A DNA stretch of 64,000 bases from an uncultured Planctomycetota bacterium (GTDB lineage Bacteria; Planctomycetota; Planctomycetia; Pirellulales; PNKZ01). This document shows, in pieces, positions 1 to 64,000 of the stretch. The stretch spans positions 480,288 to 544,287 of the forward strand of contig CAVPTO010000003.1 in the NCBI GenBank assembly GCA_963708675.1, written 5' to 3'. Position numbers and translations under genes: made by a program. Position 1 is the stretch's first letter. Each line of letters begins with the position of its first letter. A model generated the notes under the pieces. It saw only the letters and a list, made by a program, of their open reading frames with translations, ran no database searches and was not told where the DNA came from.

Positions 1-75
1 ATAGATGAGGAAGATTCCCTGCGCCGTCGCGCCGTGCTGGCGATGACAGCGGTTGGCCATGATGAAGGTTTCGAA

Positions 76-1140
76 ATGAAAATCAGTCGCTCTCGCTTCA
101 TCGCTTGCGGCGTCGGAGTTCTGTTCGGCAGCGTTTCGATCGTCAAAGCGCAGACCACTGCACCGACGGTCGAGGAGATTGCCGCCGAGCGCGTCATTGA
201 AATTCCGTCGTCGAAGCGCACGGGTGAACCGCCCGTCGTCACGGCGCTGGCGATCAGCCCCGATGGCAAGATGATCGCCACCGGAGGCGACGACGGTATT
301 GTGCGCCTGTGGGATCGCGAAACGGTCGAGCTGAAGAACGAGCTGCGAGCGCACACCGACTGGGTGCGTGTCGCACGTTTCGAGCCGAACGGCAAATGGC
401 TTACGACGGCTGGCGACGACCGCCAGGTGCGACTGTGGAACATCGAGACTTCAGAAGGCTACGCTCTGCACAGCGGCCGCGCGTCGACCTACTGCATGGC
501 CATCTCCGCCGACGGCAAGAAACTGATCGAGGCCGGCTTCGACGATAAGATTCGCATTCACGACCTCGTCGAACGCAAGTTGTTGAAAGAGTTCGAAGCC
601 CCTTCGGCCGACATCCGCGCGATCGTCACCTCGCCGACCGTCACGACGGTCGCTGCCGCTGGCCGCAATGGCAAGATTCGCGTCTGGCGTGGTGAAGACC
701 TCACGGCAGGCGGCGACCTGGTGGCTCACCGTCAGCGCGTGCGAGCACTGGCCATCTCGCCGAACAACAAGCTATTGATCTCTGGCGGCGACGATCGCCA
801 GTTGATCGTCTGGGATCTCGACGCCGGGACTGAAGTTTTCCGTCTGCCGATGCGGCCGGCTAAGACTCAGGCACTCGTCTTCTGCGGCGATCGCCTGGTC
901 GCCAGCGGCGGCAGCGACAACGTCATTCGCATTTGGGATCTCGATCTGAAGACCGAGGTCGCCAAGCTCGTCGGTCACACAGGTTCGGTCAGCATGCTCG
1001 AGTACCATCCCACGACGACCGACCTGGTTTCGGCCAGCTTCGATACGTCGGTGCGGATTTGGAAGCTCATGAGCAATGAGAAGTTGAAGCTCGCACGACA
1101 GCATGCGGCTGACGCCACTCAGCCGGCCAGCACGCGGTAG
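76..1140 (+). CDS. Secreted WD40 (beta-propeller) repeat protein
   Basis: ORF 34..1140. The ATG at 76 gives a signal-peptide-like start, MKISRSRFIACGVGVLFGSVSIVKAQ. Seven WD-like units are present: GGDDGIVRLWD, AGDDRQVRLWN, GFDDKIRIHD, GRNGKIRVWR, GGDDRQLIVWD, GGSDNVIRIWD, SFDTSVRIWK. Confidence 0.85.
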   Translation: MKISRSRFIACGVGVLFGSVSIVKAQTTAPTVEEIAAERVIEIPSSKRTGEPPVVTALAISPDGKMIATGGDDGIVRLWDRETVELKNELRAHTDWVRVARFEPNGKWLTTAGDDRQVRLWNIETSEGYALHSGRASTYCMAISADGKKLIEAGFDDKIRIHDLVERKLLKEFEAPSADIRAIVTSPTVTTVAAAGRNGKIRVWRGEDLTAGGDLVAHRQRVRALAISPNNKLLISGGDDRQLIVWDLDAGTEVFRLPMRPAKTQALVFCGDRLVASGGSDNVIRIWDLDLKTEVAKLVGHTGSVSMLEYHPTTTDLVSASFDTSVRIWKLMSNEKLKLARQHAADATQPASTR

Positions 1141-1219
1141 TAGATATGCACGCGTGCCGCACGATGCGGCACGAAACGTCACAACGAACGTTTGCTCGAC
1201 ATCGACACGGAGGTTGCAC

Positions 1220-4200
1220 GTGGGCCTGCTCCAGCTCATGAACCAATGGCGTAGCCGCGGAATGCGCCGCCGCCGTTCTGAAGCGAAGTCCGCCGTCGTC
1301 GCGAACGGCTTCCGCCGTTGTCGCATCGAAGCGCTCGAGTCGCGGCAACTCATGGCCGCCGACCTCTATGCGGGCTCGGTTTATTTCGAGCCAGCCAACG
1401 GCACCGACAGCGTCGGCAATACGTTCACGATCAACTGGCAAGGCGGCGCCACGGGCACCGACATGTCGACGTTGACCATCAACCTCGACAAGAACCAGAA
1501 CGGGTCGATCGACGACGGCGAAGCCTTCTTCAACACCGTGCAAGGCGCGCCGGGCGTTTACGGCGCTACGCCGCTGACGATCCTCAGCCACAGCGGCTTC
1601 ACCGTCGACAGCGCCGTCGTGAGCAACGGCGGTCAGTCGCTCACGTTCACGTTCACCGGTTTCCAAAGCGGCGACACGCTGCAGTTCCAAATCGACGTCG
1701 ATGAGCAAGGCGTCGACGCGCAAGGCAATCAAAGCGTAAGCGCGGTCGTCGAAGGCAAAGAGTTCGAAGGTTCGATCCTCAGCGGTACGTTCACGAACCC
1801 GAACTACTACACCGCCACCGGCAGCGGCATTTATGTCGATGCGTTCAATTCCGAGCTGCAAGCCAGCGGACTCAATCTGCCGCCAGACAGCTACACGGGA
1901 GGCTACTTAAATCCGACCGGCACGACCGACGAAACCGTGTTCACGGCGGGCGTGATGTTCCCGGTCAATCAGATTCCGCTGCCCAGCAGCATCGCGGGCA
2001 ACGTGTCGTATGCGACCAACGGCGCTTGGAACGATCCCAACGCGACTTTCGTCAACATTTCCGGAGTGACGCTGCAACTGCTCGACGCCAACGGCAACGC
2101 AGTGCTCGACTCGAACGGTCACGCGATCACCACCACGACCGACGCCAACGGCAACTACGAGTTCGACAATCTCGGTCCTGGCACGTACCGCGTTCGCGAA
2201 ATCCAGCCGGCCGGTTACCTCGAAGGGGGCGACAAGATCGGTTCGCTCGGCGGCGCGATCGACAACATCGACGAGCTCGGCAGCATCACGGTCGTCGCCA
2301 ACGATCATGGCGTGCACTACGACTTCGTCGAGCAAGTGCCCGCGACCGTCAGCGGCAACGTCTACGTCATCACCAACGGCGATTGCGACGACCCGAACGC
2401 CACGAAGACCGCGATCGCCGGTGTCTCGCTGACGCTCGTCGATTCCAACGGCAACGCGGTGCTCGACGGCAACGGCCATGCGATCACGACCGTCACCGAC
2501 GCCAACGGCCATTACAGCTTCACCGGATTGAACCCCGGAACGTATGGCGTTCGCGAAACCGTGCCTGCCGGCTACATCGTCGGCTGCGATTACGTCGGCA
2601 CCGTCAACGGCACGCCGGTCGGCAGCAAGCCCGACGGCACCGACCTGACGAATATCCAGCTGTTCTCGGGACAGAACGGCATCAACTACAACTTCCACTT
2701 GCTGCTGCCGGTCAACATCTCGGGAACCGTCGACAGCGAAGTGCTCGGCAACTGCGTGGATCCGACCGCTGTCTACACGCCGCTTGCCGGCGTGACGGTC
2801 GTGTTGGTCGACGCTAATGGCAACAACGTGCTCGACGGCAACGGACACGCCATCACGACGGTCACCGACGTGAACGGCCACTACTCCTTCACCAATCTCG
2901 CGATCGGCACTTACGGCGTGCACATGATCATGCCGGCGGGTTACTACCAGGACGAATCGGACGTCGGCACCGTCTTGGGTGTGACGAAAGGCGTTTCGAC
3001 GACTCCGATCGCGCTCGACGACGTGCAGATGTATTCTGGTCAGAGCGGCATCAATTACAACTTCATCGTGCTGCCGCCGCCGAGCATCGCGGGCAAGGTG
3101 ATCTTTAATCAGGATGGCGACTGCGACCCAAGCCAGCCGGGTGTGGCAAACGTCACCGTAAACTTGCTCGACAGCAACGGTCACATCGTGATGACGACCA
3201 CGACCGACGCCAACGGCGAGTACATCTTCAAAGTCGTTCCGCCCGGCACCTACACGGTGCAAGAAATCGTGCCCGGCGGGTATTTGGAAGATGCCGCCCA
3301 CCCAGGGTGCAACGGCGGTGTTGTCATCAACCCGCACACAATCACGCTCGTGGGATTGAATCCCGGCGAGCATCCGGTGAACTACGACTTCTGCATCGAT
3401 CTGCCAGTCGACATCTCGGGCCAGGTGTTCGTGCAATCGAACGCGAACTGCGTCGTTGCGACATCGCTCGCGCCGCTTGCAGGCGTGACGGTCGTTCTTG
3501 TCGATAGCGCAGGCAACCAAGTCTTCGATGGCAACGGAAACGCGATCACCACTGTGACCGCTGCCGACGGCTCGTACTCGTTCAGCGGACTTCGCCACGG
3601 AACTTACGGCGTGCACATCTTGCAGCCGACGGGTTACTACCCTGGTTACTCCAACGTCGGCACGGTCAACGGCCTCACCGACGGCATCTCGACGTCATCC
3701 ATTGCCTTGGACGACGCCTTTCTCAATCAAGGCCAGCACGGCATCCATTACGACTTCGTCGTGCTGCCGCCCGCCACACTCGCCGGCAAAGTGATCTTCA
3801 ACACCGACGGCACCTGCGACCCGACGACCGAGCCAGGCGTGCCGAACGTGACCGTCAACTTGCTCGACGCCAACGGCAACGTTGTCGAAACGACGACCAC
3901 CGACGCGAACGGCCTATACTCGTTCACGCTCATTCCGCCGGGAACGTACACCGTGCAGGAAGTTGTGCCGGGCGGGTTCTTTGAACAGGCCGCCCACTTG
4001 GGATGCAACGGCGGTGTGATCCTCAATCCGCACACGATCACGCTCGTCGGCCTCAACCCCGGCGACCATCCGGTCAACTACGACTTCTGCATCATGACGC
4101 TGGGCACGATCAGCGGCTTTGCATTTCAAGATGGCAGCAACATTCAATTTGTCGGCGGCGACACGGTTACGTCACTCAGCCAGATTCCAGCGTCGTTGCT

Positions 4201-5689
4201 TGCGTCGCACGACGGCAAGCGCACGTCGGACGACACGATGCTCGCTGGCGTCGTCGTCACTTTGGCCGACGCCAACGGCGTTCCGCTGCACGACTCGCAC
4301 GGCAACCTGATTCAAACCACGACCGACGCCAACGGCCACTACATCTTCAAAAACTTACTGCCCGGGTCGTACACCGTCCTCGAAGGCGGCGCCGGCGGTT
4401 ACTTCCAGTGGATCAACACGCCAGGCAGCACCGGCGGCAACGCACCTTATTTGGGCAATGTCATCAACTCCGTCACGCTGACCGCCGGACAGAACTCGGT
4501 CGAAAACGATTTCAGCTTCGTGCGAGCGTCGAACTTCAGCTTCTTCCTGCCATTCAGCAACGTACTGCCGCCGCCGAATCCGACCTACGTGCTGCCGCAG
4601 AACCCGTATCTCGTGAATCCGCTACCGCAGGTGCTCGCGCCGAACCCGCAAAATCCGATCCCGCAGGGTAGCGGCGCCGACGGCTACACGTGGCACTTGA
4701 GCGTTATCAATGCCGGTCAGCCGCGCCAGTTGCAAAGCTTCGGCGACGCGGTCGCGCAGTTCACTGCTGCGGGCGTCGACATCGAAGGTTGGGCCAACGG
4801 TGCGCTCAAGGGTTCGACCTGGAAGTTGCGAACGCAAGGCGACGACGGCGACGAGATCATCACGTCGGTCACGTTCGGCATGATGGGTGGCCTGCCAGTG
4901 ACGGGCGACTTCGATGGCGACGGCCGCACCGACGTCGGTGTCTTCCTGCGAGGGCAGTGGTTCATCGACCTCAACGGCAACGGCTACTGGGACAACGAAG
5001 ACTTGTGGGCCAAGCTCGGCTATCAAGACGACCTGCCCGCGACCGGCGACTGGGACGGCGACGGCAAGACCGACATCGGCATCTTCGGCCGTGCCTGGCC
5101 GGGCGACCCGAACCACATTCACCACGAGCCCGGTCTGCCGCATCCCGACAACACGCGTCAAGGCCGACACAAGAACGTGCCGCCGCGTCCCGACCAGGCG
5201 ACGCACGGTGTGCGAACGATGCAACGCTCGAGCACGGGCAAGATGCGGGCCGACCTCATCGACCACGTGTTCCATTACGGTGTGCCAGGCGACATGCCAA
5301 TCGCCGGCGCTTTCAACGGGTCGGGCATCGACACGATCGGTGTCTTCCGCGATGGCCAGTGGCACCTCGACATCGACGGCGACGGCCGCTTCCAGCGCAG
5401 CGACCTGATGATCAGCATGGGCCAAGCCGGCGACATCCCGGTCATCGGCGACTTCAATGGTGACGGCATCGACGAGCTTGGCGTCTACCGCCAAGGCACG
5501 TGGTTGATCGACCTCAACGGCGATCACCAGATCGACGACGCCAACGACATGATCGTGGACTTCGGTGGACCGGCCGACCGACCGATCGTCGGCGACTGGG
5601 ACGGCGACGGCCGCGACGACATGGGCGTTTACCAAGAAGGCGTGAGCGACGACGGCGTAGCCGCGGCGCCGCAAGGCGATTTGAAATAG
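1220..5689 (+). CDS. Giant secreted repeat protein: 7 Cna-B/SdrD-B-like units followed by an FG-GAP/VCBS-type C-terminal module
   Basis: Long ORF 1103..5689. GGAGG at 1209-1213 precedes an in-frame GTG at 1220 (ATG alternatives at 1238 and 1262). The leader reads RRRRSEAK..RIEALESRQLMAAD. Seven ~110-120 aa units carry D(A/S)NGN..LD.NGH.ITT.TDANG.Y.F..L.PGTY.V.E..P.GY. The last ~330 aa carry GDFDGDGRTDVGVF, GDWDGDGKTDIGIF, GDFNGDGIDELGVY and GDWDGDGRDDMGVY motifs. Confidence 0.85.
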   Translation: MGLLQLMNQWRSRGMRRRRSEAKSAVVANGFRRCRIEALESRQLMAADLYAGSVYFEPANGTDSVGNTFTINWQGGATGTDMSTLTINLDKNQNGSIDDGEAFFNTVQGAPGVYGATPLTILSHSGFTVDSAVVSNGGQSLTFTFTGFQSGDTLQFQIDVDEQGVDAQGNQSVSAVVEGKEFEGSILSGTFTNPNYYTATGSGIYVDAFNSELQASGLNLPPDSYTGGYLNPTGTTDETVFTAGVMFPVNQIPLPSSIAGNVSYATNGAWNDPNATFVNISGVTLQLLDANGNAVLDSNGHAITTTTDANGNYEFDNLGPGTYRVREIQPAGYLEGGDKIGSLGGAIDNIDELGSITVVANDHGVHYDFVEQVPATVSGNVYVITNGDCDDPNATKTAIAGVSLTLVDSNGNAVLDGNGHAITTVTDANGHYSFTGLNPGTYGVRETVPAGYIVGCDYVGTVNGTPVGSKPDGTDLTNIQLFSGQNGINYNFHLLLPVNISGTVDSEVLGNCVDPTAVYTPLAGVTVVLVDANGNNVLDGNGHAITTVTDVNGHYSFTNLAIGTYGVHMIMPAGYYQDESDVGTVLGVTKGVSTTPIALDDVQMYSGQSGINYNFIVLPPPSIAGKVIFNQDGDCDPSQPGVANVTVNLLDSNGHIVMTTTTDANGEYIFKVVPPGTYTVQEIVPGGYLEDAAHPGCNGGVVINPHTITLVGLNPGEHPVNYDFCIDLPVDISGQVFVQSNANCVVATSLAPLAGVTVVLVDSAGNQVFDGNGNAITTVTAADGSYSFSGLRHGTYGVHILQPTGYYPGYSNVGTVNGLTDGISTSSIALDDAFLNQGQHGIHYDFVVLPPATLAGKVIFNTDGTCDPTTEPGVPNVTVNLLDANGNVVETTTTDANGLYSFTLIPPGTYTVQEVVPGGFFEQAAHLGCNGGVILNPHTITLVGLNPGDHPVNYDFCIMTLGTISGFAFQDGSNIQFVGGDTVTSLSQIPASLLASHDGKRTSDDTMLAGVVVTLADANGVPLHDSHGNLIQTTTDANGHYIFKNLLPGSYTVLEGGAGGYFQWINTPGSTGGNAPYLGNVINSVTLTAGQNSVENDFSFVRASNFSFFLPFSNVLPPPNPTYVLPQNPYLVNPLPQVLAPNPQNPIPQGSGADGYTWHLSVINAGQPRQLQSFGDAVAQFTAAGVDIEGWANGALKGSTWKLRTQGDDGDEIITSVTFGMMGGLPVTGDFDGDGRTDVGVFLRGQWFIDLNGNGYWDNEDLWAKLGYQDDLPATGDWDGDGKTDIGIFGRAWPGDPNHIHHEPGLPHPDNTRQGRHKNVPPRPDQATHGVRTMQRSSTGKMRADLIDHVFHYGVPGDMPIAGAFNGSGIDTIGVFRDGQWHLDIDGDGRFQRSDLMISMGQAGDIPVIGDFNGDGIDELGVYRQGTWLIDLNGDHQIDDANDMIVDFGGPADRPIVGDWDGDGRDDMGVYQEGVSDDGVAAAPQGDLK

Positions 5690-5718
5690 CCGCCACGGCG
5701 ACGTTGATTTTTCGCAAC

Positions 5719-5744
5719 GTTAGCCGCGTCGCTTGCGACGCGCT
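5719..5744. repeat. 26-nt GC-rich element GTTAGCCGCGTCGCTTGCGACGCGCT (single arm with internal GCGTCGC-TT-GCGACGC hairpin)
   Basis: Lies 30 nt after the stop of the 1220..5689 gene. The identical 26-mer forms both arms of the palindrome at 62768..62823. Confidence 0.7.
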
Positions 5745-5767
5745 TTGGGCGGTTATGTAATTGAATT

Positions 5768-5899
5768 AACCCCTCTCCCTTCGGGAGAGGGTGGCGGCGC
5801 AGCCGCCGGGTGAGGGCGGGTTGAAATAGAACGCGCCTACCAATTCAACCCGCCCTCATCCGCCGCTTCGCGGCACCTTCTCCCGGAGGGAGAAGGATT
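5768..5899 (+). repeat. ~130 bp multi-hairpin intergenic element, copy A
   Basis: Module order: CCCTCTCCC-ttcg-GGGAGAGGG, GGCGGC-gca-GCCGCC, GGGTGAGGGCGGGTTGAA..TTCAACCCGCCCTCATCC, GCCGC-ttc-GCGGC, CCTTCTCCC-ggag-GGGAGAAGG. It sits downstream of the stop at 5689. Confidence 0.85.
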
Positions 5900-6200
5900 T
5901 GAATCGTCACTCACGAATCAACACCAATTGCATTCATCGCGCGATATTCTTCGCGCATCTTGCGCCACCCTCAGGGTCGCATGCAGGCGAAATATTTTTC
6001 GCAATCCGATTGGACTCCCTAAAGTTTTCAACATACTTTTGTGATGCCGCTCGCGGAACGCTCGTTCCGGGTCGGCTCGAAAGTGCTGCTCGACTGGGTC
6101 GAGCGAACAAACGCCAAACCTTATCTCTACGGCGTTGTCGCGCGGCTGAGCAGCTCTATAATCGATTTCACCATTGCGATTGCACCTGGGAGTCATCTGT

Positions 6201-7437
6201 ATGTTCGTTCTTGCGCATGCGCGATTCTCGCGCGTTGTTCCGAAACTCTTCGGCCTCGCTCTTCTTTATTCGTTCGGCAGCACCGCATCGGCGCGCGTTG
6301 TCAACGATCCGCTTCAGCAAACGGCTCGCGTCAGTGCGCCGTTCGATCTCACGCTGCTTGAAGCACAACTGCCGCCTACGAACGAGCCGCTCGTTCCGGC
6401 GAGCTTCCCCGCACCATTGCGTGCCGCCGCCAAGGCGCATTACTGCAGCGGTGGCGAGACGGTTCCGTATGCGTGGCATCTGAGCGTCATCAACGGCGGC
6501 AACCCGCGCGGCGCGTTCACATCCGTGAGTGCATCGAACGACAATCATCCCAGCTTTCCGTGGCCCGAACGCGCAGTTCAATCAAGGACGCTTCGTGTTC
6601 AAGCCGTTAGGTGAGCACAGCAGCGAACAAACGATCGCACTCGGAACGCGTGACGGGATTCCAGTCTCGGGCGATTTCAATGGCGATGGCGTCGACGAGC
6701 TCGGCTTGTTCGTCAGCGGACAATGGTTCATCGACATCAACGGAGACGGCCGCTGGGATGACCAGGATCTGTGGGCACGGCTGGGCAAGGCCGGAGATCT
6801 TCCGGTCGTCGGCGATTGGGACGGCGACGGCAAGGCCGACATCGGGGTCTTCGGCCGCAGTTGGATGGGCGACACTCGCGCCGTCGATATCGAGCCAGGC
6901 TTGCCCGATGCCGACAACCGTCGCGAGGGCATGAAGAATTCGCCGCAGACGCACGTCCGCACGGTCGGCTATCGCATCCTTCGCAATACCGCGGGTGGCG
7001 ACTCGCGCACTGATGGCATCGACCATGTGTTCCAATTCGGTGCAGGCAGCGACATGCCGATCGTTGGCGACTGGAACGGCGACGGCATCGACAACATCGG
7101 CATCTTCCGCCGTGGTCACTGGGTGCTCGACATGGACGGCGATGGTCGCTTCACCGCCAACGACCGTGTGTTCCAGTTCGGCGATGAAGACGCTATGCCC
7201 GTCATCGGCGACTTCAACAGCGACGGCCTGGACGAGATCGGCGTGTATCGCCGCGGCGAGTGGACTCTCGATGCCGATGGCGATCGTCGGTCAAGCGAAG
7301 GCGATCTGCGCTTCACCTACGGCGAAGTCCACGATCTGCCTGTAGTCGGCAACTTCGACGGCGGTAATTTCGAAGGCAGCGGCTCACCGCGCTTCGGCGT
7401 GTACAGCCCGACGGTTGCTAACGACCGGAAGCTCTAG
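6201..7437 (+). CDS. FG-GAP/VCBS repeat protein, paralogue of the C-terminal module of the 1220..5689 gene; frame interrupted as assembled (pseudogene or assembly indel)
   Basis: ORF 6174..6614 holds a GGGAG Shine-Dalgarno, an ATG at 6201 and the signal peptide MFVLAHARFSRVVPKLFGLALLYSFGSTASA. Its YAWHLSVINGGNPRG matches YTWHLSVINAGQPRQ of the big protein. The homology continues in the +1 frame in ORF 6529..7437 (AQFNQG.., GDFNGDGVDELGLF, GDWDGDGKADIGVF). A stop at 6526-6528 in the second frame places the shift between 6529 and about 6556. Confidence 0.65.
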
Positions 7438-7545
7438 AAACTCTGTCGCACTCGAGTTCGGCTCTCCCAGGGGCCGAGCGCAATGGGGCGATCGCGGCGC
7501 TCGTGGCGCCGCGATCGCTTTTTTTGTTGGCGCTGTTCCCCTCTC

Positions 7546-7657
7546 CCCTTGCGGGAGAGGGGCTAGGGGTGAGGGGGATTGGATGCGTGTACACGCGTCG
7601 CCCCTCACCCGGTTCGTCTTCGACGAACCACCCTCTCCCGCAAGGGGAGAGGGTTTT
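7546..7657 (+). repeat. Multi-hairpin intergenic element, divergent copy B
   Basis: Hairpins: CCCCTCTCCCC-ttgc-GGGGAGAGGGG, GGGGTGAGGGGG..CCCCTCACCC, GGTTCGTC-ttc-GACGAACC, ACCCTCTCCC-gcaa-GGGGAGAGGGT. It lies between the convergent stops at 7437 (+) and 7661 (-). Confidence 0.75.
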
Positions 7658-7660
7658 GCA

Positions 7661-7831
7661 TCACGACCCCTTCAACTTCTCTAACTCCGCGGCAGTCTCG
7701 CTGATCTCTTTCTCGAGACGCCGCACTTCTTCCGGCTCGTCGGTCTGCTTCTTCACACCCGCCAACTGCAGACGCAACTTCTGCAGGCGTTGCTGAAGCA
7801 GGTCCATGCGTTTCTTAACCTTCTTGTCCAT
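7661..7831 (-). CDS. Small coiled-coil protein (hypothetical)
   Basis: ORF 7661..7852. The ATG at 7831 gives MDKKVKKRMDLLQQRLQKLRLQLAGVKKQTDEPEEVRRLEKEISETAAELEKLKGS, a heptad-like charged helix. It lies directly downstream of the membrane-protein gene on the same strand. Confidence 0.5.
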   Translation of the reverse strand: MDKKVKKRMDLLQQRLQKLRLQLAGVKKQTDEPEEVRRLEKEISETAAELEKLKGS

Positions 7832-7857
7832 CGTGCGATTCCGTAGTTGCAATTTCG

Positions 7858-8349
7858 CTATTGGGGCGACACGGTCGTCTCAACCGTGGTCGACGTCTTC
7901 GGTACGTGCGGCAGCCAGCGCATCGTGCCCGACACCATCACAAGCACGACCGCCATCGCCACATTCAGGTTCAACCAAAACTTGGCGTTCTGCCGAAATC
8001 GCTGAGCCCGTTGGCTGCGGCCGTTCAGCACGCTGGCGAGCCAAAAAATCGCGAACGCCAGCACGAGCTTCACGGTCAGCAGAACGTGATACTGCATCGG
8101 TAGCTTGTACTGCTTGAAGATCATCACCAGGTTGTAAAAACCGCTGACGAGTAGAAACAGAATCGCCGCGTTGACGAATACAAACCACCGCGAGCGAATG
8201 CCTTCCATGAATGATGCGCGTTGCGGCTCGGGCAACTCGGCGGCTGCGGGAAGCAGCGCGAATCGGGCGAAGATGGTTCCGCCTACGGCCGTGATCGCCG
8301 CGAGAATATGCATCCAGCGGAACAGTAGAAGAAGGATGTCAGTGATCAA
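7858..8349 (-). CDS. Integral membrane protein (about 4 TM segments), function unknown
   Basis: ORF of 163 aa with hydrophobic stretches ILLLLFRWMHILAAITAVGG, FVFVNAAILFLLVSGFYNLVMIF, VLLTVKLVLAFAIFWLASVL and LNLNVAMAVVLVMVSG. Confidence 0.7.
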   Translation of the reverse strand: MITDILLLLFRWMHILAAITAVGGTIFARFALLPAAAELPEPQRASFMEGIRSRWFVFVNAAILFLLVSGFYNLVMIFKQYKLPMQYHVLLTVKLVLAFAIFWLASVLNGRSQRAQRFRQNAKFWLNLNVAMAVVLVMVSGTMRWLPHVPKTSTTVETTVSPQ

Positions 8350-8405
8350 TGGGGGCGCTCCTGGTGCGGTGACTGCACGATCGTAAGTGGCGTGACGATC
8401 GTTGT

Positions 8406-9668
8406 CTAGCCGCGTCGTTCATTGACGAACTCGATCGCTTCGTCCTTCGATCGCAGCAGACCGTCGAGTTGCGCATCGCGCGCCGCCTGCAACAACTCCG
8501 CGTACTCACGTCCCGGCGAAATGCCGAGCGTCGCAAGGTCGTCGCCCGTCACGAGAGGCGGTGGGTCAAGCTGCTCGTGGGGCAGTTGCAGTTTCTGTCG
8601 ACAAAACTCAACGGCGGTGCGTTCGACGTTCGGCCGTGCCGAGTGCCAGTCGACGAGTTCGTAAGCCGGCTCGGCGGTCAACACCGGTTGAATGCGCGAC
8701 CACGGCAACGTTTCGGCGTGTTCGAGATCGCGACGGCGTCTGAGCAGCCAAGACACGCGACGATGTTCATCGTTCGACAAGCGAAGCCGTCGACGCACCG
8801 ACGACCACTGACGTTCGAGAGATGCAGGATCGAGTGTGCTCGCCTCGCCAAGTAGGCACGCGATCACCAAGGCGAAACTGGCATTTGGCAGCGCGGCGAT
8901 AACATCCATCGTGAGCGTCCAAGCGGCGTCGTCCATCGTGGCTTCGGGCAACGTGGCTGCAAGTAGACCCGTCTCGCGCAGTATTTCCAACGCTCGGCGT
9001 CGCTGATCGAGTGCAAGCATCAATCGCAGTTCTTGCGCAATGCGCTCTGCGCTGATTTCGTTGATCTCGCCTGCCATGATGCGCAGCGCCGACGCAGTGG
9101 GCTCGTCGATCGCGAAATCGAGCGTCGTTGCCATACGCACGGCGCGCAGCATCCGCAGCTTGTCTTCGGTGAAGCGCTCGCGAGGATCGCCAATCGCGCG
9201 CACGACGCGTCGTTCGAGATCGTCGCGACCGCCGACGTAGTCGATCACGCGTTGATCGATCGGATCGAAAAACAATCCGTTGATCGTGAAGTCGCGACGC
9301 CGGGCATCGTCCTCGGGCGATCCGAACGACACGCTCTCGGGGCGGTGACCTTTGCCATAGCGCTCGTCGCAGCGAAACGTCGTCACCTCGACCATGCCTT
9401 GCTTGCGGCTGCCGATGACGGCGATCACGCCGAACGCGGCGCCGATGGCAAGCGTGCGACGTGTGCCGAACACCTCCTGCACGGCTGGCGGCAGGGCGTT
9501 GGTCGCGACGTCGTAATCCTTCGGGCGACGGCTGAGCAGATGATCGCGCACGCATCCGCCGGCCCAAAGCGCCTCGAACCCGCGCTCGCGCAGACGTCGC
9601 ACCACGTCCAGCGCGAACGAGCGTTGCTCGTCGGGATCGAGTTGTGATGGTTGCGATGTTCGCTGCAT
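8406..9668 (-). CDS. cca: tRNA nucleotidyltransferase (CCA-adding enzyme) / poly(A) polymerase family protein
   Basis: GGCVRDHLLSRRPKDYDVAT head-domain motif plus RDFTINGLFFD. The ATG at 9668 (MQRTSQ..) is preferred over the TTG at 9698. Confidence 0.85.
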   Translation of the reverse strand: MQRTSQPSQLDPDEQRSFALDVVRRLRERGFEALWAGGCVRDHLLSRRPKDYDVATNALPPAVQEVFGTRRTLAIGAAFGVIAVIGSRKQGMVEVTTFRCDERYGKGHRPESVSFGSPEDDARRRDFTINGLFFDPIDQRVIDYVGGRDDLERRVVRAIGDPRERFTEDKLRMLRAVRMATTLDFAIDEPTASALRIMAGEINEISAERIAQELRLMLALDQRRRALEILRETGLLAATLPEATMDDAAWTLTMDVIAALPNASFALVIACLLGEASTLDPASLERQWSSVRRRLRLSNDEHRRVSWLLRRRRDLEHAETLPWSRIQPVLTAEPAYELVDWHSARPNVERTAVEFCRQKLQLPHEQLDPPPLVTGDDLATLGISPGREYAELLQAARDAQLDGLLRSKDEAIEFVNERRG

Positions 9669-9704
9669 AAGTAGCCGAGCTTTGAGGGATCGCCCCAACG
9701 CTCG

Positions 9705-9766
9705 GCGCGGGTCTCCGACCCCGCCGACACTGGGCCCGCGGGTCGGCGGGGTCTGGAGACCCGCGC
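9705..9766. repeat. Long GC-rich hairpin (about 22 bp stem)
   Basis: GCGCGGGTCTCCGACCCCGCCGAC..loop..GTCGGCGGGGTCTGGAGACCCGCGC. It sits in the divergent intergenic region between cca and the rhodanese gene. Confidence 0.7.
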
Positions 9767-9774
9767 CAGCGCGC

Positions 9775-9794
9775 GGCAGACAAGAATGTCTGCC
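9775..9794. repeat. Short hairpin GGCAGAC-aagaat-GTCTGCC
   Basis: Perfect 7 bp stem with a 6 nt loop, immediately after the 9705..9766 hairpin. Confidence 0.6.
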
Positions 9795-9844
9795 CCACCA
9801 GGATACCGTCTCACGACTGGTGGGCGAATCCTACCGTGCTTAGA

Positions 9845-10201
9845 ATGACACCCATGAGCGCCAACGAGTTCACCCTGCCGATCGAAACCGATGTTGCAAC
9901 GGTCAAAGCGAAGCTCGATGCGGGCGGGAACTTCGTGCTCGTCGACTGCCGCGAGCTCGATGAATACGAGTTGGTTCGCATTCCTGGCGCGAAGCTCGTG
10001 TCGATGAGCGAGATGGAAAGTCGCGTCGGCGAACTCGACGCCTTCCGCGACCAGAATGTGGTCGTACACTGCCATCACGGCGGGCGGAGTCTGCGTGTCG
10101 CATCGTGGCTGCGCCAGCATGGCTTCAAGCAAGCACAGAGCATGGCGGGCGGAATCGATCAGTGGGCGCAACAGATCGATACGTCAATGGCGCGGTATTG
10201 A
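9845..10201 (+). CDS. Rhodanese-domain sulfurtransferase
   Basis: ORF 9836..10201. Active-site loop is HCHHGGRS (CX4R), with upstream VDCRELDEYELVRIPGAKL. ATG candidates at 9845 and 9854. Confidence 0.85.
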   Translation: MTPMSANEFTLPIETDVATVKAKLDAGGNFVLVDCRELDEYELVRIPGAKLVSMSEMESRVGELDAFRDQNVVVHCHHGGRSLRVASWLRQHGFKQAQSMAGGIDQWAQQIDTSMARY

Positions 10202-10202
10202 G

Positions 10203-10219
10203 CGCGAAACCGCAAGCGG
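10203..10219 (+). repeat. 17-mer dispersed motif CGCGAAACCGCAAGCGG, copy 1
   Basis: Exact 17-mer starting 2 nt after the rhodanese stop. Confidence 0.7.
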
Positions 10220-10278
10220 AAGCGCGGTGCGAACCCTGCTATCGGGCGTGTGAATAGGGGCGGGAAGCGCGATCTCTC

Positions 10279-10307
10279 TTGACCGTGCTGGCAAGCGCTG
10301 TTATTTC
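10279..10307 (+). promoter_or_regulatory. Candidate sigma70-like promoter for the outer-membrane protein gene pair
   Basis: TTGACC (10279-10284), a 17 nt spacer, then TATTTC (10302-10307), about 45 nt upstream of the ATG at 10353. Pattern match only. Confidence 0.3.
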
Positions 10308-10352
10308 ATCGCACCCCCGAAGTTCCCGCACTGTCTCCGGGCGCGCTCGCGC

Positions 10353-11513
10353 ATGGGCAAATCTCACGACTTACGTCGATCGATCATCAGCGCCGCGGTC
10401 GCATGCGCGCTGAGCGTTGCGTCGGTGCGCGATGCTCGAGCCCAGCGCGTCATTTTTCCGACGCAGGCGGATCCCAACGCGCCGGTCTACACCACGCAGG
10501 CCACGACCCCGACATTCACCACGCCGACCTACACGTCGCCGAGTTTCACCACTCCGCAGTACTCATCGCCTGTTCTGCCGTACAACGGCGCCCCGTCGTA
10601 CACGACGCCCGCACCGACGGCCTTCGACCCGTATGGCAGCCCAACGCCGACGATGGCGCCCGCGCCGTACAACAGCGGCGTGCCGGCGCAAAGTGATGGG
10701 GTCTTTCCGTCGGCCATTCGCTTGCTGCAAGAAGCACGATTTGAGAGCACATACATCGCACGCACCGGCAACCAGGGTACGGCGAACAGTTTCGGCATTA
10801 TGGACGACAATCTTTACGCTTCTTTTGGATTTCCTGTTCCACGAAGCGACGCGCCGCTGCTGATCACGCCGGGATTCAACTTCCATTTCCTCGACGGTCC
10901 GAACTCGACCGGCTTGCCGAACACTGACTTGCCGCCGCAAGTTTACGACGCCTACCTGGCGACGAGCTGGCGGCCGCAGGTGACGCAGCGGTTTGCGGCC
11001 GACTTGGCATTTAGCATCGGCGTGTATAGCGACTTCAAATTCGTCGACAGCCACAGCCTGCGTATCCTCGGCCGAGGCATCGGCATTTACGCGGTCTCGC
11101 CGGCGTGGAGCGTTGCGCTCGGAGCGGTTTATCTCGATCGCTTGAGTGTCAAGCTGCTGCCGGCCGGTGGCATCATTTGGACGCCGAATCCCGATGCTCG
11201 CTATGAGATTTTGTTCCCGAACCCGAAGCTGTCGCAGCGCATCACGACTTATGGAAACACCGACTTTTGGGCTTATTTGCGTGGCGAGTACGGCGGCGGT
11301 CAGTGGACCGTGCAGCACATCACGGGTCAGCAAGACACGATCAACTACAACGATTTTCGTCTCATCATCGGCGTCGACTGGTTCAATCTGCAGCGCTTGC
11401 ACGGCAACTTCGAAGTCGGCTACGTCTTCAATCGCGAGATCCTCTATCTGGCGAGTGCACCGACGGTGAACCCGTCCGATTCGGTGATGATCAGAGCGGG
11501 ACTCTCGTACTAG
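10353..11513 (+). CDS. Putative outer-membrane beta-barrel protein, tandem paralogue 1, with Pro/Thr-rich N-terminal region
   Basis: Signal peptide ..AVACALSVASVRDARAQ. A TTP(T/Q)(F/Y)T.P-type low-complexity stretch follows. The body shows alternating-hydrophobic beta-strand-like periodicity and the C-terminus is ..IRAGLSY. It is homologous to 11596..12684 along the last ~250 aa. Confidence 0.65.
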   Translation: MGKSHDLRRSIISAAVACALSVASVRDARAQRVIFPTQADPNAPVYTTQATTPTFTTPTYTSPSFTTPQYSSPVLPYNGAPSYTTPAPTAFDPYGSPTPTMAPAPYNSGVPAQSDGVFPSAIRLLQEARFESTYIARTGNQGTANSFGIMDDNLYASFGFPVPRSDAPLLITPGFNFHFLDGPNSTGLPNTDLPPQVYDAYLATSWRPQVTQRFAADLAFSIGVYSDFKFVDSHSLRILGRGIGIYAVSPAWSVALGAVYLDRLSVKLLPAGGIIWTPNPDARYEILFPNPKLSQRITTYGNTDFWAYLRGEYGGGQWTVQHITGQQDTINYNDFRLIIGVDWFNLQRLHGNFEVGYVFNREILYLASAPTVNPSDSVMIRAGLSY

Positions 11514-11595
11514 TTGGCGACAAGCAGATGCGATGCGAAATCGGGCGATCCATTTATGCGCAAGAGACGTTGTTCTGACGTCGCAGCGGCGCGTG

Positions 11596-12684
11596 ATGTG
11601 GACGATTACGATCGCTGTGTGCGCGGTCGCCGTGGCTCGCGCTGACGACGCGTTGCTGCTACCGCCCGTTATTCCGCCCGACAGCGTGTTCTCGGACGGC
11701 CAGCGCGGGCCCCTGCCGGTGGCAATGATCCCGCCGTCTTCGGATCACGCGGAGTTTCTCACCGATCCGAAGCGGCCGACCGTGACAGGCATGCCTCCGT
11801 CGCTGCCACCGCCGCCCGATGCCGACGAGGCTGCCGCGGAGATCCCGATTCTCGGCGCCATCAGCGGCCCCGAGAAGTTCGTCAAACAGATGACGTATCG
11901 CAAAACGTTTCTGCCCCCCAGCGACTACCTGAGCATCATCGACATCGCGATCGAAGCGACGATCGCGCCGAAGAGGCTGGTGTTCGGAGCGCCGCTGTGG
12001 TTCACGCCGTTCTTCACGTTTCATTTCTTCGAAGGCACGAAGCCGTTTCCGATGACGTCGTCGACATACGACGCCGGTGGCGAGATTCGACAGGTGTACA
12101 ACGTCACGCCGCGATTGGCCGCCGACATTGCTGTTGCGCCGAGCGTTTACACCGACTTCATGAACAATCAGCCGCAGACGTTTCGCGTTGTCGGCCGCGG
12201 CGTGGCGATGTATCAGTGGTCGCCGACGACGCAGTTTGCGCTGGGAGCGACGTACCTGGGTCGCGACGACATCAAGATGCTGCCCGTCGCGGGAGTGCTA
12301 TGGCGGCCGAATCCGTTCTGGGAAGTTGACGCGCTCTTTCCGAAGCCTCGCGTGGCTTGGAGTTTCTCGCCGCCATACGTTGTCGAACAATTCTCACGCA
12401 CGAAGTACGCGCCATGGCTGGGTTTCTCACCGATCCAACAGTATTGGCTGTACTCGGCAGGCGAACTCGGCGGCAACTCGTGGACCACGGGCTACAACAA
12501 CACGGCCGACAGCCTGACCTATTACGACCTGCGCGTTTCGGTCGGTATCGAGCAGCGCGCCACGCGTGGCCCGCGAGGCCGTGTCGAGATCGGTTACGTC
12601 TTCGATCGCAAGATCTCGTTGCTCAGCGGCCCCAGCTCGCTATTGCACGATTCGTTCATGCTTCGCGGCGAGATGTCGCACTAA
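11596..12684 (+). CDS. Putative outer-membrane beta-barrel protein, tandem paralogue 2
   Basis: The ATG at 11596 gives the signal peptide MWTITIAVCAVAVARA. Matching blocks with paralogue 1: FTFHFFEGT vs FNFHFLDGP, FRVVGRGVAMYQWSP vs LRILGRGIGIYAVSP, IGYVFDRKI vs VGYVFNREI. Confidence 0.65.
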   Translation: MWTITIAVCAVAVARADDALLLPPVIPPDSVFSDGQRGPLPVAMIPPSSDHAEFLTDPKRPTVTGMPPSLPPPPDADEAAAEIPILGAISGPEKFVKQMTYRKTFLPPSDYLSIIDIAIEATIAPKRLVFGAPLWFTPFFTFHFFEGTKPFPMTSSTYDAGGEIRQVYNVTPRLAADIAVAPSVYTDFMNNQPQTFRVVGRGVAMYQWSPTTQFALGATYLGRDDIKMLPVAGVLWRPNPFWEVDALFPKPRVAWSFSPPYVVEQFSRTKYAPWLGFSPIQQYWLYSAGELGGNSWTTGYNNTADSLTYYDLRVSVGIEQRATRGPRGRVEIGYVFDRKISLLSGPSSLLHDSFMLRGEMSH

Positions 12685-12696
12685 TCAGAGCAATTA

Positions 12697-12780
12697 AACC
12701 GCGGGGAGCGCAGAGGACGCGGAGACGGCGGAGAGAATGAGCCACGGCTGAACACGGATTTCCACAGATAAGAGAAAGCT
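12697..12780. repeat. Mosaic short-module repeat (CGCGGAG/CGCAGAG and CCACAGAT modules), partial copy
   Basis: aaccgcggggagcgcagaggacgcggagacggcggagag...cacggatttccacagataagag. The same modules occur at 16870..17160 and 23090..23352. Confidence 0.6.
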
Positions 12781-13001
12781 ACAACGAAGGAACGAGGCAA
12801 GCGAGGGATGCGGCATGCCGTTTTCGAGCACTGTGCCGACATCCCTCGCTTGCGTTGACTCTCGTCGACGGACGACGAATGGTGCTGCACGGATAGTCCA
12901 ACCAACCTTCGCTGGAACCGTTGTGCCCGCGGCGGCGGCCATGAGCATGGCCGCCGCCGCAATGCACCACGAAGGAGATTGAACAGGCGTGCGCGACTCG
13001 G

Positions 13002-14153
13002 TTACCAGTAGCAACCGGTCGAGACGCCAAAGCCCACAAGGTTCAGGTTCTGGAGCGCGTTGGCATTGGCATTCGCGAAGATCACGCCCGTCGTACCTGG
13101 GATACCGGCGCCGACGACACGCGGATGCACCGCCGTACCGCCGTTGTTGAGCGACCAGTTCTGGTACTCAAGCGTGAGCCGTGCGAATACACGGTTGTTA
13201 TGCCAACGTGGCATCGTCTTGCTCCACTGCGGACCAACCTGAACTTCGTTCACGTACATGGTTCTGGCGTTGCTGGCGCCGAGGGCCAGGTTGTCTTGCA
13301 ACGCGAAGGCGCCCGTGCCAACGAAGGCTCGTTGAGCGGTGGTCGACTGATCGTTACCCCACAGCACCGAGCCGCGGTACATGCCGTAGAAGCCGATATT
13401 GCCGTACTTGCCTTGATACATCGGACGGTACCACTGCGTGGCGCCGGTCAAACCTGTGCCGTAGAACTGGCTGCCCGTCGAGGCCGATCCGGAAACGACG
13501 TTGCCAGAGGTCGGCGCGAATCCGTAGACGTTGATATTCTCGTTGTGCCGAACGCCGCCGTTGCGAACACCGAACGAGGTCAACGCGACGCTGCGAGGAA
13601 GAATAATCTGCTTCGTAACTTCCGCGTCGATGGCGTACATGTTGAACAAGCTGCTACGGCCCGTGGCGAATGAGGCCGTGCCGATCGCTCCGGTCGTCGA
13701 AGTCGCCGAGTTGTTCAACTCGAAGAACGTTGCACGAACGCCCCAACCATTTTCACCTGCAGCGCCGAGCCACACACGCGGCGCGAAACCCATGTTGCTC
13801 GCGCCTGGCGTGGCGGTCGACACGGTGAACGACCCGACGCCGCCCGGATCGGCAAACGTGAGGCTCGACGACGTGTTGTTGTTGTACATCGGCGCGATGA
13901 ACACAGCCTCGGCCCCTGCGTACACACCCTTCCACGGATCGCAGCAGCAGTAGTTTTGGCTGCAACAGCTCGAAGGCTGGCACGATTGGCAACTCGTGCA
14001 GTTGGTGCTCGGGGTGCTCGTTTCCATCGCTGCTGCCGGGTCCGCTGCATCGGCCGAGTTCATGCGTCGGCTCGTTTCCTGCGCGTAGGCCATTTGGCCC
14101 GTCGCACAGCACGCCAAAACAAATGCCCAGAGTTTCGTGTTCCGCCTGCTCAT
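13002..14153 (-). CDS. Putative outer-membrane beta-barrel protein with Cys-rich N-terminal segment
   Basis: AAGGAG Shine-Dalgarno 6 nt before the ATG at 14153. Signal peptide MSRRNTKLWAFVLACCATGQMAYAQE. CTSCQSCQPSSCCSQNYCCC has 8 Cys in 20 aa. The body is Gly/aromatic-rich and strand-like, ending ..GFGVSTGCYW with a terminal aromatic residue. Confidence 0.65.
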   Translation of the reverse strand: MSRRNTKLWAFVLACCATGQMAYAQETSRRMNSADAADPAAAMETSTPSTNCTSCQSCQPSSCCSQNYCCCDPWKGVYAGAEAVFIAPMYNNNTSSSLTFADPGGVGSFTVSTATPGASNMGFAPRVWLGAAGENGWGVRATFFELNNSATSTTGAIGTASFATGRSSLFNMYAIDAEVTKQIILPRSVALTSFGVRNGGVRHNENINVYGFAPTSGNVVSGSASTGSQFYGTGLTGATQWYRPMYQGKYGNIGFYGMYRGSVLWGNDQSTTAQRAFVGTGAFALQDNLALGASNARTMYVNEVQVGPQWSKTMPRWHNNRVFARLTLEYQNWSLNNGGTAVHPRVVGAGIPGTTGVIFANANANALQNLNLVGFGVSTGCYW

Positions 14154-14561
14154 TTCATGCTCCTTCGCGAAACTGACCACGAGCGACCGTGTTGCCGCTC
14201 GTTCTTACCATTCGCATTGCACTGCTGGCACCGACAGTAGTCGGTATGCATGCAATGCCTTGCGTTCCTATTACTGCGGATATCGGCCTCGTGCGCAATG
14301 ACCGGTCATTTCGAGCTTTGACGGAGAGAAATCCGGCACACCCCGAATAGCCGGACTTGCAACGGCCGGTGGTGACGAAGATGCCGATAATGCGCGACGA
14401 CGGTCTAGCCATCACGCGCCGAACGCCACGTTCAATCGCGCCGAAGCGCACAATCGGTACTGATCGCACTGTGCACTTTTTGAGTACTGACCGCCGACCG
14501 CGTCGGCATGTCGTGCACAATCAGTTCGGTGATGCGGGCGACGTGCGAACTGCAAATCTGA

Positions 14562-15134
14562 CTAGCGCGGAACGCGCGTCGGCTTCACGATCTTATGGCC
14601 AACGTAGGCGCCGAGGATCGCGAACGGAAAGGTGAGTGCCGCGCCGGTGAACACCAACGACCACGACGTGGGGGCGAACACCAACGCAACTAAAATCGGC
14701 AGCGTCGACACGCCGATCGCGACGCAGATGCCTTGCATGACCCAATCGCGAGCCCAGAACCCAGCGGCCGCTCCGCCCGCGAGCGCCGCAGCGCAGTAGA
14801 TGCCAAGGCGAATCGTCACGAGCATCGCCGCCGCCTTCACAAGGTCGGCCTTCTTCGCCGCGAATAGAAATGGCAACAGAATTGCCACGCGCGAGAAGAC
14901 GTAGTACGTGCTGATGCCGATGCCGACTTGCGCCCAGCGAAACTTCAGCGGCGTCTCGATCTCGACATACCCGAATTGATACGGGTCTTGCCACTCTTCG
15001 CGCGGCGCGGGCCCGTCGATCGTCGCCGTCATTGGGCCGATCGACGTATATCGCATCGTGCCGCCGCACACGGGGCAGGCGCCCAGGGTGGATTCCGTGT
15101 TGTAATAGTCGCACGATCGGCAAACGTATGGCAT
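14562..15134 (-). CDS. Membrane protein with N-terminal zinc-ribbon (CxxC..CxxC)
   Basis: MPYVCRSCDYYNTESTLGACPVCGG followed by about 4 hydrophobic segments. Confidence 0.65.
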   Translation of the reverse strand: MPYVCRSCDYYNTESTLGACPVCGGTMRYTSIGPMTATIDGPAPREEWQDPYQFGYVEIETPLKFRWAQVGIGISTYYVFSRVAILLPFLFAAKKADLVKAAAMLVTIRLGIYCAAALAGGAAAGFWARDWVMQGICVAIGVSTLPILVALVFAPTSWSLVFTGAALTFPFAILGAYVGHKIVKPTRVPR

Positions 15135-15342
15135 GACCGACGGCCCTGAACCTAGCGGCGAAAGTCGCTATTTAAGGCTAGGCCACGCGTCATGCCGTGC
15201 TTCGAGGGGGCATCCGAATCTAACGATTATGCACGTTTTGCGGCGTGAACTTTTCCCTGCCCGCTTCGGCTCTTGCTTCTCTTGGCCGTCCTGCCTTCGT
15301 CTTCTCCTGCTTCCTCTCCGTGTTCTCGGTGTCCTCCGTGGT

Positions 15343-16119
15343 TCATTTCGCCGCGCGAATTGTGTAATGATCGCTCCCCGTGCGAATCACGATCTGGCCG
15401 TCGAGGCGATAACGATCGAACACATCCAATAGCGGCTGCTGCGGCATGCTCGCGAGATGATCGGCCAACAGGAATCGCAAGATGCGCAAACGATTCTCTT
15501 CGGTGTCCGCAAACTTCAACTCATACGCGACCGGCCGCTTGTCGTAGTCGGCATCCAATTCCTTCAACGTCGTTTCGACATCCTCAGAGCTGTAGTAAGG
15601 AATCTCGATGCCGAGCAGGCCAAAGCCAACGGTCCACACCTCCATCAGCGAGTTCGACATCGCCGCGATGGCCGCCACGAACACCCCCGACTTTGAGAGA
15701 GCGCCGATTAAGCGTTCTAACTGCCCGCGCAGATCGGTGACGTAATACAGGCAATGGTTCGCGAGAATGACATCGAAGCAAGCGACGGCGTCTTTCGGCA
15801 ATGTCGCTGCGTTTGCGATCGGCTTCGTTGTGTACTTGCTGAGACGTTCGACCGCGCTCTGTCGCCACAGATCGACAGGTTCGACAAGCGTCAATTCCAG
15901 ACGCTGCGGCGACCAATCGACCAACGTCAGAAATCGCTCGGTGAAGTTCCCGCTGCCGCAACCGAAGTCGAGCATCCTAATCGACCCTGTGGCCGGGATG
16001 AGCTTCTCCAATCGCTCCGCATACGCCCGCGCATCTTTTGCCGCCTCGGTCGTGTGCGTCTCGAAGAACGCATAATCGTCGGCGATGGGGCCGAAGTCTT
16101 TCGCGGGCTGCTTGCTCAT
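15343..16119 (-). CDS. Class I SAM-dependent methyltransferase
   Basis: Motif I is MLDFGCGSGNFT. The start overlaps the stop of the upstream DUF72 gene by 4 nt (16116-16119). Confidence 0.8.
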   Translation of the reverse strand: MSKQPAKDFGPIADDYAFFETHTTEAAKDARAYAERLEKLIPATGSIRMLDFGCGSGNFTERFLTLVDWSPQRLELTLVEPVDLWRQSAVERLSKYTTKPIANAATLPKDAVACFDVILANHCLYYVTDLRGQLERLIGALSKSGVFVAAIAAMSNSLMEVWTVGFGLLGIEIPYYSSEDVETTLKELDADYDKRPVAYELKFADTEENRLRILRFLLADHLASMPQQPLLDVFDRYRLDGQIVIRTGSDHYTIRAAK

Positions 16120-16823
16120 CTCTTGGGTGTTGCCAACTCCAAGAACCGCTTGGCGAGTGTTGGGCCTGTCGCTTGGTCTTCGTGCTTGAAGAAGAGAAAC
16201 ACGTCGCCGAGATCATGCTTTCGTAGACGCTTGATCCAAGCCTTCAGCTCGGCGTCGCTGTATTCGACGGCTCGCAGTCGCAGATAGATCCAATCGGCCG
16301 TCACCTCGAACGGCACCTTCAGATCGTCATCCGCTTCGGCAACGCACAACGCGACATGATGCTTCCGGAGCAGCGCGAACACTTCGTCGTTGAACCACGA
16401 CTCATGCCGAAACTCGAACGCGGCCCTGCACCGTCGCGGCAGCAACTTGAGAAACACGCTCAGCCGGGGCACGTCGCACTTGAAGTTCGGCGGCAATTGA
16501 AACAGCACCGGCCCCAGCCGCTTCTTCAACTTCGCCGCAACCTCAAGAAACTCTTTCAGCGCCTCGCCGCAGTCGTTGAGCCGCTTCATGTGCGTGATCC
16601 GCTGCGGCGCCTTCAGCGCGAACTTGAACTCCATCGGCACCGCGCTCATCCACGTTTCAAGCATCGCCTCGGTCGGCAACGTTCGAAATGTGTAGTTCAC
16701 CTCGACCGTTCCAAAGTGTTCGCCGTAGAACCGCAGCATGTCCTTCGCCGCGAACTTCTCCGGATAGAACTTCCCCTTCCACTCCTTGTACGAATAGCCA
16801 CTCGTGCCGACGTGGAGGTTCAT
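16116..16823 (-). CDS. DUF72 (YecE-like) family protein
   Basis: N-terminus MNLHVGTSGYSYKEWKGKFYPE and ..LGPVLFQLPPNF are characteristic of DUF72. Confidence 0.8.
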   Translation of the reverse strand: MNLHVGTSGYSYKEWKGKFYPEKFAAKDMLRFYGEHFGTVEVNYTFRTLPTEAMLETWMSAVPMEFKFALKAPQRITHMKRLNDCGEALKEFLEVAAKLKKRLGPVLFQLPPNFKCDVPRLSVFLKLLPRRCRAAFEFRHESWFNDEVFALLRKHHVALCVAEADDDLKVPFEVTADWIYLRLRAVEYSDAELKAWIKRLRKHDLGDVFLFFKHEDQATGPTLAKRFLELATPKR

Positions 16824-16869
16824 GATCGCGAGGTTAGCGGAACGATCGGTGAAGTTTCAAGGCAAAAGT

Positions 16870-17160
16870 GGAGGAAACCACGGAGGCACGAAGGGCGAAA
16901 CCGAAGAGTTGACCGCGGAGGTCGCGGAGAACGCAGATGAATGAGGGAAGGAACCACAGATGCACACGGATGAACACAGATAAGAGAGATGCAGGAATCA
17001 AAGTCGATAATTGTTTCTTCTGATTCATCTGTGGAAATCGGTGTGCATCTGTGGTTCATTTCTTTGCGGCTGTTTTTCGTGTTGCAATCCGTGCCTTCGC
17101 GCCTCCGTGGTCGTTTTCTGAGATTGAACTCTGCGAGCTCTGCGTTCTCTGCGGTTCGTT
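16870..17160. repeat. Mosaic inverted-repeat region built from short modules around an AT-rich centre
   Basis: AACCACGGAGGCACGAAGG (16876) pairs with CCGTGCCTTCGCGCCTCCGTGGT (17089). AACCACAGATGCACAC (16951) pairs with GTGTGCATCTGTGGTT (17041). GCGGAG/GCAGAG modules occur on both sides. Confidence 0.7.
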
Positions 17161-17166
17161 TTTGAA

Positions 17167-17209
17167 GGGGTTATTGCGCGAGAACCCGTGTCTATAGGGT
17201 GCGCAATAA
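17167..17209. repeat. 43 bp element containing palindrome TTATTGCGCG..GCGCAATAA
   Basis: ggggTTATTGCGCGAGAACCCGTGTCTATAGGGTGCGCAATAA. The exact reverse complement is present at 23043..23085. Confidence 0.85.
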
Positions 17210-17238
17210 CTCGACGGCGAAAACGAGAAGCGAAGGCG

Positions 17239-17255
17239 CGCGAAACCGCAAGCGG
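17239..17255 (+). repeat. 17-mer CGCGAAACCGCAAGCGG, copy 2
   Basis: Exact 17-mer about 50 nt downstream of the sucD stop. Confidence 0.7.
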
Positions 17256-17307
17256 TGAGGCGATGGGCGAAGGAAGGTCGCGGTCGAAGAGAGAAGAAAA
17301 CAGAGCG

Positions 17308-18188
17308 CTAGCGCTTGCTCTTGATGGCGCGCTGCACGGCGGTGCCCATGTCGGCGGGGCTTTCGGCGATGGCGAAGCCGGCGGCCTCGAGAGCGGCGAT
17401 CTTTTCGGCGGCGGTCCCTTTGCCACCCGAGATGATCGCGCCGGCGTGACCCATGCGCTTGCCCGGAGGAGCGGCGCGGCCGGCGATGAACGCGGCGACC
17501 GGCTTGGTGACATGCTTCTTCACGTAGGCGGCGGCCTCTTCCTCGGCCGTGCCACCGATCTCACCGATCATCAGAATGGCTTCGGTCTTGGGGTCGGCTT
17601 CGTACATCTTGAACAAGTCGATCTGCGAAGTGCCGACGATCGGATCGCCGCCGAGACCGACGCAGGTCGATTGGCCGAGGCCAAGGCCGGTGAGCTGGAA
17701 GACGGCTTCGTAAGTCAGCGTGCCGCTGCGGCTCATGACGCCGACCGGGCCGGCCTTGTGGATGTAGCCGGGCATGATGCCGATCTTGCACTCGTCGGGC
17801 GTGATGACGCCGGGGCAGTTGGGGCCGATGAGGACCGACTTGCTGCGACGAATGATCGGATAGACGCGGGCCATGTCGAGGACGGGGACGCCTTCGGTGA
17901 TGGCGATGATCACACCGATGCCGGCGTCGGCCGCTTCGAGGATCGCGTCGGCAGTGAAGGCCGGCGGGACGAAGATCATCGTGGCGTTGGCGCCGGTTTT
18001 CTCGACAGCCTCGGCGACGGTGTCGAAGACGGGCAAGCCTTCGACGGTTTCGCCTGCCTTGCCTGGCGTGACGCCGCCGACCATCTTCGTGCCGTAGGCG
18101 AGGCAACCGCTTGGTGTGGAACTGACCCGACCTTGCCGGTGATTCCCTGGCAGATGACGCGGGTGTCTTTGTTGATCAGGATGCTCAT
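17308..18188 (-). CDS. sucD: Succinyl-CoA ligase (ADP-forming) subunit alpha; reading frame broken twice near the 5' end as assembled
   Basis: [22 protein letters not shown] reads from the ATG at 18188 in one frame. FHTKR (18121-18107) is in a second frame. [18 protein letters not shown]...[15 protein letters not shown] is in a third frame, corresponding to ORF 17308..18213. Extra bases are implied at about 18122 and 18106. Confidence 0.85.
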
Positions 18189-18200
18189 GGGGAGGCGACG

Positions 18201-18217
18201 CGCGAAACCGCAAGCGG
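18201..18217 (+). repeat. 17-mer CGCGAAACCGCAAGCGG, copy 3
   Basis: Exact 17-mer inside the 69 nt sucC-sucD spacer. Confidence 0.7.
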
Positions 18218-18257
18218 TGAAGTTAAGGTTGAACGAGCCAGTAGGTGGAAGCGACGG

Positions 18258-19449
18258 TTATTTAGGTTTCGCGGAAGCGACGACTTTTTTCGCGGCGTCG
18301 GTGAGGCCTTCGGCATTGATGATTGCGGCGCCGCTGGAGGCGAGAATCTTGCGGCCTTCTTCGACTTCGGTCCCTTCTAAGCGAACGACCAGCGGCACGT
18401 TGAAACCGACGGTCTTGTAGGCTTCGACAATGGCGGTGGCGATTGTCGTGCAACGCATGATGCCGCCGAAGATGTTCACGAGCACGGCCTTCACATTTTT
18501 GTCGTCAAGCAGAATGCGAAAGGCCTCGGTGACTTGCTCGACATTCGCGCCGCCGCCGACATCGAGGAAGTTGGCCGGCTGAACCGCCGTGGAGTTTGAT
18601 GAGGTCCATCGTGCTCATGGCGAGGCCCGCGCCGTTGACGAGGCAGCCGATGTTGCCGTCGAGCTGCACGTAGCTGAGGCCGGCGATGCCGGCACGAACT
18701 TCGGCAGGGTTCTCTTCGGTCAGGTCGCGGAACTCGGCGAGGTTCTTGTGACGGAAGATGGCGTTGTCGTCGAACGTCATCTTGGCATCGAGAGCGATCA
18801 GATCGCCGGCCTTGGTGACGACCAGCGGGTTGATTTCGAGCAGGCTGCAATCGTTGTCGAGAAACACGCGGCAGATGCCACGCATGAACTTATCGGCCGC
18901 GTTGAGCGAAGCGCCAGTGAGGCCAAGATGCGTGGCGAGCTTGCGAGCTTGGAACGGGTACAGGCCAGCCTCGGCGCTGAACGCTTCTTTGAAGATGCGT
19001 TCGGGCGTCTTGGCGGCGACCTCTTCGATATCCATGCCACCTTCGTTGGAAACCATCAGCACCGGCCCGGCGGCGCTGCGATCAACGACGATGCCGAGGT
19101 ACAGCTCGCGGGCGATTTCACAGCCAGCTTCGACCAGCACCTGACGAACGGTTTGACCAGACTCCCCGGTTTGAATCGTGACCAGGAGGTGATCGATGAG
19201 GTTCTTGGCGACGGTGGCTGCCTCGTCGGCGCTGCGGACGAGTTGGACGCCGCGTTGCTGCGGGATGTCCTTGATCGTGCCTTTGCCGCGGCCGCCGGCG
19301 TGAATTTGGGCCTTCACCACGGCGAGTTTGCCGCCCAGGCGGGCAAAAACGTCGGAGGCTTCTTTGGCCGATCGGGCGACGCCGCCGTCGGGGACTGGTA
19401 CGCCCGCCGAGCGCAGAATCTGCTTAGCCTGGAACTCGTGAATCTTCAT
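18258..19449 (-). CDS. sucC: Succinyl-CoA ligase (ADP-forming) subunit beta; single frameshift as assembled
   Basis: [20 protein letters not shown].. starts at the ATG at 19449 within ORF 18505..19689. After ..[10 protein letters not shown] the conserved [30 protein letters not shown].. continues in the frame of ORF 18258..18494. One extra base is implied at about 18579 (GGT TCA G CCG). Confidence 0.85.
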
Positions 19450-19681
19450 CAGTTGGAAAGCGGCAACGCCAGCATGAGCGGATGAGAAGCGGCGATTATA
19501 GCGCGACGCCGATGGCGTGGTCAACTGGCGGAACCCTCGCCGCCGCCGGAGGTTGAGCAACTTACGGACGTAGCCAATGCAATTAAGGCAAAGTAGAATC
19601 GTAGCTTTGAAGGGCACCGCGCACATTTCCCAGCGCCGCGGATTCCGCGTTTGTGGGGGCTCACACTTGGCTAGCGTTCGA

Positions 19682-20785
19682 ATGTTCACAGCTGCGACGT
19701 TTCATCGCGGCAATGACGTTACGGCTCGTCGCGTTCAACTTGGATCTTATGGTGTGGCGACGCTGGCGGTTGCGATCGCCACGATGCTGCGACTTCCGCT
19801 GCGTCCGTTGCTGGGCGACGCGATGCCATTTTTTCTGTTCACGCCGGCGGTGCTCATCGCGGCGTTTAACGGTGGCATCAAGCCAGGGTTGTTCGCAGTG
19901 GCTCTGAGTGCATTGGCGGGCGACTTCTTCTTTCAAGCCCCGATCTATTCGCTCACCCCGCAAAACTCGAAAGCTTTACTGACCACGTTCTTGTTCGTGC
20001 TGAACAGTGCGATGATCGCAGCGCTCGGGGCAGGATTGCATCGCGCCTGGCGCCAAGCCGAGTTGCACGCGTCGGAAACGATGAGCCATCTCGACCGCGT
20101 GTGGCAAAGCGAACAGCGATCGCGACGCCTGATCGAGACTGCGTTTGAAGGCATTTGGTCGCTCGATGTTTTTGGCACCGCGACGTTCGTGAACGCTCGG
20201 ATCGCCGAAATGCTCGGCTACCCGCTGAGCCGTGTGACGTCGCGACCGGTGTTGGACTTCGTCTTTGACGAAGACCGAGAGGCCATGCAATCGCGTCTCG
20301 ACGCACTGCATGGCGGAGGCGTCGATGTCTTTGAGTTCCGCTTTCGCAAACGCGACGGATCGCCTTTGTGGTGCATGGTCTCGGTTCGATCGATCTTGGA
20401 TCGCGACGACGTGTATCTCGGTTGCTTACTAATGGTGACCGACATCAGCGAGCGAATCCTTGAGAAAGCTGCGGCGCAAAACGAACGACGACGCGTCCGG
20501 CACCGGATCGGACAGCTCAGCACGTCGCTTCAAGAAATTCTGATCGATCTTCGCCATGCCGAGTCGACGTCGTCCACGACCTCAGACGACCTGCGATCTT
20601 CCATCGAGCAGCTTTCGCACCTGGCCGATTTGTCGACACGAACGGCGGAACAACTAGCTTGCGATCCTGCTCGCATATCGACTTCTCGGTATGCCTCGAG
20701 CCCGGCCACGTCAGTTGCCGGTCACGCGCTCAGCAACCGAGCGAGCAACGAAGTGGCCACCGCCCTCGTTTCCAGTCCTTCTTAG
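19682..20785 (+). CDS. Membrane sensor: DUF4118-like TM domain + PAS + degenerate HisKA_3-like helix, no ATPase domain
   Basis: The ATG at 19682 gives MFTAATF... TM block [55 protein letters not shown]-like segment [50 protein letters not shown]. Then [20 protein letters not shown] and a Ser/Thr-rich tail. No N/G1/G2 boxes were seen. Confidence 0.6.
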
Positions 20786-20908
20786 GGGCATCCGCCCCAC
20801 GATTTCTAGGCTTTTCTAGCCGCACGGGGGGTCGCCAGATGGTGGCTCTGACCGGGGGGTGATGCTAAGATTAAGGAGCATCACGCACCCGAACCTAGGA
20901 AGGACGGA

Positions 20909-21541
20909 ATGAGCTTGAAGGTACTCATTGCTGACGATCACGAGGTAGTTCGCTCGGGCCTGAAGAATCTGTTGGCCGGGACGGAGTTTGAAATTGTCGC
21001 CGAGGCCACCAACGGTGAAGAGGCCGTGAAGATGGCCTCAAAGTTCAAACCCGACATCGTGCTGCTCGACATCCGCATGCCCGAGGTCGACGGCCTCACG
21101 GCGCTCGGTCGCATCAAGATGGCCCATCCCGACATGCCCGTCCTCATCGTCTCAACCTACGACAATCCGACATACGTCGCACGGGCGGTGGCTTTGGGAG
21201 CAAGCGGGTATCTGTCGAAGGGATTCAGCCGTGAGGAGTTCCTCGGGGCGTTCCGCAAGGTCGCTTCCGGCGAAGACGCTTGGACTCGCGACGAGCTTCG
21301 CCGCGTCACCGGCGCGTTGGCCACGCCTCGCATGAGTGGCGACGTCGATGTGCCACTCACCCAGCGCGAGAGCGAAGTCCTTCGCCAGCTCGCCCTCGGG
21401 CTGACCAACAAGGAAATCGGCCAAGCCCTGGGCATCAGCTACGAGACGGTGAAAGAGCACGTCCAGCACATCTTGCGGAAGATCGGCGTCACCGATCGCA
21501 CCCAGGCCGCCGTGTGGGCTGTACGCAAGGGGCTTGTGTAG
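20909..21541 (+). CDS. NarL/LuxR-family response regulator (REC + HTH_LuxR)
   Basis: VLIADDHEVVRSGL...VLLDIRMPEVDG, and C-terminal LTQRESEVLRQLALGLTNKEIGQALGISYETVKEHVQHILRKIGV. GGAAGGA Shine-Dalgarno upstream. Confidence 0.9.
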   Translation: MSLKVLIADDHEVVRSGLKNLLAGTEFEIVAEATNGEEAVKMASKFKPDIVLLDIRMPEVDGLTALGRIKMAHPDMPVLIVSTYDNPTYVARAVALGASGYLSKGFSREEFLGAFRKVASGEDAWTRDELRRVTGALATPRMSGDVDVPLTQRESEVLRQLALGLTNKEIGQALGISYETVKEHVQHILRKIGVTDRTQAAVWAVRKGLV

Positions 21542-21614
21542 CGGTCGGTCGCTAGGTTCTAGTTGCTGGTTGATGTAAGCAAACGATCAGCAACCATCCT
21601 CCCGCAACCCAGCA

Positions 21615-22967
21615 ATGCCTAAGCCCACCGATATCCGCCTCGTCGCGTTCGATCTGAACGTCGAACGCATTGCCTACCGCGCCCCGATGAAGTTCGGTGG
21701 CCGCGTGGTCACCGACGCCGTCATCGCCACCGTCACCGCCGAGGTCGAGACCCGCGATGGCCGGCGCGGCCGCGGCACGGGGTCGATGCCGCTGAGCAAC
21801 GTCTGGGCGTGGCCAAGCTCGCGCGTCGCCACCGATCAAACGCTCGCCGCCATGGAGCAGTTCCTTGACCGCGCACTCAGCGATGCCCGCGCCTATCGCG
21901 GCACGGGGCATCCACTCGAAATCACGCACGATCTGTCGCACGGTCACGCGGCCATCGCAACGGCGATCGTTGGCGAGCTAGATCTCGCCGAACCGATGCC
22001 ACGCCTCGCGCAGCTTGTCGCGGCCAGCCCCATCGAGGCCGCCATCCACGACGCTTACGGCAAGACGCTCGGCCAAAACTCGTACAACCTGCTGAGCGCC
22101 GAATACGCCAACCGCGACATCGGCAGCTATCTCAATGCCGACTTCGCAGGCGAGTACCTCGACCAGTACACGCTGCGCGAGCCGAAAGCGCGCATGCCGC
22201 TGTATCACCTCGTCGGCGCTCTCGACCCACTCACTGACGCCGACATCCCGCAACGTCTCAACGACGGCCTGCCCGAAACGCTTGGTGAGTGGATCACTGC
22301 CGACGGCCTCACCCATCTCAAGATCAAGCTCAACGGCGACGACCTGGCATGGGACGTTGCTCGTGTTGCAAGCATCGAAGCCATCGCCGCCCCCGTCCAG
22401 CAAGGTCGCGGCTGCACCGCTTGGAACTACTCCTGCGACTTCAACGAGAAGTGTGCGAGCGTCGAGTACGTCCTCGACTTCCTCGCCAAGTTGAAAGAGC
22501 GATCGCCGCAGGCGCTCGACCGCGTGCAGTACATCGAACAGCCCACGCATCGCGACCTGCGGGCCCACATGCAAAACCGCATGCACGCCGCCGCGAAGAT
22601 CAAACCCGTCGTCATCGACGAGTCGCTGGTCGATTTCGACAGCTTGCTCCTCTGTCGCGAGCTGGGCTACTCAGGCGTCGCCCTCAAAGCCTGCAAAGGC
22701 CACAGCGAAGCCCTGCTCATGGGCGCCGCCGCGCAGAAGTACGGCATGTTCCTCTGCGTCCAAGACCTCACCTGCCCCGGCTACTCATTCCTTCACTCTG
22801 CGAGCCTCTCCGCTCGCCTTCCCACGGTGGCCGCCATCGAAGGCAACGCGCGCCAATACTGCCCCCGCGGCAACGACGGCTGGCGCGACCGCTTCCCCAC
22901 GATGTTCCACATCACCGACGGCACCCTCGGCACCGCCGCCCTCAACGGCCCCGGGCTCGGCTTCTAA
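21615..22967 (+). CDS. Enolase-superfamily (mandelate racemase/muconate lactonizing enzyme-like) protein
   Basis: 450 aa with LTHLKIKLNGDDLAWDV (KxK), CDFNEKC, YIEQP, VVIDESL, and GYSGVALKACKGHSEALLMGAAAQKYGMFLCVQDL. Confidence 0.65.
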   Translation: MPKPTDIRLVAFDLNVERIAYRAPMKFGGRVVTDAVIATVTAEVETRDGRRGRGTGSMPLSNVWAWPSSRVATDQTLAAMEQFLDRALSDARAYRGTGHPLEITHDLSHGHAAIATAIVGELDLAEPMPRLAQLVAASPIEAAIHDAYGKTLGQNSYNLLSAEYANRDIGSYLNADFAGEYLDQYTLREPKARMPLYHLVGALDPLTDADIPQRLNDGLPETLGEWITADGLTHLKIKLNGDDLAWDVARVASIEAIAAPVQQGRGCTAWNYSCDFNEKCASVEYVLDFLAKLKERSPQALDRVQYIEQPTHRDLRAHMQNRMHAAAKIKPVVIDESLVDFDSLLLCRELGYSGVALKACKGHSEALLMGAAAQKYGMFLCVQDLTCPGYSFLHSASLSARLPTVAAIEGNARQYCPRGNDGWRDRFPTMFHITDGTLGTAALNGPGLGF

Positions 22968-23019
22968 TCTTCTCCGTCAACCTTCTCGCATCGCTCTCCA
23001 CCGCTTGCCTCTTCGCGGA

Positions 23020-23036
23020 CCGCTTGCGTTTTCGCG
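23020..23036 (-). repeat. 17-mer motif, 1-mismatch copy (CCGCTTGCGTTTTCGCG on + strand)
   Basis: About 50 nt after the stop at 22967, adjacent to the 43 bp palindrome element, as in the 17167-17255 arrangement. Confidence 0.55.
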
Positions 23037-23042
23037 CGTTCA

Positions 23043-23085
23043 TTATTGCGCACCCTATAGACACGGGTTCTCGCGCAATAACCCC
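23043..23085. repeat. 43 bp palindrome-containing element, exact reverse complement of 17167..17209
   Basis: TTATTGCGCACCCTATAGACACGGGTTCTCGCGCAATAAcccc. Confidence 0.85.
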
Positions 23086-23089
23086 GTCT

Positions 23090-23352
23090 GAATTGAACCA
23101 AAAAGAACGCAGAGGTCGCAGAATTCAATCCCAGAATACAACCACGGAGTCACGGAGACACGGAGTACAACACGAAGAACAGCCACTAGGAAATCAACCA
23201 CAGATGCACACAGATTTACACAGATGAATTTCAAAAAAGGAATTCAATCGCACCCCCATCTCTCCTCACTTATCTGTGTTCATCCGTGTGCATCCGTGGT
23301 TTTTTTCTGACTGCTCTCGCTCTTCTCCGCGACCTCCGCGTCCCCTGCGGTT
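23090..23352. repeat. Mosaic inverted-repeat region (same module family as 16870..17160)
   Basis: Left side: gaacgcagaggtcgcag, caaccacggagtcacggagacacggag, caaccacagatgcacacagatttacacagatgaa. Then an AT-rich centre. Right side: cttatctgtgttcatccgtgtgcatccgtggtt and ctccgcgacctccgcgtcccctgcggttaa. 23035-23227 is about 80% identical, without indels, to the reverse complement of 17025-17215. Confidence 0.75.
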
Positions 23353-23412
23353 AACTCTCCCATTCTTTTATTCCCTTGAAACTATGCCACCTTTTCCGCT
23401 ACTCTTCGCAGC

Positions 23413-23869
23413 ATGGTTAGGCCGCTGAAATTGGATGATCAGCAGCGTCGCACGTTCTGTGCGTTGGTCTCGGTTGGCCTCAGCCAGCGGAAGGCCGCCC
23501 GCCACCTCGGTTTCTCGTCCGGAGCGATTCGTCACCTCGCCGGTCGCGATCCGCAGTTCGCCGAGATGTTGCGTTCCGCGACGACCAACTGCGAGCTCTC
23601 GCACTTGCAGAACATCCGCGACGCCGGCAAACGGAGCTGGCGCAAGCGCCTGGTTCCTCGAACGCGTGCACCATCACGACTACGCACCACGCCGCCCGCA
23701 AACCTTCACCGTCGACGACATCCGCACCTTCCTCGAAGCCCTCGGCAGCATCATCGCCACCGCCATTCCCACCGACGACGTACGCCGCGACGTTCTCTCA
23801 CGCATCAAGCAACTCTTCTACACCCAGAAACGCACGCTGCATCGCGGAACCAAACCCCGCCGGAAGTAA
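23413..23869 (+). CDS. Helix-turn-helix protein (terminase-small-subunit-like / phage-type HTH); frameshifted as assembled
   Basis: MVRPLKLDDQQRRTFCALVSVGLSQRKAARHLGFSSGAIRHLAGRDPQFAEML..GKRSW in ORF 23413.. continues as ASAWFLERVHHHDYAPRRPQTFTVDDIRTFLEALG.. in ORF 23435..23869. One extra base is implied at about 23641 (TGG C GCA AGC). Confidence 0.55.
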
Positions 23870-23912
23870 CAACCACAACTACGGAGGGCTCAACAAAAAA
23901 CCGCCTCGGCCT

Positions 23913-23980
23913 GCTTAGCCGACGCGTCCACGCGACGGTCTCCGGGTTGTGGACAACCCGGCTAAGCGGCTTTGAAACAC
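23913..23980 (+). repeat. Structured three-way-junction repeat, copy 1
   Basis: Outer stem GCTTAGCC/GGCTAAGC encloses hairpins CCGACGCG-tcca-CGCGACGG and CCGGGTTG-tgga-CAACCCGG. The second copy is at 33018..33087. Confidence 0.75.
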
Positions 23981-24110
23981 GTCGTTTAGCTGGCGGCTGA
24001 ACCGACCCCCCATCGCACGCCTCGCCACGACCACGAACGAACGATCCGACCATCGGCAACTCGCATCGCGCACGTGTTCCGATCTTCCCGATCCCTCGAC
24101 GAGGCGTACC

Positions 24111-24887
24111 GTGCTATTCGATCCCAAACGCGCGAAGAACCTGCGATCCACTCAGCCGCCGTCGTTCCCGTACCATCCTTATCGCGATGGCTACAGCGTG
24201 CTCCCGGGCCTATCCCGCCTCGGCGACGAGCCGATCTTCCACGTCGACGAGCAGTTGGACGAATACCTCGCCGCCAAGCGTGCCGTCACGCACGAGCCGC
24301 ATCACGAACACGACTTGAATCCGCACGTGATGTCCGCCGTCTGCCGCTTTCTGCACGATCGTCTCCTGATCGAGCATCCGCGCTTTCAGCCGACGCTCAA
24401 CTTCTCTCAGATCGCGATGCAAATCCAAGAAGACATGGTGATCCACCAGATGTCAGGCGATCGCGATTGGATGGCCGCCTGTCACGTCTGTCTGCCGAGT
24501 CACTGGCGGCCCGAAGAAAAGATCGGTCAATCCTTCCAAGAGATTCACATGCCCGTCCCCGGCATGCTCAGCAACCGGCAGCTTGTGCGCTCGATGCTCA
24601 AAGGCCCGTTCTACCGATTCGTGTGGGGCCTCTCGTTCGACCGCCGCCTGAACTGCCATCCCGATCAACCTTGCGCGTCGTTCATGGGCCGCGTCTGGGT
24701 CAAAGTCGAACGCCAGATCATCTACGGCTTTCCCGAGCTCGAAGCCGCCCTGTTCATCATCCGACCCTACCTCGTCGACCCCGACCTGCCGCACCTCAAA
24801 ACCGCCATCCTCTCAATGACCCCCGAGCAGCGCGAGTACAAGCACATCCCCAACGAGTTTGTGTCGTGGCTCAAACAATCGGAATGA
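24111..24887 (+). CDS. DUF3445-family protein (heme-dependent oxidative N-demethylase-like fold family)
   Basis: 258 aa ORF. QIQEDMVIHQMSGDRDWMAACHVCLPSHWRPEEKIGQSFQEIHMPVPG matches my recollection of the DUF3445 core. It is nested in the overlapping 24074..26221 ORF call. Confidence 0.65.
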   Translation: MLFDPKRAKNLRSTQPPSFPYHPYRDGYSVLPGLSRLGDEPIFHVDEQLDEYLAAKRAVTHEPHHEHDLNPHVMSAVCRFLHDRLLIEHPRFQPTLNFSQIAMQIQEDMVIHQMSGDRDWMAACHVCLPSHWRPEEKIGQSFQEIHMPVPGMLSNRQLVRSMLKGPFYRFVWGLSFDRRLNCHPDQPCASFMGRVWVKVERQIIYGFPELEAALFIIRPYLVDPDLPHLKTAILSMTPEQREYKHIPNEFVSWLKQSE

Positions 24888-24928
24888 AACCGTGCTATAA
24901 ACAAAGGCGCTCGAACCTGGAGATAACC

Positions 24929-26221
24929 ATGGCAACGACAATCGTTCGATCGCGGAAAGTGCCGGGGGCGCGTTCAGTGTGGTTGACGACGTCACGGCGT
25001 GCGGTGTCATTTCTCATTTCGAGTCTCACGCTTCTGGTAGGAGTCGTGGGTGCCGATGCTCCACCGGCTGATCCGCAGATCGAAGACCTCGCAACGGCGC
25101 GGGCGGATGCGGTCAATCAGCTTGGCCTCGACGTGTTTCGTCAAAGCACCGCGCCCGCCAAGAACGCGATCTTTTCGCCCACAGGACTCGACGAAGCACT
25201 AGCGTGCATCTGCCTCGGTGCTCGCGGTCGCACGGCCGAGCAACTTGCCGCCGCTCTTCGCGTCGAAGCCAGCGCGTCGAGCGAAAAGCTCTCCGCCTTG
25301 CACAAGGTCATGCTCGCCGAAAACGAGGCCGGCGACGGACAGACAATCCTTCGCCTCGCGGCGGGTCTGTGGGTCGCTCCCAAGTTTCCCATCGACGCGG
25401 CATACGTAAAGCTCGTCGAGACCTCGTTCGACGGCACGTCGCAACCGCTGAACTTCGCTAATCCTCAGTCGGCCGCCGATTCCATCAACGCCTGGTGCGG
25501 TAAGCAGACGGCCGGCAAGATCGACCACGTCATCGACGCCCAGGCACTCGCCGCCGACACGCCGCTGGTGCTTACCACGGCGGTCTACTTCAAGGGTCCA
25601 TGGGCGATTCAGTTCGAGCCGAAGAACTCGCGCATGGAGCATTTTCACGTCGCGGCGAACAGGACGGTCGACGTGCCGATGATGCACCTGAGCGAGTCCA
25701 TGTACTACGCATCGCTCGACGACTGCCAGGCCCTCGAGATGCCGTATGGCACGGGGCAGTGGTCGATGCTCGTGCTGCTGCCGCACGCTACGAAGAGCGT
25801 GATCGACGTCGAGCGCGCCCTCACTGCTGACCGGCTCCGCAAGCTCGACGAAGGCTTTGATTACAAGAAGGTGAACTTATCTCTGCCACGCTTCAAGTTC
25901 TCCTCCGGCAACTCGCTCAAGCCGGCCCTCACTAAAGTCGGCATCACCGACGCCTTTTCCTCTTCCGCCGACTTCACCGGCATTTCGACCTCCGGCGGCC
26001 TCTATCTTTCCGACGTGATCCAGAAGGCCATGATCGACGTGAACGAGTATGGCACCGAGGCCGCCGCAGTGACGGTCGAAGTCTTCGGCGCCACCGCGAT
26101 GCCCTCCGAGCGGCCCGTCGACTTCCGCGCCGATCGTCCCTTCCTCTTCTTCCTCCGCCACAATCAAACCGGGGCAATTCTTTTTCAAGGCCGCGTCGTC
26201 GACCCGAAGGCAGCGATATAG
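24929..26221 (+). CDS. Secreted serpin-family protease inhibitor
   Basis: In-frame ATG at 24929 within ORF 24074..26221. TM/signal segment AVSFLISSLTLLVGVVGA. Hinge plus reactive-centre loop EYGTEAAAVTVEVFGATAMPSERP, then the serpin signature DFRADRPFLFFLRHNQTGAILFQGRVVDP. Confidence 0.85.
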   Translation: MATTIVRSRKVPGARSVWLTTSRRAVSFLISSLTLLVGVVGADAPPADPQIEDLATARADAVNQLGLDVFRQSTAPAKNAIFSPTGLDEALACICLGARGRTAEQLAAALRVEASASSEKLSALHKVMLAENEAGDGQTILRLAAGLWVAPKFPIDAAYVKLVETSFDGTSQPLNFANPQSAADSINAWCGKQTAGKIDHVIDAQALAADTPLVLTTAVYFKGPWAIQFEPKNSRMEHFHVAANRTVDVPMMHLSESMYYASLDDCQALEMPYGTGQWSMLVLLPHATKSVIDVERALTADRLRKLDEGFDYKKVNLSLPRFKFSSGNSLKPALTKVGITDAFSSSADFTGISTSGGLYLSDVIQKAMIDVNEYGTEAAAVTVEVFGATAMPSERPVDFRADRPFLFFLRHNQTGAILFQGRVVDPKAAI

Positions 26222-26452
26222 CTCATTGCAGGTGGCGCCGATAACTTGTTGCCGGTGATGAGAAGCAACGAGAGGCGCCGAGCGAAACGACGAGCGTGAA
26301 AGCGGCCTCTTGTTTAGCCGCGACGCGCCAGCGAGCGCGTGTTGTGCGTTGCGGCCCCTAACCGCGTTGACCATCCGCGACGTTTTCCAAGTCGTGTTCG
26401 CAGTTCGCCAATCCACAATGAGGACATGACCGTGAAGACACTTTAGATCTGA

Positions 26453-26887
26453 ATGTTTGCTCGTCGGAAATTGCCAAGCCTCAGATTGCAGATGTCGAAC
26501 CAGCAATATCAGACGCTATGGGTTGTGATTATTTACCTAGTCCTTTTCGGACTCGCATACGCGTTCACCAAATGGATGAAGGCCGGTGCGTACAAAAATG
26601 CTGAAAGTCCAACTTCTCCAAGCGCTACATGGTGGTAGGTTTCGCCTCTGATTGCAGCATGGCTCATAAAAGGCATTCTATTTTTGCGGACGGCGGAATT
26701 CGGCTATGTACCGCCGGCTCCTGATATAGACGGGGCCATCCTGCTCATCGTCTATATGCCGTCATCGATTCCGCTCGGATATTTTGCAGCATGCATCCCT
26801 TGGCCGTTACAGCCACGGATAAGGGACATGTGTGCCCTCATGGTTGGCGTCAGTGTCGCGCTCGCCATCGTCACCTGGGGGAAGTAG
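26453..26887 (+). pseudogene. Small multi-TM membrane protein frame interrupted by one in-frame TAG (26636-26638)
   Basis: ORFs 26453..26638 and 26684..26887 share one frame. The 45 nt between them read through as VSPLIAAWLIKGILFL, which is TM-like. Four hydrophobic segments in total. The region is visibly AT-richer than its flanks. Confidence 0.45.
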
Positions 26888-26943
26888 CCCCTCGGCGACA
26901 TCGATACCCCCTGATCGGTATCGCGCGGCAACAGCAGAACGCT

Positions 26944-27114
26944 TTACGGCTCGGGTACGCCGAGTTGGCGGCAAATGGCGCGGGCGGTGTAGTCGAGAAT
27001 CTCGCGGTGGCGAGGAATCGAGCTTTGACGGTTGGTCGCGGGATTGACCCACACGGAATGGGCGCGGCCTTCGCGAAGTAGACGACAGCCGTGGCTCGTC
27101 AGATGACGAAGCAA
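26944..27114 (-). CDS. hicA: HicA-family mRNA interferase toxin
   Basis: Minus-strand translation (S)AKRQDLLRHLTSHGCRLLREGRAHSVWVNPATNRQSSIPRHREILDYTARAICRQLGVPEP*. This ORF is absent from the ORF track because it is under 60 aa from its first canonical start. The only ATG/GTG/TTG after the in-frame stop at 27199-27201 is the TTG at 27114. A CTG at 27174 overlaps the hicB stop. Confidence 0.65.
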   Translation of the reverse strand: MLRHLTSHGCRLLREGRAHSVWVNPATNRQSSIPRHREILDYTARAICRQLGVPEP

Positions 27115-27170
27115 ATCTTGCCGCTTCGCCGAGTTTCTTTGGCTCGCTGAGCGAGCCTTGACGCTTCGCG

Positions 27171-27455
27171 TCAGGCAACGACGCCTGAGGGAACACTCTC
27201 AACGTCGGAGCTGGCTTGCAGGTGCAAGTAAATCGGCTCTTCGACGTCCATTGCGGCGTCTGAGATTTGCGGACTCGGAAGCGGCAACGGTTCGCCACCT
27301 TCGAGAACGCCTTCGGCCACGTCGACCAGAGCGAGCGTCAGAAGCCGTCGCGCTTCGGGTAAGTCGTCGGCACAGGTGATTGCCGCCGGAAAGTCGAGCA
27401 CTTGAGCGTGTACCTTGCCTTCGACGAACTTGTAGCCGGCTTTGTATTGAAGCAT
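27171..27455 (-). CDS. hicB: HicB-family antitoxin
   Basis: MLQYKAGYKFVEGKVHAQVLDFPAAITCADDLPEARRLLTLALVDVAEGVLEGGEPLPLP shows the HicB N-terminal fold pattern. ATG at 27455, with a GTG alternative at 27470. hicA lies immediately downstream. Confidence 0.7.
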   Translation of the reverse strand: MLQYKAGYKFVEGKVHAQVLDFPAAITCADDLPEARRLLTLALVDVAEGVLEGGEPLPLPSPQISDAAMDVEEPIYLHLQASSDVESVPSGVVA

Positions 27456-27508
27456 GGCGTTGCTCCGCACTCGGGAAGGCTAACTCTGACACATTATAGC
27501 AAACGCGA

Positions 27509-28668
27509 TCACGCGCGGCCGTGGACGGTCTCGCCGCCGAGGATTGTTGCGACGATTTCGAGGTTCGCCAGTGAGGAAGGTTGTGGCACGCGGAAGAGGG
27601 TGAGATCGGCGGAGTCGCCGGGGCGGAGTGTGGGGACGGGACGCGCGAGAAGTTGCGCGGGGTGCGTGGTGGCCATGGCGATCGCGGTGCGAAGATCAAC
27701 CGCGGCGAAACGCATGACGTTGGCGATGCCGACGCCGATCGGGAGCGACGCGCCGGCGAGGAGTTGATCCTGACCGGCGATGACGAGGCGGCCGTCGGTG
27801 AGGATTTCGAGCTCGCAACCGCTGCTGGTGTAGCGACCGGGGGCGAGACCGGCAAGGCCGGAGACGTCGCTGACGAGGATGCAGCGGGCGGGCGACTTGG
27901 CGCGGACGAAGGTCTTCACGACTTCGGGCGGCAGGTGGTGGCCGTCGACGATGAGGCTCGCGAAGAGGCGATCCTCGGCGAGCTGGTCCCAAAGGTAATT
28001 GGGATGTCGACGAAGCATGCGATGCGCGCCGTTGCCGAGATGCGTGCTCAGCCGAGCACCGGCGTCGACGGCGGCCTTGATCTGCGAACTGTTGGCGCCC
28101 GTGTGGCCGACGGAGATGCAAACGCCGCTGGCCGTGGCGCGGGCGATGAAATCGGGAGCTTCATCGAACTCGGCCGACATGGTGAGGATCGCGATGCGCC
28201 CGTCGGCGGCGTCTTGCAGGTGGCGGAACTCGTCCCAGTTGGGAATCTTGCAATGCTCGAGCGGATGCGCCCGCGAGCGCCGTCGTCTTTGCAGAAGTAC
28301 GGCCCTTCGAGATGAACGCCCCACACCGCGTGGCCGACATCGGCGAACTCACCGCACGCCTGCGCGACGGTGCGTAGTCCGTGTTCGAGGACCGGGATCG
28401 CTTGCGTCGTGAGCGTCGGGCAGATGCCGGTGACGCCGAACGCGTAGTGTTGACGCACGACCTTGGCGACGGCCTCGGGCGTCAGAGCGAGCGAGCTGAA
28501 TTCCTGACCGCCGTAGCCGTTGACTTGGATGTCGACGAAGCCGGGCGAGACGTAAACGTCGGATTCACGGCCGTCGTCGCGCACCGGCATGATGCGCTCG
28601 ATGCGGTCGCCGGCGATGGTGACCTGGACGAATTCGTCGTTGTCGTAGCGTCGAGCGGTGAACTGCAT
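27509..28668 (-). CDS. nagA: N-acetylglucosamine-6-phosphate deacetylase; single frameshift as assembled
   Basis: MQFTARRY..SPGFVDIQVNGYGG..GVHLEGPYFCKDDGARG in ORF 28048..28716 continues as AHPLEHCKIPNWDEF..SVGHTGANSSQI..THLGNGA..IVDGHHL..LVSD in ORF 27509..28324. One base appears missing at the G-run at about 28270-28272. Confidence 0.8.
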
Positions 28669-28749
28669 GGGGGTGGGCGCTGTTGGCGGGGCGGCGGAGC
28701 GCGACGCGTGGCGCACAGCGCGACCACAGCGCGACCACCGGTCGCGGCT

Positions 28750-30285
<1,536 letters not shown>

Positions 30286-30467
30286 GCGAAGTTGCCTGTT
30301 GTTGGGTGGGATGCGTTGCGATGCTTGTCGAGCGCGGCGCGTCGTCGACTCGGAGAACTTCGCATTGTAGTTGCCCGCGTTTCGCCTCGCCATCGCCCGG
30401 ATCGCGACATTTCGCCGCACCACACTCCAGCCGAGCACGCCACTCTTTCGAACCAGGAACACGCCGC

Positions 30468-32063
30468 ATGTTGAATCGCCGCCTCGCTGCTTGCTTTTTG
30501 GGCCTTCTCACCGCGTTGGTCGCTGCCGCCAACGTCAGCGCCTCGCCGCCGAACATCGTGTTCATCTTTTCCGATGACCACGCGTATCAGGCAATCAGCG
30601 CCTACGGCGACGAGCGGAAGCTGAACGAAACGCCGAACATCGATCGCCTCGGCCGCGAAGGAATGCGCTTCGACCGCTGTTTAGTGACGAATTCGATTTG
30701 CGGGCCGAGCCGCGCGGCGATCATGACCGGCAAATACTCGCACATGAACGGGTTCTACAACAACTCGAACAGCGTGTTTGACGGCACGCAGACGACGTTT
30801 CCGAAACTGCTGAAAGGCGTGGGCTATCAGACGGCGATCGTCGGCAAGTGGCACCTTGTGAGCGACCCGATCGGGTTCGACCATTGGCAGATCCTTCCCG
30901 GCCAAGGCGCGTACTACAACCCGCCCATGATTCGCAACGGCGAGAAGATCGTCGAACACGGCTACACGACCGACATCATCACCGACCGCAGCCTCGAATG
31001 GCTCAACAGCCGCGACAAGAGCAAGCCGTTTCTGCTGATGTGTCAGCACAAGGCGCCGCATCGCGAATGGGAACCGGCGTTGCGTCATCTCAATTTCGAC
31101 AACGACCGCCAGTATGCGGAGCCGCCGACGCTGTTCGACGATTACTCGGGACGCGGCATCGCGGAGCGCGACCAGGACATGACGATCGAAAAGACGATGC
31201 ACGACAAGGACGTGAAGCTCGTAGCGCCGGCCACGCTCGACGCCGAACAACGCAAGGTGTGGGACGCTTACTACGAGCCGCGTAATGCGAAGTTCCGCGC
31301 CGCGAACTTGCAGGGCAAGGACCTCGTGCGATGGAAGTATCAACGCTACATGCACGACTACCTGGCCTGCGTGAAGGCGGTCGATGAAAACGTCGGCCGC
31401 GTGCTCAAGTATCTCGACGACAATGGACTCGCCGACAACACGATTGTCGTCTACTCGGCCGATCAAGGGTTCTATCTCGGCGAACACGGATGGTTCGACA
31501 AGCGATGGATCTTCGAAGAGTCGCTGCGCACGCCGCTGTTGGTGCGGTGGCCTGGCGTGGCGAAGCCGGGCAGCGTCGAGGCCGGGCTCGTGTCGAATGT
31601 CGACTTTGCGCAGACGTTTCTCGAGGCGGCCGGGGTCAGCGCACCGAGCGACATGCAAGGTCGCAGCCTGGTGTCGGTACTCAAAGGCCAAAAGCCCGCC
31701 GACTGGCGAACCGCGTTCTACTACCAATACTACGAGTGGCCGACGCCGCACCATGTGCGTCCGCACTACGGCGTGGTGACCGATCGTTACAAGCTCATTC
31801 ACTTCTACGACGCCGACGAAATGTATTGGGAGCTGTTCGATCTGAAGAACGACCCGCATGAATTGCGCAGCGTTTACGGCCACAGCGACTACGCATCGGC
31901 GCAGAAGGAACTCGAAGGGCAACTCGCGCAGTTGCGCAAGGAGCTAAAGGTTCCCGATCAAGATCCGCCGGGAGCCCAAGGGCGGAAAGCTCAGACCGGC
32001 CCCGAAGGCAAAGGCCCTGCGGGTAAAGGACCAGGAAAATTCGGTAAGAAAAAGGCGTCATAA
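30468..32063 (+). CDS. Secreted sulfatase (formylglycine-type, N-acetylglucosamine-6-sulfatase/arylsulfatase-like)
   Basis: The ATG at 30468 gives [25 protein letters not shown]. Motifs [13 protein letters not shown] and the FGly motif [13 protein letters not shown]. Lys/Gly-rich C-terminal tail. Confidence 0.85.
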
Positions 32064-32123
32064 GGAAACCGCGGAAGCGCGCAAACGCTCACTTCCGCGG
32101 TCCCCTCAGTAGCCTTCGACTGC

Positions 32124-32909
32124 TCAGCCCCGCGCCGTCGCAGTCTTGCGTTTCGGCGCACGGCCGTTCTTATGCGGCTTGCTGCGCGTCGTATTGCTTG
32201 ATGTCGCAGCCTTGGGCGAAGCGCTTGTGACCGGGGGCACGGGCCGCCCGGTGGCTTGCACGTTGATCTGCTTCGAGATCTCGGTGAGCTTCTTGTCGGC
32301 GGCCCCTTCTTCGTCGAGCGTATGCTGCAGCAGCTTCACCGCGTTCTTATCGCCGAGCAATTTTGCGTAGGTGCGAGTACAGCCATAGCCAGCCATCTCG
32401 TAATGCTCCACTCGTTGGGCCGCAGCGATCAGCCCCGCATCCATGACGCCTTCCTTCGCATTCTCCTTCATCCATTCGTCGCCTTCCTTGACGAGCCCTT
32501 CCATAGCCTTGCACTTTGTCGACTTCGGCGTCATGCCGTGCGATTTGAAGATTTGCTCCAAGCGCGACGCATGCGTCTCGGTTTCTTTCAGGTGTGTTTG
32601 AAACGCATTTCGCAGCGACGCCGATGATGCCGCCTCGGCCATCTTCGGCAGCGCTTCGATCAGTTGTCGCTCGGCACTGAGCAAGTCCTGCAATTCTTTG
32701 AGATACAAGTCCTTCAGCGATTCGTATTCCATCGAGATGTCGTTCAGCAATCGACCACCGAGAGCGTCGGGCAGCATCGACGCGAGGCCCTTCGCCGCTT
32801 GCTTGCCTATCTTCATGACGGTGTCGGTCACGCCACTGTCGCTCTGCTTGCCCTTGGTTGATTCGGATTTGCGGGGACTCTTGCGAGTTTGCTCACGTGT
32901 CTTGGCCAT
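32124..32909 (-). CDS. DUF892 (YciE/YciF ferritin-like) family protein with basic N- and C-terminal extensions
   Basis: SLKDLYLKELQDLLSAERQLIEALPKMAEAASSASLRNAFQTHLKETETHASRLEQIF..RVEHYEMAGYGCTRTYAKLLG. Confidence 0.75.
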   Translation of the reverse strand: MAKTREQTRKSPRKSESTKGKQSDSGVTDTVMKIGKQAAKGLASMLPDALGGRLLNDISMEYESLKDLYLKELQDLLSAERQLIEALPKMAEAASSASLRNAFQTHLKETETHASRLEQIFKSHGMTPKSTKCKAMEGLVKEGDEWMKENAKEGVMDAGLIAAAQRVEHYEMAGYGCTRTYAKLLGDKNAVKLLQHTLDEEGAADKKLTEISKQINVQATGRPVPPVTSASPKAATSSNTTRSKPHKNGRAPKRKTATARG

Positions 32910-33017
32910 GTTGTTTTGATCTCCTGAAGTGTGTTGCGACGAACGATGGCGGATGCAAATCTCAGACCGCCATTTTTCAATCGTCGCTTAGAAGGAGTTT
33001 CGGAAACTGGTTCGCTC

Positions 33018-33087
33018 GCTTAGCCGCCCCGTCCACGGGGCGGAATCCGGGTCGTGGACGACCCGGCTAAGCAGGTTCTAAAACACC
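33018..33087 (+). repeat. Structured three-way-junction repeat, copy 2
   Basis: GCTTAGCC..CCGCCCCG-tcca-CGGGGCGG..CCGGGTCG-tgga-CGACCCGG..GGCTAAGC. Relative to copy 1, the differences keep base pairing. It sits about 120 nt upstream of the 33205 cassette. Confidence 0.75.
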
Positions 33088-33204
33088 TTCTTAGCCTGCT
33101 GTTTGCTCGCCGGCGATTGATCTTCAGACTGCAACGCCGATGTACACTTGGCATGGCCGATTCGGTGGGTAGGCTAAGGTGCATCGCGACGCCGGAAGGA
33201 CGCC

Positions 33205-34299
33205 ATGAAGGTCATCTCGCAACTCATTCGGCATTTCTGGCAGAGCGGCTCGCTGACGGCCGACGATGTCGAGTATCTGCTCCGCCACGGCTTCGCGCGG
33301 CAGAAGGACTTCCCTGGCTACCGCAAGGCGAAGCGACTGCCGGCGGTCGACCCGTGCGATGCTGACACTACCCCGAGCAAGCCGGCCGAGCCCCCGTCGC
33401 CGCTCGAGCACGTCGAAGAGTCGCTGGTCCGTCGTGCACTGCCAGGTCGCGGCGCGCCGAGCCGTCGAGGCCGCGCGGCATCGTCGGCCAAAGAGATCAA
33501 GATCGAAGACGTCTGCCAGCATGTTCGCGAGTTGTTCGACCGCCGGGCCGCCCATCTGCCAAGCCTCGTGCAGTTGGCCGGGTCCAATCAAGGCGACGAT
33601 TGGAAGGACTCGCTGATCGCGCTGCACAGCCTGCCGCAGCCGCGCGTCGAGCAGCTTTTGATTGAAGCGCTCGAACAGCGCAACAGCAATATCGAAGCGC
33701 TGTGGAACGCACTCGATCCCGAGCCGTTCGTGCTGCTGGCAAACACGCCGTCGTGGAAAGGCTCCGCGTGCAGCGCGTTCTCGGCCCTCGTTTCGTCCCC
33801 CGACTCGGCATCGCTCGGACGTTACAAGTGGATTCTCAAGTATCCCGAGCTGTGCGATCTGGCGAACATGCTTTACGTCTGGCGGCAGTTCTTGTGCGCG
33901 ATCGGCGGCGTCTACCGCGACGAACGTCCGCTGCTGACGCGCTCGCTCAAAACGGTGCGCGACCCGGTCGTGGTGTGGTCGTTCGTCCTGCTTTACAACG
34001 CGGCGCATCTGCACGACATCGAGAACCGTGCCGGTCGGCCGGAGTATGGCCCGCTCGACTTGCCCACGCACGACGTCTGGCGCTGCGCCTGGAATAGCGC
34101 CTTGATGATCGACTCGGCGACGATGTCGCCGTATCTGGCGGCTTGTTACTCGGTGCAATCGCCCGACGCCGACCCGATCGAGACGTGCCAATGTCCGATC
34201 ATGTGCCCCGATGGCTGGCGCGTGCCGGGCCCGCTGCGCCCGCATCCAATGGGTTCGACCGCAACGGATTCAACGACCGCAACAACAGGGGTGAGTTGA
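33205..34299 (+). CDS. Hypothetical protein, lead gene of the AAA+/vWA cassette
   Basis: 364 aa ORF with a GGAAGGA Shine-Dalgarno 5 nt before the ATG. I recognise no motif in it. Its TGA overlaps the next ATG (TGATG at 34297-34301). Confidence 0.6.
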   Translation: MKVISQLIRHFWQSGSLTADDVEYLLRHGFARQKDFPGYRKAKRLPAVDPCDADTTPSKPAEPPSPLEHVEESLVRRALPGRGAPSRRGRAASSAKEIKIEDVCQHVRELFDRRAAHLPSLVQLAGSNQGDDWKDSLIALHSLPQPRVEQLLIEALEQRNSNIEALWNALDPEPFVLLANTPSWKGSACSAFSALVSSPDSASLGRYKWILKYPELCDLANMLYVWRQFLCAIGGVYRDERPLLTRSLKTVRDPVVVWSFVLLYNAAHLHDIENRAGRPEYGPLDLPTHDVWRCAWNSALMIDSATMSPYLAACYSVQSPDADPIETCQCPIMCPDGWRVPGPLRPHPMGSTATDSTTATTGVS

Positions 34300-35321
34300 T
34301 GTCGACCGACGGCGAACGCATGGTCGAGACGGTGACGCTGAACCAGGCTCGCGAATTGATTCAGTGTCTCGCCGCGCAGCAAAGCATTCTGCTGCTGTCC
34401 CCTCCGGGAATGGGAAAGTCGGACATTGTTCATCAGGCGGCGGCCGAGGCGAAGCTGCCGTGTCGCTCGCTGTTGGGAACGCAGATCGCGCCGGAGGACG
34501 TGAGCGGCATTCCGCGCATCATCGGCGAACGCTCGGTCTTCTGTCCGCCGCGAATCTTGTTGCCCGAGAAGCCCGAACCGTTCTGCTTGTTTCTCGACGA
34601 GATGCCCGCCTGCACGCCCGACGTGCAAAAGGCCTTCTACTCGCTGTTGCTCGAGCGACGCATCGGCGAGCATCGCCTGCCTGCCGGCACCTGGGTTGTC
34701 GCGGCGGGAAACCGCACCGAGGATCGCGCGCTGGTGCGAACCATCTCCAGTGCGCTGGTCAATCGCGTCATCATCCTGCACGTGCGTGTCGACGTCCCCG
34801 AGTGGCTCGATTGGGCGGCCCGCGCTCGAGTGCGACCTATCATTCGCGAATACATTCGTGTTTGTCCCGATGCGCTGTTGCGGCCAGTTCCACGCACGCC
34901 GGTCCCGTTCTCGACGCCACGCGCGTGGGCGTCGCTGTCGCGAGCCTTAGATCTCGCCGAACAGGCTGGCATTCTCGATCACGAAATCATGGTGGCCTTG
35001 GCGGCGGGGCGGGTTTCGGATGTCGACGTTGACCCGATCGTCGCATGGCTGAAGGCCGATGGTCCCACCGATCATGCTCCGCCGCGCACCGTGCCACGCA
35101 CGCTGCTCGTGATGTCGATCGACGACCTGGAACTGTCAGTGCGTGCGACCAACATTCTGCAAAGCGAAGGCATCAACACGGTCGGCGAGCTGATCATCCG
35201 CACGCGTGAGGAACTCATGGCGATGCGCCATTGCAATGAGACGGCACTGCAATCGATCGTTGATGGCTTGGCCGCTCATGGACTGTCATTGGCCCCCAGC
35301 ACGACGACCACGATCATCTAA
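34299..35321 (+). CDS. MoxR-type AAA+ ATPase fused to an RNA polymerase alpha-subunit C-terminal-domain-like (HhH) module
   Basis: Walker A LLLSPPGMGKSDIV, Walker B FCLFLDEMPA, and VVAAGNRTEDRA. The C-terminus MSIDDLELSVRATNILQSEGINTVGELIIRTREELMAMRHCNETALQSIVDGLAAHGLSL matches the alpha-CTD consensus pattern. Confidence 0.8.
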   Translation: MSTDGERMVETVTLNQARELIQCLAAQQSILLLSPPGMGKSDIVHQAAAEAKLPCRSLLGTQIAPEDVSGIPRIIGERSVFCPPRILLPEKPEPFCLFLDEMPACTPDVQKAFYSLLLERRIGEHRLPAGTWVVAAGNRTEDRALVRTISSALVNRVIILHVRVDVPEWLDWAARARVRPIIREYIRVCPDALLRPVPRTPVPFSTPRAWASLSRALDLAEQAGILDHEIMVALAAGRVSDVDVDPIVAWLKADGPTDHAPPRTVPRTLLVMSIDDLELSVRATNILQSEGINTVGELIIRTREELMAMRHCNETALQSIVDGLAAHGLSLAPSTTTTII

Positions 35322-35338
35322 ACAAGTTTCGTCGAAGG

Positions 35339-36367
35339 ATGCTTCGCATGTCGGACCGCACCGTGACGCTCGGCCAGGCGAAGTCGCTGCTCAAGAGCAT
35401 GGCCCACGATCAAAGCCTGCTCCTGCTGTCGCCTCCCGGCATGGGCAAGTCCGAGATCGTTCACCAGGCGGCGGCCGAGGCGGGCTTGCCGTGCCGTTCG
35501 CTGCTAGGAACGCAGATCGCGCCCGAGGACGTGAGCGGCGTGCCGCGGATCGTCGGCGAACGCTCGGTTTTCTGCCCGCCGCGTGTGCTGTTGCCCGAGT
35601 CGCCCGAGCCGTTCTGCCTGTTTCTCGACGAGTTGCCCGCCTGTCCGCCTGACATTCAGAAGGCGTTCTACGCGCTGCTGCTCGAGCGGCGGCTGGGCGA
35701 GCATCCGCTTCCGAAGGGGACGTGGGTCGTCGCTGCCGGCAACCGCGCCGAGGACAACGCGCTCGTGCGTTCGCTCAGTTCCGCCCTCGTTAATCGACTG
35801 TTCACGATTCACTTGCGTGTCGACACGAAGCAGTGGCTCGTGTGGGCGAAGAACGCCGGTGTGAGGCCCGACATTCTCTCGTACATCGTGTACATGCCCA
35901 GCGCCTTGATGCGCCCCGTGCCTCGCGTGCCGACGCCGTTCTCGACGCCGCGAGCGTGGACGTCGTTGTCGCGATCGCTGACGTTGGTCGAGCAATCGGG
36001 CAAGCTCACCAACACCACTCGTCGCGCGTTAGCCTTCGGCAGCATCAGCTCCGACGACGCCGCCATCTACTGCGCCATGGCCGAAGAAAATCTCGGCGAG
36101 CTTTTGCCGATCGAAGAGTACTTTGCCGATCCCGACGCCGTTCCGTCGGCCGACACGGCCCGATGGTTCATCATCCACCGCATTCGACAGCTCGTCGGGC
36201 GTAACGAGTTTCCGGCGTCCATCACTCCGCAAGAAGTGAACGGCTTTCTCAGCTATCTGCCGCAGGAGTTCAGCTTCGCGTTGATGGTCGATCTCGTCGA
36301 TCAATGGGCGCGGCTGGGTGCGTCGCCGGCAATGCTCAACTCGCTGAAGGAAATCACCGGGCTATGA
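35339..36367 (+). CDS. MoxR-type AAA+ ATPase, tandem paralogue without the alpha-CTD module
   Basis: Walker A LLLSPPGMGKSEIV, Walker B FCLFLDELPA, and VVAAGNRAEDNA. About 80% nucleotide identity to 34380-35000 by eye. Alternative ATG at 35348. The stop overlaps the next start (ATGA at 36364-36367). Confidence 0.8.
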   Translation: MLRMSDRTVTLGQAKSLLKSMAHDQSLLLLSPPGMGKSEIVHQAAAEAGLPCRSLLGTQIAPEDVSGVPRIVGERSVFCPPRVLLPESPEPFCLFLDELPACPPDIQKAFYALLLERRLGEHPLPKGTWVVAAGNRAEDNALVRSLSSALVNRLFTIHLRVDTKQWLVWAKNAGVRPDILSYIVYMPSALMRPVPRVPTPFSTPRAWTSLSRSLTLVEQSGKLTNTTRRALAFGSISSDDAAIYCAMAEENLGELLPIEEYFADPDAVPSADTARWFIIHRIRQLVGRNEFPASITPQEVNGFLSYLPQEFSFALMVDLVDQWARLGASPAMLNSLKEITGL

Positions 36368-37689
36368 GCGGCGGCGACTCAACGACTTCCGAGAATCCTG
36401 CGACGTATGCCGTTCGTCGAGCGATGCAGGCGATGCGATTGGCCTGCGGCGACGTGCCGCATCTGTCGGGACTCGCGCATGCCGTGCGTGTGAAGGCCGA
36501 CGGTCGCGTGCCGGTGGCGGCGGTTTCGCAGTCGGGCTTGGTGCTCGTGAACCCTCAAGTGTTCGGCGAGTCGCCGCTCGGCGATCTGGCGTTCGTACTC
36601 GCACACGAGTTGTTGCATCTGGCGCTCGATACGCACGGACGCATGGGCAATTCGCCGCGGTTGCTCGCCAACTTCGCTCACGATTACATCATCAACGACA
36701 TTCTGACCGAAGAGATGGGGCGTCGCCCGCCGCTCAACGGGCTGTTTCACTCGGGCGCTCGCAAGAAATCGTTCGAACAGACCATGCTCGATCTCGCTGG
36801 CGACGGCGATCCGTCGAACCTGCGCTGCTGGGGATCGGGCGGCGCCAGCGGCGGCAACGTGCCACGTCGCGGACCGCCTCGATCGTCGCCGTCGCAAATG
36901 TCACGAGCCTTGTCCGACGCGGGGCTGCTGCCTCCCGACGAGACGTCGCCTTCCGAGATGCCGCAAGGCGATCTGATTCCGCCCGAAGAAGAGGACGCCT
37001 TCGAGCCCGACGTCTCGCCCGAGCAGCGTGCGCGCCGTCGCGAGATCGTTCGTAAGGCGGCCGTCAAAGCCGCGGCACTCGGCGCGTTCAAGAAGAAGCT
37101 CGGCCAGGCCGGACCATCGCAAGAGCCTGAACGCGGCGAGACGATGATGCGCGCCGTGCGCGAGGCGTATCACACACCGTGGGAGTTGGCGATGCAGCGA
37201 TGGTTCGACGCCGTCGCGCCCAGCGAGCGCACCTATTCACGGCCGTCACGACGCGGGGCCGATCGCCTCGACGTGGTGCTGCCGGGCCGACGCCGCGAAG
37301 GTTGGGTGCTGCACATCGTGCTCGACACCAGCGGCTCGATGGTCGATTACTTGCCGAAGGCGCTGGGCGCGATCGCCGGTTTCTGCGAATGCTCGAACGT
37401 CACGCAGGTTCATCTTCTGCAGTGCGACGTCGCCGTCACTCAAGACGATTGGATCGAGCCCGAGCAACTCGACGAGTACAAGATCGCCGGCTTCGGCTAC
37501 AGCGACATGTCTCCCGCTATGGTGCGTCTGGCCGAAGATCCCGAAGTGTCGTCGATCGTCGTGCTCACCGACGGCTACATCGACATGCCCGCGCAAGAAC
37601 CGCCGTATCAAACGCTGTGGGTGCTCTTAGGCGAAGTGCGCAGCGACTTCACCCCCGCCTACGGCCACGTCGTTCACATGCAGGTGTAA
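36364..37689 (+). CDS. HExxH putative metallopeptidase + vWA-like domain protein (DUF2201-type partner of MoxR ATPases)
   Basis: FVLAHELLHLALDTH places HELLH at 36604-36618. MIDAS-like HIVLDTSGSM at 37321-37341. IVVLTDGY near the C-terminus. Start ATG at 36364 within ORF 36304..37689. Confidence 0.8.
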   Translation: MSGGDSTTSENPATYAVRRAMQAMRLACGDVPHLSGLAHAVRVKADGRVPVAAVSQSGLVLVNPQVFGESPLGDLAFVLAHELLHLALDTHGRMGNSPRLLANFAHDYIINDILTEEMGRRPPLNGLFHSGARKKSFEQTMLDLAGDGDPSNLRCWGSGGASGGNVPRRGPPRSSPSQMSRALSDAGLLPPDETSPSEMPQGDLIPPEEEDAFEPDVSPEQRARRREIVRKAAVKAAALGAFKKKLGQAGPSQEPERGETMMRAVREAYHTPWELAMQRWFDAVAPSERTYSRPSRRGADRLDVVLPGRRREGWVLHIVLDTSGSMVDYLPKALGAIAGFCECSNVTQVHLLQCDVAVTQDDWIEPEQLDEYKIAGFGYSDMSPAMVRLAEDPEVSSIVVLTDGYIDMPAQEPPYQTLWVLLGEVRSDFTPAYGHVVHMQV

Positions 37690-38277
37690 CGTCACGAGCC
37701 CGCCGAGGTCGCTGCCGAGCGATCGAACGCCGTCGTGGTCGACGATCAACGGCTGTCGACGGTTGGTTCCCTTCACCGTGACGGGATTGGTGAAGAGGAT
37801 CGAATTCGGAATGAACACCGTCGATTCGCTCGTGTCGAGCACCGTGTAACGCAAGTTGATGTCGACGACCCTTCCCGACAGCGGCACCGTGGAAACGACC
37901 GTGATCGCGTCGCCTTGCCCAAACGGTCGCGAGAGAATCAACAAGATGCCCGACAACGCATTCGAGATGATGTCCTTGAGCGCGAAACCCGCTGCGAAGC
38001 CTGTCAACCCAAGCCCGGCGACGAGCGCCGTCACGTGAATATCGAGGTTGCCGAGTGCCGTCACCGCCCCGATCGCCAGCAGCGTCAGCTTCGCCGATCG
38101 TGCGAGTAGTATTGTCAACTCGATCGGCACGCGTCGCATGCGTGGCAATCGAATGATGATGCGATAGATCGCCGTCCCGGCAGCCCAAAACAGCGTGAAG
38201 ATCACGAGACTTACGAGAATCCGCGGCGCAAAAAGAACCGCCGTCTCGACAAACGCTTTGACCGTGCTTTCCCACAT
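37627..38277 (-). CDS. Small-conductance mechanosensitive channel (MscS family)
   Basis: TM helices followed by AGLGLTGFAAGFALKDIISNALSGILLILSRPFGQGDAITV...GRVVDINLRYTVL. The 3' end overlaps the convergent 36364..37689 gene by 63 nt. Confidence 0.8.
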   Translation of the reverse strand: MWESTVKAFVETAVLFAPRILVSLVIFTLFWAAGTAIYRIIIRLPRMRRVPIELTILLARSAKLTLLAIGAVTALGNLDIHVTALVAGLGLTGFAAGFALKDIISNALSGILLILSRPFGQGDAITVVSTVPLSGRVVDINLRYTVLDTSESTVFIPNSILFTNPVTVKGTNRRQPLIVDHDGVRSLGSDLGGLVTLHLHVNDVAVGGGEVAAHFA

Positions 38278-38386
38278 TCCATCGTCCTCCGCGCAAGTAG
38301 ATCAGTGCGCCTTAAACGTTGGCGGAGTGCAATAACAATGCCGACATCGCTCGCCGAATGGGGTGATTGCGGGGTCGCAACCTTCG

Positions 38387-40663
38387 CTATTCTTCGCATT
38401 CCGCCAGAATGCGGCTATAGGTCCGACGGGCAGTGTCGTAAGCGGCCGATGCGGCATCGCGCTCCGAGTCGCGAATCTTCCCTTGCTTCGAGTTCCAGCA
38501 GACGTCGACCGCATCGAGACACCACTGCGCGCTCCGTTTGTCGGCGCGAATCGGCTTGCCATCGACTTCAACGAACACCGGGTTCGTATGGGCACACATC
38601 GGAATGCGAACCGCCACCCACGACGACCTCATCGGGATGTAATCGAATGCGAGGTCTGTCACACGGCCATCGGCCTCGACGATTATCTTCTCGACCGCAA
38701 CGCCGTTGACGACAAGTTCCACCGGAACCTTGCGCGAGTCGCCGATGCGTGCGCGTTCGACGCTCCAATAAGGTTTCTCATCGAGTGGCGTCTTGCGGAT
38801 TTCGCCGTTCAAGGTTTCGTCGAGCATCGCCGCGACCTTCAACTTCACCCGCAAAGGATCGCCACGCTCGATCGACAATACGCTCGCACGACCATCCTTT
38901 CCCGGCTCGCCGAGGCGCAGGTCGTTGACGCTCATGTCCAACAAGTGTCCACGGCCTTCGGTGACATACGATCGACCGTCGCGAATACCGTCGGCCCAAG
39001 CGTCGTAGTCGAGCGTTTTGCCGAGATGCACGTAACTGCGCCCGAGGCCCACGCGTTCGCCGTAAATGCACGGGAAGTCGGTCTCGCCGCTGATGCGCGT
39101 CGTCATGCCGCAATTGAGCGTGTGATACCAGACGTTCAGTTCCCACGCAGCCGGCGTGTCGACCGTCGAAATGAAATCGACCGCGCCGTGTACCACATCG
39201 ACGATGTACTCGTTGGCGCCGATGCCGTCGAACTTCGGCATCTCGAAATTGAACAGCGTCATGTCCTTCGTTTGCATGCCCCATCCGCTGTGGGCAAAGC
39301 CGACAACCGCCCCCTGCTTCTTCGCCCACGCGAGCACCGGCAGATCCCAACTCGGCCATTCATCGATGGTCTTCGTGTTCGGATAGTCATCCTCTTTCAA
39401 CCGCAACAGACAGAGATGCCCGGCGTGCGAGCTGGGAAAGCCCGACACTTCGACGTCGTAACGCATCAAGTGCGCCGGCGTCGAGAGCTCGCTGATTTGG
39501 CCTTCGAAGAATTGCTTCTGGTGGTACCAGCACGGCCCCCACGAAAGGACGCAACCGACGTCAAGGTCTTCGCCGCGGATGTGCCGCATCATGTCGGCCG
39601 GCTGCACGCCTTCGGTCGGCGACTCGTAGTGCTTGCAACCCGCCGCGTGCACGTGATGATCGCCCGAGTACCAGCCGTGCTCAGCCAGGTTGATCCACCG
39701 CTTCAGTCGCAACGGGATCGGCTTCGTGCTGTTCGCGTCCACAATGAACTCGCGTTTCTGCTCGAGGTACTCGGGCCCACGCGTGTACGTCACGGTGAAC
39801 TTGCCGGCTGGCAGCAGCACCGACTCGCCACTGGCTCGGTAGATTTGATCGTGAAAAAAGAAGTCGGGCGACAACCGTCGTGATCTCGCAGGATAGACGC
39901 GGCCTAAATCATCGCGGATGACCAGCGACGCGACGGTCGGCTTGCCATCATCATCGATAATGTCGAAGGTTATCGGAACCGCGGGCAATGCGTCGAACAA
40001 CATATTGATCTCGCTGCGGAAGCCGAGGTCTTGCGTCCCCTGCCCTACGTCGAACGTCAGCTTCGCTTCGCGCTTGCCGGCGTCGCGGCTGTACAACTCG
40101 ACGATGCAATACTCGACTGATAACCCCGACAGACGGTTTGTCATCGGCTGCGCCTCGAACAGCGCGAGTTCCATCCAACGATTCTCGAGCTCGATCGAAG
40201 AGATCGGCGGCTTCGGACTCGCGGCGGACGTCGATTTCCGCAGCATCGGCGACGCGTTCGGACTCGTCACCCGCAGCGGAGGCGTGATGCCGGCCTCGTT
40301 GTGCACTTTCACCAGAAACGCCCGCCAGCCCTGCTGCACCAGTTCCGGCTTCGAGGGCCCGGCAACGGCGCTGACGCGGCTCTCGGCATTGATCGTCACC
40401 ATGACGAGCACCAGCGGATCGAGCACAGCTTGGATGCGCTCGACGCGATGCCGCGGATCATTCTCGCCGATGGCGAGATCGAGGGCCTTGCTCACCTCGG
40501 GCGTGAGCGGTGCGCCGGCGAGTTCGAGCGCTTGCGCGACGCGCTTTGCCTGAGCTGCTAACGGCTGCGCCTCGACATCGATAATGACCGGAAGCGTTTC
40601 GCCACGTGCCACCCCCGCGGCTGCAAGCAGAAGAGTGACGACGATGGCACGCGCGATAGTCAT
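38387..40663 (-). CDS. Secreted large hydrolase with PHP/CehA-like metal-binding motif
   Basis: Signal peptide MTIARAIVVTLLLAAAGVARG. GWYSGDHHVHAAGCKHYESP and later FAHSGWG suggest a PHP-type His cluster. The family call is tentative. Confidence 0.5.
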   Translation of the reverse strand: MTIARAIVVTLLLAAAGVARGETLPVIIDVEAQPLAAQAKRVAQALELAGAPLTPEVSKALDLAIGENDPRHRVERIQAVLDPLVLVMVTINAESRVSAVAGPSKPELVQQGWRAFLVKVHNEAGITPPLRVTSPNASPMLRKSTSAASPKPPISSIELENRWMELALFEAQPMTNRLSGLSVEYCIVELYSRDAGKREAKLTFDVGQGTQDLGFRSEINMLFDALPAVPITFDIIDDDGKPTVASLVIRDDLGRVYPARSRRLSPDFFFHDQIYRASGESVLLPAGKFTVTYTRGPEYLEQKREFIVDANSTKPIPLRLKRWINLAEHGWYSGDHHVHAAGCKHYESPTEGVQPADMMRHIRGEDLDVGCVLSWGPCWYHQKQFFEGQISELSTPAHLMRYDVEVSGFPSSHAGHLCLLRLKEDDYPNTKTIDEWPSWDLPVLAWAKKQGAVVGFAHSGWGMQTKDMTLFNFEMPKFDGIGANEYIVDVVHGAVDFISTVDTPAAWELNVWYHTLNCGMTTRISGETDFPCIYGERVGLGRSYVHLGKTLDYDAWADGIRDGRSYVTEGRGHLLDMSVNDLRLGEPGKDGRASVLSIERGDPLRVKLKVAAMLDETLNGEIRKTPLDEKPYWSVERARIGDSRKVPVELVVNGVAVEKIIVEADGRVTDLAFDYIPMRSSWVAVRIPMCAHTNPVFVEVDGKPIRADKRSAQWCLDAVDVCWNSKQGKIRDSERDAASAAYDTARRTYSRILAECEE

Positions 40664-40675
40664 GATCGGTCGCGA

Positions 40676-41728
40676 TCAGTCGATGGGAACTTTGACGCCG
40701 AGCTTCTTCGCGAGGTCGGTCAACTGTTTCCAGTTGCCGTCGTCCAGCGGAATGCCAGTCGACGATCGCGCCGCGAGCACACGTCGCTCGGGATCGCCTG
40801 GCAGCAAGATTTCGTCGCAGCCTTCAATGCGTGGACAACTTCGCATGAACTCGACGAGCTGTTCGACCTCGGCCTTGAAGTGTGCCGCGCCGCCGACATG
40901 ACCGGGATCGATGACGAGCATGAACGCGCAGTTGCCGTTTTGATTGATCGGCTTCTCGCGAATGGTGACGCCGCCCGAGAGTGCGCCGGTGAGAATCTCA
41001 ACCATCAAGCCAAGGCCAAAACCTTTGTAGGCTTGGGTGCCGCCCATCGGCAGAATCGAGCCGGGTGGAGTGCCATATAGAGTATTGGGATCGTTGGTCG
41101 GCTTGCCTTCGCTGTCGAGCAACCAACCGTCGGGGCACAACTGCCCGGCGATTTTCTTCACACGCACTTTGCCCTCGGCCGTCGCGCTGGTGCCGAAGTC
41201 GAGCACGAGCGGCCCGTCCTCGGTCGGCGAACCGATGGCGAGCGGATTGGTCCCCAAGCGCGGCGCCTTGCCACCGGGCGGCGCCACACGCCGCGCGTGG
41301 CCGTGCGTGTTCACCATCACCATCGAAACGAGGCCATCGCCCGCCGCCATCTCGCAATACTCGCCGAGTCGGCCGATGTGCCCGGCGCGAATCAGCGTTC
41401 CGAGCGCGAGCCCCGTCTCGCGAGCTTTGCCCATCAGTCGCCACATCAATCGCTGCGCCTGCGTTTGGCCGAAGCCCCAATGGCCGTCGGCGGCGACGAT
41501 CGCCGACGTGTCTTTGAGCGTCGTGAACTCGGCGCCGGGAACGATCTCTTTCTTCGCAACCTGGTCGAGGTAGTACGGAATCCGCATCACGCCGTGCGAG
41601 TCGTGGCCTCGCAGGTTGGCGTCGACGAGACTTTTGCCGACCAGTTCGGCCTCATCCGCCGCCAGGCCTCCGCCCATCAAAAGTTGTGTGGCAAAGCGCG
41701 TCAGCGAAGCGGCAGCGATCGAAGGCAT
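40676..41728 (-). CDS. Ldh_2 family (malate/L-lactate/sulfolactate dehydrogenase-like) oxidoreductase
   Basis: LRGHDSHGVMRIPYYLDQV, GHIGRLGEYCEMAA, NPLAIGSP. Stops 12 nt before the start of the 38387..40663 gene. Confidence 0.8.
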   Translation of the reverse strand: MPSIAAASLTRFATQLLMGGGLAADEAELVGKSLVDANLRGHDSHGVMRIPYYLDQVAKKEIVPGAEFTTLKDTSAIVAADGHWGFGQTQAQRLMWRLMGKARETGLALGTLIRAGHIGRLGEYCEMAAGDGLVSMVMVNTHGHARRVAPPGGKAPRLGTNPLAIGSPTEDGPLVLDFGTSATAEGKVRVKKIAGQLCPDGWLLDSEGKPTNDPNTLYGTPPGSILPMGGTQAYKGFGLGLMVEILTGALSGGVTIREKPINQNGNCAFMLVIDPGHVGGAAHFKAEVEQLVEFMRSCPRIEGCDEILLPGDPERRVLAARSSTGIPLDDGNWKQLTDLAKKLGVKVPID

Positions 41729-41808
41729 GCGTGGATTTCTCGGTGAGTGACACAGTGGAGGTACGGATTGCTTATAGGTGTCGAGGCGTGTGAATTCAAG
41801 ATGCTTAC

Positions 41809-41937
41809 AACCCCTCTCCCTTTGGGAGAGGCTGGCGGCCCAGCCACCGGGTGAGGTCGGGTTGCATTTGAAAGCGCGCTCAACTTCAACCCGCCCTCAT
41901 CCGGCCTTCGGCCACCTTCTCCCGAAGGGAGAAGGCT
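41809..41937 (+). repeat. ~130 bp multi-hairpin intergenic element, copy C
   Basis: Same module order as copy A. The third small hairpin reads GGCC-ttc-GGCC instead of GCCGC-ttc-GCGGC, so pairing is kept. It lies 22 nt downstream of the trmL stop. Confidence 0.85.
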
Positions 41938-41958
41938 TTGAATGGCAGTCGGCGATCG

Positions 41959-42429
41959 TCACGCGAGACCGCCGAACTGCCGCAGCGCTTCATATCCGGC
42001 GATCGCCACGGTGTTCGACAGGTTCAGGCTACGCACGTCGGAGCGTATCGGCACGCGCAAGCAGCGATCGGGCGAGGCAGCCAACATCGACGGCGGCAGG
42101 CCATTCGACTCGCTGCCGAACACCAGCACATCGCCGCGTTGAAAGGCGACATCGGTGTAAAGTCGCTTGGCCGTCTTCGTGAAGAAGTAAGGCTGGGCGT
42201 CGCCGAACTTCGCGACCAACGCCGCCCAATCGTCGACCGCTTCCCACTCGAGATGCTGCCAATAATCGAGCCCCGCGCGACGCAAATAGTAATCGTCAAT
42301 GCGAAACCCCAGAGGCCGGACAAGCCACAACTTCGCCCCCAGTGCGACGCAAGTGCGGCCGACGCTTCCCGTGTTGTGCGGGATTTCCGGCTGGTGCAGG
42401 ACAATGTGCAGAATCGGATCGTAGGACAT
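41959..42429 (-). CDS. trmL: tRNA (cytidine/uridine-2'-O-)-methyltransferase TrmL (SpoU family)
   Basis: LHIVLHQPEIPHNTGSVGRTCVALGAKLWLVRPLGF...VLVFGSESNGLP...VRSLNLSNTVAIAGYEALRQ. Confidence 0.85.
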   Translation of the reverse strand: MSYDPILHIVLHQPEIPHNTGSVGRTCVALGAKLWLVRPLGFRIDDYYLRRAGLDYWQHLEWEAVDDWAALVAKFGDAQPYFFTKTAKRLYTDVAFQRGDVLVFGSESNGLPPSMLAASPDRCLRVPIRSDVRSLNLSNTVAIAGYEALRQFGGLA

Positions 42430-42480
42430 GGGTGCCGGACTTGAGGGCCCGTGCTATGCTTTGGAAACGTCAAACTCGCG

Positions 42481-43047
42481 ATGCTTCACGATATGAAAAA
42501 CTCGCCCGACCTGAAACCGCTTGTCCGCCAATTCATCGACTCGGACGAGCGCGTGCTCATGCTCCCCTTCGACGGCCAAAAGGAGGACGTGAGCGCCCAT
42601 TGGCATCACTTCCTGCGGTCGACGCCGTGGCAGTTGACGAAGAAGTCGCTTGTGACTCTCGCGACGCGTTACCTTCCGTCGGGCCCCTTGAAGAACCGGC
42701 TGCTGCGATCGATCGGCGTAAAGGTTGGCAAGAACGTATTCATCGCGTCAATGGTGCAGCTCGACATTCAATATCCCGAGCTGATCACGATCGAAGACGG
42801 CGCGATCCTCGGCATGTACTCACACGTTTCGACGCACGAAGTGACGCACAGTCACATTCGGCTCGGCAAGGTGCGGATCGGCAAGAACGCGCTCATCGGA
42901 GCCCAGGCCACGGTGCGGTCCGGCGTCAACGTCGGCGACGAGGCCGTCGTCGCCATGCGAGCCTTCGTTACGCACGACGTCGCCCCCGGCACGCTCGTCA
43001 CCGGCGTGCCCGACCGCAAGGTCGTCGAGCTGGAAACCGCGCTGTAA
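42481..43047 (+). CDS. Left-handed beta-helix (hexapeptide-repeat) acyltransferase-like protein
   Basis: IGVKVGKNVFIAS..ITIEDGAILGMYSHV..VRIGKNALIGAQATVRSGVNVGDEAVVAMRAFV. ATG at 42481, with an upstream GTG at 42451 possible. Confidence 0.65.
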   Translation: MLHDMKNSPDLKPLVRQFIDSDERVLMLPFDGQKEDVSAHWHHFLRSTPWQLTKKSLVTLATRYLPSGPLKNRLLRSIGVKVGKNVFIASMVQLDIQYPELITIEDGAILGMYSHVSTHEVTHSHIRLGKVRIGKNALIGAQATVRSGVNVGDEAVVAMRAFVTHDVAPGTLVTGVPDRKVVELETAL

Positions 43048-43089
43048 TCGGAACGGTTACGATTCCGAGACATGAATGACGTGAATCGC

Positions 43090-43106
43090 CCGCTTGCGGT
43101 TTCGCG
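43090..43106 (-). repeat. 17-mer motif, copy 4 (CCGCTTGCGGTTTCGCG on + strand)
   Basis: Exact reverse complement of the 17-mer, about 40 nt after the stop at 43047. Confidence 0.7.
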
Positions 43107-43258
43107 CTTATCCGTCTCGACACACAATGAGCGCTCCGCTGGCGCGTCGCGGCTAACCAAAAATGCCGCGAGATGCACCATACGTGGCGTCTTTCGTTTT
43201 CCTCGACGTGTCCGTACCATAGCGGGCAACACTGCACGACCTTCGTGAGTTCGCCACC

Positions 43259-44377
43259 ATGCACGACGCCCGTCATACGAAGTACGAATCCGCGCTGCGT
43301 TTCGCGGCCAAGCAAGTCGAGTCGCTCGTCGAGAAGTCGCCTGACTTCTTTCCGATCTACACCGAGAAAGGCAAGTGGCGACACAGCGGCGAACTGTGGA
43401 CCGATTGGACCGGTGGTTTTCTCGTCGGCATGATGTGGAAGTTTTATCGTCGCTGGAATGAGCCGAAATGGCGCGAGCGGGCGGAGCACTACAGCCAACT
43501 GCTCGAACATCGCAAGAGCGACCGAGACGTTCACGACCTGGGGTTCATCTTTTTGAACTCGTATTTGCCGTGGTACTACATCACCGGCGATCGTTCGAAG
43601 CATGATGTGCTGGTCGAGGCGGGCCGCACGCTGGCCAAGCGGTTCATGGCGAAGGGTCAGTATCTGCGTTCGTTCGTCGCGCCCGAGTCGCTGTTCGTCG
43701 ACATCATGATGAACGTGCCGCTGATTCTTTGGACGGCGAACGAGACGAACGACCATCATCTCAAGGAAGTCGGTCTGGCCCATTGCCGCACGTCGCGCGA
43801 TCGTTTGATGCGGCCCGATGGTTCGATGGCGCACGAGGCGATCTTCGACCTGGAGACTGGCGAGTTTCTGAAACAGACGACGCATCAGGGATTGTCTTCC
43901 GACAGCGCGTGGGCACGCGGGTTGGCGTGGTCGCTATACGGGTTCAGCCAGGTTTACGCGCTCACGGGCGAGAAAGAGTTTCTCGACGTCGCCGAGTGCA
44001 ATGCCGACTACTGGGTCTCGCACTTGCCGAAGGACCATGTTCCGTACTGGGACTTTGACGCCGACCTGAAAGCGCCGCTGCCTTGGGGGCCGCAAAAGGA
44101 CACGTCGGCCGGCGCGATTGCAGCCAGCGCGCTGCTGGACCTCGAGTTGCAGACGAAAGAAGAAGGCCGCGCCGTGGTTTATCGCACGACGGCCGAGGCG
44201 ATGCTCGACGCACTCAGTTCGCCGGAGTATTTGGCCAGCGAGACGCCCGGGTGGGAAGGGACGCTCAAGCACGGCGTCTATCACACGGCGAAGAATCTGG
44301 GCGTCGACGAGTCGGTGATGTGGGGCGAGTTTTTCTTCGTCGAGGCGCTGGATAAAGCGCTCGGGAAAATATCGTGA
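43259..44377 (+). CDS. Glycoside hydrolase family 88-like (unsaturated glucuronyl hydrolase)
   Basis: 372 aa with WTDWTGGFLVGMMWKFY, DVHDLGFIFLNSY, WARGLAWSLYGFSQVY and MWGEFFFVEAL, an (alpha/alpha)6 GH88-like motif pattern. Confidence 0.75.
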   Translation: MHDARHTKYESALRFAAKQVESLVEKSPDFFPIYTEKGKWRHSGELWTDWTGGFLVGMMWKFYRRWNEPKWRERAEHYSQLLEHRKSDRDVHDLGFIFLNSYLPWYYITGDRSKHDVLVEAGRTLAKRFMAKGQYLRSFVAPESLFVDIMMNVPLILWTANETNDHHLKEVGLAHCRTSRDRLMRPDGSMAHEAIFDLETGEFLKQTTHQGLSSDSAWARGLAWSLYGFSQVYALTGEKEFLDVAECNADYWVSHLPKDHVPYWDFDADLKAPLPWGPQKDTSAGAIAASALLDLELQTKEEGRAVVYRTTAEAMLDALSSPEYLASETPGWEGTLKHGVYHTAKNLGVDESVMWGEFFFVEALDKALGKIS

Positions 44378-44390
44378 TGATGTGATTCGA

Positions 44391-44522
44391 ATCCTTCTCC
44401 CTCCGGGAGAAGGTGCCGCGAAGCGGCGGATGAGGGCGGGTTGAAATAGTAACCGCCTTCTAATGCAACCCGCCCTCACCCGGCGGCTGCGCCGCCACCC
44501 TCTCCCAAAGGGAGAGGGGTTA
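44391..44522 (-). repeat. ~130 bp multi-hairpin intergenic element, copy D (inverted)
   Basis: Reverse complement of the copy A module order. It fills the gap between the convergent stops at 44377 (+) and 44520 (-). Confidence 0.85.
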
Positions 44523-45902
44523 TTGCTTCACCGCGTGCGAGATGCGATCGCGATAGAGCATCACCTCGTCACGCAGCGCCGTGCCGTCGATCGTCTTCAC
44601 ATGCCGATCGCGCATCACCACGCGGCCATCGACAATCACCGTGCGTACGTCGGCGGCCTTCGTTGCATAAACCAGATGCGAAAAGACGTTGTAGATAGGC
44701 GATAGATGCGGCTGGTCGATCGACACGAGCACGATGTCCGCCAACTTGCCCGGTTCCAACGAACCGATGCGGTCGGCCATGTGAATCGCCTTCGCGCCGC
44801 CGAGCGTCGCCATCGTCAACGCTTCGCGAGCGCTGAGCACCGTTGGATCGCCGGCATACAGCTTGTGCAGCTTGGCGGCGGTGTCGATCTCTTCCCACAT
44901 GCACAGGTCGTTGTTCGACGCCGCGCCGTCGGTGCCCAAGCCCACGGCGATGCCGACTCGCAACATCTCGGGTACCGCCGCGACACCGTCGGCCAGCTTC
45001 ATATTCGACTGCGGGCAGTGCGCCACTCCGACGCCGTGCCGCAAAAGAACCTTGCGATCCTCGTCGTCGGTCCAAACGGCGTGGGCCGCCAACACGCGGT
45101 TGCTCAGCACACCGAGCCGATCGAGATACGCGACGGGGCTGCAACCTTGCTCGCGCTTGATACGATCCATCTCGACCTTGTCCTCGGCCAAGTGAATCAC
45201 GAGCGGGATGTCGGCTTCCTCGGCCAGCGCCGCGGCTTCGCGCAGATGTTTGTCCGAGACGGTGTACGGCGCATGCGGAGCGATGGCGGGCGTGATGAGC
45301 GCGTGCCCTTTCCATCGCGAGGCAAAGCTGCGCGTGTACGCGAGCCCGGCTTCCCACGACTTGTTGTCCGGCGCGGGAAAGTCGAGCACCGTCTCGCCGA
45401 GCACCGCCCGCATGCCGGCCTTCGCGGTCTCGTCGGCAATCGCGTCTTCGAAGTAATACATATCGACATACGTCGTCGTGCCACCGAGCAGCATCTCCAT
45501 GCAGCCCAGCCGGGTGCCGCATCGGACGAACCGCTCGTCGACCACCTTCGCCTCGGCCGGCAGGATGAACTTCTGCAGCCAGTCCATCAGCGGCAGGTCG
45601 TCGGCGATGCCGCGGAAGAGCGTCATCGGCACGTGGCCGTGCGTGTTGATGAGGCCTGGCATGACGACCTGCCCGCGGGCGTCGATCTCTTCGTCGCCAA
45701 CAAAACGCGGGCGAAGTTCGTAGGAAGGACCGACCGCCACGATGCGATTGCCGCGAACCGCCACGATGCCGTGCACGATCGGCTCGGCGCCTGGGGCCAT
45801 CGTGACGACCGTGCCGCCGTGAATCAGCAGATCGACACGCTCAACCGCCAATGCTGGCGTCACCAAGGCGACCGCAATCGTCAAACTCAATATCATTCGC
45901 AT
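44520..45902 (-). CDS. Amidohydrolase-superfamily deaminase/chlorohydrolase-like enzyme (MtaD/SsnA-like) with signal-peptide-like N-terminus
   Basis: The ATG at 45902 gives MRMILSLTIAVALVTPALAVE. Motifs PGLINTHGHVPMTLFRG (HxH), IHLAED, HCPQSNMKL, GLGTDGAASNN. The ORF-track extension to 46217 overlaps ispG and is rejected. Confidence 0.8.
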   Translation of the reverse strand: MRMILSLTIAVALVTPALAVERVDLLIHGGTVVTMAPGAEPIVHGIVAVRGNRIVAVGPSYELRPRFVGDEEIDARGQVVMPGLINTHGHVPMTLFRGIADDLPLMDWLQKFILPAEAKVVDERFVRCGTRLGCMEMLLGGTTTYVDMYYFEDAIADETAKAGMRAVLGETVLDFPAPDNKSWEAGLAYTRSFASRWKGHALITPAIAPHAPYTVSDKHLREAAALAEEADIPLVIHLAEDKVEMDRIKREQGCSPVAYLDRLGVLSNRVLAAHAVWTDDEDRKVLLRHGVGVAHCPQSNMKLADGVAAVPEMLRVGIAVGLGTDGAASNNDLCMWEEIDTAAKLHKLYAGDPTVLSAREALTMATLGGAKAIHMADRIGSLEPGKLADIVLVSIDQPHLSPIYNVFSHLVYATKAADVRTVIVDGRVVMRDRHVKTIDGTALRDEVMLYRDRISHAVKQ

Positions 45903-45909
45903 CAACAGC

Positions 45910-45926
45910 CCGCTTGCGGTTTCGCG
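45910..45926 (-). repeat. 17-mer motif, copy 5
   Basis: Exact reverse complement of the 17-mer, beginning 8 nt upstream of the amidohydrolase start codon in the divergent region shared with ispG. Confidence 0.7.
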
Positions 45927-45999
45927 CGTTCCACCTTGCCGATGAACTCTATCTCTTAGATGATACACACGGGAAACTTGGCCATGGGGACGATCAGAC

Positions 46000-47142
46000 G
46001 TGGACTTGCGACGAAATCCAACTCGTGAAGTGCGAATCGGTTCGGTCACGATCGGCGACGGGCATGCCGTGGCCGTGCAGAGCATGACCGCCACCCGGAC
46101 GCAGGACATTGCGGCTACCGTGGGGCAGGTGGACGACCTGGTAGCCGCCGGGGCCGACCTCGTGCGGATTGCCGTCGACAACACGAAAGACGCCGAGGCG
46201 TTGGCCGAGATTCGCAAGCTGACGACGGCGAATCTGTCGGTCGACTTGCAGGAGAATTACCGGCTCGCGACGCTCGTGGCCCCGCACGTCGATGAAGTTC
46301 GCTACAACCCGGGCCATCTGTACCACCACGAGCGCACGAAGCCGTGGCAAGACAAGGTGCGGTTTTTGGCCGACGTGGCCGCGACGAACGACTGCGCAAT
46401 GCGCGTGGGCGTGAACTGCGGTTCGATCGACCCCGCGAAGCAGACTGAAGCATCGGAGGCGGATGACCTCGCGCCGATGTTGGCCAGCGCCCTCGAACAC
46501 TGCGAGCTACTCGATTCGATTGGCTTCACGCGTTACAACGTGTCGCTCAAGGATTCCGACCCGCAGAAGGTGATCGAGGCCAACCGCCGCTTTGCCGAGG
46601 CGAGGCCCGACGTGCCGCTGCATTTGGGCGTGACCGAGGCAGGCATGCCGCCGGAAGGCGTGATCAAGACGCGTATCGCCTTTGAGCAGTTGATTAGTCG
46701 CGGCATCGGCGACACGATCCGCGTGTCGCTCACGGTGCCGAACTCGCGCAAGGGCGAAGAGATTGCCGCGGGGCGACAGATCTTAGCCGACATCGCCGCC
46801 GGCCGCGTGCGAAGCGTCGTCGACTACGGCCTGTCGACGTTGAACATCATCAGTTGCCCGAGTTGTTCGCGAGTCGAGAACGAAGCGTTCATCGACCTGG
46901 CCCGCGACGTGCGTGACCTGACGCAGTACGCGAAGGACTACGCCATCACGATCGCCGTGATGGGCTGCCGCGTGAATGGTCCCGGCGAGACCGACGACGC
47001 AGACCTGGGACTGTGGTGCGGCCCGAACTTCGTGAACCTGAAGCGCGGGGAAGAAGAATTGGGCGCGTTCGCCTACGACGCCATTCTGCCGCGGCTCAAG
47101 AGCGAGCTCGACGCGATCATCTCGCGGAAGACGAAGGTCTAA
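46000..47142 (+). CDS. ispG: 4-hydroxy-3-methylbut-2-en-1-yl diphosphate synthase
   Basis: [27 protein letters not shown], and the Cys ligand context [22 protein letters not shown] start at 46000. Confidence 0.9.
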
Positions 47143-47280
47143 AAAGTCTCTCCACTCCGCGAAGAGGCAAGCTGCTTCAGCGCTTTTTTCGATGTAGCGC
47201 CACCGCTTGCGATTTCGCAGCGGCCTGCGCTTTGCAGTGAATCGTTAACACGATCAACGTTTCACTTGAGGAGCGCCCCC

Positions 47281-47643
47281 ATGGCTAAGAAGAAATCCGC
47301 GAACGGTCACCGCTGGGTGAAGAACGTCAAAACCGTTTCGACGTTTCCGCCCGAGCACACGTTCGATCAGCCTGCCGAAAAGATCGTCGAGACCATGGCC
47401 GATCCCAAGGTCAGTCCAAAGGGGCTCGGCTCGGCGATTCGCATGATCACGTATTTCCTGAATCGCGGCGGGAAAGGGCTGTCGGCGGCGCGAAAGCGAG
47501 AACTCGAAAAGGCGAAAAAGATTCTGCAAGAGCGGAATCAAAACGAGAAGAAAGGAAAAGCCGCGACCAGGAACAAGGCCGCGAAGAAAACGGCCAGTAA
47601 CAGCCCCAGCCGCAAAACGACCAAGAAGAAATCGCCTCGCTAA
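47281..47643 (+). CDS. DUF3175-like small basic protein
   Basis: GAGGAG Shine-Dalgarno before the ATG at 47281. Sequence MAKKKSANGHRWVKNVKTVSTFPPEHTF..SAIRMITYFLNRGGKGLSAARKRELEKAKKIL. The family call is from memory of the DUF3175 pattern. Confidence 0.6.
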   Translation: MAKKKSANGHRWVKNVKTVSTFPPEHTFDQPAEKIVETMADPKVSPKGLGSAIRMITYFLNRGGKGLSAARKRELEKAKKILQERNQNEKKGKAATRNKAAKKTASNSPSRKTTKKKSPR

Positions 47644-50600
47644 TCGATATAGCACGAATCACGCTTCGGCGACGACGCGAGCACGCTTTGCAACTGATCT
47701 AAGGCGACGGGCTTGGTCAGATGCACGTCGAAGCCGGCCTCGAGCGCGTTACGACGATCTTCCTCTTGCCCGTAGCCAGTCACTGCGACAAGAAACAAGC
47801 CGTTCAGTGCCTCGTCGGCACGAATCGCGCGAGCAACGTCGTAGCCGCTCATGCCGCCTGGCAAGCCGATATCGCAGAGCACCACGTCGGGCTTGAAACC
47901 ACGGATAACCCGCAACCCCGATTCGCCGTCCTCAGCCACGGCGACCTCGTGTCCGAAACGCTCCAACATGCGGCGCATCGTGTGATACGAATCGCGACGA
48001 TCGTCGATCACGACGACGCGCCCACGAGGTTTCTGCTCGTCGCCGTTGGATGATGTTTCCACGACAATGACCGGCTCCTGAAGCAATGGCAGCCGAATCA
48101 TGAACTCGGCCCCTTTGCCGACACCCGCACTCGCTGCCGCGACTTCGCCATCGTGCAACTCGACGAGTCCGCGCACAAGCGCCAGCCCGAGGCCCAAGCC
48201 TCCACGACTACGGTCGAGGCTGGCGTCGGCCTGGCTGAAAACCTCGAATGCCGAAGCGACCGTCTCGCTTGACATGCCAATGCCGCTGTCACGCACCGTG
48301 ATCTGTGCGAGATGCTGCTCGGGATCTTCCTGCAGAATGAGCGTGACCGTGCCGCCGCGTTCGGTGAACTTTGCCGCGTTGTTGAGCAAGTTGCCGACCA
48401 CCTGCGCAATGCGCGTTGCGTCGGCCTCGACCCACAGCGGCTTCGGCGCCGATTGCAGTTCGAAGATCAGGCCATGCTCTTCGAGCGACAGGCGTTGATC
48501 GCCGGCAACGCGCTGCAGCAACTGATTCAGCTCGAGCGGCTTCTTGCGAAGAATGATCTTGCCGCGCGAGATGCGGGCCACGTCGAGCAGATCGTCAACG
48601 AGGTGAGCCATGTGGGCGATCTGTCGGCCAATCACGTCGTGCATCTCGTCGACTTCGGGCTTGTACGGCCCGAGCATGCGAAGCACCTCGACGGCGTTAC
48701 GCACAGGGCCCATCGGATTGCGCAACTCGTGCGCAAGCATCGCGAGAAACTGGTCCTTGCGCCGGTCGGCCACGAGCAGCGCCTCCTCGGCACGCTTTTG
48801 ATCGTCGATATCGGTCGAAGTGCCGAACCAGCGGACGACGCGCCCGTTGGCATCGCGAATCGGCATCGCTCGCGCCAGGTGCCAACGGTACTTGCCGAAC
48901 TGGCGTCCGAGCAGGCGATACTCGCTCTGATACGGCAGCCCGGTGGCCATCGCTTCCTGCCACAGCTTTCGCGACGTGGCGAGATCGTCGGGATGCACGA
49001 TCGGTTCCCACGCGGCGTCGCCAGCCACGGTCTCGGGCATACCCGTGTACTCGTACCAACGGCGGTTGAAATAGTCGATCGAGCCATCAGGCCGCGCCGC
49101 CCAGGCGATCTGCGGCATCACATCGGTCAACTGACGGAACCTCGCCTCGCTTTGACGCAGCGCATCCTCGGCACGTTTGCGCTCCGTGATGTCGTTGACC
49201 ATCAACACGGCGCCCGTGAGCACGCCGTCGCGAACAACGGGAGCGTTCGAGCACAGCACCGTCACCGCGCGGCCGTCTCGGTGAAAGAACACGTCCTCAT
49301 GATTGTGCACCGGCTGGCCGTCAACCATCACGCGGCCGACCGGGCATTCGCGGGCCGGATACGGCGTGCCGTCGACATGCTTGTAGTGAACCACATCGTG
49401 CAGACGCTTGCCTTTCAGTTCGTCGAACGTCCAGCCGAACATCGCTTCGGCCGCGGGGTTCATGTACGTCAACGATCCGCGAGCATCGATGAGATACAAC
49501 GCCTCGGCCGCGCGGTTGGCGATCGTGTCGGTGAGTTGCAGGTGATACTGCAGTTCGGCGTCTTTGAGTTTGAGCGCTTCTTCGGCGAGTTTGCGTTTCG
49601 TCAAATCGTCGATGACGGCGGTCACTCGCAACGGCTCGTTGCGGTCATCACGCAGCAGCGACGCCGTGATGCCGACCCATCGCAGCGTGCCGTCTTTGCA
49701 AACGTAACGCTTTTCGTTGGTGTAATAGTCGATCTCGCCGCGAAGCATGCGATGGAACTCGTCGCGACTGGCGGTGAGGTCCTCGGGGTGCGGCAGGTCC
49801 CATAACGTCATGCCGCACAACTCGCCGGTGGTGTAGCCGGTGATGGTCGTCAGCATGGCGTTAGCGCGAATGATGCGCCCGGTCGTGGGGTCGGCTTCCA
49901 GCTTGCCCACGGGCGCGCGCTCGAACGATTCGCGATACTCGGCCTCGCTGAGCGCCAGCGCGCGTTCGGCCTCGCGGCGATCGCTGACATCGCGGAACAC
50001 GACGACCGCGCCGACGAGGTTGCCGGCTTCGGCCCGAATCGGCGCGGCGGTGTACTCGATCTGACGCAACGAACCGTCGGGGGCCGCGAGCGTCGCATGT
50101 TGATCGCGACGCGTATCGCCGCTGCGGAGCACCTTGTCGATCGGGTTGCCGGTGATATCGACGCCGATTGAGGCGAGTTTCAATACCTTCACCGCGGGAA
50201 GGCCCATCGCCTGCTGCGACGTCATGCCCGCCATCGATTCGGCGAGTGAATTCAGAAACGTGACGTGCCCAATTGCGTCGGTCGCCAGCACGCCGTCGCC
50301 GACGCTCAACAGTGTGGTGCGAAGCAATTCGCGCTGCAGCGCGGCCTCGGCGCCGAGCTTTTGCGCCCGACGACTCACCCGATGCAGCACCTCGACAAGC
50401 GCGACGGCAATCGAACCCGAGATAAAAAACGACGTTAGCCAGGTGTAATGCTCGGGGTTCTGGATCGCGAACGAGAATTGCGGCCCCAGCAGGCAATAAA
50501 CTGCCCCCAACGCGCCCAAAATGATCGAGAAGACGCCGGCCCGCCAACCTTCGAAAGCGGCTGCTAGCAGAACGACAATGAGCATCGTTGAGAACGGGGC

Positions 50601-50708
50601 GGCGCCGCCGATCCAGGACCACAGCGCCCATCGCAACAGGAGCGCCGTCGCAACGAACAACACAGCGACGCCGAAACTTTTGAGCGTCGTACGAGCGATG
50701 GAAATCAT
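47640..50708 (-). CDS. Hybrid sensor histidine kinase: DUF4118-like TM domain, at least 4 PAS/PAC modules, HisKA, HATPase_c, C-terminal receiver
   Basis: H-box FLAMLAHELRNPMGPV, N box NLLNNAAKFT, G boxes DSGIGM and GGLGLGLALV, and receiver VVVIDDRRD..DIGLPGGMSGYDV..TKP. ATG at 50708 or GTG at 50735. Confidence 0.9.
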   Translation of the reverse strand: MISIARTTLKSFGVAVLFVATALLLRWALWSWIGGAAPFSTMLIVVLLAAAFEGWRAGVFSIILGALGAVYCLLGPQFSFAIQNPEHYTWLTSFFISGSIAVALVEVLHRVSRRAQKLGAEAALQRELLRTTLLSVGDGVLATDAIGHVTFLNSLAESMAGMTSQQAMGLPAVKVLKLASIGVDITGNPIDKVLRSGDTRRDQHATLAAPDGSLRQIEYTAAPIRAEAGNLVGAVVVFRDVSDRREAERALALSEAEYRESFERAPVGKLEADPTTGRIIRANAMLTTITGYTTGELCGMTLWDLPHPEDLTASRDEFHRMLRGEIDYYTNEKRYVCKDGTLRWVGITASLLRDDRNEPLRVTAVIDDLTKRKLAEEALKLKDAELQYHLQLTDTIANRAAEALYLIDARGSLTYMNPAAEAMFGWTFDELKGKRLHDVVHYKHVDGTPYPARECPVGRVMVDGQPVHNHEDVFFHRDGRAVTVLCSNAPVVRDGVLTGAVLMVNDITERKRAEDALRQSEARFRQLTDVMPQIAWAARPDGSIDYFNRRWYEYTGMPETVAGDAAWEPIVHPDDLATSRKLWQEAMATGLPYQSEYRLLGRQFGKYRWHLARAMPIRDANGRVVRWFGTSTDIDDQKRAEEALLVADRRKDQFLAMLAHELRNPMGPVRNAVEVLRMLGPYKPEVDEMHDVIGRQIAHMAHLVDDLLDVARISRGKIILRKKPLELNQLLQRVAGDQRLSLEEHGLIFELQSAPKPLWVEADATRIAQVVGNLLNNAAKFTERGGTVTLILQEDPEQHLAQITVRDSGIGMSSETVASAFEVFSQADASLDRSRGGLGLGLALVRGLVELHDGEVAAASAGVGKGAEFMIRLPLLQEPVIVVETSSNGDEQKPRGRVVVIDDRRDSYHTMRRMLERFGHEVAVAEDGESGLRVIRGFKPDVVLCDIGLPGGMSGYDVARAIRADEALNGLFLVAVTGYGQEEDRRNALEAGFDVHLTKPVALDQLQSVLASSPKRDSCYID

Positions 50709-50858
50709 CTTCACCGCCGGCCTGTGGTAAAGCACCCCATGCTTCGAGGCTGCCCCTACACTTTACCACCTCGGCCGAATTACTTCATCCCTCGCGAACG
50801 GCGAAGTAATCCGAAGCGAAGTCATGCCACCGGCGAAGCCACGCTGACCGCCGCCGGT

Positions 50859-51245
50859 TCACAGCATGCGACGAATGGCTTCATTGAGCTGGGAAGGAGC
50901 ACTCGACTTGACGAAGTGCAGATCGAAGCCCGCTTCTCGGGCCCGACGACGATGATCGTCGCTATCGAAAGCCGTGACGGCGATCAACTTCGTGTTGCCG
51001 AACGTGCGATCGGCACGTACCCGCTCAGCCACGGCGTAACCATCGAGCCGAGGCATGGTGATATCGAGCAACATCAAGTCTGGGTGAAAGGCGCGGGCTT
51101 TCTCGAGGGCACTCTGACCGTCAAAGGCGGTGCTAACTTCAAAACCCCAACGAGAAAGCATGACGGTGAGAGCATTGGCAGCATCGCGATTGTCATCAGC
51201 GACCAGGATGCGAATGTTTCTTCCGTCCGATGTCGTCGTAGCCAT
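50859..51245 (-). CDS. Single-domain (CheY-like) response regulator
   Basis: AGGAGGG Shine-Dalgarno 7 nt before the ATG at 51245. Sequence IRILVADDNRDAANAL..LMLLDITMPRLDGY..AVTAF..HFVKS. Lies upstream of the hybrid kinase on the same strand. Confidence 0.85.
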   Translation of the reverse strand: MATTTSDGRNIRILVADDNRDAANALTVMLSRWGFEVSTAFDGQSALEKARAFHPDLMLLDITMPRLDGYAVAERVRADRTFGNTKLIAVTAFDSDDHRRRAREAGFDLHFVKSSAPSQLNEAIRRML

Positions 51246-51491
51246 CTCCGTACCCTCCTGTCCCATCTCGATTCACTCGGTGAAACAACTGTCTCGCTAG
51301 CCATGCACATAACGCGCCAAAGATCCGTCGCCGTCTACGCCGGCAGATTACTGCACGGCAAGTTTGCCAAATTTGCGGGTCACAGTTGGTCGATGCTCCT
51401 TGTGGAGCCACGCGCTCGCTTGTGCATGCCCAGGGACGGACACGCGTGCAAGCAGGTCATCGACATGCCGGCTACAGGGAGGTTATCTGCC

Positions 51492-51737
51492 ATGAACGTC
51501 AATTTGTTCACTTGGATTCGTGAAGGAGTTCGACAAGCCGTGTTGCATGGCGTCCACGACGCCGTGGGCCAGATCGGCACGAACTCCGATAGCGACGATA
51601 TGTCGAAGCGGCTGCTGGACCTGATTCGTCAGTCCGACAACGCCCTTGCCGTCGCGCCGGTAGCTGCGATGCCCTCGGGACGCGGCCGCAAGCTGGGCCG
51701 CTCGTTGGAGCAGATCGTCAGCAGCAAGAACGATTGA
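51492..51737 (+). CDS. Small hypothetical protein (81 aa)
   Basis: GGGAGG Shine-Dalgarno before the ATG at 51492. Sequence MNVNLFTWIREGVRQAVLHGVHDAVGQIG... The upstream part of ORF 50724..51737 is antisense to the response regulator and is rejected. Confidence 0.4.
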   Translation: MNVNLFTWIREGVRQAVLHGVHDAVGQIGTNSDSDDMSKRLLDLIRQSDNALAVAPVAAMPSGRGRKLGRSLEQIVSSKND

Positions 51738-51746
51738 GTGAGCGCG

Positions 51747-52610
51747 TTACGCCAGCGGCAACGACGACTCGACAGCGGTGCGCGCGTCGTGCAAGGCGAT
51801 GACCGCCTCCAATCCCGGCAAACATTGGGCTACGCCCATCGTTCCCAGCAGTTTGCAAGTCGCGAACTTGTCGCTCGCGGCGACATACGAAGCAAGCCAG
51901 CGTTTCATATCGTCGAGGCGTGCAGGATTATCCCAGGGGCTGCGCATCGGCGGCTGAGCGAGACCACAGCGCCAAGGTTTCGGCGTGAGCCGGGCGCGAA
52001 AGCATTGCTGGGCGCGGCACAATCGAACGTACTGAACGTCGGCGCCGAGAAAACGCATCGCTTCTTCGCTCTCGACGCCGCCGGGCTCGAAAGTGGCGTG
52101 CGTGACCAGATAGCGCAGCCCCGACCGGGTCCGATAAATGCGCACGCCCCAATCGTCGTGCGAGGCCAGCCACTCTTTGAGCCGCACGAGGGCCGCCGTC
52201 TCGGGCGGTTCCGGCTCCGCGGGCTTGCGACCGAAGAGGCTGCCAACCAAGCGTGCGACCGAAGACGTCGGCTTTGGTTCTTCCAAGTCAACGTCGATGA
52301 AGAACGTCCGTTCGCAATTCAGCACGAGTGCGCCGTAGGCATTGCGAGTAATCACCACAGCGTTGTCGGGAGACGCGGAGACTTCTTGCACAATCTCTTC
52401 GCGCATCGGGCGCGTGGCGTAAGCGTAGCGATCGGGAAAGTTGTCGCCGCGCAAGACGCACTGCGCGAGTCGCTGGACCTTCCGCTCGGCCTCGAGACGG
52501 GCCTCTTCGAGCGACGTCGTCGATCCACCCCATGCCGTCATCGGTACTTGATCGCCATGGGGCGTCGCGACCTTGACCTCGGCCTTGTGCCAGAAGCGCG
52601 GGATGAGCAT
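51747..52610 (-). CDS. Hypothetical protein tightly coupled to polX
   Basis: 287 aa ORF with no motif I recognise. Its ATG at 52610 follows the polX stop (52612-52614) with a 1 nt gap. Confidence 0.6.
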   Translation of the reverse strand: MLIPRFWHKAEVKVATPHGDQVPMTAWGGSTTSLEEARLEAERKVQRLAQCVLRGDNFPDRYAYATRPMREEIVQEVSASPDNAVVITRNAYGALVLNCERTFFIDVDLEEPKPTSSVARLVGSLFGRKPAEPEPPETAALVRLKEWLASHDDWGVRIYRTRSGLRYLVTHATFEPGGVESEEAMRFLGADVQYVRLCRAQQCFRARLTPKPWRCGLAQPPMRSPWDNPARLDDMKRWLASYVAASDKFATCKLLGTMGVAQCLPGLEAVIALHDARTAVESSLPLA

Positions 52611-52611
52611 G

Positions 52612-54363
52612 TCACTTGCCGATCATCTTCTTCAGCTTCGACCAGGGTCGCGTGTTGGCGACGTCGTCTTTCGTCAGCCCCGCGCGGCGCGCTTGCATGA
52701 TGCCGTAGCGAAGCTTGTCGAGCTCGCCGACGCTGTGCGCATCGGTCGAAATGACGATGGGAATGCCGTACGACTTCGCAGCGGCGCAAGCAACGTCGTC
52801 GAGATCCAGCCGTGCCGGATTCGCGTTCAGCTCCATCAGCTTTCCGTAGTCGCGGGCCTCGCGAAAGACAGCTTCGAGATCGACGTCGTACGACTTGCGA
52901 CGGTTAATGATGCGACCTGTCGGATGGGCAATGGCCGACACGTGCGGATTGCGGATCGCGTCGACGATGCGGCGCGTGATTTGATCGCGTGGTTGCTTTT
53001 GACCGTAGTGAACGCTCGCCACGACCCAGTCGGCGCCTTCGAGCACATCGTCCTCAATGTCGAGCCCGCCCTTTTCGAGGATGTCGCATTCGACGCCCTT
53101 CAGAACCGCGATGGCGGGATTACTCGCGTTGAGTTTGTCGATCGCTTTCCACTGCTCGCGCAGGCGATCGCCGTCGAGGCCATTGGCCATCGACACGCGC
53201 TTCGAGTGATCGGTGATGGCGATGTATTGCCGACCACGCGCCTTCGCGGCCTCGATCATTTCTTCGAGCGTCGCCTTGCCGTCGGTTGCATTGGTGTGCA
53301 TGTGCAAATCGCCGACGATGTCCGAGACCTCGATCAGCTTCGGCAACGTGCCGGCGTCAGCCCACTCGAACTCTCGACGCGCTTTGCGCAGCTCGGGCGG
53401 TATCCACGGCAAGTCGAGCGTGCCATAAACCTCTTCCTCGGTGCGGCCTGCGATGTATTCGTCGGCATGCTCACCGGCATGCTCGTCGGCATTCTTGCCG
53501 GTGCGATAGACGCCGTACTCGTTGATCTTCAACCCGCGAGCCTTGGCGCGGCCGCGAAGCACGACGTTGTGATCCTTCGAGCCCGTGAAGTATTGCAATG
53601 CCGCGCCGAAACTCTCGGCCGGCACGACGCGCAGATCGACTTGCAGTCCGATGCCGAGACGAATCGACATCTTCGTGTCGCCGCGTCCGAGGATGCCCGC
53701 GATCGCCGGGTACGCGCCCAGGCGGTCCATGATGGCTTTCGGATCGTTGGTGACGGCGAGCAGATCGAGATCGCCCACGGTTTCGCGGCCACGACGGTAG
53801 CTGCCCGCCGCTTCGAGTTGTTCGACGCCTTCGACGCCACGCAGATGCGCCATCACCGCGGTGACGTACTCATCGGCCTCGGCCCAATACATGCGATCGT
53901 TCGAAGTCTCTGCGAGCACCAAGCCCGCGAGGATCGTCTGCTCGGTTTTCTCGCCGAAGCCCTTGAGCTTTTGCACGCGATGCTCTTCGCAGGCTGCGCG
54001 CAGGTCGGCGAGCGTGGCGATGTTCAACTCGTTGACGAGGACGCGAGCCTTCTTCGGTCCAAGCCCCGGCACTCGCAACAGCGTCGGAGCACTGGCCGGC
54101 ACCTTGCTGAGGAGTTCCTGCCGCAGCGGAACGTCGCCAGTCTCGCACAGCGTTTTGATCTTGTCGGCGAGATCTTTGCCGATGCCTTCGATGTCGGTCA
54201 GCTTGCGGTTCGCATCGCAGGCGATCGTCGCGACTTGCTCGTGCAGATCGCGCAGCGTGCGTGCGCCGTTGCGATAGGCGCGCACGCGAAACGGATTGGC
54301 CTCGGTGAACTCGAGCAGATCGGCGATCTCGTCAAAGATCGCGGCAATATCGACGTTCGTCAC
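52612..54363 (-). CDS. polX: Family X DNA polymerase with C-terminal PHP phosphoesterase domain
   Basis: HhH motifs (LRVPGLGPKKARVL), the nucleotidyltransferase core GSYRRGRETVGDLDLL, and the PHP motif GDLHMHTNATDG..ITDHS. GTG start at 54363. Confidence 0.9.
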   Translation of the reverse strand: MTNVDIAAIFDEIADLLEFTEANPFRVRAYRNGARTLRDLHEQVATIACDANRKLTDIEGIGKDLADKIKTLCETGDVPLRQELLSKVPASAPTLLRVPGLGPKKARVLVNELNIATLADLRAACEEHRVQKLKGFGEKTEQTILAGLVLAETSNDRMYWAEADEYVTAVMAHLRGVEGVEQLEAAGSYRRGRETVGDLDLLAVTNDPKAIMDRLGAYPAIAGILGRGDTKMSIRLGIGLQVDLRVVPAESFGAALQYFTGSKDHNVVLRGRAKARGLKINEYGVYRTGKNADEHAGEHADEYIAGRTEEEVYGTLDLPWIPPELRKARREFEWADAGTLPKLIEVSDIVGDLHMHTNATDGKATLEEMIEAAKARGRQYIAITDHSKRVSMANGLDGDRLREQWKAIDKLNASNPAIAVLKGVECDILEKGGLDIEDDVLEGADWVVASVHYGQKQPRDQITRRIVDAIRNPHVSAIAHPTGRIINRRKSYDVDLEAVFREARDYGKLMELNANPARLDLDDVACAAAKSYGIPIVISTDAHSVGELDKLRYGIMQARRAGLTKDDVANTRPWSKLKKMIGK

Positions 54364-54369
54364 GCTATA

Positions 54370-54526
54370 CCCTTCTCCCTCCGGGAGAAGGTGCCGCGAA
54401 GAGGCGGATGAGGGCGGCCTGAATTTTCAGCAACCCTCAATCTAGCGCAACCCGCCCTCACCCGGCGGCCGACCACCGCTTTGCGGCGGTGCCCGCGCCA
54501 CCCTCTCCCAAAGGGAGAGGGGTTTT
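54370..54526 (-). repeat. Multi-hairpin intergenic element, copy E (inverted, with ~25 nt insertion)
   Basis: Lies between the ppiD-like stop (54536) and the polX start (54363). The terminal hairpin CCTTCTCCC-tccg-GGGAGAAGG contains the only Shine-Dalgarno-like purine run upstream of the polX GTG. Confidence 0.8.
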
Positions 54527-54535
54527 CGCAATATG

Positions 54536-57095
54536 TCATCGCGATGCCATTTCATCTCGCGGCGGCTCGACCCACACGAGCTTCGTCTCGTCGATGAACC
54601 GCTTGCGCCACGCGTCGACGAGGCGGCGCTGGTCGATGAACGCCACCTGCTGAATCTGCTGGGCGTTGCCGCCCTTGTCGGCCATGAACGTGTCGCGAAG
54701 CACGGTCTCGGCCGGCTCAAGGCTCGTGACGCGGACAATGTACTCGGCGGTTTCGGGGTTGTTCTCGGCAATGCCGATGTCGCCGACGCGAAGGCCGAAA
54801 ACTTCGCGCATGAAATCGTTGCCGGGGTCGACCACGCCTTCGACTTCGCTGATGCGCGGCATCGTTCCGGCATTGAAGTCGCCGGCGCTCGAACTGTTCA
54901 TCCACGAGAACGTGCCGGTGTCGATGATCTTGTAACCCTTGTCGCCGAGCGACTCCTTGAGCGACTTGCCCGACGTGCGTGCCAGCGCTGCCAACTCCTC
55001 GGCCTTGCGATGCATCGGCTTTCGGGCCTGGATCATCTTCCAAGCGCTTTCGACCTCGCCACGAACTTCGGCAAACTGCGGCACGTGGGCCGCGACGTCC
55101 TCGGTCTTCCAGAACAGGTAACGGTTGCCTTCGTTGTCGAATGAAGTCACGGCAAAATAGACCTTCAGACTGCCATAGGCGAACGCGACGAACGATTCGC
55201 CGCCGACCGTCGAGCGGCCGATCCCGGGCCTGTCAGCGACTTCGTACGGCGGCGAAAAGCGAATGTCGCCGCTCTCGATGCCTGCTTCCTTCGCCATGGC
55301 GGCGAAGTCGGGCTTCGGCGGCAGTTGCGTCGTAGCGGTCCCATTTCTTGCTTTCTCAACCTCGACTCTGTCACGCTGATGTGCGTACTTTCGCAACGGG
55401 TCGGCAAGTTTCTGCAGTACGGCGTCCATCTTCGCGACGGCTCGCGCCGGCCAACTCCTTGCGAATCTGCTCACGCACTCGCCACAGAGGCGCGTACTTG
55501 GGGTTCTTGCCTTCGCCAATGCTCGACGGCAGCGTGTAGCGATCGATCAACTGCGGCGGCGCCTTGGCGGGCTTCGTGTCGGCCGGCGGTGTTGAAGGTG
55601 TTGATGTCGAGGTCGTCAACGGCGGAGTCGTCGTCGTGGTCGCGTTGCCCGGCGCCGTGAGTGACGGCGCGGCAGGAGTCTCATCGGTCTTCGCCGCAGG
55701 CATATCACCCGAGGGGACGGGCGTTGATGTTGCCGCAGGGGCAGAAGCCTCGGCAGGCGGAGTCGTTTCCGTCGTGGCGGGTTTCGCGTCACCGGCCGGA
55801 GTGTCTTCCTTCGTTTCGGCAGTCGGCGCGGCGGCGTCATCGCACGACGACCCGGTGGCGTTCTCCTCTTCGTCGTCGGTCGATGCGTCTTTCGCCGGTT
55901 CTTCCTTGGGTGGCTGCGCGTCTTGCTTGTCGGCGGGCGGTGCCGTCGAAGCCGGTGTCGCAGAAGCCGGGGGCGTGGTAGCTGGCGGTGCTGCGTCGGC
56001 AGGTTTCTCCGCGGCCGGTTGCTTCTCGGCCGCAGATTGCTTCTCTGCCGGAGTTTTTTCGGCCGCCGGTTCCTTCGCGGCATCCGTCGACGACTCCGAA
56101 TCGTCCGCCGTTTCATCTTCTTCGCCAACCGACGAGTACAGGTACTTCGTGTCCTTACTCTTCTCGTAGTGCTCTTCGATTTCCTTATCGTTGACCGCCA
56201 CCTCTTCGTAGAACTTCTGGTAGTCGGCGCGGAAGTATTGGAAGGCTGCCTTGTGCGGAACCTTGAAGCCCGGCGTCGGCGAGCCTGGGATCGGCTCTTC
56301 TTCCTTGTGCTCGTCGAAGAACGATTGCAGGTCGCGCTGCGACGGGTCGGCAATCTGCGAAAGGAAATCGCTGGCGGGTACGGCAACCAGCTCCGCCGTC
56401 GCGCGACGTTTCATCCGTGTGTAGTATTCCCAGCGCTCGGCCGGCGTCGCCTGCATGCCCAGCTGAAATAATTCTCGATATTTTCCGGCTGCCAATTCGT
56501 CGCGCAAGGCGTCGAACAAAAACGCCTTCGTCACCCGCTGTCGGCCACGTGTGGCAATCTGAGCCAGCGCTTCTTTCATCTGCTGATCGGTGACGCGATC
56601 GGCCGTTTGATCGCGGAGATATTCGACAATGCCTTCGTCGGTGATGACGACTCCATCGCGCTCGGCCAGCGCCGCCTGCAAATGCGTCTCGACGACCGAT
56701 CGCTCGGTCGGCGGCCCGAATGTCATCGTTAGATTCTGCTCGATCTCCTGACCGAGGCGGGCTTCGATCCCTTGAAGCGTCTCGGGGCCCAGCAGTTTCT
56801 GCAGATCGCCGCCGAATTGCCGCTGCATACGATCGAGCCACTCTTGCAGCCTCGCCTGAATCGAAATGCGGTAAAGGAACTCTCGCACCACGTTCCGCTT
56901 GTCGATCATCTCGGTCACGTCGGAAGCGTTGATGCTGCCGAAACGGCTGGTCGCGATGAGCGGGTTCTGCGGCGTCGACGACTCGGCCATGAAGTTCGGC
57001 ACGCTGCTCAGCGTAAACGCCACCATCAGCAGCACGCCGAAGACGGCGATCATTATCTTTTGGTTCTTACGAAAGACGTGAAACGTCGAGGTCAT
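54536..57095 (-). CDS. PpiD/SurA-like periplasmic chaperone with long acidic Pro/Thr/Ala-rich insert; single frameshift as assembled
   Basis: N-terminal anchor MTSTFHVFRKNQKIMIAVFGVLLMVAFTL and a SurA-N-like region in ORF 55371..57095. After ..REQIRKELAGA the sequence continues as (R)AVAKMDAVLQKLADPL.. in ORF 54536..55519. The frame change is at about 55441-55447. Confidence 0.7.
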
Positions 57096-57367
57096 GAAAG
57101 TTTTCCATCCTTGTCAAACGCGGGCGTTGCGAGGGCTCGTGGGGGCTCGCCGAGGTCGAATCCGTTTCGGGCGAAGCCTTGACAGCCCAGGGCCGCAAAT
57201 ATTAATGAGTGGGCAACTTCCGTTGCCTCGCTCGGCAGAAATTGTAGGAATGCTCGACGTAAATGCAATCCCGAACAGGACTCAGGCATCGGGGCTTGCC
57301 GCTGCGTCGAAGATATGAGGGAGCCGGATTTCGCAGGTTCGACAGATCGAGATGACCACAGATTGAG

Positions 57368-60028
57368 ATGACCATGGCCAAGAAGTCGGCAAAGGCGGAA
57401 GGAAACTCGCTCGTGATCGTCGAGTCGCCTGCAAAGGCACGCACGATCAGCAAGTTCCTCGGCAAAGGCTACACGGTCGAGGCCAGCATCGGTCACGTCC
57501 GCGATCTGCCTCAAGGCGCGAAGCAAATTCCCGCCCAATATAAGGGCGAAGCATGGGCACGGCTGGGCGTCAACGTCGACGACAACTTCGATCCGCTGTA
57601 CATCGTGCCGCCCGGCAAAACGGAGCAAATTCGCAAGCTCAAGGGCATGATGAAAGACGCCACGGAACTGTTCCTGGCGACGGACGAAGACCGCGAAGGC
57701 GAAGCCATTAGTTGGCATTTGCGCGAGATTCTGAAGCCGAAGGTCCCCGTTCGACGCCTCGTGTTCCACGAGATCACATCCGAGGCCATTCACGAAGCGC
57801 TCGAACACCCCCGCGATATCGACGACGCCCTGGTGAAAGCGCAGGAAACGCGGCGCATCGTCGACCGCCTGTACGGATACGAAGTCTCGCCGCTGTTGTG
57901 GCGAAAGGTGCGTCCGAAGCTGTCGGCCGGCCGTGTGCAAAGCGTGGCCGTGAAGCTCATCGTCGAACGCGAGCGACATCGCATGGCGTTCGTCTCGGCC
58001 ACGTTTTGGGACCTAATCGGGCAGTTCGCAACGCAGAAGAACGAGCAGTTCGAGGCCACGCTCGTCAGCTACGAGGGAAAGCGGATTCCCGCGACGCGAG
58101 ATTTCGAGCCGACCACCGGCAAGGTGAAAGACCCGAACCTGCTGATGTTGGACGAGGCCGGCGCTCGCGAGCTGCTCGAAAAACTCAAGCGTGCCGAGTT
58201 CCGTGTCCTTGCAGTCGACGACAAGCCGTACACGACGAAGCCGTATCCGCCGTTCACCACCAGCACGCTGCAACAAGAAGCCAACCGCAAGATGGGCTTC
58301 ACCGCGCGTCGCACGATGCAGGTGGCGCAGAGCTTGTACGAGAACGGTCACATCACTTACATGCGTACCGATTCGACGAATCTGGCGCAGGTGGCTATCG
58401 CCGCCGCACGCGACCTGGTCAAGGCGCAGTACGGCGAGGAATATCTTCCCGCCGAAGCGAGGCAGTATCGCACAAAGGTCAAGAACGCGCAGGAAGCACA
58501 CGAGGCCATCCGCCCCGCGGGTCATCCGTTCGAGCTGCCCGACCGCTTAAAGGGTTCGCTGCAGAACGATGAATACCGGCTGTTCGAGATGATTTGGAAG
58601 CGCACGATCGCCAGCCAAATGGCCGACGCTCGCGGGCATCGCATGTCGATCACGCTCGAAGGCGGGGGCGCTCAGTTCACCGTCAGTGGCAAGCGGATCG
58701 ACTTCCCCGGCTATCTGCGCGCCTATGTCGAGGGCTCGGACGATCCGCAAGCCGACCTCGCCGATCGCGAAAGCATTCTACCCGCCGTCACGGTCAACCA
58801 AGTCATCAAGTGCAACGAACTCGACCCGAAAGATCACACCACGCAGCCGCCGGCGCGTTTCAACGAAGCGACGCTCACCAAGACGCTCGAAGAAATGGGC
58901 ATCGGTCGCCCGAGCACTTACGCTTCGATCATCGACACGATTCTTGCGCGGGAGTATGTCGTCAAACGCGCCAACGCGCTGGTGCCGACGTGGACGGCGT
59001 TCGCGGTGTCGCAGTTGCTCGAAGCACACCTGCCGAACCTGGTCGATTACCGATTCACCGCGCAGATGGAAGACGACCTCGACTCGATCAGTCGCGGCGA
59101 AACGGCGCACATTGATTACCTTCGCGGCTTTTATTTCGGCAATGGCACCGCGGGCTTGAAAGCGCAGCTGGCGAACAAGTCGGAAGAGATCGACGCTGCC
59201 GAGGTGAATCGCATTCCGCTGTCGTTGCGGGGCAAGGTGGCAAAGGGCGATCCAATCGTCGTTCGCGTTGGACGGTTTGGGCCGTTTCTGCAGCAGGGAG
59301 ACCGGCGAGCAAGCATTCCCGAAGACCTTCCACCCGACGAGTTGACCATCGAAAAGGCCGAGGCGATGCTCGACCAATCGGCGCTGGCGGACGATCCGTT
59401 GGGCATGTGTCCGACAACGAACAAGCCGGTGTATTTGAAGGTCGGACGGTTCGGCCCATACGTGCAGCGCGGCTCGACCGACGACGAAGAGAAGCCGCAG
59501 AACGCGTCGCTGCTGAAGGGAATGAAGCCCGAAGACATCGACCTCGCGACGGCGCTCAAGTTGCTCACGCTGCCGCGCGATTTGGGCGTCGATCCCAAAA
59601 CCGGCGAAACGGTTACGGCGTTCAATGGTCGGTTCGGGCCCTACGTGAAATCGGCCGCCGAGACGCGCAGCCTGCCGGCCGACGTGTCTCCGCTCGACGT
59701 GACGTTCGAGCAAGCGCTCGCGTTGTTGGCCGAGCCGAAGAAACAGCGACGTGGGTTCGGCGCTCCGCGCGAGCCGCTGAAGACGCTGGGCAAGTCGACC
59801 GTGACAGGGGAGGACATTCAGCTACACGAAGGTCGTTACGGCATGTACGTCACCGACGGCACGACGAACGCTTCGCTGCCGAAGGGCACTTCGGGCGATG
59901 CACTGACGACCGAGCAAGCGCTCGAATTGCTTGCCGAGCGCGCCGCGAAAGGCCCTCCGACCAAGAAGAAGCGCCCCGCGAAGCGTGCTCCCGCCGCGGC
60001 GAAGAAGAAAAAGAAGTCGAAGTCGTAG
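57368..60028 (+). CDS. topA: DNA topoisomerase I (type IA) with four GRFGPY-type C-terminal repeats and Lys-rich tail
   Basis: TOPRIM motif LVIVESPAKARTISKFLG, active-site context ENGHITYMRTDS, repeats VGRFGPFLQQG, VGRFGPYVQRG, NGRFGPYVKSA and EGRYGMYVTDG, and the tail KKKRPAKRAPAAAKKKKKSKS. Confidence 0.95.
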   Translation: MTMAKKSAKAEGNSLVIVESPAKARTISKFLGKGYTVEASIGHVRDLPQGAKQIPAQYKGEAWARLGVNVDDNFDPLYIVPPGKTEQIRKLKGMMKDATELFLATDEDREGEAISWHLREILKPKVPVRRLVFHEITSEAIHEALEHPRDIDDALVKAQETRRIVDRLYGYEVSPLLWRKVRPKLSAGRVQSVAVKLIVERERHRMAFVSATFWDLIGQFATQKNEQFEATLVSYEGKRIPATRDFEPTTGKVKDPNLLMLDEAGARELLEKLKRAEFRVLAVDDKPYTTKPYPPFTTSTLQQEANRKMGFTARRTMQVAQSLYENGHITYMRTDSTNLAQVAIAAARDLVKAQYGEEYLPAEARQYRTKVKNAQEAHEAIRPAGHPFELPDRLKGSLQNDEYRLFEMIWKRTIASQMADARGHRMSITLEGGGAQFTVSGKRIDFPGYLRAYVEGSDDPQADLADRESILPAVTVNQVIKCNELDPKDHTTQPPARFNEATLTKTLEEMGIGRPSTYASIIDTILAREYVVKRANALVPTWTAFAVSQLLEAHLPNLVDYRFTAQMEDDLDSISRGETAHIDYLRGFYFGNGTAGLKAQLANKSEEIDAAEVNRIPLSLRGKVAKGDPIVVRVGRFGPFLQQGDRRASIPEDLPPDELTIEKAEAMLDQSALADDPLGMCPTTNKPVYLKVGRFGPYVQRGSTDDEEKPQNASLLKGMKPEDIDLATALKLLTLPRDLGVDPKTGETVTAFNGRFGPYVKSAAETRSLPADVSPLDVTFEQALALLAEPKKQRRGFGAPREPLKTLGKSTVTGEDIQLHEGRYGMYVTDGTTNASLPKGTSGDALTTEQALELLAERAAKGPPTKKKRPAKRAPAAAKKKKKSKS

Positions 60029-60041
60029 CTGGACAGAAAAC

Positions 60042-60170
60042 GAACCCCCTTTGGGAGAGGATGGCGGCGTAGCCGCCGGGTGAGGGCGGGTTGAAGTAGA
60101 AAACGATCACCACTTCAAACCGCCCTCATCCGCCGCTTCGCGGCACATTCTCCCGAAGGGAGAAGGATTC
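60042..60170 (+). repeat. Multi-hairpin intergenic element, copy F (first hairpin degraded)
   Basis: Lies between the convergent stops of topA (60028) and acpS (60174). Confidence 0.8.
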
Positions 60171-60173
60171 AGA

Positions 60174-60593
60174 TCACTTGCGTATCGCGATCGCATACGC
60201 GATCGCGTGGCCTCGACTATGCGAGGTCGTGACGAGCACGTCGGTCACCCCCATGCTGAGCGCGGCATCGGCCACGCCGGCGCGGAACTTCACGCTCAAC
60301 CTGCCGCGTTTATCGGGCATCACTTCGATATCGAGCCAGCGAATGCCGCGATGTTGGTTGAGCCCCATCGACTTGAGCACCGCTTCCTTCGCGGCCCATT
60401 GTGCAGCAAACTGTTGCGTCGATTGCTGACGACTCTGGCAGTACCGCAATTCATCGTTCGTGTAGACGCGATCGATGAACCGCTCGCCGTGTCGCTCGAT
60501 GAGCTTGGCGACACGCAGCACGTCGATCAGCTCGGTGCCGATACCGATAATGCTCATGCCGTCGTTGTCGTCGTCGCGCGGTTCGGGGGGCAT
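60174..60593 (-). CDS. acpS: Holo-[acyl-carrier-protein] synthase
   Basis: MSIIGIGTELIDVLRV..FAAQWAAKEAVLKSMG..IEV. GGAG Shine-Dalgarno 7 nt before the ATG at 60593, with an internal ATG at 60557 also possible. The ORF-track extension to 60773 runs through repeat copy G and is rejected. Confidence 0.8.
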   Translation of the reverse strand: MPPEPRDDDNDGMSIIGIGTELIDVLRVAKLIERHGERFIDRVYTNDELRYCQSRQQSTQQFAAQWAAKEAVLKSMGLNQHRGIRWLDIEVMPDKRGRLSVKFRAGVADAALSMGVTDVLVTTSHSRGHAIAYAIAIRK

Positions 60594-60619
60594 CAAACAA
60601 CTCCGACGTTCATGTATTA

Positions 60620-60754
60620 AACCCCTCTCTCCCTTCGGGAGAGGGTGGCGGCGCAGCCGCCGGGTAAGGGCGGGTTGAATTAGAACGCGGTTGCCAATTC
60701 CACCCGCCCTCATCCGCCGCTTCGCGGCACCTTCTCCCAGAGGGAGAAGGGTTC
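60620..60754 (+). repeat. ~130 bp multi-hairpin intergenic element, copy G
   Basis: Full module order. Lies between the trpS stop (60778) and the acpS start. Confidence 0.85.
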
Positions 60755-60777
60755 GCATCGCAACCTCCAACAAAAAG

Positions 60778-61755
60778 TTACGTCTTCAATCCGCACGCCT
60801 TCTGCGCCCGCGCCAGCACCGCGCCGGCCTTCTGCCGCGCGCGACGTGCACCGTCGGCGAGAATGTCGCGCACCGTGTCGGGATGCGCCGCCAACTCCGC
60901 ACGACGCTTCCGCGGCTCGTCGAAGTATCGCTCCGCCAGGTCCGCCAAGGCCTTCTTCACCTCGCCGTAGCCGAAGCCGCCGCGACGATACTTCGCCGCC
61001 ATTTCGGCCTTCTCATTCTCATCGGCCAGCAGCGCGAACAACTGATACAGGTGATCGCTTTCAGGTTCCTTCGGCTGCTCCATCGGCCGCGAATCGGTGG
61101 CGATGCGCATGATCTTTTTGCGCATCGCCTTGGGGTCCTCGAAGACTTCGATCGTGTTGTTGTAGCTCTTCGACATCTTCTCGCCGTCGATGCCGGGGAC
61201 CTTGGCCGACGCTTCCATGATCTTCGCCTTCGGCATGACGAACGTGTCGCCGAAGTGATGGTTGAAGCTGCCTGCGATGTCGCGGCAAACCTCGACGTGT
61301 TGCACCTGGTCCTGTCCGACCGGAACCACGTCCGCGTCGTACAGCAGAATGTCGGCGGCCATCAGCACCGGATAGGTGAACAGCCCCGCGTCGGCCGGCA
61401 GTCCCTTGTCCTTCTTGTCTTTGTAGGCGTGACAACGCTCGAGCAGCCCCATCGGCGTGCCGGTCATCAGCAGCCAGCACAGCTCGCTCGCTTCGGGCAC
61501 GTCGGATTGCACAAACAACACCGCCTGCTTCGGATCTAATCCAAGGGCTAACAGATCGAGCGCCGCGTCGAGCGTGTACTCTTGCAACAGCTTGGGGTCG
61601 CGCACCGTCGTGAGCGCGTGCAAATTGGCGATGAAGTAGTACGACTCGTTGCCGTGCTGCAAGTCGATGTACTGCTGGATCGCTCCAAAGTAGTTGCCCC
61701 AATGGAAGCGGCCGGTCGGCTGAATTCCCGAAAGTACACGCATCAATCGACTCAC
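60778..61755 (-). CDS. trpS: Tryptophan--tRNA ligase
   Basis: [20 protein letters not shown] (HIGH-type region) and GEKMSKSY (KMSKS). GTG at 61755 or ATG at 61743. Confidence 0.9.
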
Positions 61756-61779
61756 GCATCCATCGAATGAGAGGGGCGG

Positions 61780-62709
61780 TTAGCGCTTCGTTGCCAAGGC
61801 TCCGACGACTTCGCGCACGCTGGAAGCGCCGAATTCTTTTATCGCACCCGGCAGTGAATCGAGCAACTTCATCGACACCTGCGGATCGTAGTAGTTCGCG
61901 GTGCCAATCTGCACGGCCGAGGCGCCAGCGACCAAAAACTCCATCACGTCGTCAATCGTCGCCACGCCGCCAATGCCGATGATCGGCGTCTTCGTCACTT
62001 GCGCGGCCTGATACACCGCGCGCAGCGCGATCGGCTTGATCGCTGGTCCGCTGAGGCCTCCCATGACATTGCCGAGGATCGGCTTGCGGCGTCGCCAGTC
62101 GATGGCCATGCCCAGGCAGGTGTTGATCATCGACAGCGCGTCGGCGCCGCCGGCGGACGTGGCCTTGGCCATTTCGGCAATGCTCGTCACGTTCGGCGTC
62201 AGCTTGGCGATGATCGGCAGCTTGCACGCCTGGCGAACGTCGTGCACTAGCCGTTCGCCGGTTCGCGGGTCGGTGCCAAAGTCGACGCCTCCCGATACGT
62301 TCGGGCACGAGATGTTCAACTCGATGGCCGCGATGCCCGAGTGGCCGTCGAGTTGCGTAGCCATTTCGACGAACTCTTCGGCCGTGCGACCGGCGATGCT
62401 GACGATGATCGGTGCGGGAAGCGTTCGCAGATAAGGCAGATGATGGTCGATGAACGCGTCGATGCCGTCGTTATCGAGGCCAATCGAGTTCAACATCCCA
62501 CCGGTCGTTTCGACGGTTCGAGGCGGTGGATTGCCGATGCGCGGCTGGCGAGTGATCGTCTTGGGCAGAATGCCGCCAAGACGGGCGAGGTCGACGATGC
62601 CCGCCATTTCGCGGGCGTAGCCGAACGTGCCCGAGGCCACGAGGATGGGGTTCGGCAGCCTCAACCTGCCGAGCGTCACCGACAGATCGACTGCGTCACT
62701 GGTCATCAC
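61780..62709 (-). CDS. pyrD: Dihydroorotate dehydrogenase, class 1 catalytic subunit
   Basis: [28 protein letters not shown], and [25 protein letters not shown]. Confidence 0.9.
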
Positions 62710-62767
62710 GAAGAATGTAACGGCGCGACGGCAGGGCCGCTATCCGGTGGCCCTCGTTTTGTCGGTG

Positions 62768-62823
62768 GTTAGCCGCGTCGCTTGCGACGCGCTCGGTAGC
62801 GCGTCGCAAGCGACGCGGCTAAC
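62768..62823. terminator. Perfect 56 bp palindrome (26 bp arms, 4 nt spacer), probable terminator/structural element
   Basis: GTTAGCCGCGTCGCTTGCGACGCGCT-cggt-AGCGCGTCGCAAGCGACGCGGCTAAC. It lies 23 nt downstream of the lipoprotein gene stop (62846) and upstream of pyrD. No U-tract follows. Confidence 0.55.
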
Positions 62824-62845
62824 CGTGCGTCCCTGGCGCGAGCAA

Positions 62846-63064
62846 CTAGATAATGCCGCCGTGCGTGCGGTGCGGCGACAGATGGCTCGGCTGATCGAGC
62901 ATCCATAGCCGTTCCCAGTCTTCCAACAGCATGCGCAAGTTTTCTGACGTGTAGATCAACTCCTGGTTGCGACGCATCTTGTCGCCGGAGTAGCCGGGAA
63001 TCAGACATCCGGTGCAGGAGCTGAGACCCGTGGCAAGCAGGGCTGCCCAAAGCAACTGGCGCAT
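62846..63064 (-). CDS. Small lipoprotein (hypothetical)
   Basis: GGAGGAG Shine-Dalgarno before the ATG at 63064. MRQLLWAALLATGLSSC carries a lipobox (L-S-S-C). Confidence 0.6.
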   Translation of the reverse strand: MRQLLWAALLATGLSSCTGCLIPGYSGDKMRRNQELIYTSENLRMLLEDWERLWMLDQPSHLSPHRTHGGII

Positions 63065-63376
63065 AACGAGACTCTCCTCCGTGAGTTGACTCCAGCGTGC
63101 CATCCGGGCGCGCAGGACCAGCGTGACGGACTGTCACCGGGGATTTTGTTAGGTGTGTTTCGAACGCGTGAAGCGAACTGGCTAATCGACGCCGGCGGCA
63201 CGAGGCCGAGGTGGGACAAACACGGCACCTTGAGGGGAGGCGTACCATAGACGAAGCAGAAACTTGCGCCGAGGCCAGTTCTTGGCCCGTGTGCAAGCAG
63301 CGCGATTTGCTCTCGTCGCTGTGCTGCTTATGAGTCTGCTGTCTATAAGAACGTGTGCGTTGCGTGTGGACGAACG

Positions 63377-63784
63377 TCAGCTGGACTCTGACCGATCCAC
63401 GTAACCCGCAGGGCTGACAACAGTTTCGCCATGCGAAGGCGAGCTGTTTCCGCCAGAAGGGTGGTTTCCCGCTTCCTTGGCGGCAGCAGCGGCAGCAGCC
63501 TGACGCTCAAGCTCGCGAACGCGCTCTTCCATTTCTTTGCCCGGCTTGAAGGTAACCACATATTTCTCCGGGACATAGACCTTGTCCCCGGTACGTGGAT
63601 TACGGGCCTTTCGGGCGGCGCGTTTCTTCACTTCGAAGACACCGAAGTTGCGCAACTCGATACGTTTTTCTTCCACGAGCGTCTCAACGATCGCGTCAAA
63701 CGTCTTCTGCACAATCTCTTTCGTCTTCAGCTGCGTCAGACCAATCTCGTCAGAGATGGTTTTTACGATTTCTTTCTTGGTCAC
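63377..63784 (-). CDS. HU/IHF-family DNA-binding protein with Ala/Ser-rich C-terminal extension
   Basis: [88 protein letters not shown] start. Confidence 0.9.
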
Positions 63785-63859
63785 GGCTGCGGCTCTCCTG
63801 TGAAGCGAGGCGGCGAGGCGCCTTCACAGCGGTTCCTGTCCACCACAATAGCGCTTGCA

Positions 63860-63888
63860 AGTGTAGATGCCATAAGAAGTAGTGTCAA
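63860..63888 (-). promoter_or_regulatory. Candidate sigma70-like promoter of the HU/IHF gene
   Basis: On the minus strand: TTGACA (63888-63883), a 17 nt spacer, then TACACT (63865-63860), about 75 nt upstream of the start codon. Pattern match only. Confidence 0.35.
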
Positions 63889-64000
63889 GCAACATGCCGT
63901 TATTGGCCGCGTTGTCAAGTCCGTAGGACGTGCTTCGCTACGTGCGAAAGCAGTCCGCCGGACCGAACTCGGCCAGGACGTCGATTTTGCCGGATTGCCA

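Follow-up and report, generated by a model that had tools for sequence, protein, structure and literature searches.

Multi-hairpin intergenic elements of a Pirellulales planctomycete are paired, hairpin-linked variants of the BoxC/PIT/TMECO DNA repeat

The multi-hairpin elements that lie between genes in the 64,000-nucleotide stretch analyzed here (the window) are a planctomycete version of a DNA repeat described in E. coli as BoxC or "potential intrastrand triplex" (PIT). In each of them, two BoxC/PIT/TMECO-type units face one another as an inverted pair. Neither Watson-Crick pairing nor RNA accounts for the strand-specific GNA loops of these units or for their mirror-repeat third strand, and a fold in single-stranded DNA suits the evidence better than an RNA terminator or a translation switch. 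We give a probability of roughly 0.6 to the reading that these are structured DNA repeats of the BoxC/PIT/TMECO class in inverted pairs, that the constraint on them acts on single-stranded or underwound DNA and not on the transcript, and that the copies are selfish or near neutral.

A first-pass annotation of this DNA had described seven copies sharing an ordered set of hairpins named H1, H1b, H2, H3, and H4. Using an nhmmer profile built from six copies, we matched exactly seven loci in the window and none besides. All are intergenic, and all lie where the annotation had placed them or a few bases off. The named hairpins are present, as are the H3 variants that had been reported: copy C reads GGCC-ttc-GGCC, and copy B reads GGTTCGTC-ttc-GACGAACC. 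The hairpin motif was observed 15 times in the window against a shuffled expectation of 0.05, and another motif 12 times against 0.58. The elements end in AACCCCTCTCCC and GGGAGAAGG-NTTYGAATC. They also generate spurious ORFs, as had been claimed; for example, the ORF extension at 60174-60773 reads ...LLPLGEGAAKRRMRAGG.... The seven copies, with the parts of copy A, are as follows.

5764 to 5906, plus strand: copy A, full element, an inverted pair of triplex-type units with a conserved 3' tail, ATTTGAATC; 78 nt past the stop codon of a 1528-aa SdrD/FG-GAP protein.
5771 to 5791, plus strand: left unit duplex of copy A (H1), with pyrimidine arm CCCTCTCCC, loop ttc, and purine arm GGGAGAGGG.
5792 to 5807, plus strand: left linker of copy A (H1b), T plus GGCGGC-gca-GCCGCC, including GCGCAGC (which fits GCGNAGC) on the purine strand.
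5808 to 5816, plus strand: left third strand of copy A, GGGTGAGGG, which makes an allowed purine-motif triad with GGGAGAGGG at 9 of 9 positions and doubles as the 5' base of H2.
5817 to 5852, no strand assigned: center of copy A, an extra 9-bp inverted repeat, CGGGTTGAA / TTCAACCCG, with a variable 18-nt loop.
5853 to 5896, minus strand: right unit of copy A, CCTTCTCCC-tcc-GGGAGAAGG, T plus GCC-GCGAAGC-GGC, and GGATGAGGG, with 9 of 9 triads; the plus strand here holds the 3' base of H2 together with H3 and H4.
7539 to 7663, plus strand: copy B, a weak profile match, of the divergent subfamily; left unit CCCCTCTCCC-cttgc-GGGAGAGGGG-cta-GGGGTGAGGG with a classic 3-nt second loop, central palindrome GCGTGTACACGC, and a right unit with a 20-nt hairpin linker; flanked by a canonical terminator (7485-7527) on one side and by the stop of a small minus-strand ORF (7661-7831) on the other.
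41806 to 41946, plus strand: copy C, between the stop of a minus-strand spoU-type methylase gene (41959) and the start of a minus-strand Ldh_2 gene (41728); left unit decayed, with 7 of 9 triads.
44382 to 44525, minus strand: copy D, occupying the convergent spacer between a GH88 stop (44377) and the stop codon of a minus-strand amidohydrolase gene (44520-44522); 9 of 9 triads in both units.
54364 to 54527, minus strand: copy E, occupying the spacer from the stop of the upstream minus-strand ORF (54536-54538) to the polX GTG (54363); a 21-nt insertion in the H1b linker gives an enlarged left linker of 37 nt (54464-54500) that folds as a longer hairpin.
60037 to 60176, plus strand: copy F, occupying the convergent spacer from the topA stop (60028) to the stop of minus-strand acpS (60174); left pyrimidine arm lost, one mismatch in the right hairpin.
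60618 to 60761, plus strand: copy G, between the stop of minus-strand trpS (60778) and the start of minus-strand acpS (60557 or 60593); left unit with 8 of 9 triads and one hairpin mismatch.

Read on the purine strand, each unit runs from a 9-nt pyrimidine arm through a short loop to the complementary 9-nt purine arm and then, after a linker, to a 9-nt purine "third strand" that is the mirror of the purine arm. The half-units have the form CCYTCTCCC-N3-5-GGGAGARGG (given for all 14, though copy F has lost its left pyrimidine arm). The right-hand unit type, CCTTCTCCC / GGGAGAAGG, is one position off the literal BoxC consensus, but the change is compensated. The published TMECO-class consensus is CCCTCNCCC-N3-6-GGGNGAGGG-N3-GGGNGAGGG (PMC4666352), and the window units fit the BoxC/PIT consensus except in the length of the second loop. 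A T and a small hairpin with a GNA loop (GCGNAGC) replace the 3-nt second loop of E. coli BoxC. We found this hairpin linker, 12 to 20 nt long apart from the enlarged left linker of copy E, in both units of six copies and in the right unit of copy B. Because the 3-nt second loop (cta) occurs only in the left unit of copy B, we file the elements as a BoxC variant and not as plain members of that family. Long linkers form a hairpin in 52 of 52 unique cases, with T as the first base in 47. The purine strand carries CGNAG in 32 of 56 genome linkers (among the matches listed), 34 of 62 viral linkers, and 5 of 5 window linkers; the complementary strand carries it in only 1 (among the matches listed), 3, and 0, respectively. 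As DNA, GCGNAGC is an extraordinarily stable, nuclease-resistant mini-hairpin; hairpins with TTC loops are ordinary (PMC13037366).

The left half of copy B (window positions 7537-7576) has matches of 90 to 95% identity over about 40 nt in 2240 of 5426 E. coli genomes (E=2e-5; ~92%). Among these matches is one in the nrdA-nrdB spacer that shares even the CTTGC of loop 1. The family is present in many phyla, including Pirellulales and Isosphaeraceae among the matches listed, and in >120 viral contigs. Single units numbered 47 and pairs about 34 in the cross-phylum sample, again among the matches listed. The string "Planctomyc" is absent from the text of Holder et al. 2015 (PMC4666352).

The third strand obeys the rules of a purine-motif triplex. 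With the third strand placed antiparallel to the purine arm, we allowed the triads G*G:C, A*A:T, and T*A:T. Inward 9-mers in the window gave 9 of 9 triads (7 to 8 of 9 in decayed copies), and outward controls gave 4 to 7 of 9. Of 290 Y9/R9 hairpins in the window and 114 genome loci, 135 had a perfect third strand downstream, compared with 5 in a mirrored control; these counts are among the matches listed and come from a genome-collection scan whose pattern already contained part of the motif. Chance coding matches in that scan (e.g., the histidine-kinase motif AALTHRLLAFSRRQ) were removed by requiring the hairpin. The pattern used for viral contigs left both covarying positions free. It returned 162 unique units, 98 with G/G, 63 with A/A, 1 with A/G, and 0 with G/A (Fisher 1e-44), a change of C:G*G to T:A*A. 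The pyrimidine arm covaries too in the viral contigs, where CCC accompanied G/G 87 times and CCT accompanied A/A 53 times. Rarer compensated variants, such as GGGGGAAGG with GGATGGGGG, are present, and independent ones are few. The association of duplex with third strand is mainly one of two common haplotypes and could partly reflect descent from two ancient lineages, not repeated compensation.

Watson-Crick pairing is maintained as well. In an alignment of eight sequences, 91.5% of cells are paired in the five-hairpin structure, compared with ~51% when partners are slid, and six pairs show changes in both partners; none of 500 shuffles reached that level. These six double-sided changes bear out the pairing-preserving variation that the first-pass annotation had seen in the small hairpins. 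Its ordered set of five hairpins holds up; the minimum-free-energy fold, however, is not serial but a three-way junction in which H1 and H4, which are mutually complementary, form a 21-bp outer closing stem. The element thus has terminal inverted repeats in the style of a MITE. Folding is equally stable on the two strands (-96.7 and -94.7 kcal/mol, z about -9.7), and copies C, F, and G contain uncompensated, disruptive mutations. H2 carries a G.T / A.C mismatch in every case. This constant G.U column arises because each third strand matches its own duplex rather than the opposite third strand. In inward pairs with different duplexes, the third strand fits its own duplex in 17 of 17, and the two third strands are fully complementary in 0 of 17. 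Thus, where Watson-Crick pairing in H2 and the triplex rule are at odds, the triplex rule prevails. The 18-bp H2 stem of the A-type copies would compete with triplex formation.

The runs GGG-AGA-GGG ... GGG-TGA-GGG might also be read as an intramolecular G-quadruplex whose long loop would be the linker hairpin. There are four G3 tracts and a fifth in the left unit, and classic BoxC (G3-AGA-G3-TTA-G3-TGA-G3) is a textbook G-quadruplex motif. However, the equally common right-type unit (GGGAGAAGG ... GGATGAGGG) loses two of its four G3 tracts by paired G-to-A changes, which keep triad isomorphism and not a three-tetrad quadruplex. The complementary pyrimidine arm, which a quadruplex does not need, is always there, and for the E. 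coli motif both circular dichroism (CD) and NMR pointed to a triplex (PMC4666352). We rejected this scarcely credible reading because the paired G-to-A changes break the G-tracts.

Occupancy by these elements changes between relatives. At the trpS-acpS spacer (one orthologous site, with no control set), a genome with a 97% identical TrpS has a B-type element in place of the window's A-type copy G; the flanks are conserved, and the right junction is common to both genomes. A syntenic genome at 82% has no triplex unit in the 21-kb locus, and unrelated palindromes occupy the same spacers. Such variation between close relatives would suit a nonautonomous mobile element of the REPIN or MITE kind, an inverted pair moved by a transposase encoded elsewhere (RAYT/HUH-type or other), with the triplex-like features as recognition signals or incidental. 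So would a dispersed multicopy family with subfamilies, and an inverted-dimer build with mutually complementary ends like those of REPINs and the terminal inverted repeats of MITEs. The copies on viral contigs could be carried between hosts, and folded single-stranded DNA is the substrate of HUH transposases (PMC3733652, PMC6006769). Yet the marks of transposition were not found on the window elements. There are no target-site duplications: the best direct matches between flanks averaged 6.1 of 8 within a copy, compared with 5.7 of 8 between the flanks of different copies. The GTAG or CGTC tag was not found at the ends of these palindromes (PMC3733652), and none of the 28 ORFs scanned within the 64-kb window encodes a transposase. 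The unit is near-identical from E. coli to Pirellulales, whereas REPs are species specific, and the shared right junction at trpS-acpS fits replacement or conversion better than independent insertion. Holder et al. (PMC4666352), moreover, saw no link between the E. coli elements and mobile elements. We therefore regard transposase-driven movement as distinctly unlikely. As a separate observation, CGTC-type tagged palindromes occur elsewhere in the window (pair I22) and in L119. We know of no autonomous IS related to the repeats described here.

An RNA-level role was the first interpretation of these elements. If they were RNA cis elements, transcribed 3' hairpins would terminate transcription, protect mRNA from exonucleases, insulate convergent genes, and sequester the Shine-Dalgarno-like GGGAGAAGG at polX. 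This is an unlikely reading, although several observations speak for it. A stop codon stands beside all seven copies, about 0 to 100 nt away with our own gene models, in agreement with the first-pass annotation. Three copies fill convergent spacers, also as claimed (B, D, and F), with copy B counted only because of the small unannotated ORF at 7661-7831 (minus strand). The folds are very stable on either strand, with pairing kept by compensatory changes, and T-rich tails follow two of the element ends. The palindromes in the same spacers of the 82% relative look as if a hairpin were wanted and could mean that some hairpin is useful there. REPs and BoxC have been reported to be transcribed, and REPs to stabilize mRNA (PMC3738161, PMC3733652).

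Adjacency to gene 3' ends, true for 7 of 7 window copies, does not stand as a bias. It is expected for any intergenic element, and the probability that all seven fall outside divergent spacers by chance is about 0.30 in the window. In the cross-phylum sample (among the matches listed), there was no enrichment by spacer type (p=0.29), for convergent spacers, or towards the stop codon (23 of 41). All these position statistics are rough because our home-made gene caller, crude in its cross-phylum calls, mis-calls some genes (e.g., the poly(A) polymerase at 8406-9698). Orientation relative to transcription is unbiased too, with 2 forward, 2 reverse, and 3 convergent copies in the window and 11 versus 8 across phyla (among the matches listed). 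In a scan for terminators (a loose hairpin plus T-run), only 2 of 14 element ends passed, and totals were not above those of shuffles. Thus, the role as terminator or stabilizer that had been proposed is not supported: the likeness to Rho-independent terminators lies in GC-rich hairpins just past stop codons, but 12 of 14 ends lack a U-tract, both orientations are used, no position bias holds across phyla, and copy B already sits behind a genuine canonical terminator. RNA pairing explains neither the strand specificity of the GNA loops nor the mirror-repeat third strand, and the uncompensated mutations in several copies also count against the RNA reading. Rfam gave 0 matches at the gathering threshold over the window and, below it, only generic miRNA-precursor hairpins. 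Purine-motif triplexes do not form in RNA, and BoxC/PIT elements had no promoter or terminator activity in E. coli in earlier work cited by Holder et al. 2015 (PMC4666352).

The suggestion that copy E gates translation of polX was right about the arrangement. The GGGAGAAGG arm sits 7 nt upstream of the polX GTG, and this start is credible because Pfam HHH_8 aligns from residue 1. The gate function itself is unsupported, as is the RNA-regulator reading as a whole; an incidental RNA effect at individual loci is possible. The elements should not be annotated as terminators or small RNAs (sRNAs), and the spurious ORFs and N-terminal extensions that they produce deserve attention in annotation.

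Under the preferred reading of a structured DNA repeat, the third strand would run antiparallel along the hairpin's major groove, forming the G*G:C, A*A:T, and T*A:T triads, with the GNA-capped mini-hairpin of the linker serving as a rigid turn. In facing units, the third strands could also pair with each other (H2), and the outer hairpins are complementary to one another, so that a quasi-palindrome of ~130 bp would be able to extrude as a long hairpin or cruciform. The constraint would be felt while the DNA is single-stranded or underwound, in the course of replication, repair, or supercoiling driven by transcription. Copies would accumulate and turn over in insertion-tolerant spacers while individual copies decay. 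Candidate routes of spread are a structure-recognizing enzyme acting in trans and recombination or conversion between copies. We infer that the triplex and mini-hairpin fold forms in vivo, as we infer the manner of spread. In the in vitro work of Holder et al. 2015, only the isolated single strand formed a stable triplex, and in vivo dimethyl sulfate (DMS) footprinting has so far yielded no evidence of an intramolecular triplex (PMC4666352).

A bolder proposal, which we offer tentatively and hold to be doubtful, is that the selected phenotype is a single-stranded DNA "paperclip" (hairpin, GNA mini-hairpin turn, and purine third strand) recognized either by a conserved factor of replication, repair, or priming or by a structure-specific mobilizing enzyme yet to be discovered. 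If it were true, three-strand covariation across phyla and phages would prove, by comparative genomics, that living bacteria form intramolecular DNA triplexes and that these matter to them. Three aspects of the family are new: its reach, which takes in viral contigs as well as Planctomycetes and many other phyla; a common form with a DNA-specific mini-hairpin instead of a short second loop; and a third strand that follows triad rules even at the cost of a Watson-Crick pair. Published triplex searches would miss the mini-hairpin-linker form because their loops are limited to 6 nt or less. With the wider family, the mini-hairpin form, and the triad rule, the statement that the triplex is what is conserved therefore becomes testable.

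Among known systems, the REP/BIME/REPIN repeats (RAYT) resemble the window elements as short, GC-rich, high-copy intergenic palindromes, often head-to-head dimers that fold into larger hairpins. They too are common downstream of genes, with different families in the same spacers of related genomes. The window elements differ from them in the missing GTAG/CGTC tag, in sequence conservation across phyla, and in the mirror-repeat third strand, and we saw no RAYT accompanying them in the 64 kb. Hairpin MITEs (Correia/NEMIS, ERIC, RUP, and Nezha) are likewise about 100 to 150 bp long, with terminal inverted repeats and a variable center, and are intergenic or cotranscribed; our elements differ in lacking a target-site duplication and in that the units also occur singly.

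BoxC/PIT/TMECO repeats of E. coli and other Proteobacteria were reportedly the subject of earlier work by Bachellier and by Hoyne and Maher (2000). To our knowledge, no function has been assigned to them in the roughly 30 years since they were recognized. Rhizobial RIMEs and Caulobacter CIRs may be the same kind of repeat. The window elements share with BoxC/PIT/TMECO the block order and a near-same sequence, CCCTCTCCC-loop-GGGAGAGGG-loop-GGGTGAGGG, as well as strictly intergenic placement, no strand or gene-class bias, frequent inverted pairs, and, at the one orthologous site compared, a locus that differs between close relatives. Their host is a Pirellulales planctomycete, as opposed to E. 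coli or another proteobacterium, and their linker-bearing units fall outside the published consensus and the 1- to 6-nt loop limit of ITxF. They add a second unit type (CCTTCTCCC / GGGAGAAGG / GGATGAGGG) paired with the classic type, and the A-type copies add the 9-bp central stem and a conserved tail of ~10 nt. GNA-capped mini-hairpins are stable only as DNA, bind SSB poorly, and occur in single-strand initiation signals of phages and plasmids (PMC13037366). Homopurine/homopyrimidine mirror symmetry, as in H-DNA, and GNA-capped mini-hairpins, as in GCGNAGC DNA, are joined here in one dispersed multicopy unit.

Repeat finding in the window recovered the copies as direct and inverted repeats of 130-144 nt with 84-94% identity. 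A six-copy profile searched against the 64-kb window matched seven loci and nothing else, in agreement with the seven-copy family described in the first-pass annotation. Of two diagnostic motifs, one occurred 15 times where shuffles predicted 0.05, and the other 12 times where they predicted 0.58. We placed the copies relative to genes by Pfam and ORF analysis, and the distances from stop codons claimed earlier were correct.

Copies of the element in the window (profile search) and their gene context
5764-5906, + strand: copy A, 78 nt past the stop codon of the gene for a 1528-aa SdrD/FG-GAP protein
7539-7663: copy B (divergent), with a canonical terminator (7485-7527) on one side and the stop codon of a small ORF, 7661-7831 (-), on the other
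41806-41946, + strand: copy C, between a SpoU-type methylase stop and an Ldh_2 start, both genes (-)
44382-44525, - strand: copy D, between the convergent stops of GH88 and amidohydrolase genes
54364-54527, - strand: copy E, flanked by the stop codon of an unannotated ORF and by the polX GTG
60037-60176, + strand: copy F, between the convergent stops of topA and acpS
60618-60761, + strand: copy G, flanked by the stop codon of trpS and the start codon of acpS

Several features adjoin these copies in the window, whose G+C is 61%. Copy A lies between a giant surface-type protein (1103-5689; seven SdrD_B/SpaA/CarboxypepD_reg repeats plus FG-GAP-like repeats), which accounts for repeat families D1, D3, D4 and D6-D11 of the window, and a smaller FG-GAP paralogue (6529-7437). 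About 50 nt past the FG-GAP gene stop and directly ahead of copy B is a textbook intrinsic terminator (7485-7527, +; 17-bp stem GGGGCGATCGCGGCGC...GCGCCGCGATCGC, then TTTTTTTGTT). Thus, canonical terminators exist in this genome, and they do not look like the elements. The small ORF at 7661-7831 (-) (MDKKVKKRMDLLQQRLQKLRLQLAGVKKQTDEPEEVRRLEKEISETAAELEKLKGS, coiled-coil-like) is below the 100-aa cut-off, and its stop codon overlaps the copy B tail. As anticipated, translated elements generate spurious coding sequence: the longest acpS ORF, 60174-60773 (-), is lengthened by about 70 codons of copy G (…LLPLGEGAAKRRMRAGG…), with 60557 or 60593 as the probable true start. Genes adjoining these repeats may be over-extended in automatic annotation.

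All of the hairpins previously described (H1, H1b, H2, H3 and H4) were present, as were the H3 stem variants of copies B and C, and the insertion in copy E was confirmed at 21 nt. To score this five-hairpin structure, we aligned the six A-type copies (the main subfamily, with hairpin linkers) with two Pirellulales relatives. Paired cells made up 91.5%, compared with about 51% in slid controls, and six pairs were doubly changed, a number that 0 of 500 shuffles equaled; the variation does preserve pairing. Folded to minimum energy, however, the element forms not five separate hairpins but a three-way junction, which a 21-bp H1xH4 stem closes. Folding is equally strong on the two strands (-96.7 and -94.7 kcal/mol, z ~ -9.7), which makes the whole element a quasi-palindrome. 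One G.T position (A.C on the opposite strand) is constant in H2.

The elements had been proposed to work in RNA, by terminating or stabilizing transcripts or by gating translation. The hairpins and preserved pairing fit such a role, and that structural description stands. However, no Rfam family matched the window at its gathering threshold, and matches of lower score were limited to generic miRNA-precursor hairpins. Mutations without compensation are present in copies C, F and G. Of 14 element ends, only 2 passed a loose terminator scan, not above shuffles, which argues against terminator function. The adjacency to gene 3' ends holds in the window but not as a bias: with about 29 tandem, 8 convergent and 7 divergent spacers, seven intergenic elements would all miss the divergent ones with a chance of about 0.30, and the four copies in tandem spacers are two forward and two reversed relative to transcription. 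Among the cross-phylum matches listed, with crude gene calls, the spacers holding elements were tandem in 41 cases, convergent in 17 and divergent in 7, against 313/85/66 in the background (P = 0.29); the upstream stop was nearer in 23 of the 41 tandem cases, and single units lay 11 times on the coding and 8 times on the template strand. Thus, the proposed RNA functions are not supported. For translation of polX, the Pfam HHH_8 alignment begins at residue 1 (N terminus (M)TNVDIAAIFD), so that 54363 (GTG) is credible as the start codon. A purine run ahead of it is literally there, GGGAGAAGG ending 7 nt upstream; in the relative with 82% identity, a different palindrome without an obvious purine run directly precedes the polX start.

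Each half of the element can be read as a unit of pyrimidine arm, loop, purine arm, linker (second loop) and purine third strand. The left unit, on the plus strand, is CCCTCTCCC-ttc-GGGAGAGGG-[TGGCGGCgcaGCCGCC]-GGGTGAGGG; the right unit, on the minus strand, is CCTTCTCCC-tcc-GGGAGAAGG-[TGCCGCgaaGCGGC]-GGATGAGGG. Within intact window units, the 9-mer that faces inward always gives allowed triads (G*G:C, A*A:T or T*A:T) with its own hairpin at 9 of 9 positions, compared with 4-7 of 9 for outward control 9-mers. Across the listed genome loci and the window, a perfect third strand followed within 40 nt downstream of 135 of 290 perfect 9-bp pyrimidine/purine hairpins; the mirrored upstream control gave 5. 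The common unit types, C:G*G (CCCTCTCCC / GGGAGAGGG / GGGTGAGGG) and T:A*A (CCTTCTCCC / GGGAGAAGG / GGATGAGGG), differ by a triple change. We also scanned viral contigs independently, with a pattern free at both purine positions. The 162 unique units among the matches listed comprised 98 G/G, 63 A/A, 1 A/G and 0 G/A (Fisher ~1e-44, on counts that ignore kinship and an association that is mostly two haplotypes). The pyrimidine arm followed the purines (CCC with G/G 87 times, CCT with A/A 53 times), and rarer variants among the matches listed were likewise compensated, e.g., GGGGGAAGG with GGATGGGGG. Watson-Crick pairing cannot account for the mirror symmetry of the two purine blocks. Most tellingly, in the 17 listed inward-facing pairs with two different duplexes (13 sources), each third strand matched its own duplex in 17 of 17, and in 0 of 17 were the third strands fully complementary to each other. 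In these sequences, the triad rule prevails over Watson-Crick pairing of H2 where the two conflict, which explains the constant H2 mismatch. A G-quadruplex reading fails, since two G-tracts are lost to the paired G-to-A changes.

In viral contigs of IMG/VR, triplex-type units are also common (>120 contigs among the matches listed, loci L123-L242, e.g., L137, L143, L187 and L191), and some contigs have 4-5 units in about 14 kb. These contigs may be true phage DNA or prophage host flanks.

Among the matches listed, second loops were either short (2-5 nt) or long (about 10-22 nt), a bimodal distribution. Of the unique long linkers of perfect units, all 52 fold as hairpins (2-9 bp, many stem sequences), 47 begin with T, and 28 carry a C-GNA-G loop, GAA in 22 of these. 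The purine strand, which is the triplex-forming one, carried CGNAG in 32 of 56 genome and 34 of 62 viral linkers (matches listed) and in 5 of 5 from the window; its complement carried CGNAG in 1, 3 and 0, respectively. The loop is strand specific. As DNA, the "mini-hairpin" motif GCGNAGC is exceptionally thermostable (Tm 76.5 °C for 7 nt), resists nucleases and serves poorly as an SSB substrate, whereas hairpins with a TTC loop are ordinary (PMC13037366). In the window, the linkers of right units A, D, F and G contain GCGAAGC, and those of left units contain GCGCAGC. The linker would be a rigid DNA turn that brings the third strand back to the hairpin. The long-linker form would have escaped the published triplex search, whose loop lengths were limited to 1-6 nt (PMC4666352).

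We then compared orthologous sites. In L116, a metagenomic contig with 97% TrpS identity, the trpS-acpS spacer has conserved flanks and holds a B-type element (the copy B-like subfamily; 2430-2545), with the classic CCG second loop on one side, in place of A-type copy G. The right junction is shared, and L116 has an extra 16 nt at one junction. The syntenic Pirellulales contig L119 (82% TrpS identity) keeps the gene order trpS..acpS/topA..polX, but we found no triplex unit in its 21-kb syntenic locus. Its acpS/topA and pre-polX spacers, orthologous to those of copies F and E, are filled with unrelated palindromic repeats.

REP-like palindromes in L119
10964-11035, 12452-12554 and 18072-18187: GGCGACGACAAGTCGTCGCC pairs, GGGCAGACAAGAATGTCTGCCC pairs and GTGCCACTGGCTTTGCCAGTGGCAC pairs

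Therefore, on one or two sites and no control set, these spacers appear to be landing or retention sites for palindromic repeats generally, with an occupant that seems to change quickly. The flanks of the window copies lack target-site duplications, which argues against their being MITEs. Against a REP/REPIN origin, the elements carry neither a GTAG nor a CGTC tag, and no transposase was found among 28 window ORFs scanned; a RAYT may be encoded elsewhere in the genome.

The window holds other repeats. Two 196-nt arms (17014-17209 and 23043-23238; 85% complementary) flank a 5.8-kb block of sucD, sucC, a PAS sensor, a LuxR-type response regulator and an enolase-superfamily gene, with no transposase inside; further copies lie at 12732-12769, 16944-17060 and 23188-23301, the shorter ones rich in CACAGAT/ATCTGTG words. 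A 32-nt palindromic repeat, CGCAACGTTAGCCGCGTCGCTTGCGACGCGCT, occurs as inverted copies (5713-5744, just upstream of copy A, and 62798-62829; 94% complementary); it contains CGTC and resembles CGTC-tagged REPs. A 59-nt palindromic intergenic repeat (CGCTTAGCCG...GGGTCGTGGACGACCCGGCTAAGC) forms an inverted pair 9 kb apart (23910-23968 and 33017-33075). Similarity between the adjacent paralogues 34143-35321 and 35339-36367 (300 nt at 83% and 101 nt at 70% identity, offset 1,031 nt) indicates a tandem gene duplication.

The best-supported mechanism is a constraint that would act on the structure of single-stranded DNA, in what may be a selfish or near-neutral repeat. When we searched one genome per species with the right half of the element, at least 114 loci matched; those listed come from Alpha-, Beta- and Gammaproteobacteria, Cyanobacteria, Chloroflexi, Ignavibacteria, CPR lineages, Isosphaeraceae and Pirellulales. 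The recurring module at the listed loci is CCCTCATCC, a variable hairpin and ACCTTCTCCC-loop-GGGAGAAGG, singly or in inverted pairs around a variable center. Escherichia coli BoxC, which was later found again as PIT (potential intrastrand triplex) and given the name TMECO, reads CCCTCNCCC-N3-6-GGGNGAGGG-N3-GGGNGAGGG, and its isolated strand forms a purine-motif triplex in vitro (Holder et al. 2015, PMC4666352). It is always intergenic, without strand bias, sometimes in inverted pairs; earlier work saw neither promoter nor terminator activity, and it marks variable loci (PMC4666352), with which the change of occupant at our one or two compared sites agrees. By its sequence, the window element consists of two such units in inverted arrangement. 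The copy B left unit has a 3-nt second loop, as in classic E. coli BoxC, and matches E. coli at 90-95% identity over about 40 nt in 2,240 of 5,426 complete genomes; with the nrdA-nrdB spacer, it shares even the first loop, CTTGC. Thus, the elements belong to the pan-bacterial BoxC/PIT family, as its planctomycete representative. The kind of repeat is known; the paired form with a mini-hairpin linker in a planctomycete host, of which we found no description in the literature searched, is new.
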